Source: a virus
Virus record (IMG/VR): IMGVR_UViG_3300046454_000825
Span: 14,876-78,875 of that record
Direction: 5' to 3' (one strand)
Length of the DNA: 64,000 bases
The position numbers were made by a program, and so were the translations under genes. The first letter of the stretch is position 1. Each line of letters opens with the position of its first letter. The notes under the pieces are model-generated. The model was not told the DNA's origin, ran no database searches, and worked only from the letters and a program-made list of their open reading frames with translations. Of this stretch, positions 1 to 64,000 are shown in pieces.

Positions 1-9
1 GCGATCACC

Positions 10-207
10 ATGGCGCTCAGCTTCCTCAGCTTCGAGGAGCTGCCCAGCGAGGATCGCCCGCCGCGCCGCATCTGGCTCAGCCACGAGAAGCTGAAGGCAC
101 ACTTCGACGCCGTCAAAGCCCGCCAGAAGGAAAAGGCGGACCCCGACAACGAGCCGATCGAGGACCCGGTGGATAACCCGGCCGCGAGGGATCTGATTGC
201 CCGGTAG
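10..207 (+). CDS. C-terminal part of tail assembly chaperone (probably 5'-truncated by window edge)
   Basis: Directly upstream of and overlapping the tape measure gene; assignment is positional only. Confidence 0.5.
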   Translation: MALSFLSFEELPSEDRPPRRIWLSHEKLKAHFDAVKARQKEKADPDNEPIEDPVDNPAARDLIAR

Positions 208-3200
208 CTTCGACTTCGGGGCATTCGAGAAGGAAGCTGCTCAGCTTCTCGCTCAACTGCGCGCCAGCGCGGATCGCATTGCCGCGGTCGAGAAGGAGAT
301 CAAAGGCGGTCGGGCGACGACCTCAGAGGTTCGCTCGGCCGCAAGTGAGCCTGCCGCCGCCGGTGCTCCCGGTGAGGTCTCCAAGAGCGCAGAGGCGGAG
401 ATTCGTAGCAGGGGGCTCGCCACCGACCAGCTCCTGGCCAAACAGCGCGAGCTGACCACTGCGACGCGCGCTTCCTCAGAGTCCGAGCGCGTCATGGCGC
501 AGACGATGGCCCAGACCAGCGCCGGGATGCAGAAATCCGGTGCCCTCACCAACGAGTTCGTCGACGCTGCCAAACGCGGTGAGGTAACGGTCAGGGAGCT
601 CGGACAGCAGGTTGCCGGGACGATCGCGAAGTTCGGTGGCTGGATCGTCGCCGGTTCGGCCGTGTACTTCGCCTTCGATGCGCTGTCTGCTGTTAAGCGC
701 GGCGCGATCGACGCATCCTCAGGGGTGAATGAGCTGCAGCGAGTCGTAAACGGCGTCAACACCAGAAAGGCTCAACAGGAATTCCAATCGCTGGCCGGTC
801 ACTTCAACCTCCCGATCAAAGAGGTCGCGGACGCGGCCTACGAAATGGGGAAGGTCTTCAACAATCAAGAGCAGGCGTTCACTGCTGCCAAACAGGTGCT
901 TTACGCGGTCAAGATCGGCGAGCTCGACACTGCGGCTGCATCTCGGTACCTGATCTCGATCATCAACGGCTTCCATCTCCCTGCGAGTCGGATGGCCGAT
1001 GTGCTCGATCAGGTCAACCAGGCTCAGAATAACTTCGGCGTATCGACCGAAGATGTTCTCTCGGGTGTGGCGAAGGCATCAGGTGCCTTCCATCAGGCCA
1101 GCGGTGAGTTCAAACAGTACGGTAAGGACTACAGCTACCTGCTGGCTCTGATCACCACCGGTGTCAAGGTCACCGGCCAGACCGGGCCGACGGTCGGTAC
1201 CGCGATCGCTCGCGCCCCCAACTTCCTCCGTCGCCCATCCAACCAGGAGGTGCTCCGCCAGTTCGGCATTGAACCGAACGGGCCGATCGAGAAGGTGTTG
1301 AACGAAGCCTTCAAACGGGTGAAAACCCTCACCGGTAAACAGGTCCAGGAGCTCGCCGCCGGGATCGGCGGTCCACAGTATGGAGCGCGTGTCTTCACTG
1401 GGCTGCTCTCCAACTACCAGAAATTCAAAGAAGTATCTGAGGGGACCTCGCCGAAAGCCTCGAAAGGATCTGCACAGCGAGAGCTTAATCGACAGCTTGG
1501 TGGTGTCAATGAGCAGGTTACAAAACTAGGGATCTCCCTCGAACGAATTGGTGAGGGACTTGTCAGCTCGCATCTGCTCGATTCACTGGGTCTCATGTTG
1601 GGTTCCATTAATTCGCTGTTGAGTGGTGTCAATTACCTCGTTCAGGACTTCAGCAAATTGCCTGATTTCACTCAGAAGTTCTTGGCCTATCTCATACAGG
1701 CTTCGATCGTGCTTCGGCTCATGCGCCGGGGTCAGGTGGGCGAGCTAATTGGAGGTGGCCCAGGGGCTCAGCCGGGTGCTGTCCGAGGTGGGATAGCCGG
1801 CTTCTTCGGCGAGGGGGACAAGGGTTTCGCTCGTCGCGCGCGCACAAGCCTGGTCAACGAGCAGGAGGCTCTCCTTCGCGAGCGTGGTGGCCTGGGTGGT
1901 CAGCTCTCCAGGGCAGCGGCCGAGGAACGTTACACAGGTCAGGGTGCAGTCGCGGCTAACGCGGCCCTGATCAAGGAGCAGCAGCGCTCCGGACCTCTCA
2001 GCGCCGAGACAGCAGCAGCGCAGACCCGTCAGATTGCCGCCGAGCGCGCCTATGTGGCAGCGCAGGAAACGACGATCGCCCTGAAGCAGAAAGAGGCCTC
2101 CTCGGCTGAGCGGCTGGCCAGCGTGCAGGCCTCCCTGAGCAGGGTCAATAACTTCGGCGGTCGACTCAACACCAAAGCCGCATTGGAGGAGGCCCGTAGG
2201 CAGGGGCTGCCGTTGCCGGCCGGGTACGGCAAAGGTGGTGTCGAGCCTCCCGTCCGGCTCGCCACGCCGGTCCTGCCCTCCCAACAGGCCGAGCTCGATG
2301 CGGTGAAAGAGATGGAAAAACGCGGGCTGATCCCGCCGGGTCTTGAAAGCGAGACCCAGCGCGCGACTCAGTCGACCGCCGGCGCTACGGGGCGTCTCAC
2401 CGGCCTGGGGCAGAAATTCGGCGGGCTCCGCGGTGGCCTTGGCAAGATGGGCGGCGCGATGAGCCAGCTTCTCGGCCGCGCCGGTGAGCTCGCCTTCGCC
2501 GCCTTCACGATCGGCTTCCTCGCTGACGCGCTCACCGGCGTCGCCAATAGCGTCGGTAGCGAGTTCGAACACGTCGGTTCGAGTGTGACCAGCGCCAAAG
2601 CCGCGGCCGAACGGGCGAAAGAAAACGCCGAAGGATCAAAAGCAGGTGAATCCTTCAAGGAGCGCCTCTTCAACGCGGTCACCGAACACACCAACATCGG
2701 ACCGGTTCCGATCCCGACACTTGGTCTTGGCTCACAGAAGGGCATCGGTGAAGAACGGGCAGAAGCCGAAGAACAGGCACTTGCCACCTACCGGGAGATC
2801 CAGAGCCTCCAGGCCAAAGAGCGCGGTAGCGGTAAAACAGTTCAGTACCGGTACGCCTCAGACATTGAAAAAAACATCAAGCAGGTCGAAAAGTCCGGCA
2901 AGAGCCGTAAGGAAATTCGCGAAGCTCTTAACAAGTACGACGAACAGATCGCACAGTCTTCGCAGGCACTGCTGGGTGGCAAAAACGCCAAAGGTGAACT
3001 CGAACAGGCGAAGACGGTTCTCAGTAAAGCGAGGGTCAAGAGCGCTGCGAGTAACGAACTGGTTGAAAAGCTGCAGCTACTTACCTCGAAAGAAATCTCC
3101 GAACGACTGCAGGCGTCGGTCACACAGCTCGGGGGCACACTCGGCCAGGGTTACAACGCAGGCGCAGCAAAATCTGCGGCCCTTAAGTATCAGGCGCTCG

Positions 3201-4678
3201 TCCAGAAAGCGGGAGCCAGCCACGACGCGACATCTGTGCAGGAACTCGCGCAGGCGCGGCAGGCCTACTTCTCAGGGATTCAGAGCGCCGTCTCCGGCGA
3301 CCTGCAGTACGCACTCGACTTCGCGAAATCGCCGGGTGAACGAGGGGCGGCTTATGCACAGGCGATCTCTCGCTACCAGGCATTCGGCAGCAGCTCCGAC
3401 GATGCGGCGAAGAAAGCTCAGGCCAACCTCACCAAGCTGACTCAGGAACGGGCGAAACTCCAGAAGCGTCAGTTCGCGCCAGAGACGCCGGGCAAAGAGG
3501 TGCACCCCAGCGAAATCGCCAAAGAACAGAACACGGCGAAAGCGATCCACGCACTCGATCTGGAAATCCAGGCCGAGACCAAAAAGATCAGCGACATCAA
3601 AAAGAGTCAGACCGAAAAGCGCAAATACATCAAAGACATCATCCAGCAGCTCCGCATCCAGGAGTTCGAAGCCAACAGTGCACTTCGCCAGGCGCAGGAG
3701 GGTGCGCGCGAGGCTCTCACTGCCAACCCGATCGTGCAGACCGAAGAGCAGATCAAATTCCTCGGTGGGCAGATCTCCAGGGCGATCGCGATCTACGGCA
3801 AGGAGTCCCAGCAGGTGCTCGGTCTGATCGCCGAACAGCGCCAGGCGCGTCAGCAGCTTGCCCAGAACGAACTATCGCTCTTCCAGAGCAAAGGTGGGCT
3901 GGAAACGGCAGGGATCATCGAACAGGTCCCGAAAGAGAAAGTCACGCTGCGCGGTGCCCACGGACTCGAAGCGCAGCTTGCCTTCGTCAAATCTCACGAA
4001 AACCAGTTCGACCCGAAGACTCTGATCGACCTGGAGACGCAGGTGGCCGCGGCGAAAGCCCAGCTTGCCTTCGACATCCAGCAGGAAGCCAATCAGGTCA
4101 AGGACGCGCACTTCGGGATCGAACAGGCTCGCGCGACCGCGGCCGGCCACACTGTACGTGCAGCCGAGCTAGCCGTCCAGCAGGCGAGATACGACGTCTC
4201 CCATGCTCAGACGCCGCTCGAAAAACTGGGAGCCCAGCAGAACCTGATTCAGAGTCTGGCGGCGAAGCGCGACGCGGTCGCTCAGGCCCGGGTGGAATCC
4301 ATCACCTTCGAGGCGAACATCTCGAAAATCACCACGCAGCAGGAGATCGAACAGCTCGAAACGCTCTTGCACACGTACAAACTGAGTCTCTCCGCCCGTC
4401 GCCAGCTCCGCGAGCAGATCCACTCGCTCAAAGGTCAGCTCTCCAGTGAAGGCGAAAAGTTCAACCTCAACATCGGCGACTTCGCACTGCCGACGGCCTA
4501 CGACATCCGGCGTGCGGTGCTCGGTGCCGGCGGCGGTCGCGGCGGCACGACGGTCACGCAGACCAACGAATTCCACATCGAGAACCACTCAAATGATCCC
4601 GCCGTGCTCGGTCGAGCGATCGGTCACGCTCTCGGCCGCGGCGCGGAGTCCGCAGCTCGATCGGCAGGAGTCGTATGA
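197..4678 (+). CDS. tail tape measure protein
   Basis: 1493 aa Ala/Gln/Glu/Lys-rich helical protein with a TP901-type core (aa ~170-450) and hydrophobic segments; followed by tail genes; TTG start. Confidence 0.9.
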   Translation: MPGSFDFGAFEKEAAQLLAQLRASADRIAAVEKEIKGGRATTSEVRSAASEPAAAGAPGEVSKSAEAEIRSRGLATDQLLAKQRELTTATRASSESERVMAQTMAQTSAGMQKSGALTNEFVDAAKRGEVTVRELGQQVAGTIAKFGGWIVAGSAVYFAFDALSAVKRGAIDASSGVNELQRVVNGVNTRKAQQEFQSLAGHFNLPIKEVADAAYEMGKVFNNQEQAFTAAKQVLYAVKIGELDTAAASRYLISIINGFHLPASRMADVLDQVNQAQNNFGVSTEDVLSGVAKASGAFHQASGEFKQYGKDYSYLLALITTGVKVTGQTGPTVGTAIARAPNFLRRPSNQEVLRQFGIEPNGPIEKVLNEAFKRVKTLTGKQVQELAAGIGGPQYGARVFTGLLSNYQKFKEVSEGTSPKASKGSAQRELNRQLGGVNEQVTKLGISLERIGEGLVSSHLLDSLGLMLGSINSLLSGVNYLVQDFSKLPDFTQKFLAYLIQASIVLRLMRRGQVGELIGGGPGAQPGAVRGGIAGFFGEGDKGFARRARTSLVNEQEALLRERGGLGGQLSRAAAEERYTGQGAVAANAALIKEQQRSGPLSAETAAAQTRQIAAERAYVAAQETTIALKQKEASSAERLASVQASLSRVNNFGGRLNTKAALEEARRQGLPLPAGYGKGGVEPPVRLATPVLPSQQAELDAVKEMEKRGLIPPGLESETQRATQSTAGATGRLTGLGQKFGGLRGGLGKMGGAMSQLLGRAGELAFAAFTIGFLADALTGVANSVGSEFEHVGSSVTSAKAAAERAKENAEGSKAGESFKERLFNAVTEHTNIGPVPIPTLGLGSQKGIGEERAEAEEQALATYREIQSLQAKERGSGKTVQYRYASDIEKNIKQVEKSGKSRKEIREALNKYDEQIAQSSQALLGGKNAKGELEQAKTVLSKARVKSAASNELVEKLQLLTSKEISERLQASVTQLGGTLGQGYNAGAAKSAALKYQALVQKAGASHDATSVQELAQARQAYFSGIQSAVSGDLQYALDFAKSPGERGAAYAQAISRYQAFGSSSDDAAKKAQANLTKLTQERAKLQKRQFAPETPGKEVHPSEIAKEQNTAKAIHALDLEIQAETKKISDIKKSQTEKRKYIKDIIQQLRIQEFEANSALRQAQEGAREALTANPIVQTEEQIKFLGGQISRAIAIYGKESQQVLGLIAEQRQARQQLAQNELSLFQSKGGLETAGIIEQVPKEKVTLRGAHGLEAQLAFVKSHENQFDPKTLIDLETQVAAAKAQLAFDIQQEANQVKDAHFGIEQARATAAGHTVRAAELAVQQARYDVSHAQTPLEKLGAQQNLIQSLAAKRDAVAQARVESITFEANISKITTQQEIEQLETLLHTYKLSLSARRQLREQIHSLKGQLSSEGEKFNLNIGDFALPTAYDIRRAVLGAGGGRGGTTVTQTNEFHIENHSNDPAVLGRAIGHALGRGAESAARSAGVV

Positions 4679-5103
4679 GAGACAAGTTCACAGATCCCGC
4701 GACCGGCAAAGAATACCAGTGGCAAACCGGCCACTCCAGCGAGGACGCGATCGGCAAGACGCGCGCGACGACGCTCAGTGCCAACACCGCCAACACGGGG
4801 TTGGTCAAGCAGCAGGGCGACGTTCAGCCGCTGGTGCTCAAGTACCACGGGACGATTCGTCACAAGCATCAGCTCGAAGAATTCTGGGCCTGGTATGAGC
4901 TCTGCGAGACCCAGACGATCCACTTCACTGACTTCGCTGGCGAAGAGTACGAGGTCATCATCACCGACTTCTCGCCGCTGCGCAAACCGACCGTCAGAAA
5001 CGCGACCGATCCGACGAACGCTCCGCTGTGGTATTGGTCTTACGACCTCACCATGGAAGTGATCAGCGTCGTCTCAGGAGTACTGGCGAACGTCACCCCC
5101 TGA
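4675..5103 (+). CDS. distal tail (Dit-like) protein
   Basis: 142 aa, ATGA overlap with tape measure stop, canonical position, beta-rich pattern. Confidence 0.55.
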   Translation: MRDKFTDPATGKEYQWQTGHSSEDAIGKTRATTLSANTANTGLVKQQGDVQPLVLKYHGTIRHKHQLEEFWAWYELCETQTIHFTDFAGEEYEVIITDFSPLRKPTVRNATDPTNAPLWYWSYDLTMEVISVVSGVLANVTP

Positions 5104-7223
5104 TGCCGACCGTCGAAGAAATCGCCCTGCAGCGCCACCGCTGGCTCTCGATGGACCACGTCGGAGATGCGCGGCCGGTGGTGCGCGCCTTCGTCCGCAA
5201 GGGCCACTTGGAGCGCACCTACCGCCGGCTGCCCGACAAAGACGTCTTCGGCTACATCCCCGGCCTGCTCTCTCCCAACGATGTCTGGTATGGGCACTGG
5301 GTGGCGGACACGGACTACGTCGAGATCCCGAACATCAAGGATGCCAAAGGCGATCAGGACTACTCGCAGAACGGCATCGAACAGGTGACGATGACGCTCG
5401 ACAACATCGCCATGATCGAAAAACACGGCAACCTTGGCGCACTCTTCCACATGATCGACCGCGGCCACTACAGCCCGCAGCGGGGTCAGCCCTCCAACCG
5501 CGGTGAACGCACCGGGGTGAAAAATGAGTGGTTCGACACCTGGAAGGACAAGTGCACCCAGATCATGATCCTCGGCGGCTACGGGGAGGCGATCTTCCCG
5601 CTGCATTTGGGGCTCGTCGACAAGATCGACCTTGGCTCCCGGCCGGATCAGATCGTCGCCACGCTGCGCAGCATGGGGCAGTTCCTCACCGATCAGAATG
5701 CCTTCATGGATGCCAAGAACCTCTGGCTCCGCGATCCGATCACCTTCGCCGATCGCGTCACCGTCCAGGAGGGTCCGAACGTCGCCAATACGGCGCAGGC
5801 GAAGTCACAGAAGCCTGGCTGCCCGGGCTCGCTCGCCGTCGACGGGTCCAACAAGACCGCCTGGGTCTCCGAAGGCCACGACGACACCCAGGACATCGAG
5901 TGGATCGAGTTCCCGCTGCCGGAGGGTCACTACATCAAGTTCCAGATGTACCCGGCCTTCACCAACCTGAACATGTTCGTCTCCGTCTTCGCGAAAAACC
6001 CACAGGGCGGAGTCGCCAAGCTCGGCAGCACGAACGTCGGGGAAGGCTGGATCAACAACGGGATGGGAGTGGTGCCGGGGACGAGTATCCCCTTCGTCAA
6101 CGAAGTGCCTGACATCCGCGAGGTGCTGACGACCTACCCGATCACTCGCTCCGGTCAGAAGATCATCGGGGGCGATGGGACGACGGTGAGGTTGTGGTTC
6201 CGCAACCTGCAGCGTTCACCTACCAACAGCGGCAAAGCCTTCACGAATAGGGCCGGGGTTCGCGAGTGCCGGATCTTCGATGCTGCTGTTCCCGCGTCGG
6301 CCAAAAAAGCGCACTGGATTCTGGTCGACGACGTGACCGACATCATCAAAATGGTGTTGCAGTGGGTCGGTATCCACGACTGGGATATCGAAAGCGCCGG
6401 CGTGAGGCTCGCCGACAAGGTGGTCTTCGATCGGCAGAAAAAGCTGATCGACATCATCAACTACGTCAAGGAACAGATCGGCTACATCTTCTATGTCAAG
6501 CCGCCCGACGACTTCGACCTGAGCGACCTCACGCCAGGCAACGCCGCCAATCTGCACATGGGTACGGCGATCTGCAGGCAGTCGAGCTCGATGAAGCAGG
6601 ACCCGCTCGACGGGATCGAGAGCGTCCGCGACGACAACCTCCTGACCGGTGTGCAGGGCACCTTCGACGCCAACGCGCTGCCCGACTCGATCCGGGTCCG
6701 GGGCAAGGCGGTCGCAGACAAAATCGCCCGCAACGACCCTTCGCACGTCCATGCCCTCGGTGAGGACCGGACGAAGCGCTTCCAGGCCAGCTACCGGCCG
6801 GTCTGGGCTCGCGGCGATTCCCATGGCGGGGCTCACCTGCGCCGGCCTGTCGTGCACTACGACTACACGCTCGACTCGCTCTACCTGTGTCAGGTCGCTT
6901 GCCTGATGATCGCCTTCCGCGCCGCGGTCGAGGCTGGCAAAGGTGTCATCGAGATCCCAATGTGGCCTTTGATACATCTCGACCACCAGACCCTCCTCTT
7001 CGATCGCGGCACCGGCTTGTCGACGCGGCTGTGGAACGTGCAGCGCACCTGGAGCTACGCGAGCGGCCAGCAGGTCGAGTTCAAACTGAACCTCGGCGGC
7101 AGCTTCATCGACGTCAATGACGTGATCGAAACGCGCGAAGAGCTGGAGGAACTGCTCAACGAAGAGGGCGGGATGCCATCGCCGATCGCCCGCGGACCCT
7201 GGACCAAACCGATCACCTTCTGA
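5103..7223 (+). CDS. baseplate hub / minor tail protein with inserted discoidin (F5/8)-like carbohydrate-binding domain
   Basis: ATG at 5103 (TGATG overlap); motif SLAVDGSNKTAWVSEG...EWIEFPL resembles F5/8 type C; position after Dit. Confidence 0.65.
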   Translation: MPTVEEIALQRHRWLSMDHVGDARPVVRAFVRKGHLERTYRRLPDKDVFGYIPGLLSPNDVWYGHWVADTDYVEIPNIKDAKGDQDYSQNGIEQVTMTLDNIAMIEKHGNLGALFHMIDRGHYSPQRGQPSNRGERTGVKNEWFDTWKDKCTQIMILGGYGEAIFPLHLGLVDKIDLGSRPDQIVATLRSMGQFLTDQNAFMDAKNLWLRDPITFADRVTVQEGPNVANTAQAKSQKPGCPGSLAVDGSNKTAWVSEGHDDTQDIEWIEFPLPEGHYIKFQMYPAFTNLNMFVSVFAKNPQGGVAKLGSTNVGEGWINNGMGVVPGTSIPFVNEVPDIREVLTTYPITRSGQKIIGGDGTTVRLWFRNLQRSPTNSGKAFTNRAGVRECRIFDAAVPASAKKAHWILVDDVTDIIKMVLQWVGIHDWDIESAGVRLADKVVFDRQKKLIDIINYVKEQIGYIFYVKPPDDFDLSDLTPGNAANLHMGTAICRQSSSMKQDPLDGIESVRDDNLLTGVQGTFDANALPDSIRVRGKAVADKIARNDPSHVHALGEDRTKRFQASYRPVWARGDSHGGAHLRRPVVHYDYTLDSLYLCQVACLMIAFRAAVEAGKGVIEIPMWPLIHLDHQTLLFDRGTGLSTRLWNVQRTWSYASGQQVEFKLNLGGSFIDVNDVIETREELEELLNEEGGMPSPIARGPWTKPITF

Positions 7224-7687
7224 TGCCAGAGCCAGCCCTACAAGCACTGGAGCGCTCCTTCAAGGGGCTGCGAATCGGCGCGACGCTGGACATGCAGAAG
7301 CTGAAGGACCGTGCCGAAAAGGACGGCCTGATCGAGCGCGACGAGCAGTTCCACCTGGCGGTGGCCGGTCTCGCAGAGGAGTTCTTCCTGTGGACGTCGA
7401 CGAAGATCAAATTCGCCACCGCGTTCGTTGACGCAACGGGCCAGAGAGATTCACCCTTCGACCGTCCACATATCTCGGTCGGCTGCGAGATCTACACACC
7501 GGTGCCGGTGGCGATCAACGCGGTGGTCATGGAATGGGACGTGACCGACCGGAATGAAACGGTAGGCGCGACCGTGGCGCTCGGCGTCGCGAGTTCCGAT
7601 CAGACCACCAAGTTCAAGGGCGCTGTGCATCTGACCTTCCAGGGCTACGGCGCGCCACTCAACACCTTCGACGACGCCGAACTATGA
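7223..7687 (+). CDS. minor tail protein
   Basis: 154 aa, translationally coupled within the tail operon. Confidence 0.55.
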   Translation: MPEPALQALERSFKGLRIGATLDMQKLKDRAEKDGLIERDEQFHLAVAGLAEEFFLWTSTKIKFATAFVDATGQRDSPFDRPHISVGCEIYTPVPVAINAVVMEWDVTDRNETVGATVALGVASSDQTTKFKGAVHLTFQGYGAPLNTFDDAEL

Positions 7688-10600
7688 AAAAGACGATCTT
7701 TGCCGGCTTGACGATCCTCGAACCAGGGGAGGGCCTCAGCACTGACAACGGGTCGTTCGTCGACGCAGATCCGCAGATCGTCGATCGCTTGCTGGAAATC
7801 GGAGCCAAAACCCATCGCCACACAGGCCTGGCCGGGCTCTCCAACCCCTCCGGTGCGCCGGTGGCGAGCATCGTCGCCTCAGGGGGCGCTCTGCCATCGG
7901 ATCTGGCCATCTCCGTCGGATACACACTGGAGGACTCCCAGGGCGGCGAGACGCTGCTGTCGCCGATCACGGTGGTCGGCACGCCGGGCGAGATCCCCGC
8001 GCCGCCAGCGGCACCCAGCGCCCAGGTCAGCCACGCGGCCGGGCAGCTTGAGGTCAACACCTACTACTACGCGACGACCTTCGTAGACAATGAAGGCGGC
8101 GAGACGGAGCTCGGACCCGCGGTCAACGCCGAGCGCCAGCCCGGATTCGCGTCGGGCCAGGTCATCCTCACCCAGCTCTCCTTCGGCATGGCTGCAGCCG
8201 GCGCGGCAGGCTGGCGTCTCTATCGAGCGGTCGGTGGCGACACCTTCAACCTGCTCGCGACCGGCAGCGGAGACGAATTCGTCGACGATGGTAGCCAGCC
8301 GGTGAGCTGCGACGTCCACCCGCCGGCGGGCGAACAGAACACGACGGTCGGATCGTCCTCGCTGCTCGTGACGCTGCCGTCCGCGGTCCCCGGGCAGGTC
8401 TTCATCAACGTCTATGCGTCGATCTCGGGCGACTTCGGTGGCAGCAGCCTGCTGGGGCAGTTCCCGCTGGCCAGCGCCGGGCAGATCGCCGTCTTCCGCT
8501 CGCTCGAATTCTTCGACGTCAACCCGCCGTCGGTCAACCTCTCGATCGGGGGGGCGCACCAGATCGACCCCGACACCGAGCTCCTGGACTGGCACTGGAA
8601 GCGCCCGGTCCTCGCGTCGGGTGCCCTCGGGTCGGGCGTGACCGGCGACGTGCGGCTCGTGAAGAGCACAGGCGAGCTCTACGCCGTGCTCGCGCCGTCC
8701 GCAGTCGCCTCGGGCGCGAGCGAATGGGTGAGGATCGCCAGCGCTGGCGGCGGCGGCAGCGGCAGCGTCGGCCCGCAAGGACCCACCGGCCCACAGGGTC
8801 CAGAAGGGCCAGCAGGTCCGAAAGGTGCCAGCGGGGCAAGCGGTGCGATCGGTCTGACCGGGCCGCAGGGTCCGACCGGCCTGACGGGTGCCACCGGGCC
8901 ACAGGGTCCGACCGGTCCCGGTGACAGTTGGAAGCCGCCCGTCTTCGCATCCGCCAGTCTCGGCTCGGGTGTGCTCGGCGATGTGAAAATGGTCGAGCAG
9001 GAAGGTGAGCTCTACGGTGTGCTCAGCGCGTCCGCCTCCACCGCCTCCGCGTGGGTGAAGCTGAGCAGCGCCAGCACGCTTGAAGCGAGCGCGACGCAGG
9101 GCATCGTCGCGCCGGTCCAGAGGCTCACCATCCGGGCCTCCGGGGTGGCGATCGTCGACATCGTCAAACAGTCGGCTGGGCGCGCGCTTTACACAGTCAC
9201 CGTTCCTCCTGTCGCCGGCCCCCAGGGACCAGAAGGACCGAAAGGAGCAAGTGGCGCATCGGGTGCAATTGGCCTGACCGGTCCGACCGGTCCACAGGGT
9301 CCAGAAGGACCCGCCGGTCCCAAAGGGGCTAGTGGTGCATCCGGTGCCATCGGGCTGACCGGGCCACAAGGTCCGCAGGGAGAAAAAGGCACAACTGGGG
9401 AAAAAGGTGAACCAGGAGAAACCGGTCCTAAAGGCGAAACAGGATCAACGGGTGCTACTGGCGGAACGGGTCCGCAGGGACCAATTGGTCCGGGCAATAG
9501 TTGGAAGCCTCCGGTTCTGGCGTCGGGCAGTCTTGGCTCGGGTGTACTCGGCGACGTCAAAATGGTCGAGCAGGAAGGCGAGCTCTACGGTGTCCTGAGT
9601 GCCTCAGCCTCAGTCGCTTCCGGCTGGGTAAGGCTAAGCAGTGCAAGCTCGCTCGAAGCAAGTGCCACACAGGGTCTTGTCGCCCCAGTTCAGAGACTCA
9701 CGATTCGGGCATCTGGAGTAGCGACTGTCGACATCGTCAAACAATCCGCAGGCCGTGCCTTATACACAGTTACGGTGCCCCCAGTCGCAGGCCCCCAGGG
9801 GCCACAGGGAGTGCAGGGTGAAAAAGGAACCACCGGGGAAAAAGGTGAAAAAGGTGAAAAAGGATCGACCGGCGAAAAAGGCGAAACCGGGTCGACTGGA
9901 TCGACCGGGGCCACCGGTGGGACTGGGCCGCAAGGTCCGGTAGGGCCAGGTAATAGCTGGAAGCCCCCTGTCCTCGCATCGGGAAGTCTGGGGTCAGGTG
10001 TACTCGGTGACGTCAAAATGGTCGAGCAGGACGGTCAAATTTATGGCGTTCTCGGGGCATCGGCCACGGTGGCGTCGGGGTGGACAAGACTGGCGAGCGG
10101 CATCTTGACCGCTAGTGCTAACAACAGTGTCCCTGGAGTAGCCCAGCTTGTGAACAAGCTCACCTTCGAAGGTGCGGAGGGAGTGAGAGTTGCCATCTCC
10201 CAACCGAAACTTGGAGAGGGAGTAATCACCGTGAAAGCGGGTGCGGGGGGGCTGATCTATAAAGGGGAGAGTTCCACCAATCTGGCAACAACCAACTTAG
10301 CGTGTCTTCGGAAGAACAAAGAAAAATGGAGCGAAGTCACCGAAATATGCCTTTCCATTGAATCCTTGAACTGGACCACCGCTGAAGATCTTCTCCTAAA
10401 AGGGATGGCAGTCGGTTCGGTCATAGTGATCTCTGTTCAAAGCGAAGAGAACGTCAGGCCTATTCGCCAGATGTTCAAGATTACGAGCATCGAATCGACG
10501 GCGAACGGTCCGATCGCCAAAGTGGTTGGCCTCTCTACTACTTCGACAGCTACTGCGAACGAAATCGCCTTCAAGGAACTGGAGGTAGAGTTCTACGCCC

Positions 10601-11121
10601 CGTTTCATTACGGTCTCGTCACGGCCTTGCCAGCATCGCCAAGGCTCCTTGACAGGTGTAGCTTTATCGCGGATGAAACAAACGGTGTCATCTGGGAGCT
10701 GCTTTATGACGGCGAAGGCACAAGGCCGTGGAAGAAGATTGGTGGACCTCCACTCTTCAATGAGGTCGCTACCCAGGAGACGATCAAATCAGCGACCTAC
10801 GCGAACCTAGCGACAGAAGGTCCGTCGGTCAAAGTGCCGCTACTAGGTGATTACGACGTAGCAATCGGGGCTGGGATCGGGTCGTTCTCGCCCTCAGTAG
10901 AAATCAATATGAGCTACGCGATCGGCGGAACCGCCGCTGTGGATGCTGATTGCCTCAAAGTCTTCCCAGGCCCCAACGGATGCTTCGTGGAGGCTAAGCG
11001 GGTACGGCGTAAGGCATCAATCGCGAAAAACACCACACTCTTGAGTAAGTACAAAATATCCGGTGGCGAAGGATCATTCTACTTCCGCTGGATGAGTGTT
11101 GATCCGATCAGAGTCGGCTAA
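7684..11121 (+). CDS. collagen-like tail fibre / receptor-binding protein
   Basis: 1145 aa; three Gly-X-Y tracts separated by repeated globular modules; N-terminal ~310 aa paralogous to 11130-12524; lower-GC C-terminal domain. Confidence 0.85.
8596..10110 (+). repeat. four copies of a WKxPVxASxxLGSGVxGDV module (starts 8596, 8929, 9502, 9958) interleaved with collagen repeats
   Basis: Seen directly in the translation; copies 2 and 3 are near-identical over ~98 aa. Confidence 0.9.
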
Positions 11122-11129
11122 GGAGAACC

Positions 11130-12524
11130 ATGAAAAAGACACTATTCGCAGGCTTGACGGTTCTCGAAGCCGGTGAGGGACTCGACACCGACAGCGGAGC
11201 CTTCACCGGCCGCGACCGCGAAACCACGGATCACCTGCTCGAAGTTGGGGCGAAGACGCATCGCCACACCGGGCTCAACGGGCTGGCCTCGCCGTCGGTC
11301 GCCCTGGGTGCGGCCGTCGTCGCTTCCGCGGGCACGATCGGCGCGGATCTTGACGTCTCCCTCGGCTACACGCTGGAGGACAGCGTCGGCGGCGAGACGC
11401 TGATCTCGCCCGTGACGGCAGTCAGCACGGGGTCGCCGGTGGAAGGCCCGCAGGCAGCGCCCAGCGCCGCGTTCGACAGCGCTGGCGGCTCGCTGCTCGT
11501 GAACACCTACTTCTACGGCGTGACCTTCACGGACGGCGAAGGCGGCGAGACGCCACTGGGTCCGACGGTCAACGTAGAGCGCCCGCCAGGCTTCGCCTCC
11601 GGCCGCGTCGACCTCTCCCAGCTCAACTTCGGGCTTGCCGCCGCTGGCGCGAAAGGGTGGCGTCTGTACCGCGCAACGGGTGGAGGGACGTTCAACCTGC
11701 TCGCCACGGGTGGCACTGGCGAAAGCACATTTGTCGATGACGGGACGAAATCCGTCGAATGCAGCGTACATCCGCCAGCCGGGGAAACAAATACGACACT
11801 GGGCATCAACACGCTGCTGGTGACGTTACCGACGACCGGCCTGGCTTCGGCGAGCTTCATCAACGTCTACGCCTCGATCACCGGTGACTTCGGGGGTGGT
11901 TCCTTCCTGCAGCAGTTCCCTGTCGCGAGCGCCGGCGCTGTCGTGCCGTTCTCGAAACTCGAACTGCTCTCGATCAGCCCACCGTCGGTGAACCTCTCGA
12001 TCGGCGGCGCGCATCAGATCGACCCGGACACCGAGCTGATCGACTACCACTGGAAGAGACCGGTGGCCAACGTCGGAGATCTGCCTGGGACCGCCGAAGA
12101 GGGCGACACGCGCATGGTGTCGTCGTTCTCCTCACCGACCGCCTACGTGTTCCACAACGGCAAATGGGAACCGTGGCAGGCCGGCGGCAGCGGGACCACA
12201 GGACCCTGGACCAGGATGACGCCGCTAGAAGGCGAATGGGAAGGCACGAGCTCTCCCGAATGGCCACCGGCGTTCCGGGTCAAGGGCGACGAGGTCGAGC
12301 TCGCCGGCGGCATCATGGAAGGAGCGGACGGAGTCACGATCTTCACCTTCCCGGTGGGAGCAAGACCCGCGGCAAACGTGCGGATAGGCCTGGGCGAGGG
12401 AGTGGCCAACGCCGGCATCACCCTCGAAGTCAAGACCGACGGCAGGCTGATCGCGATCAACTCTCAGAATGCGATCGTCTACCTGACCGGCTTGTCCTTC
12501 CCGCTGGGTGCTCCGCCCCCATGA
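11130..12524 (+). CDS. second tail fibre/RBP, paralogous N-terminus with different C-terminal head
   Basis: MKKTLFAGLT...IDPDTELIDYHWKRPV matches the 7684 N-terminus; C-terminal IFTFPVGARP...VYLTGLSF pattern typical of siphophage RBP heads; RBS AAGGAG. Confidence 0.8.
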   Translation: MKKTLFAGLTVLEAGEGLDTDSGAFTGRDRETTDHLLEVGAKTHRHTGLNGLASPSVALGAAVVASAGTIGADLDVSLGYTLEDSVGGETLISPVTAVSTGSPVEGPQAAPSAAFDSAGGSLLVNTYFYGVTFTDGEGGETPLGPTVNVERPPGFASGRVDLSQLNFGLAAAGAKGWRLYRATGGGTFNLLATGGTGESTFVDDGTKSVECSVHPPAGETNTTLGINTLLVTLPTTGLASASFINVYASITGDFGGGSFLQQFPVASAGAVVPFSKLELLSISPPSVNLSIGGAHQIDPDTELIDYHWKRPVANVGDLPGTAEEGDTRMVSSFSSPTAYVFHNGKWEPWQAGGSGTTGPWTRMTPLEGEWEGTSSPEWPPAFRVKGDEVELAGGIMEGADGVTIFTFPVGARPAANVRIGLGEGVANAGITLEVKTDGRLIAINSQNAIVYLTGLSFPLGAPPP

Positions 12525-13933
12525 TCCTGAAATTCATCAATGGCAGTCACGTTCAGCAGAACATGTGGGGCGAGGCGCTGCATCACCTGCTCCACTTTCC
12601 GTTCGAGGCAATCAACCTCACTGCGACCATCGACTTCGTCGCTTCGATCTCAGGAGGGCATACCGACCTAGCGTCTACCAATTGGACCTACGACAGCCCC
12701 ATCTCGTCCACGAAAGTACGTAAAGACGCTCCTTCATTCAGCGGTCTGCAAAGTGCGCTGGTTGCCGAGGCCGCGAAGTGGGGCTTGGAATTCTCGGCGG
12801 AGCGTTTCTACATGGAGACCGCTGTGCATGAGACAGCTCACGCTCTGTACGCAGCACTGCCCCACGCGAGGCGGGTGGCGATCGCGCAGATGTTCGGGGC
12901 GAAAAGTGACTCACTGAGTGAAATACAGCCGAACGTCGCCTGGCAGGATCGGATCATCGAGGGGATCGCGGAGACCTTCAAGGAGGCGTTCCTGCCGCGA
13001 CGCTTCAGGGTATTCCCGAACAGGACCAACAAGCGGATCTCCTACTCCATGTTCCCCGAATTCAGGGCACTGTGGCGGGCGGCAGCACCGGAAGTGGGGA
13101 TCGAAGAAGTGGGCACTGTTGAAGAACAGATGCACAAACTCGAAGAACGTGACTCCCTGCAGGTAGGACCGAAACTCAAAAATAACACCGAAGAACCGCC
13201 GACCGAAGCTGAACTCGACACGCTGTGGGCGGAATGGAAGCCGGCCGAAGACAGAGGTTGGCACATGGCCGTCGTCTCTGACCCAAACGTCGCCTATCGA
13301 ACGGTGCCCAATAACAGTGGAAGCCCGCATCGCTTGCCGAAGGAAGTCGGGGCCATTTGGCAAGGCGAGTTACTCGGAGGCGGGAAAGATGGAATGGGAG
13401 TGGTGATTTTCGAGCGATCTTTTAACTCTCACTTCGAAGCCACGATCACTGAAGATGGTGAAGTCCAGGTCTTTCTATCCGACCAGACCCTGAAAAGTGG
13501 CTACAAGCTATCGGCAAGGCGAACGAAAAGAACCGGCGAAATATACACCTACAGATTGCGCCTAGAGAGATGGGACGGGGGTGTTCCCGAAGTTCTCCAT
13601 GAAGGGACGGTCGATGAGAGCGCCTCCGGTATCGGCGACCTTGGCCTTAGCGCCAAAGACGGTGTTGTTACTGCCTGGGCTGGAGTGCCGGTGGTCCCAA
13701 TCTTCTCGGTGAACGACAGCAAATACAACGAAGGCTACGCCGGCATCGGCCTCCTCCGCGACGATCTCTTCACCGGACTCTCCGAGCCTGGGCTCACGAA
13801 CTTCCGAGCCGGCACGATTCTCTCTAACCAGCCAGGCCCACCGGTCGAGGTTCCTCCGCCCAATATCACACCTGCCGGATCGCTGGGTGGCTCCCTACCG
13901 CACAAACGTCCAATCGTAGGAAATACCCAGTAA
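12521..13933 (+). CDS. zinc metallopeptidase (HExxH) with C-terminal beta-sandwich, probably virion-associated
   Basis: ATG 12521 (ATGA overlap); VHETAH plus downstream EGIAETF third-ligand motif; last gene before a terminator. Confidence 0.6.
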   Translation: MILKFINGSHVQQNMWGEALHHLLHFPFEAINLTATIDFVASISGGHTDLASTNWTYDSPISSTKVRKDAPSFSGLQSALVAEAAKWGLEFSAERFYMETAVHETAHALYAALPHARRVAIAQMFGAKSDSLSEIQPNVAWQDRIIEGIAETFKEAFLPRRFRVFPNRTNKRISYSMFPEFRALWRAAAPEVGIEEVGTVEEQMHKLEERDSLQVGPKLKNNTEEPPTEAELDTLWAEWKPAEDRGWHMAVVSDPNVAYRTVPNNSGSPHRLPKEVGAIWQGELLGGGKDGMGVVIFERSFNSHFEATITEDGEVQVFLSDQTLKSGYKLSARRTKRTGEIYTYRLRLERWDGGVPEVLHEGTVDESASGIGDLGLSAKDGVVTAWAGVPVVPIFSVNDSKYNEGYAGIGLLRDDLFTGLSEPGLTNFRAGTILSNQPGPPVEVPPPNITPAGSLGGSLPHKRPIVGNTQ

Positions 13934-13963
13934 CGGGGTAGAGATATGTGTTAGGTTGCGCTC

Positions 13964-13989
13964 GCCGCCTGAGTCAAGGCGGCTTTTTT
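13964..13989 (+). terminator. intrinsic terminator at end of tail operon / attenuator in Rpf-gene leader
   Basis: GCCGCCT-gagtca-AGGCGGC followed by T6. Confidence 0.8.
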
Positions 13990-14054
13990 GTGCTCACGAA
14001 CGGAGCGCAACACCCGGACCCGCAAGGGTCAAACCACGCAAAGGGGGACACCCA

Positions 14055-14654
14055 ATGCGACGCGGAGCACTGCTCCTATTCACCACCGCTGCGCTGTTTA
14101 CAGCGGTCGCACCGGCCGGATCTGTCGTTGTCCAGCCGGGCTCCATAGATGCATGTCCACTGAAGTTCACCGGTGGGCAGTTCGTGCAGGTGGCGAAGCA
14201 AGCATGGAACGAGCGAAAGTGGAAGGACCACACTCCGGTGGGTCCAGGGCTCCGACAAAAAAGCCGCACAATGCGATATTGCGCTGTGAGCAGGCACGCT
14301 GCGCGTCGGATGGCCGAGATCTGGTCTTCCCACAAGCGGCAGTTCAAGCTCTGGCAGCGCTACCGTCGCATCGCGCCGGAAGAAGGATTCGTCGGCGAGG
14401 GGAAATGGCTGCGGTGGTTACCGATCCCGCGCTATATCGTCGAATGCGAGACAGAAGGTTACGGGAACGTCCCGGGGTCGAAGGGTCCGCGCATGTCGGC
14501 CGTAAACGCCTCTTCTGGGGCCGAGGGCGCGGCGCAGTTGCTCGGCTGGAACAATCCGTGGCCGGTCGTGACGGCAAGCGATTACGTCGCTTACTGGGAA
14601 GAAGCCGCCTACGTGATGGCGGTGCAGGGGTCTTCAGCCTGGGCATGTGCCTGA
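14055..14654 (+). CDS. secreted Rpf-like lytic transglycosylase
   Basis: Signal peptide MRRGALLLFTTAALFTAVAPA; C-terminal IPRYIVECET...AVNASSGAEGAAQ...QGSSAWAC matches the Rpf/lysozyme-like pattern (catalytic Glu in CE, two Cys). Confidence 0.7.
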   Translation: MRRGALLLFTTAALFTAVAPAGSVVVQPGSIDACPLKFTGGQFVQVAKQAWNERKWKDHTPVGPGLRQKSRTMRYCAVSRHAARRMAEIWSSHKRQFKLWQRYRRIAPEEGFVGEGKWLRWLPIPRYIVECETEGYGNVPGSKGPRMSAVNASSGAEGAAQLLGWNNPWPVVTASDYVAYWEEAAYVMAVQGSSAWACA

Positions 14655-14706
14655 TAGGCTGACCTCCTCTGCGGTCCGGCTGGTGGGCCAACGGGGTGGA
14701 TTCAGC

Positions 14707-14739
14707 GCAAAAAGGGGGGCCGCAAGGCCCCCCTTTTGC
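14707..14739. terminator. bidirectional intrinsic terminator
   Basis: GCAAAAAGGGGGGCC-GCAA-GGCCCCCCTTTTGC between convergent genes. Confidence 0.85.
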
Positions 14740-14759
14740 AGCTCTGAGGTCTCCGCCGA

Positions 14760-15044
14760 CTACTCGGTCGAAGCCTCTCCGCCGTCGCCGCCGGCCGGAC
14801 TCTCCGGCGCGGGCTCTGCGGGCGTCTCCGGCTCGGCCGGCGCTGCCGGCTCTCCGGGGGCGGGCTCGGCCGGGGTCTCCGGCTCCGCCGGGGTCGGCTC
14901 GCTGGGAGCCTCTCCCCCCTCGGGCTCGGCCGGACTCTCCGGCGCGGGCTCCGCGGGCGACTGGTCGGGAGCGTCGGGGGTCTCGGGAGCCGGGGTCTCC
15001 GGGCTCTCCGTGGGCTCCGGGGCCGGTGTGTCGCTGGCCTCCAT
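14760..15044 (-). CDS. 94-aa Pro/Glu/Ala-rich acidic disordered protein
   Basis: GAAGGAG RBS shortly upstream of ATG; MEASDTPAPEPTESPETPAP...; followed by the terminator. Confidence 0.7.
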   Translation of the reverse strand: MEASDTPAPEPTESPETPAPETPDAPDQSPAEPAPESPAEPEGGEAPSEPTPAEPETPAEPAPGEPAAPAEPETPAEPAPESPAGGDGGEASTE

Positions 15045-15091
15045 ATTGCGCTCCTTCGGTCGAATTAACGTTGCCGGGCGACCATATCGAC

Positions 15092-15121
15092 TTGTGCGGC
15101 GTCCTGCGATCGCGATAGGTT
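15092..15121 (+). promoter_or_regulatory. sigma70-type promoter for recombination/replication operon
   Basis: TTGTGC-N18-TAGGTT followed by AGGAGG RBS. Confidence 0.55.
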
Positions 15122-15154
15122 GCTCCCCCCACAAACAGGAGGAATTTACGGCGA

Positions 15155-16237
15155 ATGACACGGCAACGGCAGCAGCGACGTGAGGGTAGGGAGGGCAACC
15201 GGTGGGTGAATAAACCGCCGACGGCCGAGGAGTTGGTCTCCTGGTTCAAAGAGAATGTCGAGGTCGACGAGAAGCTAGAGGCCTCCGACTACGTGGGTGG
15301 CGTCACCTTGATCGCGAGCAAGGAGAAGTCGGCCGAAGTGATGGGCTGGGACGAGAGCAATTCACCCCAGATCGAGGACGTGTGGGACCTCGTCTACACC
15401 CCCTATATCAAGGTCGAGACCCGGATCAAATACTTCCACGACCTGATGGAGGCCAACGAGGGCTGGCTCGGCATCATCGAGCCCGCGGCCCCGAAAGAGC
15501 AGGACGATCGCCTCCCTGCCGGCTTCTTCATCATGTCGACCAAGACCGGCGAGGCCACCGAGGTGCGCTTCATCTGCAAGTCGATGAAGGTCAGCGTCTA
15601 CCGGAAGGACACCGTCAAGGAGGAGTGGGTCCTTGTCGATCGAGGTCTAGAGGAGGCGCGGCGCTGGGAGAAACAGCGCACCGGCGTGATCGTCATGGAC
15701 CCGCCGGCGGCGACCAAGAACGTGCCAATGCTCAACAGCTACGGCAACGTCGACACCAACGCGCTGATGAAAGCCGAGACCGGTGCCGTCGGCCGCGCGC
15801 TGGGGATGGCCGGCATGCTCGTGATCCCAGGGACCGGGCTGGCCACGGCCGAGGACATGCAGGAGGCCGCGGCGATCCGCGAGGACGGCGGCGATCCCTC
15901 TTCGGCGATCCTGCCCGACGAGAGGTTGCCCGGTGCCGAGAGCGAGCCCGCTTCGCTGCAGGCCGACGAGATCCTTCGCAAAGAGGTGGTCGAGTCGCTC
16001 AAGCGGATGGACATTCACCCGCCGACGCGGGAGGAGTTCAACGAGTGGGCCAAAGGTCGCAGCTTCACCAAACTGAGCGAGGTGACGTCGCCGGCGCTGC
16101 GCGGCATGGCCAAACGGGCAGAGACGCTGGCCGACCAGGCGGAGGTTCGAGCGGCCGAAACGAAGGCCCAGGCCGCTCCGGAGGAGCCGACCGCGGAGAT
16201 GGAGGTCCCGGAGCCAGCGCCGGAGCCGGAGAAGTAG
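15155..16237 (+). CDS. Rad52/Sak-like single-strand annealing protein
   Basis: YIKVETRIKYF and ALMKAETGAVGRALGMAG motifs; adjacent exonuclease. Confidence 0.6.
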   Translation: MTRQRQQRREGREGNRWVNKPPTAEELVSWFKENVEVDEKLEASDYVGGVTLIASKEKSAEVMGWDESNSPQIEDVWDLVYTPYIKVETRIKYFHDLMEANEGWLGIIEPAAPKEQDDRLPAGFFIMSTKTGEATEVRFICKSMKVSVYRKDTVKEEWVLVDRGLEEARRWEKQRTGVIVMDPPAATKNVPMLNSYGNVDTNALMKAETGAVGRALGMAGMLVIPGTGLATAEDMQEAAAIREDGGDPSSAILPDERLPGAESEPASLQADEILRKEVVESLKRMDIHPPTREEFNEWAKGRSFTKLSEVTSPALRGMAKRAETLADQAEVRAAETKAQAAPEEPTAEMEVPEPAPEPEK

Positions 16238-16322
16238 TGCGGCCCGGCCCGGGGCAGGGGAGCCGGGACCGGGCCGCGAGTCGATCGACCGGGCGGAAAC
16301 CTAACAGTAATCGTGAGGCAAA

Positions 16323-17474
16323 ATGAAGCTCCCAGGCAATGCTGTAGGAATTAGCGACGTTATTCAGTTCCGGGACTGTCCACAGCGCTTCGAGTTCGAC
16401 ATGCGCAGGTGGACCGAGGAGGGTGAAGCGCCGGAGGCGACCAACCCCAACAACGTCTACGGATCTGCGATTCACCACGCGATCGCCGCCAGCGAGGAAG
16501 GCATGAGCGATGGCGAAGCGGTGCAGTCTGCGATGGACAAGTACGGGAGCTGGCTCGACCCCGAAGACCTGGAGCTCCTGATCGACGATCTCGCGACCTA
16601 CCACCTCCGCGACTACGCCGGCGTCAAGACCGTGGCCTCCGAGGAAAACATCAAGGTGCCGCTCTTCGAGTGGGAAGGCGAGACGATCTACTACCGCTTC
16701 ACGCTCGACCGGCTCTACGTCCGGCTCGACAACCCGACCTCTTTCGTGCACATCGACTACAAGTCGTCCAAGCACAAGAAGAGCGAGGCGGAGGTCCACA
16801 AAGACGTTCAGCTCTGGACCTACAACTTCGCGATCTTCGAACAGTGGCCAGAGGCGGAGTCGCTGTTGCAGATCTACGATCAGCTCCGCTTCGGCAGCGT
16901 GCCCACCCGAAAGAATGCCGCACAACGCGCGCAAATTCGGAAGTGGCTGGTCGAACAGATCACCACCATCCTCCGGCGAGACGAGATCAAGCCGCGGTTC
17001 AACCAGTGGTGCCCATGGTGTCCGCTCCTAGAGTCGTGTCCCGAGCCGAGGAAGACTGCGGAGTTTGCGCGTGCCAGGATCGAGGCGCTCGCCCCAGGAG
17101 GCGTCGACACCGCTAGTCTCCTCGCCGAACCGGGACTAATCGACACCTACGCCGAAGAGCTGGAGGAGGTCGAGACGACCCGGAAGTGTTTGGATCGCTT
17201 CGAGAAATCTGTGAAAGGTGTCATACGTGAGTTGCCATCAGAGAAACGACGCGAGTTGGGGTTCGAACTTTCGCCGAGCTCGCGAGATGTGTGGACTCCA
17301 CAGGCACTCCGCGCAGTGCACGAAGCGATCGGCGACGACTTCTATCTACTTATCAAGATGACCAAGACAAAGATCAACGAGTTCTACGCAAAAGACGCCG
17401 TGGCGGTGTCGCGAGTGCTCGACTTGGCAGAAAAAGAGGCAGCATCGCAGCGACTTAACCGCATTCGAAACTGA
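16323..17474 (+). CDS. Cas4/RecB-like PD-(D/E)xK exonuclease with Fe-S cysteines
   Basis: CPQRF; GSAIH; DRL...IDYKS; QLWTY; CPWCPLLESC. Confidence 0.85.
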   Translation: MKLPGNAVGISDVIQFRDCPQRFEFDMRRWTEEGEAPEATNPNNVYGSAIHHAIAASEEGMSDGEAVQSAMDKYGSWLDPEDLELLIDDLATYHLRDYAGVKTVASEENIKVPLFEWEGETIYYRFTLDRLYVRLDNPTSFVHIDYKSSKHKKSEAEVHKDVQLWTYNFAIFEQWPEAESLLQIYDQLRFGSVPTRKNAAQRAQIRKWLVEQITTILRRDEIKPRFNQWCPWCPLLESCPEPRKTAEFARARIEALAPGGVDTASLLAEPGLIDTYAEELEEVETTRKCLDRFEKSVKGVIRELPSEKRRELGFELSPSSRDVWTPQALRAVHEAIGDDFYLLIKMTKTKINEFYAKDAVAVSRVLDLAEKEAASQRLNRIRN

Positions 17475-17480
17475 CATAGC

Positions 17481-17522
17481 GAAGGCCCCCCGACTCCTTT
17501 GGCTAGTAGCTGGGGGACCTTC
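17481..17522 (+). promoter_or_regulatory. inverted repeat upstream of replication initiator
   Basis: GAAGGCCCCC ... GGGGGACCTTC; no U-tract. Confidence 0.4.
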
Positions 17523-17595
17523 ACAGGACGCTAAGGGCTTGTGCTGCGTCTCCCGTCACATGAAGCACATCGGGTGACCAGACAGACCTAGCGTC

Positions 17596-18516
17596 GTGAA
17601 GCATAGCGAGACGATCGGACAAATGCAACACGACCAGAGTGACGATCCGCCGGCGGAGGTTGTAACCGGCTACATCAAAAGCGAGATTTACGCCGCGGAC
17701 GGCGCAATTCTGGGCACCCTGGCCGGATTTATCGAGCTCGGCGGGGCTTTCGGAGCGGGGGGAACCTCTAAGGAGGGGGGTGAGGAGATCTCGGGATTTA
17801 ACAACAAACCACCTTCAACTCCAGACGTAAGTTTTGAAGAGGGGTCTGGGGAGGGACTTTTGGTTGAGGACATCGAAGGCATGTCGATGGAAGAGATCGC
17901 CACCCGCTTGAGGCAGCGCGGGATAACCCCGGCCTCCTCAGCCAGCAAGGACGACTTGATCGACCAGTTGGCTGTCGCCCTGCGTGCTGGTCGTTCGAAG
18001 GTCGGGGCGCAGGTGGATGCCGTGTGGTCGGCGTATGTGACCGCCATGAAGCCCAGGCGAACGGCAGCAGGTGAGGAGGAGAGGCGGATCATCCGGGCGG
18101 CGTTGAAGGTCGCGACGGTTGATGACTGTGTCACCTGCATCAAGGCATGTGCTGCATCGGATTACCACATGAAACGCGGCGAGTACATAAAACGCAAGGG
18201 CGGGAAATATAACTCGCTCGGCAAGATCCTCAAGCCGCGGCCCCGACTCGGTGAGACGCAACGCTCTCGCATCGACTGGTGGCTCGACAAGGAGATTTCT
18301 ACCGGCGTTGCGGGATTTCCGTCCGCTGACCCTGCAATCGTGCGCCAGCATCAGCTAGAAGTACAGCGCGGTCACGGATCGGACGACACCGATGCCGTGA
18401 GGAAGGCAAAGGATGCCGAGGCTTGGCTTGCGAAACACGGAATCGAAACCACTAGACGCGAGAGCGACGGGTACCCGATCTTCAAACGGGTCGACGCTCA
18501 CGGCGGGGGCCAATGA
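17596..18516 (+). CDS. replication initiator / replisome organiser-like protein (start uncertain)
   Basis: Coupled to dnaB; HeH/SAP-like segment SMEEIATRLRQRGITPASSASKDDLIDQL; helical phage initiator-type C-terminal domain. Confidence 0.5.
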   Translation: MKHSETIGQMQHDQSDDPPAEVVTGYIKSEIYAADGAILGTLAGFIELGGAFGAGGTSKEGGEEISGFNNKPPSTPDVSFEEGSGEGLLVEDIEGMSMEEIATRLRQRGITPASSASKDDLIDQLAVALRAGRSKVGAQVDAVWSAYVTAMKPRRTAAGEEERRIIRAALKVATVDDCVTCIKACAASDYHMKRGEYIKRKGGKYNSLGKILKPRPRLGETQRSRIDWWLDKEISTGVAGFPSADPAIVRQHQLEVQRGHGSDDTDAVRKAKDAEAWLAKHGIETTRRESDGYPIFKRVDAHGGGQ

Positions 18517-19874
18517 AAGCTCCACATTCCCTGGATGCAGAGCGCAGCGTCCTTGCGACGATGCTCAGGCAGGGCGACAAAGTTGCGGCCGAAGTGATCG
18601 GAACGCTCTTGGAGGGAAAGCATTTCTACGCGCCCCCGCATCGTGTGATCTTCGAAGCGTTGCACGAGAACTACTACGCGGATATGCCGCTCGACTCGTT
18701 GACGATTGGCACGCGCTGCTCGAAAACTCTCTCGAAGCTGTGGTCGACGTCCGAGGAGGTCGCGGTCGAACGGGTCAACGACCTGGCGGCGTCGCGGTTC
18801 CCCGGCAAGGTCATCGACCACGCCAAGCTGATCAAGGAGCACGCGGATCTGCGCGGCCTGCTCGGCCTCTGCAAGACGATCGAAGGGGAGATCGAGGCTC
18901 AGGAGCGCGGCGCGGAGGAGATCGCCGGCTTGGTCTCCCAGCAGGCGATGCGGATCGCCACGGACTCGCTGCTGACGGCCGAGATCATGGACTTCGGCCA
19001 GCTCGGCCGCAACTACTACGAGCAGGCGACGCTGGCCAAGAAAGCCACCGAAATGGGGATCGAGCTTGGCGTCAAGTTCGGGATGCCGTTCCTGGACAAC
19101 TACACCCGAGGCCTGCGCGCGACCGAGTTGATGCTCGGAGCCGGCGAGCCCGGCGTCGGCAAGAGCGCCGTCTATTGGAAGGCGGCGCTGCGCTTCGCCC
19201 AGAAGCAGATGGTGAAGACCGAGGACAAACGGATCGGCACGCTGGTGCTCAGCTTGGAGATGGGGGAAGAACCGACCAACGTCAGGCTCGCCCAGACGCT
19301 CACCCACATCGACGGCGGCAAGCTCCGCGAGGGCACGATGTCCGACGCCGAGATCAACAAGATCCTCCACGAGTGGGGCCGGCGCAAAGGCATCCCGCTC
19401 TACTTCAACTTCGCCTCCAGCGCCCGAGCCAGCCAGCTTCGAGCTCTCGTCGTCGAGGGCATTCGCCGCTACAACGTCGGCCTGGTGGTCATCGACCACT
19501 TCCGCCACTTCAACATGGATCGGCGCTACGACAACCAGATTATCGAAGACGAGGACAAGGTCAAATTCCTCAAGGAGGCGATCGCCAAGGATCTCAACAC
19601 CGCGGTGATCTGCGTCTGCCACACGACCAAGGGGATCGCCGAAGCCCGCAATCAGCGGCCAAATCTTACCCACCTTCGCGGCAGCTATCAGGTCGCAGCC
19701 GCGGCAGACTTCGTCAGTTTTATCCACCAACCGTACATGTACGCAACCGACGAGGCTCGCGAGTCGGGAGAGGTGACTGAGTCCCAGATGGAGATGATCT
19801 GGGAGAAGAACAGGCATGGCTATAAAGGCATCGCGCAGTTCCATATGAACGCAGCGCGCATGGACATTAAATAG
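18513..19874 (+). CDS. dnaB: replicative DNA helicase DnaB
   Basis: [13 protein letters not shown]-terminal domain; Walker A GEPGVGKS; SLEM; VIDH; [10 protein letters not shown]; KNRHG. Confidence 0.95.
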
Positions 19875-19884
19875 GAGGCTCACA

Positions 19885-20661
19885 GTGTCGGATGACGTAG
19901 AGTTCGGAGGTACCGAGGACGTATTCGCAGACATCGAGACCGATCCATTGGCCGATGCTGATGAGCAGCTTCCCGAGGTCGGGGAGGCGGAGCTGGGTGG
20001 TGACAATCCCAGCGAGGAGATCCCGGAGGGTGACTTCCTGACCGAACCGGAAGAGCCCGACGACCAACTGCCCGAGCCCGTGCTCGAAGATCCCCCTGCG
20101 CCCGAGCCGGAGCCTGAGCCGGAGCCTGCTCCAGAGCCAACTCCGGAGCCCGAGCCGACACCTGAGCTGGAGCCGACACCTGAGCCGGAGCCGACACCCG
20201 AGCTGGAGCCGACACCCGAGCCGGAGCCCGCACCGGAACCCACTCCTGCGCCTGAGCCGGAGCCGGAGCCGGTCCCAGATCCGGAGCCCACTCCCGAGCC
20301 GGAAGTACCAAAACCCGAGCCCGAGCCGATCGCGGCGAAGGCTGAGCCCGAGGAGAAGCCGCCGGCGAAACCCAAAAAACCGAAAGCCAAAGCGAAAAAA
20401 CCCAAGGCCAAAGGTAAGAAGGACGGCCGCGCGGCGACGCGCCCCTACATCGTCATGTACGAAGACGAGAAGGGGTGGCACGAGGGTGCGGAGGTGGTCG
20501 CGCGCAGTGTCGAAAGGGCGCTCAAGGACGCCTTCCCGATCATGAAAGAGAAGACCGGGCTGACGGAGTTCGCGAACGCGACGGCGGTCCCGGCCAGCAA
20601 CTGGAACCCAGAGCCGTTGAGCTCGGAGACGGAAGTCCGAGACAAGGTCAAGATTGGCTGA
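19885..20661 (+). CDS. acidic, (Pro-Glu)n rod plus Lys-rich protein
   Basis: AGGAGG RBS, GTG start; ~75-residue PE/PT repeat, then [10 protein letters not shown], then a small globular C-terminus. Confidence 0.75.
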
Positions 20662-20818
20662 TCTCGGCAAATGCGAGTGGTGCTCGCTTCCGGCGAAGCT
20701 GGAGGTCCCGATCATGAAACGGATCAAGGGCACCAAGGGCATGGCCAATTCGGGCACGAAGATGCGGTGTTGCTACGGCCACGAGGATGTCGCGAAAAGG
20801 ATGGCAAGACATGAGTGA
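20654..20818 (+). CDS. small Cys-containing (Zn-finger-like) protein, 54 aa
   Basis: [13 protein letters not shown]...RCCYGH; fills the gap with overlaps at both ends; below ORF-track cutoff. Confidence 0.5.
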
Positions 20819-21224
20819 CAGTGTCAAGAGAAAGCTGACGGTGACGGCCCAGAAGGAGCTTGCCACCTTCAAAAACGACAAGGACGAACCCACCACAATC
20901 TACGAGGTGAAAGCCGTCACCGAGGCCGGTGAGGCTGTCTCAGTCAAGCTGCGTACCTTCCAGTCAGAACTTCCCCAGGGAGAGCTGATCGAGTACGACG
21001 TCACCCCCTACGATCACCCGGAGCATGGTCGCTCCTACACGATCAAGATCCCCGGTAAAGGTAGAGCCTCCAAGAAAGACATCGCCGAGCTGAAGACACA
21101 GCTCAGTGACATTGCTGGCCGGGTCTCGGCCTTGGAGGACGCGGTCGCCGCGCTCAAACCGAAGACCGAGGCCGAGAAGGCAAGGGACGAGAAATTCGGA
21201 GCCGACGACGACGTGCCGTTCTAG
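20811..21224 (+). CDS. ssb: single-stranded DNA-binding protein (divergent)
   Basis: OB-like beta pattern; C-terminal DDDVPF tail; near dnaB. Confidence 0.7.
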   Translation: MSDSVKRKLTVTAQKELATFKNDKDEPTTIYEVKAVTEAGEAVSVKLRTFQSELPQGELIEYDVTPYDHPEHGRSYTIKIPGKGRASKKDIAELKTQLSDIAGRVSALEDAVAALKPKTEAEKARDEKFGADDDVPF

Positions 21225-21230
21225 GAGACC

Positions 21231-21551
21231 ATGGAAGCCAGAGCAAGAACCAGCGATCCGGATACATCCCACGCCGCAGCGAAGAGTGTCAAAAAGCTGA
21301 CGCTCGTTCAGACGCGGGTGTTGGCGCTATTCAGGCGGTGCGGCTCGATGACCGACACCAGGCTGATCGAGACATGGAATAAGGAACGCTCTCGGTTCCC
21401 CGACAGCTACCCCCAGATGTCGGAGTCAGGCCTGCGTACTCGCCGGCGCGAACTCGTCGACCTTGGTGACCTTAAGGACTCAGGGCTCAGGCAGGAGCTG
21501 CTGTCGGGGCGTAAGTCGATCCTCTGGTGCAGGCGTGTCGATCGCTGGTGA
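21231..21551 (+). CDS. winged-helix DNA-binding protein, common actinophage family
   Basis: ARTSDPDTSHAAA...SGLRTRRRELVDLG motif. Confidence 0.65.
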   Translation: MEARARTSDPDTSHAAAKSVKKLTLVQTRVLALFRRCGSMTDTRLIETWNKERSRFPDSYPQMSESGLRTRRRELVDLGDLKDSGLRQELLSGRKSILWCRRVDRW

Positions 21552-22336
21552 AGCCGCTGGTCATCATCCCGATGTACCTCACCGAGGACTCAGACGTGGA
21601 GACCACGATGGAAGCTGTGCGCAGCGTCCGCAAGACGGTCAGTGACAGCGTCGAGATCCTGGTCGTCGACGATCACTCACCCGAGCGGCAGTTGGTCGAC
21701 GGTATCGAAAAGGGGCTGGGGCGCTTCGACGCCGAGCTCCACCGCAAGGATGAGAACTCCGGCTTCTCCAAGACCGTCAACGTGGGCCTGCAGCGAGCGC
21801 GCGACCAAGGTCGGGACGCGGTTCTCCTCAATGCCGATGTTGAGATCAGCACCCCCGGCTGGCTGAAGATCATGCAGAAGACAGCCGATGCCAACCGTCG
21901 GCCGGCGGCTGTTGTCGGTGCGCTGCTCCTATACCCGACGGGCTTGATCCAGCACGCGGGGATCTATTTCTCCCTGCTGACCCGGACCTTCGATCACATG
22001 TACAAGTTCGGGCCGGGCAACCTACCCGAGGCGTTGATCCAGCAGAGCAGGCCGGTCACCGGCGCGTTCCAGTTCATCCGTCACGACGCGCTGATGAAGG
22101 TGGGGCTCTACGACGAGGGCTTCCAGATGGCCCACGAGGATGTCGACTACTGCATCCGGACCTACCTTGCTGGCTTGGAATGTGTATACCAACCGAGGGT
22201 CAGGGCGTTTCACTTCGAGATGATGTTCCGCGGTAGGCCTTCTCCCAAAGTGCAGGAATGGCAACAGAAGTCGTGGGTCTATTTTGCTACTAAGTACTCA
22301 ACCCAAAATTTCGCAGGGTTAGTTCCCTTCGTCTAA
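21548..22336 (+). CDS. GT-A (GT2-like) glycosyltransferase
   Basis: VIIP; VVDDHS; ENSGFSKTVNVG; LLNAD; VGLYDEGF...EDVDYC. Confidence 0.9.
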   Translation: MKPLVIIPMYLTEDSDVETTMEAVRSVRKTVSDSVEILVVDDHSPERQLVDGIEKGLGRFDAELHRKDENSGFSKTVNVGLQRARDQGRDAVLLNADVEISTPGWLKIMQKTADANRRPAAVVGALLLYPTGLIQHAGIYFSLLTRTFDHMYKFGPGNLPEALIQQSRPVTGAFQFIRHDALMKVGLYDEGFQMAHEDVDYCIRTYLAGLECVYQPRVRAFHFEMMFRGRPSPKVQEWQQKSWVYFATKYSTQNFAGLVPFV

Positions 22337-22344
22337 GGAGACCA

Positions 22345-23985
22345 ATGAACGAGTGGTGGAGATACGAGCAGCTTTCCAGCCGGTGGCCCTACGATTGGGC
22401 TCCAGCAACCCGCGGCGATCGGCCGTGGGATCAGCTCGACTTCCACCTAGACCTGGGGTGTGGTCGCGTGCCCAAGGCGCGCATGGGGATCGACCGCAAA
22501 TTCTCCGAGGGCGCGACGGATCTGGTCATAGATCTGGATGAGATATTCCTCTATCTGATGGAATCCGAGCGCAGCGGGCACCGCATGCAGGAGCTCCTGG
22601 AGTTCCCCGGCGAACGTAGACTGCCGTTCCCGACCGGCTCAATCGAGTCGATCATCACCCATCACTGCTTCGAGCACATCGGCGAGGGTTTCGAGCGGCT
22701 GATGGAGGAGTGCTATCGGGTGCTCAAATGGGGTGGCGTCATGCGTATTGTGACTCCCGTATTCCCATCATCGGCGGCGGTCTCTGAGTACGACCACAAG
22801 CGCTACTTCATGCAGGGCACGCTGATGGGGTTCTGCCAGGAGCTGCCCGGCGGCGCGTCGATCTATGACGCCTTCGCCGAGCGCTACAACTCGTGCTGCT
22901 TCCGCCAGATCGACGAGGAGGTTTCACCTCCGACGCCGGCGGAGAAGCAGTGGACAACCGAGGATGTGCGGGAGATTCGAACCACACTATGGAAATTCAG
23001 TGACGGTGAAGATGAGCCCGAACCGTCGATGTTCATACCGGAGGAGACCAATGATTTTAGTCCAATTCAAGCTGGACAAGGTGATCATCTTCGAGGGGAC
23101 GATGATGGACTCGGCGCTGCCGAGCCTGGGGGAAACGATCAAAATTCCGGGGAGCCGGCGCAAACTGAAAGTGGGGATGGTGACGAGGCGGCTCTCCAAG
23201 GGCCGAGCGAAGCAGCGCAACGGGTTGATCAAGCAGGAGGCGGTGGTGGACCTAGTCCCTTCGCATCCGTCTGCGTCCTCAGCTACGAAAGGCTGAGCCT
23301 GCTGCGTGAGTGCATCGGCTCGATGCTCGCCGGCGCACACTCACCCTTCGAGCTGATCGTACATGACGATGGCTCTCGCGATCCCGAGCTCCGTCAGTGG
23401 CTCTTGCAGATGTCCGAAGAGGGCGTGATCTCGACGCTGCTGATGAATTCCCCGGGCTGGAACGAGGGGCAGGGCATAGCGATGAACCGGATGGCCGCTG
23501 TCGCGAAGGGCGATCCGATTATCAAGTGCGACCAGGACCTCGTCTTCGAGCCCGGTTGGCTGCGCAGGGTTCAAGAAGTGCTCAACACCAACGCAAGGGA
23601 GACCCACGAAACGGGTGAGCCGATGATCGGCGCGCTGGGTATCTTCAAGTACTTCACCGATCCCGTCGACCATGAGAGGATGTTCCTTCGGGACTGGATC
23701 TCCTACGACGAAGTTCTCGATTTCGTCGGCTCGTTCATTGCGATACCGCGGACGGCGTGGGAGATCTTCGGGCCGTGGGGAGAGCGCAGCGCCGCCTTCG
23801 CCGAGGACGCCGTGTTCAAGGACACACTGCAGAAGACGGAGGGCTGGTGCTGCGCCCTGACGAAAGAGGATCTGGCCCGCAACCAGGGGTTCGGCGTCGG
23901 GCCTTCGACCGTGGTGGTCGCCGAGGGCACAGTGCAGGCGATCCAGACCGGTCCTAAGGTGATCGAGCCGGGGGTGATCGAGTGA
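22345..23985 (+). CDS. SAM methyltransferase - GT2 glycosyltransferase fusion
   Basis: N-terminal LDLGCG, LPFPTGSIESI, HCFEH, ECYRVLKWGG; C-terminal VCVLSYER, IVHDDGS, KCDQD, FAED. Confidence 0.85.
   Translation: MNEWWRYEQLSSRWPYDWAPATRGDRPWDQLDFHLDLGCGRVPKARMGIDRKFSEGATDLVIDLDEIFLYLMESERSGHRMQELLEFPGERRLPFPTGSIESIITHHCFEHIGEGFERLMEECYRVLKWGGVMRIVTPVFPSSAAVSEYDHKRYFMQGTLMGFCQELPGGASIYDAFAERYNSCCFRQIDEEVSPPTPAEKQWTTEDVREIRTTLWKFSDGEDEPEPSMFIPEETNDFSPIQAGQGDHLRGDDDGLGAAEPGGNDQNSGEPAQTESGDGDEAALQGPSEAAQRVDQAGGGGGPSPFASVCVLSYERLSLLRECIGSMLAGAHSPFELIVHDDGSRDPELRQWLLQMSEEGVISTLLMNSPGWNEGQGIAMNRMAAVAKGDPIIKCDQDLVFEPGWLRRVQEVLNTNARETHETGEPMIGALGIFKYFTDPVDHERMFLRDWISYDEVLDFVGSFIAIPRTAWEIFGPWGERSAAFAEDAVFKDTLQKTEGWCCALTKEDLARNQGFGVGPSTVVVAEGTVQAIQTGPKVIEPGVIE
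23051..23296 (+). CDS. overprinted 81-aa basic protein in the +1 frame of the fusion linker
   Basis: AGGAGACCAATG start context identical to that of gene 22345; high third-position GC in this frame. Confidence 0.55.
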   Translation: MILVQFKLDKVIIFEGTMMDSALPSLGETIKIPGSRRKLKVGMVTRRLSKGRAKQRNGLIKQEAVVDLVPSHPSASSATKG

Positions 23986-24179
23986 GGTACGCGGTGCTGT
24001 TCACCACTTCGCCCGAAGCCGAAGAAGGCAAGTCATGGGCGATCGTCGAAGCCGACGAGCCGGCGCAGGCTGTCTCGATGGTCGGTGGTCGCACGGTGGC
24101 CATGGATGACAAAGCCCTGTGCATCCCACTCGATGAGAAGCCGATCCCCGTCTACGCGACGGTTGGGTGGCACACATGA
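23982..24179 (+). CDS. hypothetical protein
   Basis: Coupled by GTGA/ATGA overlaps. Confidence 0.6.
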   Translation: MRYAVLFTTSPEAEEGKSWAIVEADEPAQAVSMVGGRTVAMDDKALCIPLDEKPIPVYATVGWHT

Positions 24180-24391
24180 GCGATCCGCAGCTCGACAAGA
24201 TCCTCAAGGACGCGATCGAGGACGCCAACCTGGCCAGCAAGAAGAGCAGGCCGAAGTGGATGGGCGGCGCGGCTCCGCGTGAACGCCTGTCGGAGTCAGG
24301 GCGCAGGAAGCGGCGCAAACTCAACAAGGCGAACGCGAAGCTCCGGCCGAAGGTCAGGAAGCGGAGTAAGCACGGGAGGCAGGTGCGATGA
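24176..24391 (+). CDS. small highly basic protein
   Basis: ATGA overlaps; Arg/Lys-rich C-terminal half. Confidence 0.55.
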   Translation: MSDPQLDKILKDAIEDANLASKKSRPKWMGGAAPRERLSESGRRKRRKLNKANAKLRPKVRKRSKHGRQVR

Positions 24392-25245
24392 AGGCAGGCA
24401 TCGTGATACCGGTTGGCCCTGGCCGGGAAGAGAACCTGGGCCGAGCGCTGGTGTCGATCGAAGAGATGAAGTTCCCGCCCGAGCACATCGTCCTGGTCTG
24501 CGACGGGCCGGAGTCAGAGGTCAGCGATCCGGGGATCTCCCTTCCTCACTCGCTCGTTGTTACGCCTCACAAGCATGAGCCCGGTAGGGAGCAGCCCCGC
24601 AACGTTGGGGTACGTGTGCTGCAGGATCTGGGCGGCTTTACTCACGCCTGGTTCCTGGACACCGACATCATCCTGGATCCCTGGGCGCATTCGCACTTTC
24701 AGGCTGCGATGGAGGTCGACACACTGGAGCGGATCCTCGTCGGTCCCTACGACTGGCTTGCGGCGAACACCAAGGTGCCAGTGCCCGACCTGCGAAACGA
24801 TCCGCGCTGGCCATCGTTCGACAACCACGACATGCCCGAGGCCCTGACCAACGACCTCAGTGCCGGCTTGGCCTGCTTCAGCGGCAACCTGATCTGGCCG
24901 ATTGAGGCCTTCGTTCGGATCGGCGGCTTCTGGAACGAGCTCCACCACGGCCGCTGTGAGGACGGCGAGCTCGGACTCCGTGCCGTGGCCTGCGGCATTC
25001 CGATTAGCTTCGTCGCCGCGGCGCGCGGTTGGCATCTCGATCACCCGATCAACGGCGAGCTGACGCTGCAGCGCAATGAGCGCGACGTCCCGATGCTGAA
25101 CGATCGCCATCCCTGGGTCCAGGGCGAGGGGCTATTTGTCGTCGAAGAGGACGGCAAACGGTTCAACACTCACTGTCGCTGTGGCTGGTCAGGCAACACG
25201 ATGGAGATCTGGGAGCACCAGGCAGGGTGTGAGCAAGCCCGATGA
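24388..25245 (+). CDS. GT-A glycosyltransferase
   Basis: IVIP; LVCDG; RNVG; FLDTD; IGGFWN...EDGELG. Confidence 0.85.
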   Translation: MKAGIVIPVGPGREENLGRALVSIEEMKFPPEHIVLVCDGPESEVSDPGISLPHSLVVTPHKHEPGREQPRNVGVRVLQDLGGFTHAWFLDTDIILDPWAHSHFQAAMEVDTLERILVGPYDWLAANTKVPVPDLRNDPRWPSFDNHDMPEALTNDLSAGLACFSGNLIWPIEAFVRIGGFWNELHHGRCEDGELGLRAVACGIPISFVAAARGWHLDHPINGELTLQRNERDVPMLNDRHPWVQGEGLFVVEEDGKRFNTHCRCGWSGNTMEIWEHQAGCEQAR

Positions 25246-26027
25246 GCCGTCTTCTCGTCTGCATACCGACCATCGAGGGCCGGGAGAAGTTCCTGGAGCG
25301 AGCCATGTGGGGCTATCGCACTCGCACGCCTCACACCGACATGCACATCGAGGTCGTTCACGACTATCCTACTTGTGGTCAGGGTTGGCAGGCGGCGGTC
25401 GAGCGGGGACTCTCTCGCTTGCAGCCGCCCCCTGACTTCATCCACTTCGGCAATGACGACATTATGGTGGCCGAGGGCTGGTTGCCGCCGCTAATAGATG
25501 CCGCCACACAGGGGTTTCTGCCGGCGTCTCGGATGGAGCCGGCTGGCTACCACCTTGGCGAAGAGCCGGCGGAAGCGATTGCGCCATGGTGGGTCAAGCC
25601 CAACGAGCGCAGCTACTTCTACTCCGATCTGCCCGAGAACCAGCCGAAGAATGACTGGGCTCCGGTCGACCACAGTGCATTGCCATTCTGTTCGGTCGGT
25701 CAGTGGCTGAAGATCGGTCGGTTCATCCCGATTCACTTCGGCACTGACAAGTGGTTCTATCACCGAGCCCGTCAGGAGGGCATCACCGCGGTCGCGCGTA
25801 TGGACTCCGTGATCTTCAACTACGCCACTCAGATCGGTAGGCAAAAGGGTGCGTGGACCGAGACCGACATCATCGACTTCGACTGTGTCTTCGCCTATCC
25901 GGCCTACGTGGAGGGGCGTTTGAAGCCAGAGGAAGAGGACCCCCAACGTCTCACGGGTTCTGGCCTGGCGATGGTTAGGCGCTGGCGTAAGGCGAACTTT
26001 GACGGACCACACCACTGGGAGGCTTGA
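25242..26027 (+). CDS. divergent GT-A glycosyltransferase
   Basis: VCIPT; FGNDD; GTDKWF. Confidence 0.7.
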   Translation: MSRLLVCIPTIEGREKFLERAMWGYRTRTPHTDMHIEVVHDYPTCGQGWQAAVERGLSRLQPPPDFIHFGNDDIMVAEGWLPPLIDAATQGFLPASRMEPAGYHLGEEPAEAIAPWWVKPNERSYFYSDLPENQPKNDWAPVDHSALPFCSVGQWLKIGRFIPIHFGTDKWFYHRARQEGITAVARMDSVIFNYATQIGRQKGAWTETDIIDFDCVFAYPAYVEGRLKPEEEDPQRLTGSGLAMVRRWRKANFDGPHHWEA

Positions 26028-26809
26028 TGGACACCACGCTTTTGATCTCGACCTTCAACCGTGCCCCGCTTCTTGATCGGTCGCTGGCGCGCCTGGCGCA
26101 GCTCACCGTTCCCGACGAGGTGCTGGTCGTCGATGACGGCAGCACCGACGAGACAGCCGAGGTCTGTGATCGCCACGCGGATCTCCTGCCGTTGACCTAC
26201 ATCTACAACCACAATCCCGAGTGGTCGATCTGCTCCATGGCCCGCAACATCGGGGTCAAAAATGCCGCCAACGAGTGGATCATTACCTCCGAGCCCGAGC
26301 TCTTTTTCGTCACCGACGTCGTTAAGCAGTTCGAGTACCTGCAGCCCGAGCATCCGGAGCAGGTGATCAGCGCTGGCACGATCTACTTTCAGCCCGAGGG
26401 AGGTCCGGATCCGAGCACGAATGTCGAGGGCCTGGAGGTCGCTGGCGACTACACGCCGCCGACGGGGATGGAGGAAGCGATCGGCTGGGTCGCTCCGTTC
26501 TCGGCTCTCTACAACCGCAACTGGCTGGAGCATGTAGGTGGGTGGGACGAGGAGTTCCCGGGTCCGTGGGGCTGGGACGATATCGACCTGCTGACCCGTC
26601 TGCGGATCAAAGGCATCAACCAACACATTGCGCTCGACGTGAAAGCCCTGCACCAGTGGCATGGGCCGAAACATCGCGGCGACGTCGACTTCCAGAACGA
26701 GCAGTACTTCCGGGCCAAGGACTTCGTCGCCGGCGGCGTCGAGTCACCGGATCTTCCGGACCTAATCGCCAACCAGGACCGTGAGTGGGGGGTGATCGTT
26801 CCCCGATGA
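26027..26809 (+). CDS. GT2 glycosyltransferase (DxD position reads EPE)
   Basis: ISTFNR; VVDDGSTD; ARNIG; VGGWDEEF..WGWDD; LHQWH. Confidence 0.9.
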   Translation: MDTTLLISTFNRAPLLDRSLARLAQLTVPDEVLVVDDGSTDETAEVCDRHADLLPLTYIYNHNPEWSICSMARNIGVKNAANEWIITSEPELFFVTDVVKQFEYLQPEHPEQVISAGTIYFQPEGGPDPSTNVEGLEVAGDYTPPTGMEEAIGWVAPFSALYNRNWLEHVGGWDEEFPGPWGWDDIDLLTRLRIKGINQHIALDVKALHQWHGPKHRGDVDFQNEQYFRAKDFVAGGVESPDLPDLIANQDREWGVIVPR

Positions 26810-27450
26810 AGTACGAGGAGCAGCTCATCGAGGAGGTCAAGACGTGGTGCATCCAGGATCCGGAGAGACGCGCGGAGAAGATGCAACGCGAGCGCATCCG
26901 GCATCCCAAACTGATCAAGGATCTGCTGCTCGACAAGCTCGACACGTCGACCATGAAGATCCTGGAGGTCGGTGGTGGACCCGAGCCCTTGAGTGACCTG
27001 CTCGACTTCGAGTTCCGCATCGTCGTCGACCCCTGCGCTGACGAGTACGCAGAATTCTTCCCGACTCCAGATCACCTGAACATGGAGGCCGAGGACATGG
27101 GAGACAGCACCTGGCACGAGACCTTCGACCTGATCATCTGCACCAACGCGCTCGACCACGTTCGGGATGTGCCATCGGTCATGAGCAGGATCTACCGGTG
27201 CCTCAAGCCGGGTGGTTACTTCGCTGTCATGTGCGCCGAGAACAACGCGATCACCAACCCGCACCCGTGCCACAAGATCAACCTGACCGCGGCCGACCTG
27301 CACCGATCGTGCGACAAGTGGGCCGAGACCTGCTGGGAGCTTACTTATAGTAAGGACGGGTATCGCTATGGCTGGGCCGAGTACCAGGGCAAGTGCGGCC
27401 AGCCGGCCTTCGCGATTCTGTTCCGCAAGGCGGTCGGGTATGAGCAGTGA
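26806..27450 (+). CDS. class I SAM-dependent methyltransferase
   Basis: ILEVGGG; FDLIICTNALDH; LKPGG. Confidence 0.85.
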   Translation: MKYEEQLIEEVKTWCIQDPERRAEKMQRERIRHPKLIKDLLLDKLDTSTMKILEVGGGPEPLSDLLDFEFRIVVDPCADEYAEFFPTPDHLNMEAEDMGDSTWHETFDLIICTNALDHVRDVPSVMSRIYRCLKPGGYFAVMCAENNAITNPHPCHKINLTAADLHRSCDKWAETCWELTYSKDGYRYGWAEYQGKCGQPAFAILFRKAVGYEQ

Positions 27451-28489
27451 GCTCGACGTCGCCAAAGATGTCTGCTTCATAGGGCTCGGCGCGAGTGCAC
27501 CGTGCTACTACCGCGTCATGCTTCCAGCGATGGCCCTGAAATGCGACTGGGCCGGAGTCGCCGGTGTTCCACCCAGCCTGCATTGGTTGACCGGCTCGGT
27601 GAAGGGTCAGTCGAAGATGCCGGACCTGATCGACGACTACAAGATTGTGGTGCTGCAGCAGCCATGCGGTGACCAGTGGCTGAAGCTCACCGAGGCGATG
27701 CAAGAGGCGGGCAAGAAAGTTCTCTTCGAGGTTGACGATTATCTCCATGGCATTGCGAAGCGTGAGGACCACCACTTCAAAGATTCCTACGACCAGAGAG
27801 TCATGTTCTTGTTCGAGGATATGATGCGCGCGTGCGATGGGATTATCACGTCGACTGAGTACATTGCGAAGAAATACAAGAAGTTCAACCCCAACATCTA
27901 CGTATGTCGCAATGGGATTGATCTGAATCGCTACGAGCTGAGCAGACCTGACCGCAAGACGGTGAACATTGGCTGGGCGGGTGCGACCGGTCACACCAAG
28001 GCAATCATGCCGTGGATGAATCAGGTGCTCGCGGTTATGCAGGAGAAACCGGAGACCTGCTTCGTGTCGATAGGCCAGCCGTTCGCCGATGCGATCAGGC
28101 CCTACATCGACGACGAGAGGGCGATCTCCGTGCCCTGGGCGGCGATCGAGCAGTACCCCTCGGCGATGTCCATGATCGACATCGCTCTGGCTCCCGCCGG
28201 CGCAGGCGGCTGGTACCTCGGCAAGTCGGATCTGCGCTGGCTGGAGGCCGGCGCGCTCGGGATCCCGATCATCGCTAACCGCAAGGTGTACAAGGAAATC
28301 GAGGACGGGGTGACAGGCTTCACCGCCGAGAACCCCTACATCATGACCGAAAAGCTGATGCCCTTGATCGGTGACCGAGACCTGCGGCTGCGGATCGGTG
28401 ACCAGGCGAAAGAGTATGTTCGCGAGCATAGGGGCATCGAGACAATGGCCCAGTCTTGGGTCACCGCCTTCGAGGAAGCCTATGAATGA
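27440..28489 (+). CDS. GT-B (GT4-like) glycosyltransferase
   Basis: YYRVMLP; FEVDD; IGWAG; DIALAP...KSDLRWLEAGALGIPII. Confidence 0.9.
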   Translation: MSSELDVAKDVCFIGLGASAPCYYRVMLPAMALKCDWAGVAGVPPSLHWLTGSVKGQSKMPDLIDDYKIVVLQQPCGDQWLKLTEAMQEAGKKVLFEVDDYLHGIAKREDHHFKDSYDQRVMFLFEDMMRACDGIITSTEYIAKKYKKFNPNIYVCRNGIDLNRYELSRPDRKTVNIGWAGATGHTKAIMPWMNQVLAVMQEKPETCFVSIGQPFADAIRPYIDDERAISVPWAAIEQYPSAMSMIDIALAPAGAGGWYLGKSDLRWLEAGALGIPIIANRKVYKEIEDGVTGFTAENPYIMTEKLMPLIGDRDLRLRIGDQAKEYVREHRGIETMAQSWVTAFEEAYE

Positions 28490-28868
28490 GCTCTCGACGA
28501 CTGAATCCACGACGGCGGAGGTTGCACGGGTCCTGCGGTTGCACTCCTTTCACTACGCGGACGAGGAGCAGCTCCAGCGTGGTGTCGCTGATGCGCTGAC
28601 GCTCGCCGGCGCGCCGTTCACGCGCGAGGTCCGGCTGGATGAGTTCTCACGGATTGACTTCATGGTGCACGCTCGCTGCGAGGTGGGCATCGAGGCGAAG
28701 ATCGCTTCCGCGGCGAGCTCGGTGTCCAGACAGCTCGACCGCTATCTCAAGAGCGACAAGGTCGACGGGCTCGTGCTGGTGACCACGCTACGGCGTCACA
28801 AGAAGCTGGCCGGGATGCGGCTTGGCAAGCCGGTCGAGGTCGTCTGGCTGGGGTTCGCAGCGCTATGA
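28482..28868 (+). CDS. small PD-(D/E)xK nuclease-like protein
   Basis: E..LQ; REV; RIDF; GIEAK; QLDRY. Confidence 0.65.
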   Translation: MNELSTTESTTAEVARVLRLHSFHYADEEQLQRGVADALTLAGAPFTREVRLDEFSRIDFMVHARCEVGIEAKIASAASSVSRQLDRYLKSDKVDGLVLVTTLRRHKKLAGMRLGKPVEVVWLGFAAL

Positions 28869-29062
28869 CCTTGAAACCTGCGATCGCCTTCATACTCACC
28901 GACACTGGCCATAAGCTCCACCTGCCGGCGGACGACACCACCTTCGAATACCCAACGTCAGGACCGGATCGTCAGCAAACCCGCTGTGGCCGTTCTGGTC
29001 GTGTGGTCATCAAGGGTCGTTACGCCGACGAGGATGTCTGTGTGACGTGCCTATGGCGGTAA
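28865..29062 (+). CDS. small Cys/His protein
   Basis: HKLH, TRCG, CVTC; coupled overlaps. Confidence 0.5.
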   Translation: MTLKPAIAFILTDTGHKLHLPADDTTFEYPTSGPDRQQTRCGRSGRVVIKGRYADEDVCVTCLWR

Positions 29063-30735
29063 CACACGGCAAAGTAGAGCGCTACGGCGAGACGTGGTGG
29101 GTATACACCGAGCCCCATCTGATGATCAAGCTCAAGCGCTGGTTCCCCCGCGTCGAGGCCAATCGCCAGGGCGCTCTGATCATCCGTGCCACGTCCGAGG
29201 TCTCGCGGGATCTGGAGTGGTTCATGACGCGCTACCCGATGGAGATGAAAGAGAAGGATCGGACGGCTCTCGGCCGAGAATCGAAGGAACACAAAGGCCT
29301 GGAGCACGATGCACAAGAGATCCTGGCCGGCAAGGCGCTGAAGCGGGAGCTCAAATGGGAGGTCAAGGATGCCCGTGACTACCAGCTCGTGGCCGCGGAT
29401 CTGGCGCTGCGCACCGGTCACCTGCTGATCGCCGATGATGTCGGGCTCGGCAAGACGTTGGAGGCCCTGCTGATCCTCAGGGACGCCGGCCTACTGCCCT
29501 GCCTGATCGTCTGTCAGACGCACCTGCCGCACCAGTGGAAAGAAGAAATCGAAGACTTCTGCCCCTGGCTCAAGCCGCACATTGCTCGGAAAGCGTCTCC
29601 CTACAAACTGGCTCAGTTCGAGAAGGATGGCCTGACACCGAATGTTCTGATCATGGGTTATTCGAAAGTCGCTGGCTGGGCACCGGTGTTGAAAGGGAAA
29701 ATCAAATCGGTCATCATCGACGAGTGCCAAGAGGTTAGGATCGAGGGCTCTCAGAAGTACGTTGGCGTGGCCATGGTGGCCGATAAGGCCGACTGCGTGG
29801 TTGGCACCACGGCGACGCCGGTCTACAACTACGGCGACGAGATCTTCAACATCATGGACGTGATCGCTCCTGGTTGCCTAGGCGAGCGCGACGAGTTCGT
29901 CAGGGAGTGGGGCAAGCGGATCGGCAACCACATGGGTGTCAAGGATCCCGAGGCGCTGCGTCACTACCTGATCGGCCAGAACCTGATGATCCAGCGCACC
30001 AGGGCTGAGGTCGGACGAGAACTGCCGGAGACGATCCGGGTCCATCAGTCGATCGAGTCCGACGAGATCGTCTTCAACGAGCTGATGGCCGATCACATCG
30101 AAACGGCGAAGATCCTGGCCAGCCGCGAAGCGAGCAGGGAAGAACTGTTCAGACTGAGCGGGGAGTTCGAGTGGCAGCTCCGCCGCGCGACCGGCGTGGC
30201 CAAGGCACCCTTTGTCGCCGAGATGGTGAAAGGCCTACTGGAGTCGGGCGAAAAGGTGGTCATGTTCGGCTGGCACCACTCCGTCTATGACATCTGGGAG
30301 GAGGCACTGGCCGATTATCACCCGGTGTTCTATGGCGGTAAACAGTCACCGACGCAGAAGCTGCACGCCAAGGGTAAATTTATGGATCCAGAGGGTGACT
30401 GCAAAGTCATGGTGATTTCTTTACGTTCGGGCGCAGGGCTCGACGGGTTGCAACAGGTGTCACGAATCGCGGTGTTCGGTGAGCTCGACTGGTCGCCGAC
30501 TATGCATGACCAGTGCATCGGCCGGCTCCGGCGCGATGGGATGACCGACCCCGTGGTCGCCTACTTCCCCGTCTCCGAGTATGGATCGGATCCGTTCATC
30601 GCCGAGAAGCTGCAGCTTAAGCGCAGCCAGAGTGAGCCGTTCATGCATCCTGGGGCCAAGCTCCTTCAGGTCGACGAGGAGGCAATGGCGGGGAGATCTT
30701 TCCGCATGGCAACAGAGTTCCTGAAGAAGGATTGA
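29053..30735 (+). CDS. SNF2-family helicase
   Basis: ADDVGLGKT; IIDECQ; TATP; GLDGLQ; QCIGRLRRDG. Confidence 0.9.
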   Translation: MAVTHGKVERYGETWWVYTEPHLMIKLKRWFPRVEANRQGALIIRATSEVSRDLEWFMTRYPMEMKEKDRTALGRESKEHKGLEHDAQEILAGKALKRELKWEVKDARDYQLVAADLALRTGHLLIADDVGLGKTLEALLILRDAGLLPCLIVCQTHLPHQWKEEIEDFCPWLKPHIARKASPYKLAQFEKDGLTPNVLIMGYSKVAGWAPVLKGKIKSVIIDECQEVRIEGSQKYVGVAMVADKADCVVGTTATPVYNYGDEIFNIMDVIAPGCLGERDEFVREWGKRIGNHMGVKDPEALRHYLIGQNLMIQRTRAEVGRELPETIRVHQSIESDEIVFNELMADHIETAKILASREASREELFRLSGEFEWQLRRATGVAKAPFVAEMVKGLLESGEKVVMFGWHHSVYDIWEEALADYHPVFYGGKQSPTQKLHAKGKFMDPEGDCKVMVISLRSGAGLDGLQQVSRIAVFGELDWSPTMHDQCIGRLRRDGMTDPVVAYFPVSEYGSDPFIAEKLQLKRSQSEPFMHPGAKLLQVDEEAMAGRSFRMATEFLKKD

Positions 30736-30761
30736 AATTGCGCCGTCGGGTTCGCTATGCT
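30732..30761 (+). promoter_or_regulatory. sigma70-type promoter for the sigma gene
   Basis: TTGAAA-N18-TATGCT. Confidence 0.55.
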
Positions 30762-30774
30762 GCTGACGCTGAGT

Positions 30775-30836
30775 AACGGGCTTCACCCCCAACCGTCGAA
30801 AAGGTCGGCGCATCGGGGGCGAGAGCCCGTTTTTTT
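30775..30836 (+). terminator. terminator-like structured leader immediately before the sigma ATG
   Basis: AACGGGCTT/GAGCCCGTT outer stem, CCCCC/GGGGG inner stem, T7 abutting ATG; no SD. Confidence 0.55.
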
Positions 30837-31457
30837 ATGGACGCTAAAGCCGCAGAAGACCCGAAGCTACTGGCCCACTACGAGGGGCTGGTCAGAAAGA
30901 CCGCCGGGCGGTATGTGAATCGGCTGGAGGAGGACTACGAGGATGTGTGTCAGTTCCTCCGCTACAAGGTGTGGAAAGCGCTACTGTCCGTGGACCCGGA
31001 GCAATTACGAAAACGGGCTCAGACCAGCCAGTACACACCGCTGGAACTGCGCGATCGCTACGTCTTCTCTTGCATTGCCAATGCCGTCAAGGATCTTCTC
31101 AAGCGCAAACGGCACAATCTCCTCTTCATCGAGGACTACACAGCCACCGAGTTCGATGTCTACGAGAGTGGCAGCACAACCGGCGTCGGCAGAAACAGAC
31201 GCGACGAGTTCGATGAGAGATATCTGTGTGAACAGGACACATTTACCGACGTCGACGTGGAGGTTCTCATCCCGTCGACGTTGACGCGCGCCGAGCGGGA
31301 GATCTTACTGCTGATGTATCTCGACTACAAACCCGCCGAGATCGCGGCGCAGAAGGCGGTTCCGCGGAAAGAGATCTCAGCCGCGATGAAGACGATCCGA
31401 GAGAAGATGGCCGACTGGAGCCCCAGCCACGACCAACAGGTTCCGGTCGCGGCTTGA
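30837..31457 (+). CDS. phage sigma70-family RNA polymerase sigma factor
   Basis: Region 2 (YEGLVRKTAGRY...EDVCQ...WKAL) and region 4 HTH (LTRAEREILLL...PAEIAAQ). Confidence 0.8.
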   Translation: MDAKAAEDPKLLAHYEGLVRKTAGRYVNRLEEDYEDVCQFLRYKVWKALLSVDPEQLRKRAQTSQYTPLELRDRYVFSCIANAVKDLLKRKRHNLLFIEDYTATEFDVYESGSTTGVGRNRRDEFDERYLCEQDTFTDVDVEVLIPSTLTRAEREILLLMYLDYKPAEIAAQKAVPRKEISAAMKTIREKMADWSPSHDQQVPVAA

Positions 31458-31458
31458 C

Positions 31459-31653
31459 ATGCGCCGGAAGCTCATCTGCCGGGGGTGCGGGGGCACGGTT
31501 CGAGACCCAGGGATGTGCGGCTTTTGCAGGGAGGAACGCGGCGAGCAGGTGGTGCCCGACGAGCCGGCGCGGCCGAACACCGCCGGCGAGCAACGGCTGA
31601 ACACTGCGCTCATGCGCACCAACGAGTTCCAGAAAAACTGGGGGCTGGTCTGA
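31459..31653 (+). CDS. small zinc-finger protein
   Basis: CRGC...CGFC. Confidence 0.5.
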   Translation: MRRKLICRGCGGTVRDPGMCGFCREERGEQVVPDEPARPNTAGEQRLNTALMRTNEFQKNWGLV

Positions 31654-32616
31654 CTATTCCGGCCAGATTGCTGCGTGGCAGTGCGGGCAGAAGGTGGGGC
31701 GGTCGCAGTACTGGAAGACGTAGGACTCCCAGATCAGCTCGGGTTCAATGCTGAGGTTGTCGGTTCGCTGGGCGAGCACGGTTGGTGCCTCCTCCAAAGG
31801 GCTATCGGATGGAGGAAGGTCGATAATGCAATAGACCTTTCGGTCGGGCTTCCGCTCTCGGAATAAGTCGCCGAGAGCTAGGGTGTGCTTGTACGCAAGA
31901 GTCACAGCAGCTTCTCCTGCTCATGCTGCAGGGTGTAACGCCGGCGCAGTTCCTTGATCGTGATCCGGTCGATGCGATAGCCGGGCCGCGTGAAGCGTTC
32001 GATCTTGCAGTTCCAGGTGCTGACCTCCAGGATCTGAATGTGCGGGCTGGTGGCGCGTAGACGGCTCGGATCCTTCGCCACCCACGTCTGACCGGGTGCT
32101 GGTCTCACTGCATCGGTGCGTAGTTGAGCCAGAGCTGGGCCGAGGTCGAGTAAATGGCCACGCCGCGGCGCTCTTCCGCCCGTCTGACGTCATTGGCCGT
32201 GATCTTGCCCGGTAGGTCGAGCCTGGCCTGGTAGGCCCGGGAGGCGGGCGTTCCGTCTCTCTGCATGGTCGTGACGACGAAGACGCAGTTCATCCCTGCT
32301 CCCTATCCCTAAGTTGCGTCGCAAGCTCGTGACCGGCCTCGGTGATCCCCCACTCAACGGACTGAAATGCCTCTCCGCCCGGCGTCGAGTTCGTAGCTAG
32401 GCCCCGACGTTTGAGAGCGACCAGAACATTCGCTGCCCCCTGTGAGGCGTAGTTCCGCTTGTGGCCTCGGCCGGGGTCGAGCAGGTCGGCCGCTGCCATC
32501 GCGCTTCCGAGAAAGTGGGCCATCGCTCCACTTCCGCTGTAGAGCGGGACGCCGGCCTTGGTCCGTTTGTCGAGCCAGAGAAGCGCGAACCGTTGGCGCT
32601 CGTTTAATGGCTTCAC
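31654..32616 (-). CDS. four small coupled hypothetical genes (31654-31905, 31902-32108, 32105-32293, 32290-32616)
   Basis: 4-bp stop/start overlaps; the 32290-32616 product has a wHTH-like ending (WGITEAG). Confidence 0.6.
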
Positions 32617-33587
32617 GCGACCTGACTCTCGAACTGATCCTCGTAGCGTTCCACGTCGCGCTGTACGTCGTCGACCACGAGCTCAGCATACCCCTGGGTC
32701 TCGGAGATGTTGGCGTGGCCGAGCAGGCGGGAGACGCGCTCGATCGGCATCCCGGCGCGCAGCCAGTTGGTCGCGCACGTATGCCGCATCCTGTGCAGCG
32801 TGAAGTCGCCGGCGTCGCGCAGATACATGGAGAAGCGCCGGAAGTCCATCGGTCGCAGCCAGACGCCCTCAGGACCGATCCTGGTGAGCGAGAGCCACGG
32901 TCGATCGTGCTTGGGCTTCAGTTCGGTGCGGAACTCGATCCAGTCTTTCACCGCGGCGCGCGCTGCCTTGGTGTAGGGCACCTCGCGGAACTTCTCGCCC
33001 TTGCCTTCGCGCACCACGATGTAGGCGTTGTCGTAGTGCATGTCGTCGAGCGAGAGGTCGAAGATCTCGCTGCGCCGGAGCCCGCAGTCGAGCGCGATCC
33101 TGGCCACGGCAGTGAGCTGCAGCCGATGGGCATGGGGTTCGATCCGTTTGTAGGCCGACGTTCCGCGCTTGAAGCGAGCTCGCCATTTTCCATCTGAATC
33201 GAATGGATATTGCTTGGCGATCGCCGGCCAGAGCTTCTTGATCTCCTTCGAGGAGTAGGGGCGCGGCAGTCGCTTCTTGATGTCCGGGAACTTGGCACGT
33301 TTGATGGTCAGGTACTCGTCGCTGGAGTAGAGGCCGGCGTCGAAGGCCCAGCCGAAGAACGGGCGGACCAGCATGCCGTACTTACGGACGGTGATCGGTG
33401 CAAGGTTGCTCTCGTTCAGTGAGAAGAGCCAGCGCTTGTAGCCATCGCCAGTGCAGTCGAGCGGATCGGACACACCAACGAACTGACACAAATGCGCGAG
33501 TGCTTTGCCCTGTTCACGGCAGCGGCATATCGTCAGGCCGTTGTAGTCCTGATACTCGGCTTTGAAGCGATCGAGCGACTCCATCAT
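32613..33587 (-). CDS. tyrosine recombinase (XerC/D-like)
   Basis: GLRRSEI (R), GKGEKFR (K), HRMRH (HxxR), LLGH, TQGY (Y). Confidence 0.95.
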   Translation of the reverse strand: MMESLDRFKAEYQDYNGLTICRCREQGKALAHLCQFVGVSDPLDCTGDGYKRWLFSLNESNLAPITVRKYGMLVRPFFGWAFDAGLYSSDEYLTIKRAKFPDIKKRLPRPYSSKEIKKLWPAIAKQYPFDSDGKWRARFKRGTSAYKRIEPHAHRLQLTAVARIALDCGLRRSEIFDLSLDDMHYDNAYIVVREGKGEKFREVPYTKAARAAVKDWIEFRTELKPKHDRPWLSLTRIGPEGVWLRPMDFRRFSMYLRDAGDFTLHRMRHTCATNWLRAGMPIERVSRLLGHANISETQGYAELVVDDVQRDVERYEDQFESQVA

Positions 33588-34445
33588 GCCTTCCGAATGA
33601 CTGGGCCGTCGTGGTAGTCGTTACACACTACGCAGCGGCCGTTCTTGTTCGGCTTCGGAGCGCGGAGACTGAAGCGATCGTTCAACTTAGAAGCAAAGGC
33701 CTCGGCGTGCTCGTTGGCCTTCCAGCCTTCGCCGGGACCGGTGAAGAACGTGCCCATGTCCAAATAGAAGACAGCCCAGCGGGCCGGCTGCTCAGGGTCT
33801 TTGTCGACCCAGAAAGGAACGTGAGGATTGAGGTTCGTTGGCCGGCTCATGGTGCCTCCCCAGGCGGCGTCCATGGGTCGCCGTGCATTCCACTCTCGAA
33901 CTCATCGGGCTTCGAGCACCTGTACTGCGGCTCGCAATCCTGCTCAACTGACCACATGCACGCTGCGCAGTCCCCACCGCAGTCGAGACGTGGATCACCC
34001 TTACCATAGAGCTCATCTTGCGGGAGAAGTTCTCGGCCGCATATGCCGCAGGCCCTGACAGCCTTCCAGCACATAAGGTTCTCTTGCGGGTGGTCCCGTT
34101 CGAGCATCCGGAATGCCCTGACCCGACTGTCGCGCTCATCCATCTCGGGCGGTGTGCTAACGACGATACTCGTACCGACGTCGAGCTTGCCTAGGACGCC
34201 CTCCACCTTGGTCAGCCGAATCTTCACTATCCCTGACCGCCAGTTGTGACGGGGATGCCGAACAACCGTTCAGGTAGCTTCTTGCCATAGCCGAGCTCCA
34301 AAAGGATCTGGGTCTCGGCGTCGGGCCAGAGTCGAATCATCGTGGGCCGGCGCGCGTTTTTCTTCTCGAACTCGTTCAGCATCGAGGAGACTTCGGCCAT
34401 ACCACCCGAGTGCACTACCATCACGTCGATCATCGGCTTGTTCAT
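33584..34445 (-). CDS. three hypothetical genes (33584-33850, 33847-34227, 34227-34445)
   Basis: Coupled overlaps; the 33847 product has a Cys-rich C-terminus and is paralogous to 45975-46160. Confidence 0.6.
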
Positions 34446-35092
34446 GTGTCGCCCTCCCCCAGGAGCTTCGGGTCGGTGACGTCAGCCGGGTCAATGCCTA
34501 GCTGCTCGGCCTTCGAGACGACCATCGCCTCAATGTCGGCCCGGGCGCGCTGCACAACATTCTCGGCGTGTTCGCTCAGGCTGTTCGCAGCGAATCTCAT
34601 GTTGCCCGGGGCGTTTTTGATCGCGTACTCCAGGGTCTGTCGATTGGCCTTCGTCTTATTCTCCTGGTAGGCGGAGAATGCCGCCTGAATCTCCTCAACG
34701 GCCTTCTCGGCGGCACGACCGACCTCGTCCATGGAGACGGCAAGGCGCGGGTCGTGCTCAACTCCGGGCATAGCCTCCCTATCGACGTGCTCGATAGTGC
34801 AAGGCACGCCGTCGCCCACGTTCATTGTGGAGACGAATGAGGCCCACTGCGCCTCACTCATCGCGACCTCCACAATCTCTTCGCGGCCACCGAGCCAATC
34901 CCGATTGAGACCTCGCCTACGCAACGCCCGCTTGAGGCGGACGACGACGTAGTGTTGGTGGCGGATGTCGCTGTCGAATAGAGCCGCCCCGGGCGGACTA
35001 CTTGAGACGCGCGATGCGCCGATCATCCCCCAAGCGGGGTGTGTTTCGTCGCCTCCATCGGTCGTCGTCGGCTTCGCCGTATCGCGCCTCAC
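34442..35092 (-). CDS. conserved phage hypothetical protein
   Basis: HPAWGMIGASRVS...LFDSDIRH...EVAMSEAQWASFVSTMNVGDGVPCTI, recalled as a widespread phage family. Confidence 0.7.
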   Translation of the reverse strand: MRRDTAKPTTTDGGDETHPAWGMIGASRVSSSPPGAALFDSDIRHQHYVVVRLKRALRRRGLNRDWLGGREEIVEVAMSEAQWASFVSTMNVGDGVPCTIEHVDREAMPGVEHDPRLAVSMDEVGRAAEKAVEEIQAAFSAYQENKTKANRQTLEYAIKNAPGNMRFAANSLSEHAENVVQRARADIEAMVVSKAEQLGIDPADVTDPKLLGEGDT

Positions 35093-36222
35093 GCCAGTTC
35101 CTTCGCTCGCTCGATGCCGGCGTCCGTGAGGATGCGGCCCTGACCAATCTGAATGTAGCCCTGCTCGATGAGATAGGGCTCGACGCGCAGGCTGATCGCC
35201 TTCGAGTCACGGCTCTTGCCGATGCCGGTCGCGATGGTGTTCACGGAAGCATGGTAGGTCGTGCCGCGTGGCGTCTCATGCTTACCTTTGGTAAGTAGAA
35301 AGACGAGCATCCGCTGCATGTCGACGGTCAGCCCGTCTTCGGTGACGCCGTTCATCTCGTGCAGCACTTCGCGCGCGACATCATCAGCGACCACTTTGTC
35401 CTCAATCAGGAGCGCAGCATTCTTCACGTAGTTGTTCACCTGACGGGGGGTACCGCGCGCCGCCTTCGCGAACACCATCGCCGCGGTCGGCGTGACGACG
35501 ACGCCGAGCTTCTCACCGTTCCAGCGCGCCATGCCGGCCAGCGCATCGACGGTATAGGGCTCCAGGAGTGGGCGGATCGGGAAGCGCGCGAGGAAAGGAT
35601 CCGGAAGCATCCCCTCATCGGTCGTGGTGCCGATGATCGTGATCTCCGGGAAGTCGAGCAGGCCCGCGCCAGAGGGCATAACACGATCCTCCATAATGGC
35701 GTAGAGAACCTCAGGCTGCGTCGCCGTCGACTTGCCGCGGCGCTCCATGACTGCCTGTTGGTGGATCTCCTCAATCCTCAGGATGTCGCGGTCGCGCATC
35801 GTAGTTCGAAGTTCAAGCAGTGTGTCGCGCGAGACTGGAGCCTCCACCTCGTAGACGTCGACGCCCATCTCATTCGCGATGACGTGCGAGAACGTCGACT
35901 TGCCCGTGCCGGCGGCTCCGACCAGGAGGGTATGGTCGAGCGGCTGATTACGGCGCTCACAAGCGGAGACGACGCGGCGCATCATCGCCACGGCGGCGTC
36001 CTGGCCGAGCACTTCGGCGAAGCGTTCGGGGCGAAGTGGGTTGCGCGATCGGTCGTCTGAGTGCACGGGCATCGGCGCTTCGCTCGGGATATCTGCCTTA
36101 CCTGCCTGTTGTAGGCGTGCGAGAAGATCGTCGCGGCCGTGAAGCGCGTCGAGCTCGGCCTGGAGCTGCGTCGCTGTTGGCCAGACGGGGACGGTCTGAA
36201 TGGTCGGCCGCGTGCCACTCAT
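35089..36222 (-). CDS. ruvB: RuvB-like AAA+ branch-migration ATPase
   Basis: LRPERFAEVLGQ; LDHTLLVGAAGTGKST; EEIH; EVLYAIMED; GTTT; RGTPR; VEPYLIEQGYI; ATG 36222 by ATGA overlap. Confidence 0.85.
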   Translation of the reverse strand: MSGTRPTIQTVPVWPTATQLQAELDALHGRDDLLARLQQAGKADIPSEAPMPVHSDDRSRNPLRPERFAEVLGQDAAVAMMRRVVSACERRNQPLDHTLLVGAAGTGKSTFSHVIANEMGVDVYEVEAPVSRDTLLELRTTMRDRDILRIEEIHQQAVMERRGKSTATQPEVLYAIMEDRVMPSGAGLLDFPEITIIGTTTDEGMLPDPFLARFPIRPLLEPYTVDALAGMARWNGEKLGVVVTPTAAMVFAKAARGTPRQVNNYVKNAALLIEDKVVADDVAREVLHEMNGVTEDGLTVDMQRMLVFLLTKGKHETPRGTTYHASVNTIATGIGKSRDSKAISLRVEPYLIEQGYIQIGQGRILTDAGIERAKELA

Positions 36223-36626
36223 CGGTTCATCACCCAGAGCATCGCGCGTTCGCAGGGCGCAGGAATAAACGTCACTTCCGGATACATGATGCTGCGCGGG
36301 TTGGAACTGTGTACGTGGCCGGTTAGATGTCCCACCTCGTGGAAGGTTACTGCGCATGCCATCTCGAAATAAGACGGCTGCGCGAGCTGGCGGACAAGGT
36401 AGAGAAAGCACGGCTGCGGTTCAGTCGGAATCGTCGCCTCGCCGCGCAGATCGCCCAGCGACCCGTTCGGCACGATCTCCATGTCGACGGAAGTGCAGTT
36501 CGGTTCGCCCCAATGCGCCACGGCAAGCCGATACGCCATGTTCAGGTTCGGCGTGAACGGCGCGGCGGGTGCGGCCGGCGCGAGTAGGCCAAGCGCGAGC
36601 CCGGCAATCAGTAGGATGCGCTTCAA
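36219..36626 (-). CDS. secreted matrixin/metzincin metalloprotease
   Basis: Signal peptide; HEVGHLTGHVH plus Met-turn SIMYP. Confidence 0.85.
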   Translation of the reverse strand: MKRILLIAGLALGLLAPAAPAAPFTPNLNMAYRLAVAHWGEPNCTSVDMEIVPNGSLGDLRGEATIPTEPQPCFLYLVRQLAQPSYFEMACAVTFHEVGHLTGHVHSSNPRSIMYPEVTFIPAPCERAMLWVMNR

Positions 36627-38543
36627 GTTGCCTCAGTCAGCGCGGCCCACGGCGAAACACCATCGCGCTTGGGGTTGTACTGAGCGGTCTGATGTTCGAA
36701 GTCTTCGAGCCCGTCATAGGGTCCGATGATCGCCTTTGGGTCGACGCGGAAGAGGTTCGCGAAAAAGTCGCCCCACTCATACCACGTGGCAGCCGTATAG
36801 ACACCTGCGCCGATCTTGCCGCTATTGGTCCGCCGGCGCGTGTTACCGCGGACATCCTTTCCATCGTCGGCAGTGAGTGTGAGCTCGAAGGCGCGGGCAC
36901 GCTTACGCGATCCATGCGCCTTATAGTCGACGTAGACACCGCGAAGGTTATTATCGTGAACCGCGGCAACGTGTATGTCGCGCTCGGTGATGATGTCACT
37001 GTGCATTCGCATAAAGGGCCTCCAATGTTGACACTACGCGGGCAACGCGAGCTTGTGCATCGCGTGGATCCTCAACTACACCGATGGGGATGCTTTCGTT
37101 GAGCGCCTTCGCGACTTCGCGAGCTCGGCTCTCATCCATCCAGTCGAGATTCTGCAGGCCGAAACCTTGCCGGCAGACGCCCCAGCCGAACGTTTTGTGC
37201 GATCGACCAAACTGCTCTTCCCATAGTTCGATGGCAGTCCGATTGTTTTCGTCCAGGTCGAGCGCGAGGTAACGGCCATACGTCGCAGGATGAGTGGGAA
37301 TGCCCTCTTCCTTGCCGGCCATATTGACGAAAGGAATGCACACCGGGCCGTGCTGGCGTGGGATCTCGAAGAAGCCAGTCATTTTATCAAGCCCTGACTA
37401 TTGAGACGGTTTGCGGCGCGCTGTGCGTTCTCGCAGGACGAGTAACGAATTAACTGCCCGTTGACCCCATAGTGGTAACGGTCAGCCAATAGAGCTGCGT
37501 CTCGGTAGAGAAACCAGTGACGTGGCCCTGCTCCATTGGACGCGGGACGCCATTTCGCTTCGGTGGTCATACCGGACCCCTAGAGCACGGCGTGATGGTG
37601 ACACGGAAGCGGTCGAGACTGATCCGGGCCTCACCGTCGCGCGACGCGCGTTCCAGGTAGCTGTTCACCGTCATGCGGGTCAGCATCGTGTCGGGGAGGC
37701 CGGCGAACTCCATTAGCGCCGTTCGCGGATCCGTGCGCGCCGGGTCGACCACGAGTTGGCCGAGACCGCGGTACTTGTCCGCCGGCGTGCCTTTGATGAA
37801 TCGGTAGCCGTTCACTAGCTACGCGCCTCCCTGAACCGCTCTTCGATTTTGTCGACGGCCGGGCCGAGAAATTCCTCCCATAGCTTGTCAACGTCCATCG
37901 AGTAGAGATTATCGCCGGCGCTCGTGTCGAACTGGAATTCGCCGCGGTCTTCCATCGTCCCGAGCAGTCCGCCGACGACGCAGCCGGGATCGTGGCTATC
38001 GCTGACGCCGACTCGGTAGCAGGTAATCACGTGTCCGCAGTTCGGGCAGTGATCCGTGTTTGCAGCGGCGTCGACCACGAGCTCGCCGAAACGGCGAATG
38101 TGCTCGCCGACTTCCGCGCTTGCCTCAAACACGAGCAGAAGGAAATTATCCCGCTCCAGTGTCTCTTCTGACCCGGGATTGGTAAGTGTCTCCGGGAGCC
38201 AGTTCTCTGTGCCGCCGACGGCGAGCCAGCCACTGGAGCGGCCGGCACTGTAGGCGGCGGTGAATCCCAGCGCTTTCGCGCGTTCATCCATCAAGCGCCA
38301 GAAATCTTCCTGAACTCCCTGATAGATCGCTTCGACCATCGACTCATCTACCACGTCGAGCGCGTTTTGCACGGCGATGGGATATGTCGAGCGGATATTG
38401 TGATCCCGCACGTCGACGGCGAGCATATTCTCGCGCCGAGAGATTCGTATCGAGTGGCCTGACTCATTGTCAGTAACGGTTAGGTCACTGCCGGTAAAGC
38501 CACCGGTTGCACGAGGTGAGAATGAGTATCGACTCTCAGACAT
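36623..38543 (-). CDS. five early-type hypothetical genes (36623-37012, 36996-37382, 37379-37570, 37567-37815, 37815-38543)
   Basis: Contiguous overlapping ORFs; AATWYEWG and SAGRSSGWL motifs recalled from actinophage early genes. Confidence 0.6.
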
Positions 38544-38939
38544 ATCGAGCTTTCTGTCGAGAAGTTTATGGGTTCGGTTCCGGTAAATACACCCGGACCC
38601 GGGAACATCTCGCCGGCCTGTTCAGTATCCCAGAGTCGACGATATTTCTAGGGCTCTGTTCAGCTTGCTAGAGCCATTCGTCGCACTTTCCGGAGATTGG
38701 ATCTAAGGATGCGTCCCCGTGAGTCGTGCGACGCGCTCACTGAGAGATAGACCGCAAGCCCTGCGAATGGAAGCCCAGCCAACATTATGAGCGCTGGAAG
38801 GGCTTCCATATCGCGAGGCTTGTCGGATTTATCTTGCATGGGACACATTCGGAGGAGTTGGGATTTTCCCAGCTCGCATGGTCTACCGTGGCGAGGGAAC
38901 ATAGAAATATGCTGACCATAGTATAAATGTCCGTAAGGC

Positions 38940-38968
38940 TTGATATATGTAGAGCGGTCGCCGATAAT
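38940..38968 (+). promoter_or_regulatory. host-type promoter driving a leaderless transcript (ATG 38975)
   Basis: TTGATA-N17-GATAAT-N6-ATG in an AT-rich divergent region. Confidence 0.6.
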
Positions 38969-38974
38969 GCATAC

Positions 38975-39893
38975 ATGGACGCATACGGAAGCACTACAGA
39001 AGATGAGAGCCAGAGCCTTAACGCTTGGCTGAATGGTGATGAGCCCAGCAAGCCGGAGCCATTGAAGCCCAGTATCTGGACAGGCACCCTGACGCAGGAG
39101 GCGAAATAATGCGCAAGTCAGCCATTGAGCAGATTCGGCTAGAAGCCAAGGCCGAAGCTTTCAAGCTCGCCGCGGAATTTGTCGACGGCCCAAAACTTGG
39201 CTTGACTCCCGCCGAGCACATTCACCAAATGGCGCGCACTAGCGCCCAGAACCTGGAGGAACATATCAGGCTCCATGGGGAGTATTGCCCATGATTGTCG
39301 GATATACATATCGAGCTGATATTTACTGCCCGGAGCACATTCGCGACCAGATACCGGCCGCGCCTACCGTCGGGACCGTAGAGGAATCGCTAGACCGCTT
39401 GGCAGCTCACCGGAATATCGACCGCGCGGACGAATACTCATTCGACTCCGACGATTTCCCTAAGCCGATCACGCAAGAATCAATCGAGCGGGAAGGCCGA
39501 CTGAGTCAGTGCGGCGACTGCGGCGACGCGGTCGGCGTCGAGACTGACTCACTGATCCACCATTGGGAGACGGAAGCCGCGCAGGCTGGCATTCAAGCCG
39601 CTAAGGATTCGGCGAGCTGGACCGTCGACGGTAATCAGGACGTGGCGGAGCGCGCGCGAGTCCTAGCGATGATGCGGGATGGAGATCCGCAAGCTTTCGA
39701 TTACCTGCCGAGCTCGCCTGACCTTAGCGGGGAATGGGCGGATGGTCCGACGCCGCGGAGTATTGCGGTCGAGATCGCAGGCGCGGAGCCAAGCCCAGAG
39801 ACCGTCGACGTTATCGCCGATGCATGGGAGTCTGGCGTGTCGGATGCTTTCGAGTCGGCGTGCGAAGCGGAATTAATCAAGTTTTGCGAGTAA
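38975..39893 (+). CDS. three early hypothetical genes (38975-39109, 39109-39294, 39291-39893)
   Basis: Coupled ORFs; GYTYRADIYC...DEYSFDSDDFPK motif recalled from actinophage proteins. Confidence 0.6.
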
Positions 39894-39912
39894 ATCGCAT
39901 CTAACAAGGAAA

Positions 39913-40626
39913 GTGAGACATTCGGAGATCATGATTACTGACCACGTAAAAGATATGGCTGCGCGTCGCAGTGAGGACGCAGCAAGCCACGGATATAACG
40001 GCCGCAACGGAAAAGGCGCGGACCTACTGCGAAGCGTTGCGCAAGCCGTGAGAATCGCATCACGCCGCGTAGAAGGTCTCTACGGCGTGCCGACAATCAC
40101 AGCCGCGGAGCGCGCCGAATATACATCGGAGCTTGTCGGCCGCTTGCTTGGAGAAAATGGCGGCAAGATCCCTGACGCAAAAAAGCTCGGCAAGGGATAT
40201 CTTGCCAAGCGCGCGCAAGGAATCATCCTCAACGATCGCGATAGACGGAACGTCGCCTATAGCGAAGGGGATCACGCGGAGCCCAGCATCGGCGAGGCTG
40301 GAGCGGATTCGCGGCTGGATGGGCCGATCATGGTCCCCGCGGAGCTGGAAGCAGCCGCGCGCCGACTCCATCTAAGCATGGCCGGCCAACGTGCGCTCAT
40401 TGCTGCAGTAGTCCCGGCGACGCGCGAGGAATGGGCCGAGCATTACGGCTACAGCAACGCCGATTCCTGGAAGACCATCGCAAAGCGCGGCCGAGCCGAG
40501 CTGCGCGAGATCGGGCAGCACACGTTGCGCAAGGCATTGCGCGCAGCGGAAGCCGCTACCGTGGATCGTCTCGATATCGCAGAGTCGGCGCTGCGCGAGA
40601 TGGTCGACACAATGGAGGCGATATGA
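39913..40626 (+). CDS. divergent ECF-like sigma factor (putative)
   Basis: AAGGA RBS; region-2-like ERAEYTSELVGRL...GYLAKRAQGIILNDRDRR; region-4-like LSMAGQRAL...TREEWAEHYGYSNADSWKTIAKRGRAELR. Confidence 0.45.
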   Translation: MRHSEIMITDHVKDMAARRSEDAASHGYNGRNGKGADLLRSVAQAVRIASRRVEGLYGVPTITAAERAEYTSELVGRLLGENGGKIPDAKKLGKGYLAKRAQGIILNDRDRRNVAYSEGDHAEPSIGEAGADSRLDGPIMVPAELEAAARRLHLSMAGQRALIAAVVPATREEWAEHYGYSNADSWKTIAKRGRAELREIGQHTLRKALRAAEAATVDRLDIAESALREMVDTMEAI

Positions 40627-41126
40627 CCACCACCACGCTGGGCTCTATAGGTGACGTCGAACGGCTGAACAGTGCCAAAGGCAAGCACTTCTTCAGTGAC
40701 GACACCATGCGCTTTTTCTCAAGCAAGATAGAGACCGATCTAATCCGTGGTCGTTTCTTTATCACATCGGAGAAGAATCGCGACGAGAGGCGACGATTCA
40801 CAATCAGAGCCGCGTTTGACGACGGATCTATTGAGACATGCGGCGACTTCCAACAGTTTGCGTCATGGAGCGCCGCAGATAAAGCACTGGCCGAGGCATG
40901 CCGGCATGGCGCGCAAGTCGTCAATGATCCATACGACGATGTGAAAGAGCCCGAGAGAGAGGACTACTTCAACTGGCGTGTGAGGCTGGGTGAGCTGACC
41001 ATCGGAGTCAGGACCACGAAAGCCGAGGCCGAGGCGATGGCCAATCAGCTTCGCCCGGCTGATGCAACCCTGGAGCTGACGCGGCAGATCCCGCGCGAGT
41101 CAGTGGAAGAGGAGGCGAGCAAATAG
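40623..41126 (+). CDS. conserved phage early protein
   Basis: HFFSDDTMRFFSSKI...FFITSE...RRFTIR...GDFQQF motif; ATGA overlap. Confidence 0.7.
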   Translation: MTTTTLGSIGDVERLNSAKGKHFFSDDTMRFFSSKIETDLIRGRFFITSEKNRDERRRFTIRAAFDDGSIETCGDFQQFASWSAADKALAEACRHGAQVVNDPYDDVKEPEREDYFNWRVRLGELTIGVRTTKAEAEAMANQLRPADATLELTRQIPRESVEEEASK

Positions 41127-41200
41127 TTAGCGTCGACGGCGCGCGAGAGGGGACACACCCACCTCGTCACCACCAATAGCCATAAGCAGTAGCAGCGATT

Positions 41201-41333
41201 AGAGCTCTAGGCGGCTTTCACAGCGTCTAGGGCTTTCGTCGTTAGGCACGCTTTGTGCCTAGCGGACATGTCACAAACAGGGTGCGGGATCTTGCATGCT
41301 AACTGAGACTTGCGACACGGTTAGCCGAGATCC
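41201..41333 (+). other. three tandem hairpins (41201-41236, 41241-41263, 41287-41333): terminator and/or structured RNA
   Basis: Stems close with G-U pairs on the + strand. Confidence 0.5.
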
Positions 41334-41720
41334 AAGCGTAGATTCGGAAACAAACACTTGCGAGCTCCGACTTTGTAACATATTCGCACAATGGTGGACG
41401 CCTACAGCCGGCATCGTCCCTGACGAACTGATGTTAGACCCCCCGGGTTTCCAGCGCCCATATATGCACGCCCAAACGGACCCCATCGCACCCACACGCT
41501 CGCTACATCTCGAAAAATAAATGCAGTGCTGTAAATTTCCCCAATCATCTAGAAATTTCTCAACCCTCCCAGATACCCAGCGACCCCCCAGATTCCGGCC
41601 CCTCCTCCTACCCAGCCGCCGTTCAAGGCCGCTGGACCCCCGCCAGACCCCCCGAGAGACAAGGCACGAGGACGAGGCCGAGAGCGAGGTGATGCGCGCC
41701 GCCGGCGAGTGCGCGCCACG

Positions 41721-41734
41721 GTTTCACGTGGAAC
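41721..41734. promoter_or_regulatory. parS: parS-like centromere site
   Basis: GTTTCACGTGGAAC; its reverse complement GTTCCACGTGAAAC matches the 14-bp core of TGTTNCACGTGAAACA; intergenic. Confidence 0.6.
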
Positions 41735-41748
41735 GGTATAGTCACATC

Positions 41749-41976
41749 ATGCCCTCCCCCCTCGGCGATCACCTCAACGGCTACGACATCGAGTGGGACC
41801 CGCCCCGGTTCACCCCGGCGAAAGACGGCCGGACCCTCCTGGTGAAGTGTGCTTCGGACGGGGCAGTGCGCGCCGGCGCTCACATCGGTAACGATGGGCA
41901 CATCTCGCACGTCGCGGTCGAGCCCTCCCCGTTCGGGGTCGAGGCGATGAAGATCCTCGCCATCCTGCTGCCGTAA
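41749..41976 (+). CDS. leaderless hypothetical protein
   Basis: TATAGT(41737)-N6-ATG. Confidence 0.55.
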   Translation: MPSPLGDHLNGYDIEWDPPRFTPAKDGRTLLVKCASDGAVRAGAHIGNDGHISHVAVEPSPFGVEAMKILAILLP

Positions 41977-42038
41977 ATGCTGCAACCTCCGGGGAAATAA
42001 ACGTTCCCCCCTCCAGGTTCGGATGGTAGGGTGCGGCC

Positions 42039-44547
42039 ATGAAGATCGAGATACTGGTGACGGAGAGCGACGGGTGGATCAGGGCCACCGTCGAAAGTGA
42101 CGGGACCGTGCTCGGCGAGAGCTCCTGTCCCGTGGTCGACGGCGCAGCCTTCGACTTCCGCGCCGGTGTGGTCCGGGACGCCATCGAGCAGGCGTTCCGG
42201 CCGGGGATCTGATGGAGGCCCAGCTCGCAGCGATCGAGAAGTTCTGCCGCGAGAATGAAGGCAGCTTCGCCCTCGGCGTCAGCCAGAAGGGCGGCTGGTC
42301 GGCGATGCTCAACTTCGGCCGCGAGGCCCCCGACTCCCCGATGGCCGGCGGCTCGGCGATCGGCGGCGGCGGTCCGGAGTCCACGGCTGCAGAAGCGATC
42401 ACGGATGTCGTCGAAGAACTACATCTCGACTGCTGATGGCTACCTTCGAGGTCACCGCCCGCCCGATCTTCGACAACGACGACGGCGGTCTGACGGCCCG
42501 GCAGGGTCCGGTTTGTGCCCACACGAAGGGCGATCGCCTGGCCGAAGTGATGCAGGTGGCCGGGGTCAAAATCGAGGAATGGGTGGAGGCGAGCCCCGAT
42601 GACGCCGAGCTCGACCCGATCGCCTTCGACGTGCGGGTGGTGGTCAACTGATGGGCTGGCTGTTCTGGCTCGGGATCATGCTGGTCCTCCTCCTGGGCGT
42701 TGCGGAACTGGCGGCGCAGTGAGGTTCAAGCGCATCCCGAGGATGGATCTGCTCCATGTCGCGGGCTGGAATGGCTTCTGGCTTGACTTCGGCGCGCCGC
42801 CGTTCACCGCGAGGACGTTCCCGTCATGATCTGCGCGGCCTGCGAACTCGGGATGCACGACCGCTGTGCGGCCCAGTACCCGCCGCCGCCGGGCATGGTC
42901 AACAAGGCCAATTGCGACTGCGACGGGAAGTGCAAGGAGCGCCTGCAGGCCAAATATGCGGGGGAGGAGAAATGATCGACGAGACCTTGACCTGTCCCAT
43001 CCACGGCGACGTGGAGGGCCTTTCCCTCAGCGAGGGGCCGCTGTCGGAGACCCACCCCTGGGCTCTCGTCTGCGAGAACTGCCACCCCCACGCGGATGTC
43101 ATCGTCGGCTGGGAACTCGACGGCCACGGCGTCGCCCGCGACTGGGAGACCTTCGGGGAGGCCCTGCTGTGAGGTTCCGCGCCACTTCCTACTCGATGGG
43201 CACGGTCGTCGAGCAGACGACATTTGAGGCCCCGACCTACTCCGCCGCGCGCCGGCACCCCGCGGTTATCGCGCTCCCCGCCGCCGGCAGCAGCGACCGG
43301 GGTAAGGTCAAGGTCATCGGGATCAAGCCGCTGCGATGAGCCTCCGCGAGAAAGCCGAAGCCGAAGTGGAGGCCGACGAGATGCGCGCCCGGGAACAGGG
43401 CGACGCCGAAGCTGACCGCGCCTACCGCCGGCAGATCGAGGAAGCCAAGGCCGCGGCCGAGTGGCTCTCTCGCTGGTCGTCGATGTCGGTCAACCCCGAG
43501 ACGATCAAGAACGCCGACGGTTACTTCCCCGGCACCCACGCCTACAAAACGTGGAAGGTGACACTCGACCAGTTCGAGCTGGTGATCAAACAGGAAAAGC
43601 GGCACCGCAGCATCGAGGAAGAGCACGCCCCGAAATGGGACTTCGAGCTCTACCAGCGCCTGGTCAGCGGTGAGACCCGACGGGTCGACCGCCCCGCGGA
43701 TCTGCTTGCGCCTGAACGGGCCGTGGCATGAAAGCCTATGTCGTCACCGAGCACTGGAAGATCGACACAGAGATCCTCGTCTACGCTGAGACCGGCGCGG
43801 AAGCCAGGGAGCAGGTTAAAACCGGTGAGAAAATCGGTGAGTATCCGGAAGTTACCAGTACCAGTCGTGGCAAGCGCGCCCCGGAGTACGATGAAATGTC
43901 TACCCCCCCTGGTAAGTAACCCACATGGAGATCGCCGATAATTTGAAGATCAAAGGCTACTGCCCCATGGGGTGTGGTGAAACACTCTTCGTCGGCGAGG
44001 GCGGTCTCATTACCTGCTCGCTGGTCGGTTGCCCGGTTCCAGACGCAGTCTCGACCATCCTCGAAGACAACGAGACCGATCACATCGCCCGCTTTGACGA
44101 GGAAGGATTCCGGCTACAACACCCCCTGCGCGAGCGCCTAGACGGCAAGCTCTTCGGTTGCACTTTCCATTTGCGACTCGCCGACGAGCCGGAGATGCCA
44201 GTTCAGGAGCCCGGTCTCTATCGGGTGGTGATCGAGGATGACCTTCTCTACTGCACGAAGCTATGAGTCTCGACCCCCGCATATCCGAAGACGCGCCCGA
44301 GCCCGGCGATCGCCTCGGCGGCATCGCTAACCGAGTCGGCGAGGCCTTCGACGCAGACCCGGAGAAGAACGAGGGCGACCGCCTGATCGTGTTGATAGCA
44401 CCGCCGGTGAAGGGTGAACGCGGCATGATCTACTGTCACGATTACGAGGACGAGGAGACCATGCTGGACGATCTGACGATCTACTGCAAGGCACTCTTCG
44501 AGGCGCACGGTAAGAAGCTGGCGGTCCTCCCGGTAGGTGAGGGATGA
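42039..44547 (+). CDS. array of small coupled hypothetical genes (e.g. 42039-42212, 42212-42436, 42436-42651, 42651-42722, 43336-43731, 43728-43919, 43925-44266, 44263-44547)
   Basis: Leaderless TAGGGT-N6-ATG at 42039; stop/start overlaps; high GC3. Confidence 0.6.
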
Positions 44548-45089
44548 AGGCGATCACCCTTACCCAGCCGTGGGCGACGCTGGTGGCGATCGGCGCGAAG
44601 CACTTCGAGACCCGTTCCTGGCGCACCAACCACACCGGGCTTCTCGCGATCCACGCTGGCAAAGGTATCCCGGCCGAGCTTGGCGGCGAGCCCGGCTTCC
44701 GCCGGATCTGTGCGGAACAACCCTTCTTCGCAGCTCTGAGTGCGGCTGGTTACACCAGCCCCGCTTCTCTGCCCCGTGGCGAGGTGGTCGCACTCAGTAA
44801 CCTGCGAGGCTGCTACACCACCAACATGTATCAGCCCGATGACGGAGAAGTAATCAGAGGCTGGGACGACGAGTACAAGAAGTGGAAGATCGAGCCCGCA
44901 TTACATGAGCGCGCCTTCGGCGACTACAGTCCAGATCGCTACGCCTGGGGGCTGGATGAGGTCATCAACCTCGCCGCCGGCTCCGCGGACAGATATCCCT
45001 GTCGTGGGTGGCAGCAGGTTTGGAACCTCCCCGACGAGATCGCCGAGCCGCTGGAGCAGCGTCTCTCAATGGCGCACATGCTGCTATGA
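44544..45089 (+). CDS. ASCH domain protein
   Basis: KAITLTQPWATLVAIGAKHFETRSW...LAIHAG; PCRGWQQVW. Confidence 0.85.
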   Translation: MKAITLTQPWATLVAIGAKHFETRSWRTNHTGLLAIHAGKGIPAELGGEPGFRRICAEQPFFAALSAAGYTSPASLPRGEVVALSNLRGCYTTNMYQPDDGEVIRGWDDEYKKWKIEPALHERAFGDYSPDRYAWGLDEVINLAAGSADRYPCRGWQQVWNLPDEIAEPLEQRLSMAHMLL

Positions 45090-45354
45090 GCGCCGAGCGC
45101 ACCTTCATCGTCGGCGTGCCCAAACTCGAACTGGTAGAGGAGATCGAGGCACCCACGGCCGGCGACGCAGTTCACCGTCTGCTCGACAGCACGAGCGGTG
45201 TCTTCGAGGAGAAGACTGATTCGGTCCCCTTCGGCGAAATCTTCGGTGAGATGGCACCATCGACGATCGCCTGGGTGATCGACACCAAGGACGATTCGGT
45301 GACACGGTTCAAGTTGGTACTGGGCTGGGATAAAACCACCGAGTCGATCAACTG

Positions 45355-45662
45355 ATGGGCGCGGCCGTCTTCTTGCTCTGGGCCTGCCTGTTCCTACTGT
45401 TCATTCTTCTTAGCGGTCCGCTGAGCTGGGTCTTCTTCGGACTGATGCTTTGCGTAGCTGGCTGGGGTGGTGCACTCTTTCGCGATTGGATCGACGGTCA
45501 ATGAAAGCCCCCGTGATCGCGGTCCTCTGGCTGGTGTTAATCGCCGCATATCTTGAAACATCCGGTGAGGGACGCTGGGCGCTTCTTGTGGCGGCATGGA
45601 TCGTCGCCCTCTGGGGAGGCCTTGAGTTCGGCATCTGGCTGCGTCGGCGGGAGGGCCGATGA
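45355..45662 (+). CDS. two small two-helix membrane proteins (45355-45504, 45501-45662)
   Basis: Almost entirely hydrophobic; coupled overlaps. Confidence 0.55.
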
Positions 45663-45844
45663 AGGCTTACATCGTCACCCAACACTGGCGCATCGACAGT
45701 GAGATCTTGGTCTACGCTGAGACAGGTGCCCTTGCAGTGGAGGATGTCGAGACGGGTGAGAAAATCGCAGACTATCCTGAACTGCGAAGTCTCAGTCGAG
45801 CTAAGCGCGCTCCTGAGTACGATGAAGACGAGGGTTCGAAGTGA
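45659..45844 (+). CDS. hypothetical protein, paralogue of 43728-43919
   Basis: MKAY.VT.HW.ID.EILVYAETGA...KRAPEYDE shared. Confidence 0.7.
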   Translation: MKAYIVTQHWRIDSEILVYAETGALAVEDVETGEKIADYPELRSLSRAKRAPEYDEDEGSK

Positions 45845-46338
45845 GGTGGCTACGCCGCCGGCGGGCGCGGGCATCTATCGTGCGCTGCGAAGCGATCGAG
45901 GTAAAGCTCACTCTGGTTCACTTGCGGACTCTGATCAAGCTGGAGCGCAAGGAGCGACGTTACGAGGCGGTATCGTGAAGATCGAACTCACCAAGGACGA
46001 CGACGCAGTGTTCGGTCAGCGTCCGAGAGGCGAGTCCATTGTCATTAACGTACCCGACGACCTCGGCGTGCAAGATGGGCGAATCCGCGCCTTCGAGATG
46101 CTGCAGCGCGACAATATCACCGAGAACCGGATGGAGTGGACGGCGGAGGTGGTGGAGTGATCGACCGCTGGGAAACACTGCGCGGGGCCAGCATGACGAA
46201 GGAAGACGAAGGGGCATTCTTCACGGTGGCCGACGTGAAGATGGCGCTGGCCGAGCACGCGAAGACGAATGTCGCCCCGCGCAAACGCGATCGTGACCTG
46301 TACAGGGCTCTCGGTTTCACTAAGAGGCAGCCTTCCTA

Positions 46339-46830
46339 ATGGGTATCGTTGCCGGCCGTCATACCCTGGTTCCCGAGGACGTCGAGTGCTTCGTACAACT
46401 GAGATTCGGCGCGTTCTGTTCGATCGCGTCGGGACTCAAGATCATCTCGGGTCAGCACCCGGGTGTAGGCGCACCAAACGCGATCTCTGACTTCCCCTTC
46501 TCAGAGCATGGCTTCGGCAAATACCCCGCCTCCGAGCATGACGGCAAGGTGGTCGTAGGTAGCGACGTCTGGATCGGCCAGGACGTGAGTATCATGGCTG
46601 GCGTCGTTGTCGGGCACGGTGCGCGGATCGGCGCGGGCGCGATGGTGGTGAAGGACGTTCCTCACTATGCAGTCGTCGTCGGCAACCCCGGTGAGATCAA
46701 ACGCTTCCGCTTCGATGCCTGGCAGATCGACAAGCTGGTGGAGATCGCCTGGTGGCGCTGGTCAGATCGAGAGATCAAGGATCAGCTCTTTGAATTCGCA
46801 AACGTCGACACGTTCCTGCACGGCAAGTGA
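46339..46830 (+). CDS. hexapeptide-repeat (CatB/Vat-like) O-acetyltransferase
   Basis: GAFCSIA; GSDVWIG; GHGARIGAGAMVVKDVPHYAVVVGNP; RF...IAWWRW. Confidence 0.85.
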   Translation: MGIVAGRHTLVPEDVECFVQLRFGAFCSIASGLKIISGQHPGVGAPNAISDFPFSEHGFGKYPASEHDGKVVVGSDVWIGQDVSIMAGVVVGHGARIGAGAMVVKDVPHYAVVVGNPGEIKRFRFDAWQIDKLVEIAWWRWSDREIKDQLFEFANVDTFLHGK

Positions 46831-46858
46831 AGTTCCCCCCGACAGGTGAGACGGTTAA

Positions 46859-49230
46859 GTGAACCAGGAGACCCAAGCCGACCTGATCGCTCGCTTCCGC
46901 GGCACTACCATGCGCGCGACGTCGACCCAATATGAACTTCTCCGCGAGTCGATCGACACCTGCGCGATCTGCGGGTACTGGATCAACCTGGACGATCTCG
47001 ATGAGGAAGGCTCCTGCGAGGATTGCCGAGGGGAGGACTGATGGACGGTCTCAGCGTCGAAGACAAGGTGGCACTCCGTCAGTTCAATGATCGCTTCGAT
47101 GCGGCCCTTGATCGGCTAGAGGAGATCACCACTAACTTCGGATACGCCGTTGAGGCTATGGGCGTGGCAGCCGATCGGCTTGAAGAGGCCGCACGGCCGA
47201 TGAACGATGCCGCGGACAAGATGCTGCGTGCGGGGAAGATGGGATGATCCTCCTACTTCTCTGGCTTCTGCTGATTACCCTTGCCGCCGGCGCTGCGACA
47301 GGCTCCTACCTGTTGTTCTCGATCATGGTGCTGATCGCGGCTTGTGCCCTCGCGAGCTGGGCCTGCTCTTCGATGGGGAGTAGACAATGACGCTCTGGGA
47401 CGGGGTAGATGATCATGACCGTCGGCTCGGCGAGGCGATGGAGGAGGCTGGCTTCCCAGAGGAGATCGTGAACAAGGCCCGGCAGGGTCGGTGGTCCGAC
47501 TTCAAAAGCCCACTCGACGCGCCGAAGCTCTCGCTGGTAGAGCTCATTCGTTCTGGCCGTTTTGGAGATCAAGAGCCGCTGGCGCAGCGGGTAATGGAAG
47601 GTGAGTTCGATGGATAGGTGTCTGGTCTGCGGCAATCCCAAGAGCGTCGAACACACACGCGCTGTGCATGAAGTCATCGGCAGTGATAAAGGGACTCATA
47701 TGTCGATTCGCATCGAGTACTGTGCTGATCGTGCGGAGTGTGGCGAGGCGCGGGCGATGGAGTTGATGGACCTCTTCAGCGGGTCATTTGTCGCTGCTAT
47801 GCACGCCAAAGGAGCAGACGTTGACCGTTGAGAACCGATTCTCTCCCCTTACGGCGCGAGAGGCGTTGCTCGCGATCAATGTCGAGCTCGCCGAGTTCCA
47901 GGATGCAAGCCGATGGGCGCGACTGGAGCGGATCGAGACGATCGCCAAGGCTGGCCTGGACCGTACCAGCCCACCGAACTTCGAGCTGACCGACCAGTTG
48001 GCAGATCGTCTCGCGGAGGCTCACGAGGTACTGCGCAAGCTGGTCGACATGGCACCCGAAGGTCCCGAGGAGCGTGACTTGGTCGATAGCGCCGCGGAGG
48101 CTCTCGCGTTGCCCCCGGATCTCGAAGCTATGGTCGAGAGGCGCATCGGTCACTGATGACCAGCCGGCATAAGCGAGACATGGAGGACGACGTCATTCAC
48201 CAGATGCTCCTACGCTGGGGCGGCGGTTGGACGATCACGGAGATGGTGGCTGGTCTCAGGGAGTCGGAGGCGATGGACATCTTCGTGCACTTTGCACGTC
48301 CGCTATTTCCGTCATTTACGCTTCGTCGGAGGCTCAAGCGCCTGCAGCGGCGAGGTAAGGTCACTAGCACTCGTCTCGCGGTCGGACTCTTCGAATGGAG
48401 AGCCATTCCAGAGGAACACCCAGTTGCTGATTCAACCCTGATCGCCAAACAGATCCCAAAGGAGCCCCAGTGAGCACACGCACCGAGTACGTTCCCGGAA
48501 AGCCTTCCTCTTCCCAGGCGCATCTCCTGGCTGAAGCGGTGTTGATCGCCTACAAGGCCGGGTGGAAGGGTTCGATGCGCGAAAACGCGCGGCCGTCGCT
48601 TCCGGGATGGGCGACCTTGCCGACCATCAGCTCTCTCCGCTCCAAAGGACTCGTCGAGCCCGCTGAGGATGGCAAGAGGCGTGGCGGCTACAAGAAGCTA
48701 ACCATCCACGGTGTTGCCGCCGGCGAGGCAACCTACAAAGCGACCTATGGCATCTCTGCCGAGGACCAGGCGGAAAAGAACGCGAAGGAAAGACAGAAAG
48801 TCGAGCAGGATGCGCAGGATCGGAAAGACAGGGTCAAGCACCTCTTCCGCGGGTTGCATGTCGACAGGCAGGCGAGCTACTCCGCCAAGGGCAAGAAAGG
48901 CCGCTCGATCGCTGCACACATCGACCGCAGCTCGTCGATCCAGATGAACATCGACGACCTGCTCGTGCTCGGCGAGGAGATCGAGAAGCTCCGGTGACCG
49001 ACGAGCCCAACGAATGCCCGGTCGACGGCTGCGACAACGGCCGTCAGACCAATCAGCTCATGTGCAAGAAGCACTGGTACATGGTGCCGCGCGAGCTGCG
49101 CAACGAGGTCTGGGCCGCGGCCAAGAAGATGTGGCGAGACCTTGAGGACGAGGACGCCTACCAGGGCTGGAGAGAGGCCGCTGACACTGCGATCGGCGAG
49201 GTCGAACTGAAGGAGAAGGAAGCCGCCTGA
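46859..49230 (+). CDS. array of small hypothetical genes incl. membrane protein 47244-47390, wHTH-like 48156-48473 and 48470-48997, Zn-finger 48994-49230
   Basis: Coupled ORFs; CPVDGC...MCKKHW motif in the last gene. Confidence 0.55.
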
Positions 49231-49292
49231 GGTCCCGCTCTTACCTGCCTGCTGTTGCTGTATTCGTGCCTGAAGTGACATAAATCGTCCCT

Positions 49293-49325
49293 TGACGGTG
49301 AAATGTCCCCCTCTGACGGTGAAAT
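49293..49325 (+). repeat. direct repeat TGACGGTGAAAT x2 (49293, 49314), 21-bp period
   Basis: Exact 12-mer repeat in intergenic DNA upstream of the wHTH gene. Confidence 0.8.
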
Positions 49326-49383
49326 ATGCGATGATGCAGCATCATTCCCCTACGAAGGAGAAACAAACGATGGGAGTCAAACG

Positions 49384-49716
49384 ATGAAGAGCGCCCTGGA
49401 CCAAGCTCGGGATCTGGTGCAGTCGCACCTCTCCGAGCTGGACAAGGAGCGGGGGCAGTTGCAGCGGGCTCTGGCCGAGCTCGGCGGCAGCCCTCGCACC
49501 CGCCGGCGCGCGGGACGCCCGCGGGGCACCGGCCGCAAACGTGGTGGCGGGCGCGCGGACGAGGCGGTCGCCCTGATCAAGGAGCGGCCGGAGATCACGG
49601 CTTCGGAGATCGCCAAGGCGATGAAGATCAAGCCGAACTACCTCTACAGGGTGCTGGGCACCTTGGAGAAGGAAAAGCGGGTCAAGAAAAGCGGGCGGAA
49701 ATACACCGTCAAGTGA
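49384..49716 (+). CDS. coiled-coil + basic linker + winged-helix DNA-binding (nucleoid-associated-like) protein
   Basis: LSELDKERGQLQRALAEL; RRRAGRPRG AT-hook-like; PEITASEIAKAMKIKPNYLYRVL; family recalled from Solirubrobacterales. Confidence 0.7.
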   Translation: MKSALDQARDLVQSHLSELDKERGQLQRALAELGGSPRTRRRAGRPRGTGRKRGGGRADEAVALIKERPEITASEIAKAMKIKPNYLYRVLGTLEKEKRVKKSGRKYTVK

Positions 49717-50198
49717 GCACCGAGCAGTCCAGCCCGATCTTCCCCGATGTCCAGACCGACGACACGCTTCCCCAGGATTGCGTGAAGTTGGTATCGGGGG
49801 GTCGGGCTGTGGTGTTCCAGCTCGACTTCAACGACGAGTCGGCGCAGGTTATCGCCGAATGGGAGGAGTAATGGTCAGCACTCAGACACTTGAGATGGTC
49901 GCCGAAGACCTCTACATCATGACCCCAGGGGATGGTAGAACCAAACCTAAGTGGGGTGATCAATCCGACGGCGTCAGGATGGCCTACCGAGAGTTCGCGG
50001 CCCGGGTGATCGAGACCTGTCGACTCCCAAACGAAATCGACCTTCGCAAGCGCTTGCTCAGCGACGATGCTCGTGTGGCGGCTGGGGCGGAGATCGACTT
50101 CTATTTGCCGGAGGGCTTCCTCTTCCCGCCCGAGCACTCGGAGATGGACACCGGTGATCTCTTCGTGGCAGCCTTGGTGGCGGCTCTGGCCGAGACCA

Positions 50199-50555
50199 GT
50201 GGGTGAAGTCACCCTAACGATTGAAGGCACGCCGCCGAGCTTTAATGCCGTAGGTCACACAGGCAACCGTTGGAAGTGGACAAAGGAAAAGAAGCGCTGG
50301 CAGGAATCCATTGAGCTTGCGCTGATGGTGTGGCTTCCGCGGGAGTTGTACACCTTCATTGAAGCCAGGGCGATCCTCACGTTCCCAACCAAACGCCGGC
50401 GCGACGAGGGTAACTACCGGGTGTTGTTGGAGAAGTGCCTTGGCGATGCACTGGTCAACGGTGGCTGGTTGGCCGACGACACACCCGACCAGTTCCGCTT
50501 CCACGGGGTCGAGTTCGAGCATGGCGAGGCTCGCACTCAAATCATCCTTTCCTAA
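50199..50555 (+). CDS. RusA-like Holliday junction resolvase
   Basis: PPSFN; RRRDEGN...KCLGDALVNGGWLADD. Confidence 0.75.
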   Translation: MGEVTLTIEGTPPSFNAVGHTGNRWKWTKEKKRWQESIELALMVWLPRELYTFIEARAILTFPTKRRRDEGNYRVLLEKCLGDALVNGGWLADDTPDQFRFHGVEFEHGEARTQIILS

Positions 50556-50623
50556 ACCCCCATTTTGCGGAATCCTTGACGAAGCCGTCGCGCAAAGCGT
50601 CAGAGCCGTGCTAGGTTGCTTCC

Positions 50624-51230
50624 ATGGCCGAAGACCCAGTCATCAAGCTGAAGGTGCCCGTCAAAAAGGTGAACCGGCGGCGCATCGAGGTTGCCGAGAT
50701 CGTGATCGACGAGGACAACCGGATCATCAAGCACAGGACCGGTGTCGTCGGTCGGCTGGCCCGGCCAGAGGAGCTCGAAGCGGCCACCGAGGTCTACGGG
50801 TGAGTGCCTTCTCTGAACGAGATATCGAGAAAGCCTTTGAGTGCGCCGGACGCACCTCGAATCAGGTTGAACCCATCGGGATCACTCAGGAGCGAGTGAT
50901 GGCCCATCTACTTGGGGCCTGCCATTGCAATGTCGATCGCTGCTCTTACTGTGGCGAGCGTAGACGCAACGGCAGGCCTATCCATAAACCCAACTGCAAG
51001 ATGGTGGTGAAGTGATCGTAGGAGACAAGTACAGACGCGCCCAGGACGAAGGCCTTCCCGAGGTGATTGAAATCCATAGGCCACCGTTCAAGGTATCGCG
51101 TTCCACAGTGGGGCAGCTCGGCTTCGATGTCACCCAGGTCGGCGTCCGCTTTGTCGAGGGACCTCGCGAGGGCCGCGTCGCCAACTGGTCGAAAAGCTAC
51201 GTCGAGCGGGAGTTCGTCAAAGTCGTATGA
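50624..51230 (+). CDS. three small hypothetical genes (50624-50803, 50800-51015, 51012-51230)
   Basis: Leaderless TAGGTT-N6-ATG; GTGA overlaps. Confidence 0.55.
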
Positions 51231-51955
51231 CCGAGCCGCGCAAAGCCAACTACGTTCACCAGAAGCCCGGCTACATACAGTCGAAGCAGCAGGTAGAGCG
51301 AGCGGCGGAGGCTGTGCGCGGCATCCAGGAGGTCACCGACGAGGCGTCGGCGCTGGCAGCGAGTGAGGCTCTGGTCATCGCCTCCAAGACGGTGAAGGCC
51401 GTCGGCAAGGCGCGGCTGGAGGTAAGTGCTCCCTACCGGCGATCGACAGAGACGATCAACGAAGAGTTCAAAGAGCTGGTGTCACCTCTGGAAGGCGCGG
51501 AGGCTGCGTTGAAGGCCCAGCTCATGCAGTACGAAGAGAAGGTCGACGCCGAACGTCGCAAGGTTCAGGCCGAACACGAAGAGGCGACTCGAAAAGCTGA
51601 AGAGGCTGCCCGCAAAGCCGAGGAAGATGCGCTGAAGGCAGCCGAGGAGGCCGTGGCAAAGGCTAAAGCGGCCGAAGAGGCTGGCCAGGAGCCCGAGCCG
51701 CCGGCACCTCCGCCCCCACCGCCGCCTCCACCACCCCCACCTCCGCCGCCACCTGTGCCGCCGAGGGTTCGGCATACCGGCAAGGGATCGGTGTCGGCTA
51801 GGACGGTCACAAAGCATGAAGTCTTCGACGAAGCACAATTGCCGCGCGAGTACCTGACCAAAGATCCCGGTGCGATCAAGCGCGCCATTGACGATGGGGT
51901 CGAGTCAATCCCAGGTGTGCGGATCTGGAAGGAGAAAGTGGCCCATGTCCGATGA
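51227..51955 (+). CDS. coiled-coil phage protein (Gp157/Gam-like C-terminus) with poly-Pro tract
   Basis: Long helix; 16 consecutive Pro; LPREYL..D..AIKRAI..G...IPGVRI. Confidence 0.6.
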   Translation: MTEPRKANYVHQKPGYIQSKQQVERAAEAVRGIQEVTDEASALAASEALVIASKTVKAVGKARLEVSAPYRRSTETINEEFKELVSPLEGAEAALKAQLMQYEEKVDAERRKVQAEHEEATRKAEEAARKAEEDALKAAEEAVAKAKAAEEAGQEPEPPAPPPPPPPPPPPPPPPPVPPRVRHTGKGSVSARTVTKHEVFDEAQLPREYLTKDPGAIKRAIDDGVESIPGVRIWKEKVAHVR

Positions 51956-52954
51956 CGACAAAAAGGCCGAGGAGCAGGAGACAGTCCAGTACAAATCTCG
52001 CGCCGAGGAGATGCTCGGCTTGGCTTATGATGCCATCAAATCGAGTCCGCTAGAGCTAGAGAAGGCTCAAATTGCGGCCCAGGTAGGAATCGGCTATTCG
52101 CTTCTGGCTAACGGACTCGACGCCGAGGTCTTCTATGCCCTCTTTCACGGCCCAGACGATCAGGCGACGATGAACACTTGGAGCAGTGAGGTATGAAGCG
52201 CAAGATCGAGAAGGTCGAATCGGTCAGCAGCTTCTTAGCTCCGGGCGAGACTTGGAACGCCACGCTTGAGTGCGGTCATCTTGTCGTTCTGAAGGCCCGG
52301 CCAGACGATCTCGACGGCGACAAGTACATAGACTGTGAGGAGTGCGCCGGCGGTGATATGAGTGAATGCCCGGCGGTCGGCGTTCTGGGCGTTCATGTAT
52401 GGGATGACGAGGTGGAACCTGACCACTGTGTCAATTGTGGAAAATCATATGGGGGAGGCTCTGATGAGGCTCAAGCTCAGGCCGAGTAAACATCTGCAGG
52501 CTCCTCCCGCCCAGCATCGGCTGACGGTGATCGCCGGCCAGCATCGCGGTCCCGAAGAGGGTGAGGTCTTCCGCGTCGACATTCCGATGGAGCTCTACCG
52601 CGATTCGATGGGCGAGATCTTGATGATCCCGGACAGCGCATGGCGCAGCTACACCGACGGCGAACCGGTGAAGATGGATTACATCGAGGTTCGAGTCCGA
52701 AGCCTCGTGGGGCGCGCGTGAATGAAATACGAGATCAGGTTTCTCGATGGTCCAGGGGTCGGTCGCACGATCGAAGTCGAAAACCTTCACAAGTACGTCT
52801 GGCTGGTCAACGACGGGAATCGCAAGTGGACCTTCACCGAGCCATACGGCATCCCGGTGGAGACCAAATATCGGCTGGAAGGACATGCTCCCCGGCCAGA
52901 CGGCACCTATTTGCTGACCTTCGGCGAGTGTCCCCCCCCAGGGGTGGATTAGAC

Positions 52955-53320
52955 ATGCAGATCCATTGCCCTCGGTGCGCCCATCGGTCCGTCGAGTCAA
53001 GGGCCGAACCCGGGAAGCTCCGCTGCCTGATGTGTCGGAGGGTCTTCGAGCCCAGAGAGGCACTGGTCTCGCTGGAGGATGCTCAGGCCGCGGTGAAGGC
53101 AGTCGACCATCCGATCCGCCAGTCGATCACCGCTCAGCTCGCTGCCAACGGCGAGCTCTCCCCCTCGCAGATCGCCGAGAAAACCGGCATCGACCTGGGG
53201 ACCGTCTCCTACCATGTCGCGGTGCTTCGGGAGACCGTGCCGCCGATCCTGAAGCGCACCAAATCGGTCCCCAACCGTGGGGCTATCCAGAACTTCTACG
53301 AACTGGTCGGGGCTGTCTGA
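52955..53320 (+). CDS. Zn-ribbon + ArsR-like HTH regulator
   Basis: CPRC...CLMC; DHPIR...LSPSQIAE...LGTVSYHV...RGAIQNFY. Confidence 0.75.
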   Translation: MQIHCPRCAHRSVESRAEPGKLRCLMCRRVFEPREALVSLEDAQAAVKAVDHPIRQSITAQLAANGELSPSQIAEKTGIDLGTVSYHVAVLRETVPPILKRTKSVPNRGAIQNFYELVGAV

Positions 53321-53697
53321 TGACACCGAGTCCCGATCAGAAACTTGCGGCGAAGGCCCGACTGGAGCGCGCCGGCGTGATCTTCTATGACACCCGCGAC
53401 GCGGCCGACACGATGTCGCGGCTTCTGGCCGACTACGCACTCGTCGGAGGGCCGACGATTGGCGAGCTGGTGAAACGGGCAAAGGGGCATATCAGGAGGC
53501 TTGATGAGACTTCGAATTGAGATGGGCAGCCAGGACAAAGGAAACCAGCGCGTCACCACAGAGGACGGCGAGCTGGTGGAGGGAGTGAAAGCCATCCGGT
53601 GGAGCTCCAAGGCGGCTGAGCGTCCCATCATCGAGATCGAGTTCTTCCCCGAGCGAGTTGACATAGATCTCGGGGCACCATCTACCGAGGAGGGGTA

Positions 53698-54183
53698 ATG
53701 CGCATCCAGGTTGCATTCATCAACAAGTCCACCGTCGTCACCGACGCGGAGCTGACTCCGATCGTCACGGCGCTGCAGAAGCAGGTCGACCACGACTTCA
53801 GGCCCACATGGGGAGTCGCCGCTGCGCTGGTACAGGTTCCCAAAGGCGGAGAGATCCCACTGAACCACGCTTGGATCGGCATCTTCGACGACAGCGACCA
53901 GGCCGGCGCGCTGGGCTACCACGACCTGACGCCGCAGGGCTTCCCGGCCGGCAAGGACGAGACGCTTTCCTTCCGCGGCCACGTCACCGAGCCGTTCTCG
54001 CTCGCCGCCGGCGGCTACGCCAGCTACGTCGATCTGAGGAACCTCGGCGCGGGCTGGCAGCAGGTCGACGCCGCCGAGGCGGGAGTACCCGGTCAGCGGC
54101 CGGTCGGCTTCCCCCCGGGCTCGCGTCGCGCCCGCCGCGCGCGCGTGTGGGACAACGACGTTCAGGTGAGCGAGCCTGCGTGA
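53698..54183 (+). CDS. hypothetical protein, possibly an internally deleted metallopeptidase-family member
   Basis: ALQKQVDHDF.P.W...DDSDQAGALGYH N-terminus and PF.L..GGY C-terminus, with no central HE segment. Confidence 0.45.
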   Translation: MRIQVAFINKSTVVTDAELTPIVTALQKQVDHDFRPTWGVAAALVQVPKGGEIPLNHAWIGIFDDSDQAGALGYHDLTPQGFPAGKDETLSFRGHVTEPFSLAAGGYASYVDLRNLGAGWQQVDAAEAGVPGQRPVGFPPGSRRARRARVWDNDVQVSEPA

Positions 54184-55052
54184 AGTTCGCGTTCAACGAT
54201 CGGGTGTGGGACAAGAAACGGCGTGGGCCGGCGTTGGTGTTGGACGCTGGCCCAGATGGATACAAGGTCGCCGAGATCCTGTCTTACCTCAGACTTGGTC
54301 GACTGGCGGAGCGGCACGAGGATGATCTCGATCACCTCGTTGAGGTGGCAATGCCAGCAAGTGAGGTCAGGGCGCTCTTGTCCTCTGCAAACGGAGAGGA
54401 GACCTTTCCCGATTACCTTGAAGACGCAGCAGGTCGATTGCTGAACCTACTCGAAGAAGTGATCGGAGAGGAACCATGAACCCTGTTGACGACACAGCTT
54501 TCGAGACCGTTGAAATCGAGGGTGTGGCTTACAAGGTGCCGCAGCCGGTGGTCAAAGAGATCGAGGTTCTACGCGAGCGCGACTTCGAGCTGATCAGGAG
54601 CTTCAAGGCCAACGACGATGACACCATCATCATCACCTTTCCCGACGGGCTGGGTCCGGATGCGATCGAACGTCTCGGCGAAATGGCGCAGAAACAGTTC
54701 GGCGAGGGCCGGATCGCTCTGGTGCCGGAGAGCATGGGCTTTCACACCCAGGAGAAGCTCGCTGAGCTACTGAGCGTCGGCGCTGACATGGCGGCTGCCC
54801 TTGAAGACACCAGCGACATCATGGCTGGCTACAAAGCCGTTAAGGCCTGGAAAGAGCTGACCGAGTGAAAGCCGGGGTCAAATACAAGGTGGCAACTCGT
54901 CACCAGTTCGAAGGTGAGTACGTCGAAACGGTCACCGACGACGATGAGAACCCCATTGCTCACATCTTCGACACCGGAGGCAAGAGCAAGGGCGGCAAGG
55001 CCACTCTTCGAAAGGTGCCGGCGCGCAGCTTCATCGGAGCCACGAAGGTGAA

Positions 55053-55229
55053 ATGATCTCCGTCGGCAACCATGAACTGGTCTCCGCTCGGGACTTCCAG
55101 CGGGAACTGGGGAAACGTACCGATGCGTTGAAAGAGGACGATGAGGTCGAGAAGATCGTCATCACCAAGCACGGCAAGATGGAGTTTGTCGTGCTCACCG
55201 TCGCCGACTACGAGAGGCTGAGCAAATGA
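55053..55229 (+). CDS. Phd/YefM-family antitoxin-like protein, 58 aa
   Basis: VSARDFQRELGK...KIVITKHGKMEFVVLTVADYERL; ATGA overlaps both sides; below ORF-track cutoff. Confidence 0.75.
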   Translation: MISVGNHELVSARDFQRELGKRTDALKEDDEVEKIVITKHGKMEFVVLTVADYERLSK

Positions 55230-55853
55230 GCGAGGAGAGCATCGACGTCAGCGGTGAGGATGGCGGGCGACCGCATGTAACGATTGGCGAGACTCCAAAG
55301 CCGGGCGAGACAGTGGACAAGGTGTTCGTCTTGGTCGGGGTCGTGAAGGGTGGCGGCGAGGGCATCTATGGCCACAAGATCGGCGACCAGATGGTTAGCT
55401 TCGTCACCGACAAGCCCGATCTCAAGGAACTGCTGGAGCGTCATATCCGCGACGTCGGTTCGATCGAGGTCTGTCGGCGCGAGGGCACTCGATTGGAGTG
55501 GCGCGTCTTCGAGAAGACCGACGAGATCGAAGTCATTACATGACACCCCGGTCTCCGAGGCATCAGGAGATCAGCGACCTCAAAGAGGTTCAAGGGCTGA
55601 TCGAGAAGGCGCTTCCTTCGAGTCACCCGGCAATCTCCAAACTGGAGAACGCGATTGTCGTGATCGAGGGCTATGAAGCGGCTCCCGGCTCTCAGCTCCT
55701 GGAAGCGTTGATCGTCGAGCCGGCAAAAATGGAAGAGCTGATGTACACGGTCGGAGACTGGATGCGCGGCGCTAAGGACTGGGCCGAGGTTGAGGTGTTG
55801 TTCCGCCACATCGAGTCCCACGCAGGTGCGCAGGGCGAGTACCTTCCAGCGCG

Positions 55854-56426
55854 ATGAGGGCAAAGATTCCGCCGAAAGAGCTGCGTGATCTGTGGGCCAA
55901 GATCCCCTCCGTCAAGTGCCAGGGGAAGTGTGCGAACTCCTGCGGGCCGATCGGCTGTTCGTCGCTGGAGCGTCGGCTGATCGAGGGTCGGGCTGGGAAG
56001 ATCCTCAGGGCCGAGGGCGAGGAGAAAGACTGCACGATGCTGAAGTTCGGCCGCTGCAGCGTCTACTCCATTCGACCGGTGATCTGTCGCCTCTGGGGCG
56101 CGGTGCCGTCGATGCCCTGCCCGCACGGCTGTGAGCCCGAGTTCGAGCTCTCCGATGCAGACGGTTACATCCTGATGGCCGAGGCTTCGAGAATCTCCGG
56201 CGACCCTGACGGCCATGCGATGGAAGACCTGATCAACTCAGCCCCGGCCGGGTTCTGGGACGCACTGAAAGAGTACGCCCAGGGCGCGCCGGATCTGGCC
56301 GGTCACTCGGTCACGAGCCGCCGAGCTTCGGCCGAGCGACTGGTGGAGGTGGGCAAAGCTGTCCGCATTTCGCGAGGAAAAACGATGAGGGACTTGACAC
56401 AGCCGCCTCCGGATGTCGTAGATTAG
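55854..56426 (+). CDS. YkgJ-like Cys-cluster (Fe-S/Zn) protein
   Basis: CQGKCANSCG; CTML...CSVYSIRPVICRLWG. Confidence 0.8.
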   Translation: MRAKIPPKELRDLWAKIPSVKCQGKCANSCGPIGCSSLERRLIEGRAGKILRAEGEEKDCTMLKFGRCSVYSIRPVICRLWGAVPSMPCPHGCEPEFELSDADGYILMAEASRISGDPDGHAMEDLINSAPAGFWDALKEYAQGAPDLAGHSVTSRRASAERLVEVGKAVRISRGKTMRDLTQPPPDVVD

Positions 56427-56430
56427 AACC

Positions 56431-57105
56431 GTGCCGACTTACCAAGCAGGCGGATGGGGCGGGATGGGGGCCTACCGGGTCCAGCGGGTCGATCAGGGCC
56501 AGGACTTCGAGATCCCGGTCGACAACTGGATTACCTCTCCCGGCAACGGCGAGATCGTCGAGCACGCCTCCGATGCGCCGTTCCCAACCGGCTTCGGCTC
56601 TCCCTACGCGGTCGTCAGGATCGACGACGGCCCATTCGGCGGGGGCACCTACTACGTCGGCCACTGCAACCGCGACGTCCGGCCCGTAGGCACGAAGCTG
56701 GCTCCCGGCGACCACATCGCCCGGGCCAACAACTCGCTGAACGCCGGCTGGGGCTGGTGCGAGCTCGGTCTCTGGCCTCCGGGTCCGATGGGCAACGGCT
56801 TCGCGATCGACCAGCTCTTCCACCCGGTCCAGATCGGTGAGGACTTCAAGCCGCTCCACAAGGGCTCCAAAGGACCGCGGGTCGTCCACTACACGCGCCG
56901 GCTGGCCTACATTCGACGCAAGCATGGCGCGGCCTTCCTGAAGCACTGGTACTGGCGATACCTGCCGGAGGTCGTAGAAGGTGTGCGCGCCTTCCAGCAT
57001 GAGCATGGCCTGGAGGTCGACGGAACGATCGGACCTGACACGGCCAAGCACATCCAGGACGTCTTCGAGCACCAGTTCGAGGAACGCAAGCCCAAGCGCA
57101 AATGA
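56431..57105 (+). CDS. endolysin: M23-like peptidase fold + peptidoglycan-binding domain
   Basis: RVDQGQD...YYVGH; LHKGSKGPRV...VRAFQHEHGLEVDGTIGPDT; leaderless TAGATT-N6-GTG. Confidence 0.8.
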   Translation: MPTYQAGGWGGMGAYRVQRVDQGQDFEIPVDNWITSPGNGEIVEHASDAPFPTGFGSPYAVVRIDDGPFGGGTYYVGHCNRDVRPVGTKLAPGDHIARANNSLNAGWGWCELGLWPPGPMGNGFAIDQLFHPVQIGEDFKPLHKGSKGPRVVHYTRRLAYIRRKHGAAFLKHWYWRYLPEVVEGVRAFQHEHGLEVDGTIGPDTAKHIQDVFEHQFEERKPKRK

Positions 57106-57530
57106 GGCGCGGTAGCTTCGCCAACCTGTTCTGCACTCGGCGGGGCTATCCGATCAAGAAGCACAATCGGCGCACGCTGCAGTGTCAGATGCAGTGCGAG
57201 GGTGGCAACGCGAAGAACAACCCCTTCAACACCACCCAGAAGATGCCGAACTCGACCGACTACAACCACATCGAACCCGGTGTGGCTGTCCAGAATTACA
57301 CGACGACGCTGGAAGGGCTCGAAGCGCTCGATAAGACTTTCGACGACAATCCTGACTTCGCCGGGATCGACCACGCCCTTCGGGTCAACCTGCCTGCCCG
57401 TCAGAGCATCGGCCTGATCGGCCGCTCCCCATGGGGAACGGCTCCCAAACTGCTCGTTGAAGTGCTCTCATGGATCGCCCGCGTTCCGGGTGTCCTGGCT
57501 CTACTCGAACGCAAACAAATCGCCTCATAG
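57102..57530 (+). CDS. second lysin, lysozyme/glucosaminidase-like
   Basis: QCEGG..KNNPFNTTQ...VQNY...EGLEA...SPWGT. Confidence 0.6.
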   Translation: MRRGSFANLFCTRRGYPIKKHNRRTLQCQMQCEGGNAKNNPFNTTQKMPNSTDYNHIEPGVAVQNYTTTLEGLEALDKTFDDNPDFAGIDHALRVNLPARQSIGLIGRSPWGTAPKLLVEVLSWIARVPGVLALLERKQIAS

Positions 57531-57541
57531 AAAGGATGTCC

Positions 57542-57943
57542 ATGAACAGCATCGTCGACGAATTGCTGATGAAGCTGCCTCTCGCCAGTACCGCATTTCT
57601 CGCCTACGCCATCGTCGGGGCAGCGATGCTGTTCTCCGGCACGCTCGACTACGACACCTACGCCAGCAACCTGCTCGCCGTCGGCATCGCCTGCGGCGCG
57701 ATCGGGGTTCCGAGGGCGCTGTCGAAGAGGTCGAAGGGGATCGTCTCGGCGAACTTCCTCGGCTTTATCGAGTCACTGCCGATACCGACCATCGTGTTCG
57801 GGGTGTTCCTGATAGCCAGTTCAGTGGATTTGATCATTGGCGGCATCGTGTTCGGGGAATTCACCTCAAACCTGGAGGAAGTCGGTATCGCCTGTGGTGT
57901 GGTACAGGCAGCGAGGACCGCGGAGCACATCTTCCAGAACTAG
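57542..57943 (+). CDS. holin-like membrane protein with internal duplication
   Basis: AGAAAGGA RBS; two copies of LP....F...G......SNL..VGIACG....R; follows lysins. Confidence 0.65.
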   Translation: MNSIVDELLMKLPLASTAFLAYAIVGAAMLFSGTLDYDTYASNLLAVGIACGAIGVPRALSKRSKGIVSANFLGFIESLPIPTIVFGVFLIASSVDLIIGGIVFGEFTSNLEEVGIACGVVQAARTAEHIFQN

Positions 57944-57974
57944 GCTGCAATTTCCGGGATCTTCCGTCACAGGA

Positions 57975-58004
57975 CGAAGGGGCTGCTTGCGAGCGGCCCC
58001 TTCG
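57975..58004 (+). terminator. hairpin after lysis genes
   Basis: CGAAGGGGCTGCT-tgcg-AGCGGCCCCTTCG; weak U-tract. Confidence 0.55.
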
Positions 58005-58022
58005 GCGTTGTAGGATGCGCGC

Positions 58023-58259
58023 ATGAACTGTCCGGCGTGTGGTGCAGAGATCGTGAGTGTCAATCTCCCCGATGGAGAGCAGAAGACGCTCGATGCCCAC
58101 GCGCAGGCGTATAGCGGCCCCGATCGGTACATGATCGAAGGCGAAGACGCCAGCAAGGCCCGGCCCGTCAGTCCCACTGTCGATGGCTATGCCTACGGCG
58201 ACCACGACGTCACCTGTCCAGCCAAGGTGCGCGAGCGGGAGAAACGCGAACGGCTCTAA
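58023..58259 (+). CDS. small Zn-binding protein
   Basis: Leaderless TAGGAT-N6-ATG; CPACG...HDVTC. Confidence 0.65.
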   Translation: MNCPACGAEIVSVNLPDGEQKTLDAHAQAYSGPDRYMIEGEDASKARPVSPTVDGYAYGDHDVTCPAKVREREKRERL

Positions 58260-58276
58260 CCAGTAGGAGGTGGGGG

Positions 58277-58597
58277 ATGAACAGGACGGTCCAACGCGAG
58301 ACTGCCTTGAAACGAGCAAACGACGTGCGCCAGAATCGCTCAGCGCTGAGGCGCGAGCTGAGGGCGAGTAAAACCAGAAGCCGGCAGCGTGCCAACGAGA
58401 TTCTCGGTGAGGTGCCCGGCTGGCTGGAGACCTGCAAAGTCGAGCGCTTCCTGGTCTTCTTCCCAGGGATCGGCAAAGTCCGGGCTCGGGCGATCATGCG
58501 GACGCTGAGGCTCAAGGGCAGCGAGCGGCTGGGCGTGCTGTCCCCGCAGACCCGGGTCGAGCTCGCGGTGCTGCTCGGCCGCACCGGGGCGCGCTGA
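58277..58597 (+). CDS. mihF: actinobacterial integration host factor (mIHF/sIHF, H2TH) homologue
   Basis: QRETALKRANDVRQNRSALRREL...KVERFL...PGIGKVRARAIM...RLGVLSPQTRVEL; AGGAGGT RBS. Confidence 0.8.
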   Translation: MNRTVQRETALKRANDVRQNRSALRRELRASKTRSRQRANEILGEVPGWLETCKVERFLVFFPGIGKVRARAIMRTLRLKGSERLGVLSPQTRVELAVLLGRTGAR

Positions 58598-58917
58598 TCG
58601 ACTCGGACCTCTTCTATCCGCCGAGGGATGCCTTCGGCCGCAAGGTCCCCCACAAGATCGGGCTCCCCACCTGGCTCAAGGTCGCTCCTTTCCTGCCGCA
58701 GTGCTTCCCAGATCGAGTTCCGCCCGAATTTTGGGCAGAATCCGTGGACGAAAGGGGGAAGCCCGACATCATCGTCTCGTGTCCCTGCGGCGAGGAGGTT
58801 CACCTTCACTTCGCCGGCATGGCCGACTGCGCCTGCGATCGGATGTTCCTGCACACCGGCCAGGAGGTTCGCTGCGGCCGGTTTGAGAAGGAGCAGCCGG
58901 AGGAGGTCGTAGATTAG
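58594..58917 (+). CDS. Cys-rich hypothetical protein with probable CTG start
   Basis: Open frame ..IDSDLFYPP...SCPCGEE...CACDRMF...VVD; begins at a CTGA overlap with the mIHF stop. Confidence 0.5.
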   Translation: MIDSDLFYPPRDAFGRKVPHKIGLPTWLKVAPFLPQCFPDRVPPEFWAESVDERGKPDIIVSCPCGEEVHLHFAGMADCACDRMFLHTGQEVRCGRFEKEQPEEVVD

Positions 58918-58945
58918 ATATGAGCGCTCACCCCAGCCATGTCTC

Positions 58946-60333
58946 GTGCGAATCGACCCCGACACCAAAGACGCCCTCCTCTTCGCGGTGGGGATATTGG
59001 GCATCGTGGCGCAGGGCGTCCTCTACGCTTTCGGGGTCCCGCCTTCGATTCCGCTGATCGGGGCCTACCTGACAATGAGCGGGGTGGCGACGGTCTCCTC
59101 GATGTACGGAGGGTCCAGTGAGCGACGGGACGACGATGATGAATCGCCGCGTCCTCGGCGCAAGAGGAAGGGAACAAATGCGGATAGACGGGACTCCGAT
59201 GATTCCTGAACCTTTCCACCGTCTCCGAAAAGCAACGGTGAAAACCCCGATCATCTTGCTGTATGCTGCCGTGATCGTCACGGTACTTACGATTCTCTAC
59301 TGGTTGCTGGGAGGGTAAGTGGAGCATTCGAGGCTGGTTAAGCCACCCACGAGGTGGAGCGGTCGAGTCACGATGTTCCTTGCTCTTTACATCGCGATCG
59401 CCGTGACGGTGCTCGGTGTTTTGATCCTCGAATCGGTCGGGGAAAACGCTGAACAGAGCAAGCAGATCGCTCAGCAGGGAGTCCGCATCGCCCGCCAGGC
59501 GCGCGCGTCCGCGAAGAAGAATCAGATCAGCGCGATCAAGGGCTGCTACCGCGGCAACTATGTCCGGGAAAAGATCAACGTGATCTCCGGAGCTCTGACC
59601 AGCCTGCTGCAACGCTCGGTGGCCGAAAGCGAAAAGATCACGCCGCTGACGCCCAGCCAGGTCAAGTTCCTCGAACTGGAGTATCGTCGTCTCAAGCCGT
59701 TGAGGAAAGTCAACTGCAAGAAGCACTATGGAGATGCTCCGAAACCTTCTTCATCCCCATCGCCATAAACTCGCGATCGCGGCGAGCTTGGCGATTGTCG
59801 CGGCCCTGACCGGCCTCGGCCTTCTAGCCAATTCGATCTCGGAGCGGCAGACGAGGGTCGAGCATACGGTCAAGCTGCAGACCGTCAAGGTCCAGCAGCT
59901 CCTCTGCGAGCATCCGAAGACCAAATCGTGCGAGAGGCATGCCTACAACCTGATCGCGTCCTGCGTCGCCGTCAAGCCCTGTCACCAGCTACTCGTCTTG
60001 GCGTCGACGACGCCGACGGACATCCCGATCGCCGCGCCGGCGGCAAAGCAGGTCTTCGAACCTGAACCCGAAGGGGGTGGTCCCCAGCCCTCCCCAGGGC
60101 ATCAGCAAGCCGGGGGCCACGAGCCCCCGCCTGGTCATCACTCGCATCCAGGCAAGCAGCATCCAACGCCTTCTCCGGAACCTGCCCCAGCACCAGCTCC
60201 AGCAGCCCCAGCTCCAACCGCGCCTCCCGCTTCAGCTCCCCCAGGGCATGAAGAAGGAAGCCCGGCCCTGAAGGTCTGTGCGGATCTGCCGCTGATCAAG
60301 AAGTGCGTCGAAGCGGACGTCGCCGTCGAATAA
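58946..60333 (+). CDS. four membrane proteins, lysis-accessory-like (58946-59209, 59178-59318, 59319-59768, 59728-60333)
   Basis: N-terminal transmembrane helices, coiled coil/Cys pairs, Pro-rich tail. Confidence 0.55.
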
Positions 60334-60406
60334 CTTGCGCCGGCGGGCTGGGTGCGGTATACCTTCTCGCCTTGGCTAGTAGCAACGCGACCCATCTCAT
60401 TCTCCG

Positions 60407-60748
60407 GTGCCTGTAAAGACCGACTGGCACGAGACGGAGGCAGCCTGCGTCCCCGATCTGTCGGGGGTCGATCCGTTCGAGACGGCATCATTGCCATCCA
60501 TGGACGCGCTCAGTCTCGACATCCCGGCCGAGGAGCTGCAGCGTCGGCTCCGGCTGCTGGTCAAACGCGAGGGCAATCTCTTCGCCGAGGGCGTCGTCTG
60601 CAGGATCAAGGACAACGACGAGTCCTCCTGTCTGGCCTGCCCGTTGAACCAGATCGGCAAGGAGACGGCAAAAGCCGCACTGTGCGGAATCGGCTGCGAC
60701 CAAGAGCGCGTCGTCACCCTTATGCTCGCTCAGCGTGAGCGGGTCTAA
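60407..60748 (+). CDS. Cys-rich hypothetical protein
   Basis: C..KD...SCLACP...LC..G. Confidence 0.5.
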   Translation: MPVKTDWHETEAACVPDLSGVDPFETASLPSMDALSLDIPAEELQRRLRLLVKREGNLFAEGVVCRIKDNDESSCLACPLNQIGKETAKAALCGIGCDQERVVTLMLAQRERV

Positions 60749-61187
60749 GGGGCCGCGGCCCTACACACAGCGGCAGGCGAAAACCATCTTCCTTCGAGTG
60801 CCGAAGGCAGACTGGGGTTTGGTGCGCGCCGGCCGCAAGACGGAGTTCAGGGCCTCACCGTCGGTATGCCCGCAGCTCTGGAAGGTCGAACCACCGGTGC
60901 CCGTCGTCGCCTACGCGGTCTTCGGCGATCGGTACAAAAAGGAGCTCATGGTCGTCGAGGAGGCCTGGCGGGAGCCCCTCGGCGCGATCACCGAGGAGTC
61001 GCTGCGGCGGGAGCGCCAACCGGATCTGGCCCACTTCCGCCGCTACTGGATGGCCAGAGAGAACACCGCCTTCAAACCGATGCGGATGGTGTCGGTCTTC
61101 CGCGTGCGGCCCTGGCGCGAGGGCGACGATCGAGCGATGGCCGACCGGCTTCTCGAACTGCTCTACGGAGAATTCCTTGGACCTTGA
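60735..61187 (+). CDS. ASCH/PUA-like protein
   Basis: VRAGRKTEFR; EPLGAITEESLRRE; FRRYW. Confidence 0.6.
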   Translation: MSGSKGPRPYTQRQAKTIFLRVPKADWGLVRAGRKTEFRASPSVCPQLWKVEPPVPVVAYAVFGDRYKKELMVVEEAWREPLGAITEESLRRERQPDLAHFRRYWMARENTAFKPMRMVSVFRVRPWREGDDRAMADRLLELLYGEFLGP

Positions 61188-61524
61188 TCGGCGGGAATTC
61201 CACATGGAGGCAGCCGGCCAGCGGATCTGCGCGCAAAAGGGCTGTCGCAACACTTGGCCGTGGCACCCCCACCATGTGGTCTACGAACAGCACTGCCCTG
61301 AGGGGTTCAAATCGGACCCACGCAACTGCCTGCGCCTTTGTCCAGACTGCCATGCGAACCACCACGGGCGCGCGAGGCCAATCCTCCTTACCCAGCTAAG
61401 AGACGCAAATTACGAGTTCGCATTCGAGGTGCTGGGATCAGCCGCTTATGACTACCTACGCACACGTTACGATGGCGACGATCCCCGACTAGAGGAATGG
61501 CGTGAGCGGACCACTGACGTTTGA
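61177..61524 (+). CDS. HNH endonuclease (packaging-associated)
   Basis: C...C; HHV; NCLRLCPDCHANHH; next to terminase. Confidence 0.8.
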   Translation: MDLDRREFHMEAAGQRICAQKGCRNTWPWHPHHVVYEQHCPEGFKSDPRNCLRLCPDCHANHHGRARPILLTQLRDANYEFAFEVLGSAAYDYLRTRYDGDDPRLEEWRERTTDV

Positions 61525-62155
61525 GGTAGAAGCACCGGCGGGCGGCACGCTGCATCTCCGCGGCCAGGACGAGGTCGACCTCTGGGAGGAGATGGCGGAG
61601 AGCTACAAGAAGGATTACCGCCTGGTCCGCCAGAGCGAGCTCGTGCTGCTGGGGGCGCTCCTGACGCAGGCCCTGACGCTCTACCGCTGCCAGCAGGAAC
61701 TGACCGGCCTGGTGCCTAAGACGGACGCTGGCGGTGTTCCTACGGGCGAGTACGAAGAGAAGAAGGTCAGCCCCTCCGAGCGCGGCACGATCCAGAAGAC
61801 GATCGGCGAAGCGACAAAAGAGATCCGCGAAGTGGAGAAAGCACTCGGGATCGACAAAAAGACCCGCGAGGCTGGTGGATCTCAAACCGTGGCGAGTTAT
61901 GTACAGACCCTGAAGGAGGCAGGTCACCGGATGGGTGTACATATCTTCAAACGGACAAAGATGTACGAGCAGTTCGCGATGGATATGCGCTGGCGGTTAC
62001 GTCTGCTTCGCAACGGTGACGCCGAGGACAAGAAGTACCATGACGTCTCGCCGGAGAAAATCTGCGTGTGGGCTGACGGAGTTCTCGCCGAGATCGAGAA
62101 TTTCGACAAGGAATTCGGAAAAGAGCAAGCAAAGTTGTTCGGGGGCAAACTATGA
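61502..62155 (+). CDS. probable terminase small subunit
   Basis: Helical protein between HNH and TerL; EKALGI motif; positional. Confidence 0.5.
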   Translation: MSGPLTFEVEAPAGGTLHLRGQDEVDLWEEMAESYKKDYRLVRQSELVLLGALLTQALTLYRCQQELTGLVPKTDAGGVPTGEYEEKKVSPSERGTIQKTIGEATKEIREVEKALGIDKKTREAGGSQTVASYVQTLKEAGHRMGVHIFKRTKMYEQFAMDMRWRLRLLRNGDAEDKKYHDVSPEKICVWADGVLAEIENFDKEFGKEQAKLFGGKL

Positions 62156-62769
62156 GGAAGAAGCTGCGGCGGCTTTTGGAATGGGCGTTCGTCACTGAGG
62201 TCATCGGCCAGGACGAGTGCCCTCTGATGGAACGGTGGGAGTTCCTCAAGATCGGACTGCCCGGCCGGGAGCCGTGGTTCAAGGCGATGATCCACCACTT
62301 CCCGCCCTTCGTCACCGACGCCGACCCCCACGATCACCCGCGGCCCTTCGTTACGTTGATCCTCGCCGGCGGCTACCTGAACTCCGAGTGGACCAAGCTG
62401 GTGCCGCCGTTGGATCTCGGCGATCGCCTGCAGGAGTGGATGATCACCTACGAGTGGCTGGCCAGGGGCGACCTGCGTTTCCGGCGCGCGAACCACACCC
62501 ACATCACCGAGACGACGGCCCAGGGAGCCTGGACGCTGGTCGTCATGGGACCGATGGTCCGCAAATGGGGTTTCCTGCGTGACGGCAAGTGGCTGCCGTG
62601 GAAAAAGTACGTCGAGCGGTACGGTGGCGTCGTGCGCTGCGACACCGGCGAGCTCGACGAGAGTGAGAATGGCACCTATCCGCCCTACACCGTCGCAAAG
62701 CACGACGACAGAGAGCACAATTTTCGGGAGTACAAGGGAACGCCCCCGCCCTACGACTTGCTTGGCTGA
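62152..62769 (+). CDS. cupin-fold metal-binding protein
   Basis: PHDHPRPFVTLILAGGY; FRRANHTH; WTLV..GP..RKWGF. Confidence 0.7.
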   Translation: MRKKLRRLLEWAFVTEVIGQDECPLMERWEFLKIGLPGREPWFKAMIHHFPPFVTDADPHDHPRPFVTLILAGGYLNSEWTKLVPPLDLGDRLQEWMITYEWLARGDLRFRRANHTHITETTAQGAWTLVVMGPMVRKWGFLRDGKWLPWKKYVERYGGVVRCDTGELDESENGTYPPYTVAKHDDREHNFREYKGTPPPYDLLG

Positions 62770-64000
62770 TGCAGAAGCTGGGCCATATTGAGGGGATGGA
62801 CACCAGCTTCGTCGGCGAGGGGGCCTGGGATCTCGATGAAGACGACCTTCTTCTCTTCGCCCTGCTCACCGATCCGATCTACGCGGCCGAGCTGCTCTGG
62901 CCGGAACCGAGCAACCGTGACTATGGCGGGCTCTACAGGGTCCGCGACTACCAGTACCCGCTCTGGCGACTAGAAGATCCCTACGCCGGCTACGCCTGCG
63001 CGCGCGCGACCGGGAAGACCGAGTCGATCAAAGGTCACGCCTTCTGCCACAGCTTCCGGCGGATCAGCGAGAACATGCTGATCACAGCCCCGGAGCTCAT
63101 CCACCTTCACCCCCTCACCGACGCGATCGAGGAACGCATCCGCGACACACGACTCACCAGGGACTTCCTTGACACCCGCGGCGGGCAGACTGGCTTCACC
63201 CACCGACCGTTCGGAGTGAACTTCCTTGACGGGACCAAGATCGTCGGCCGCATCCCCCGTCTGACCGGTACCGGCGTCAAGGGCCAGCACCAACCTGACC
63301 TCCGAGTTGAGGAGGCCCAGGATTACCCGGAGCGCGGCTGGACCGAGGTGCATGAGACCGTGAACAAGGACCACGTCGACGCCGACGGCAATCCCGACTT
63401 CACCTACTGGTTCTACGGTGTGCACTCCGGAGCCCGCGACTCCGGCTTCTTCAAACGCATCAACAAAGGCTCCTTCACCCTGACCACGATCACCAAGCTG
63501 CAGACCGAAAGCTGGTGTAAGGCTGAGAAGGAAGCTGCCGAAGCGGCCTACGGCGGATCGAGCGCCCCCGACTACCGCCGCAACATTCTCGGAGAGGCCG
63601 GCGCTGCAGCGAACCCGTTCTTCGTCATGTCGCGGCTGATGGCGTCGATCGACCAGGACCGCGAGAGCGACTACAACCAGCACGAGTACGTTGCCCAGAC
63701 GCTACGCGCCGAGGACATCGAGGATCTCGACATGGAGATGGCCGAGCTGCTCGATTTGCCCACCAGCTTTGGGAGTGTGCACTGCGGGGCTGACATCGGG
63801 CTCACCCAGTCGCCGACGGTGATCACAGTCTTCTCCAAGGAAAAAATCGCCGGCCGGGAGCGGATCAAGCTCATCCGGCGCTACATGATCGAGCGCTTCC
63901 GGCCGAAGCAGATCCGCGAAGTGAACTACGCGCTCGCCTACCACTTCGGCAACAAGCTCATGAGCTACGGCATGGATGAGACCGGCCTGGGCCTGCCGAT
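62769..64000 (+). CDS. terL: terminase large subunit (3'-truncated by window edge)
   Basis: My translation from ATG 62769: RDYQ Q-motif, ARATGKT Walker A, LRVEEAQD Walker B, HCGADIG and GMDETGLG nuclease motifs; absent from the ORF track because there is no stop in the window. Confidence 0.9.
   Translation, partial: MQKLGHIEGMDTSFVGEGAWDLDEDDLLLFALLTDPIYAAELLWPEPSNRDYGGLYRVRDYQYPLWRLEDPYAGYACARATGKTESIKGHAFCHSFRRISENMLITAPELIHLHPLTDAIEERIRDTRLTRDFLDTRGGQTGFTHRPFGVNFLDGTKIVGRIPRLTGTGVKGQHQPDLRVEEAQDYPERGWTEVHETVNKDHVDADGNPDFTYWFYGVHSGARDSGFFKRINKGSFTLTTITKLQTESWCKAEKEAAEAAYGGSSAPDYRRNILGEAGAAANPFFVMSRLMASIDQDRESDYNQHEYVAQTLRAEDIEDLDMEMAELLDLPTSFGSVHCGADIGLTQSPTVITVFSKEKIAGRERIKLIRRYMIERFRPKQIREVNYALAYHFGNKLMSYGMDETGLGLP

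Follow-up and report, generated by a model that had tools for sequence, protein, structure and literature searches.

An Ala-Ser-Gly/Ala tripeptide enriched in the collagen-like tail fibre of an uncultured soil siphophage

The collagen-like tail fibre of an uncultured soil siphophage (78.9 kb), whose host probably belongs to the Actinomycetota, contains the tripeptide Ala-Ser-Gly/Ala (AS[GA]) about nine times as often as expected by chance, and this excess is a real, selected and family-specific signature. The most likely reading, which we consider about evenly balanced, is that AS[GA] has a conformational role as a folding signature of the small fibre domains. An earlier sequence-only reading had taken the motif for the acceptor of a glycan coat on exposed virion surfaces. 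All positions refer to the window, the 64,000-nucleotide stretch of the phage record that was analysed.

Fibre architecture and the AS[GA] excess

The fibre ORF (7684-11121, plus strand, 1145 aa) lies in the tail module, downstream of a 1493-aa tape measure protein (197-4678) and two more genes, and its product is a collagen-like phage tail fibre that is predicted to be trimeric. The protein matched PF01391 collagen repeats (Pfam, E=3.4e-25, four stretches) and contained three G-X-Y runs, which were 57, 93, and 54 residues long, while its matches to PHROG tail-fibre families 819, 5073, 6320, and 1806 (up to E=9e-48) were driven by the collagen tracts. An N-terminal anchor domain is followed by a first module A, three successive pairs of a collagen tract and a module A, and a C-terminal head. 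Module A is present in four copies, the first of which adjoins the anchor domain, and beta-hairpin units of module B lie beside the later copies. The G-X-Y tracts, the position after the tape measure, and the alternation of collagen and small beta domains before the head are all shared with known phage collagen-like tail fibres (PF01391).

Along the plus strand, the anchor domain (residues 1-302; 7684-8589) contained three AS[GA], at residues 65, 156, and 263, and three more were located in the first module A (residues 303-356; 8590-8751), a small beta domain of about 50 aa that starts with WKRPV. Collagen tract 1 (residues 357-413; 8752-8922), marked by both PF01391 and a G-X-Y run, gained two motifs from one 14-aa unit, and tract 2 (residues 511-604; 9214-9495) gained four from two GASGASG units. 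Five motifs each were found in modules A2 and B1 (residues 416-510; 8929-9213), in modules A3 and B2 (residues 607-701; 9502-9786), and in module A4 with a degenerate B3 (residues 759-855; 9958-10248). There were none in collagen tract 3 (residues 702-756; 9787-9951) or in the head, the presumed receptor-binding end (residues 856-1145; 10249-11121).

The sequence-only reading had estimated about 27 motifs in the first 810 or so residues, and the exact count in residues 1-812 was indeed 27 (17 ASG and 10 ASA), all within residues 65-810. In 5000 composition shuffles of residues 1-812, the motif occurred 2.8 +/- 1.6 times and never more than 11 times (z about 15), and the non-collagen part of the fibre alone had 21 AS[GA] against 2.3 expected. 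The absence of the motif from residues 813-1145, previously described as sparing of the head, was also reproduced, but it is uninformative because merely 0.48 was expected there. The Thr equivalent AT[GA] occurred at about the chance level in the fibre. Two other sequon-like patterns were not enriched (S[GA].T, 4 against 1.8 expected; DS[AD], 0), and [ST]G.T and G.T[GA] were enriched through collagen periodicity only.

Could the excess be a historical by-product of module duplication and low-complexity A/S/G composition, with the tripeptide itself unselected? Such an origin would fit the placement of the motifs, since the repeated modules (A and B) hold 18 of them and the repeated collagen unit holds six. 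However, when each 9-mer with at least 6/9 identity to an earlier one was masked, leaving 398 residues, seven AS[GA] remained against 1.03 expected, and 0 of 20000 shuffles reached seven, so that the enrichment persisted once repeats were collapsed. Residue order also mattered, as GSA, AGS, AAS, and SAA were all absent from the fibre. The motif was written with both the TCN and AGY families of Ser codons and with every Ala codon, which rules out a DNA-level motif as well. Moreover, modules A3 and B2 were 92% identical to A2 and B1 in protein but only 78% identical in DNA, with 50 synonymous and just 8 non-synonymous codon differences, and strong purifying selection on the module copies is shown by this comparison of sequences. 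Finally, ASG and ASA were the top tripeptides across 119 metagenomic homologues, non-homologous C-terminal parts included. We regard an unselected origin of the tripeptide as highly improbable.

Outside the fibre, the genome contained 27 AS[GA] against 24.7 expected, and the relatives were alike in this respect, ruling out a proteome-wide or GC-composition bias. Non-virion genes were depleted in the motif. The second fibre, a 464-aa paralogue (11130-12524, plus strand), had four AS[GA] against 0.9 expected, and the tape measure protein had three against 3.8, both as counted before. The N-domain of the second fibre was 60% identical to that of the first and kept all three of its AS[GA] sites, while its collar was of the acidic 'PVANVGDLPGTAEEGD' type and its shaft showed no AS[GA] enrichment. 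The idea that the motif marks exposed virion surfaces in general did not hold: the major capsid protein had no AS[GA], the tail tube had one, and the remaining virion genes were not significantly enriched (17 against 10.9), nor were they in three relatives.

Fibre homologues, predicted structure and a possible conformational role

The N-terminal anchor domain was conserved in about 120 metagenomic homologues. Together with the A and B modules, it was restricted to an uncultured soil-phage group; a megablast search for named close phage relatives found none, and tblastn gave one weak match (Caudovirales GX15bay). The module was found only inside this fibre family (26 representatives), and the AS[GA] columns were part of its conserved signature across copies and phages. 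In the 120 homologues, the Ser columns of the N-domain varied as S/T, S/N/T, and S/D with the flanking residues kept (for example, A-N-[GA]), and at the module sites Ser was exchanged with A and G. The residues S, T, N, and D form the classic turn or N-cap set. Family-wide, the Thr counterparts ATG and ATA occurred at 1.2 and 0.8 times expectation, respectively. A demand for small residues in packing is insufficient on its own to account for the motif, because AAG, AGA, GAG, and AAA were not enriched and GSA and AGS did not occur in the fibre, in contrast to the directional, Ser-centred pattern observed.

In the AF2 model of residues 1-360 (pLDDT 91.9), all six AS[GA] were predicted at strand ends or 3-10 turns, and those in module A of the A3 and B2 model (pLDDT about 90 for module A) were likewise placed at strand ends or turns; both are monomer models, which carry no solvent accessibility or trimer packing. 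With neither model did Foldseek find a match whose E was 0.001 or lower (best 1.6e-3 for the N-domain and about 1 for the module), and the searches recovered no PDB fold that matched the whole anchor domain or module. The nearest structures to module A, all weak (VIA-align Z of 4.3 or less), were the trimerisation domains of collagen XV/XVIII and small trimeric domains of phage tailspikes and Mtd. Module A may be a trimerising or collagen-nucleating unit.

Under the conformational reading, a hydrophobic strand residue followed by Ala-Ser-Gly/Ala would typically form a tight turn or strand cap. The hydroxyl group of Ser would then act as the cap, with its small neighbours permitting close packing in the trimer. 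One GAS-GAS collagen unit supplies six further copies. The turn and strand-end sites in the monomer models, the N/D/T substitutions, and the lack of Thr enrichment are consistent with such a role. Confinement of the enrichment to domains of the fibre family, the conserved module signature, purifying selection on the copies, and the weak trimeric neighbours of module A point the same way. Against it, fibres do not appear to need AS[GA] in general: T4 gp34-37 and the minor tail proteins of Che8 and Corndog, unlike the fibre described here, had no AS[GA] excess, which rules out the excess as a generic fibre property. Furthermore, loops and turns are exactly the places that a transferase can reach.

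Glycosyltransferase island and the acceptor readings

A glycosyltransferase (GT)/methyltransferase island (21527-28489, plus strand; Pfam), the proposed modification writer, is located downstream of the fibre at a distance of about 10 kb. The six GT and two methyltransferase domains claimed from the sequence were only partly recovered: three GT2 domains and one Methyltransf_11 domain passed the Pfam cut-off, whereas one GT-A-like and one GT-B-like protein fell below it and another ORF had a weak match to a PHROG methyltransferase. When the island proteins and the neighbours of the fibre were scanned against Pfam, they gave GT2 and GT1/GT4-type matches and no GT41/OGT-like domain.

One rival explanation, which narrows the sequence-only reading to the fibre, is that this island encodes a protein O-glycosyltransferase specific for Ser, with AS[GA] as its acceptor motif, so that the fibre shaft would receive a sugar coat in the cytoplasm, either ahead of assembly or while it proceeds; we consider this possible but rather unlikely. 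The island itself is real, and the motif is Ser-centred, directional, and located in turns. All six motif-rich fibres that could be placed came from records with GT2 genes (G000-G003, G009, and G013), and the fibres of the three GT-less relatives (G006, G008, and G012) were all unenriched and had D, N, A, or T in place of the conserved Ser. Ser264, for instance, was Ser in every alignable GT-bearing record and Asp in every GT-less record. Three AS[GA], against 0.27 expected, also occurred in a putative cement protein of the capsid (L001:7077-7649; weak PF09956 match), with ASG at the site in most GT-bearing relatives and ANG in the GT-less clade. These substitutions count against a purely conformational role in so far as loss of a modification would predict D, N, A, or T for Ser in the GT-less clade too.

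However, the GT-less phages formed one clade in the capsid tree, and since the GT loss was thus a single event, the co-occurrence of GT genes and motif amounts to n=1 and is uninformative; even with the records treated as independent, Fisher's test gave about 0.09. Three GT-bearing relatives (G004, G005, and G007) kept the island and had motif-poor fibres. Neither of the computational outcomes by which the sequence-only reading was to be rejected occurred, as the enrichment outlasted the collapse of repeats and was absent from the three GT-less relatives, which belong to one clade. The motif-poor fibres of the three GT-bearing phages favour the conformational reading. Within the GT-bearing clade, motif-rich and motif-poor fibres alternated while the island was retained; the GT-B-like gene was common to all GT-bearing phages, these three included, and no island gene occurred in every motif-rich genome while being missing from every motif-poor GT-bearing one. 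In addition, site 157 was Asn in GT-bearing G004 and G009, Thr was unenriched in the same context as Ser, and the capsid and tail tube, which make up the bulk of the exposed surface and are the reported targets in Che8, lacked AS[GA] enrichment. In its full form, the proposal is that a phage Ser-specific cytoplasmic O-glycosyltransferase reads AS[GA] at the shaft turns, perhaps in the cement protein too, and adds a methylated glycan to as many as 27 sites in each chain, or 81 in the trimer, and this we hold to be unlikely, slightly more so than the general idea of an acceptor.

Comparison with known glycosylation systems

Virion O-glycosylation has reportedly been found in the mycobacteriophages Che8, Corndog, and Myrna, where the capsid and tail-tube subunits are said to carry the glycans at their C termini. 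The phage studied here, known from a metagenomic record alone, resembles Che8-type phages in being a siphophage with a GT cluster, for which virion proteins are plausible targets. Nevertheless, no Che8 or Corndog virion protein had an AS[GA] excess, and the capsid and tube proteins Che8 gp6 and gp11 and Corndog gp41 and gp49 ended in TGS, DGS, VGS, and GDS. Such C-terminal -GS/-DS ends were absent here, where the capsid ended in GRIVLT and the tail tube in VKGSI and the motif was internal to the fibre; these differences also speak against AS[GA] as an acceptor. With the GT-B-like enzyme as the query, no mycobacteriophage was among the named matches listed by tblastn.

BclA of Bacillus anthracis is an O-glycosylated collagen-like surface protein. 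In Clostridioides difficile, SgtA transfers O-GlcNAc onto Thr of the GPT repeats of BclA3 and also accepts Ser (PMC7157674), a precedent for modification at collagen position Y that lends some support to AS[GA] as an acceptor. Like these proteins, the fibre is a collagen-like filament with a hydroxy residue at triplet position Y, as its tracts contained 23 G-x-T-[GA] triplets along with six G-A-S triplets. Should the fibre be glycosylated, Thr/Ser at position Y (G-x-T/S) might accordingly serve as the acceptor, as in the BclA type, with AS[GA] a bystander, although we think this improbable. Collagen periodicity trivially accounts for the excess of G-x-T, which has no statistical weight. Unlike in the BclA types, most AS[GA] (21 of 27) lie outside the collagen tracts, and whereas the OGT-like transferase gene of the BclA3/SgtA system adjoins its substrate gene, no OGT-like domain was detected here and the island is some 10 kb away.

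These results indicate that when a short motif centred on Ser/Gly is enriched in fibres near GT clusters, turn-forming residues and phylogenetic independence need to be controlled for before it is called a sequon. If AS[GA] is a sequon, it would be a new type of virion-glycosylation acceptor, distinct from the C-terminal Ser of Che8-type phages; virion glycosylation would then extend from the C termini of mycobacteriophage capsid and tube proteins to internal sites of receptor-binding fibres in widespread uncultured soil phages, and the motif would allow glycosylated phage proteins to be predicted by a rule based on sequence. If its role is conformational, which is somewhat more likely, AS[GA] would be a compact signature of a family of mini-domains that flank collagen tracts, and it could aid the annotation and modelling of fibres in this phage group.

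Ala-Ser-[Gly/Ala] excess in the collagen-like fibre

The source virus record is 78,875 bp long, and the window covers its bases 14876-78875. The gene for a 1493-aa tape measure protein (197-4678) and two more tail genes lie upstream of an ORF on the plus strand (7684-11121) that encodes the 1145-aa fibre. The fibre matched collagen triple-helix repeats in Pfam (E=3.4e-25) and, via its collagen tracts, many tail-fibre families in PHROGs. The protein is composed of an N-terminal domain (aa 1-302), three G-X-Y tracts, four copies of module A (~50 residues each, starting WK[RP]PV), module B in two well-preserved copies and a degenerate third, and a C-terminal head of 290 residues at its end; modules A and B are small beta units that alternate with the tracts. 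Within the N-domain (7684-8589), aa 75-150 hold two similar segments with a GGET motif in each, suggesting that a beta-sandwich unit was duplicated inside the domain. The module copies at 8929-9219 (A2+B1) and 9502-9792 (A3+B2) showed 92% protein identity and 78% DNA identity, with 50 synonymous and 8 non-synonymous codon differences, which indicates that they are old and individually maintained. Besides purifying selection, selection against recombination of the repeats with each other may have shaped this divergence pattern.

An exact recount of the tripeptides Ala-Ser-Gly and Ala-Ser-Ala (AS[GA]) gave 27 in the fibre, all within aa 65-810, in agreement with the manual count of about 27 in the first ~810 aa made in the sequence-only reading. 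Shuffles of aa 1-812 predicted 2.8 +/- 1.6 (z ~15). The head contained none, as had been claimed, but because only 0.48 was expected there, the accompanying idea that the motif spares the tip carries no weight. The counts of 4 in the paralogous second fibre (11130-12524, plus strand) and 3 in the tape measure protein were likewise reproduced, against expectations of 0.9 and 3.8, respectively. When each 9-mer matching a preceding one at 6 or more of its 9 positions was masked, 7 AS[GA] were left in 398 residues versus 1.03 expected, and 0 of 20000 shuffles reached 7; the loss of enrichment on collapsing repeats, named beforehand as an argument against the proposal, was thus not seen. The sites were distributed over the N-domain (3), the copies of module A (13) and module B (5), and the collagen unit GASGASG (6). 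The order of residues mattered: ASG (17) was the top tripeptide of the shaft, ahead of collagen GPQ (12), and ASA occurred 10 times, while GSA, AGS, AAS and SAA were each absent from the shaft and AAG, AGA and AAA were at or below expectation there. These results confirm that the AS[GA] excess in the fibre is statistically robust. The patterns S[GA].T and DS[AD], by comparison, showed no enrichment in the fibre.

A motif at the DNA level was rejected, since AS[GA] in the fibre is encoded with Ser codons of both families and with every Ala codon. Next after the second fibre, a plus-strand gene (12521-13933, inside a longer ORF at 12164-13933) encodes a protein of ~470 aa that starts MILKF and contains an HExxH motif (HETAH). 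It was without a match in Pfam or PHROG; the motif points to a possible metallopeptidase or lysin associated with the tail. At the record ends, the last ORF of the window (62769-63998) runs past the end and a 198-aa ORF starts at genome base 12 (bases 12-608); a single gene may be split here, as would be expected if the genome were circularly permuted or terminally redundant.

Glycosyltransferase island and its distribution among relatives

The glycosyltransferase (GT) and methyltransferase island at 21527-28489 (plus strand) is real and comprises two GT2 proteins (269 and 261 aa), a methyltransferase-GT2 fusion (546 aa), a weak GT-A-like protein (285 aa), a weak GT-B-like protein (373 aa) and a 261-aa protein annotated without function. 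No close named phage was found for this virus, and IMG/VR relatives (G001-G009, G012 and G013) were compared with it (G000). GT2 genes and island homologues were present in G001-G005, G007, G009 and G013. There was no PF00535 match in G006, G008 or G012 (loci L038-L041, L047-L051 and L101/L116), and no homologue of any island gene in G006 and G008.

In the sequence-only reading, AS[GA] was proposed to be an O-glycosylation sequon, which we now consider the less likely reading, though a plausible one. Its co-occurrence with GTs fits a sequon: among the 12 records tabulated, motif-rich fibres were found only alongside GTs (observed/expected AS[GA]: G000 27/3.1, G001 12/1.2, G002 9/1.0, G003 9/1.2, G009 13/1.9 and G013 6/0.9). 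The GT-less fibres were unenriched (G006 1/1.4, G008 1/0.8 and G012 1/1.1), and conserved Ser residues were replaced in them, S264 being Asp in all. Equal enrichment without GTs, the other outcome named against the sequon, was therefore not seen, although the positive support gained is thin. However, motif-poor fibres also occurred in GT-bearing relatives (G004 0/0.4, G005 2/1.4 and G007 3/1.4). In the capsid-protein tree, the three GT-less phages formed one clade on a long branch with 100/100 support, so the GT/motif association amounts to a single event and phylogenetic replication is lacking; motif-rich and motif-poor fibres were intermingled within the GT-bearing clade, with G004 (poor) sister to G013 (rich). 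No island gene tracked motif richness among the related records compared, and the island is clearly independent of having a motif-rich fibre.

Known acceptors and other virion proteins

To our knowledge, phage virion glycosylation is documented only for Che8, Corndog and Myrna. Freeman et al. (2023) reportedly found the glycans C-terminally, on subunits of the capsid and of the tail tube. The four capsid and tail-tube proteins of Che8 and Corndog end TGS, DGS, VGS and GDS, and the AS[GA] excess was absent from all Che8/Corndog virion proteins checked, minor tail proteins included, and from T4 long-fibre proteins. Thus, AS[GA] is not among the known phage sequons, nor is it a feature of fibres in general. 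In the locus extending upstream of the window (L001), similar ends are found in a 724-aa portal-like protein (L001:1929-4103, ...PGDGS) and a 134-aa protein (L001:605-1009, ...MLTGS), and, by this resemblance, the island might use these proteins as acceptors instead. Glycosylation of collagen-like triplets does have a precedent: in the BclA3 protein of Clostridioides difficile, SgtA attaches O-GlcNAc to Thr within GPT repeats, and Ser is accepted (PMC7157674). This acceptor logic would suit the fibre collagen tracts, which hold six G-A-S triplets and 23 G-x-T-[GA]; however, an OGT-like domain was not found in the island.

Eight near-complete relatives were taken from IMG/VR. In G000 and its three closest relatives, the fibre was the sole strongly enriched protein (p 1e-16 to 6e-6), the rest of their proteomes being at or below expectation. 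The major capsid protein had 0 AS[GA] and the 410-aa tail tube protein 1, which also argues against a sequon. Two small virion-module proteins (190 and 146 aa) carried 2-3 AS[GA] at positions conserved in close relatives, and neither was significant once corrected for ~118 proteins tested. The 190-aa protein (L001:7077-7649), encoded immediately before the capsid gene, matched Phage_cement_2 (PF09956) weakly and below threshold (E=0.03). It had 3 AS[GA] versus 0.27 expected; its first site reads ASG in G000-G003 and G005, but in G006 and G008, which lack GTs, it reads ANG.

Turn setting of the motif and the fibre family

The fibre N-domain is shared by ~120 metagenomic proteins (38-87% identity), many on 75-86 kb contigs, and the A+B module is confined to this fibre family (26 representatives among 1.84 billion). 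One N-domain homologue (JBBQZL010000293.1, 48% identical) comes from a contig of 1.9 kb assigned to a Solirubrobacterales MAG, a weak hint of a soil actinomycete host. Across 119 homologues, AS[GA] totalled 1122 versus 223 expected; ASG (6.1x) and ASA (4.1x) were the most enriched small/hydrophobic-alphabet tripeptides, in the N-domain and the variable remainder alike, and AT[GA] was not enriched (1.2x and 0.8x). Some family members had 0-1 copies.

Given 80 homologues, AlphaFold2 modelled aa 1-360 with pLDDT 91.9; each of the six AS[GA] in this model either immediately adjoined a beta-strand, on one side or the other, or fell within a 3-10 turn of three residues. In a model of A3+B2 from 16 module copies (pLDDT ~90 for module A, 64-74 for module B), S8-G9, S40-G41 and the position before W42 were all in turns. 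Fold searches gave no significant match for the fibre models; the best weak matches of module A (Z 4.3 or less) were trimerisation domains of collagen XV/XVIII, together with small trimeric domains from Mtd and phage tailspikes, which would fit a mini-domain after each collagen tract but is not proof of it.

The turn location and Ser specificity would suit a sequon as well, but the substitution spectra are of turn type. In the 120-sequence N-domain alignment, Ser columns 66 (S82, T20), 157 (S56, N29, T14, A9) and 264 (S93, D16, T4, E3) varied with their flanks retained, e.g., A-N-[GA] in place of A-S-[GA]; the set S, T, N and D is the one classically seen in turns and caps. In the modules, Ser was exchanged with Ala and Gly at the motif sites. 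The best-supported reading, to which we give about even chances, is that AS[GA] is a family-specific conformational signature of the small trimeric domains of the fibre, plus one collagen unit, in which a hydrophobic strand end would be followed by an Ala-Ser-Gly/Ala turn.
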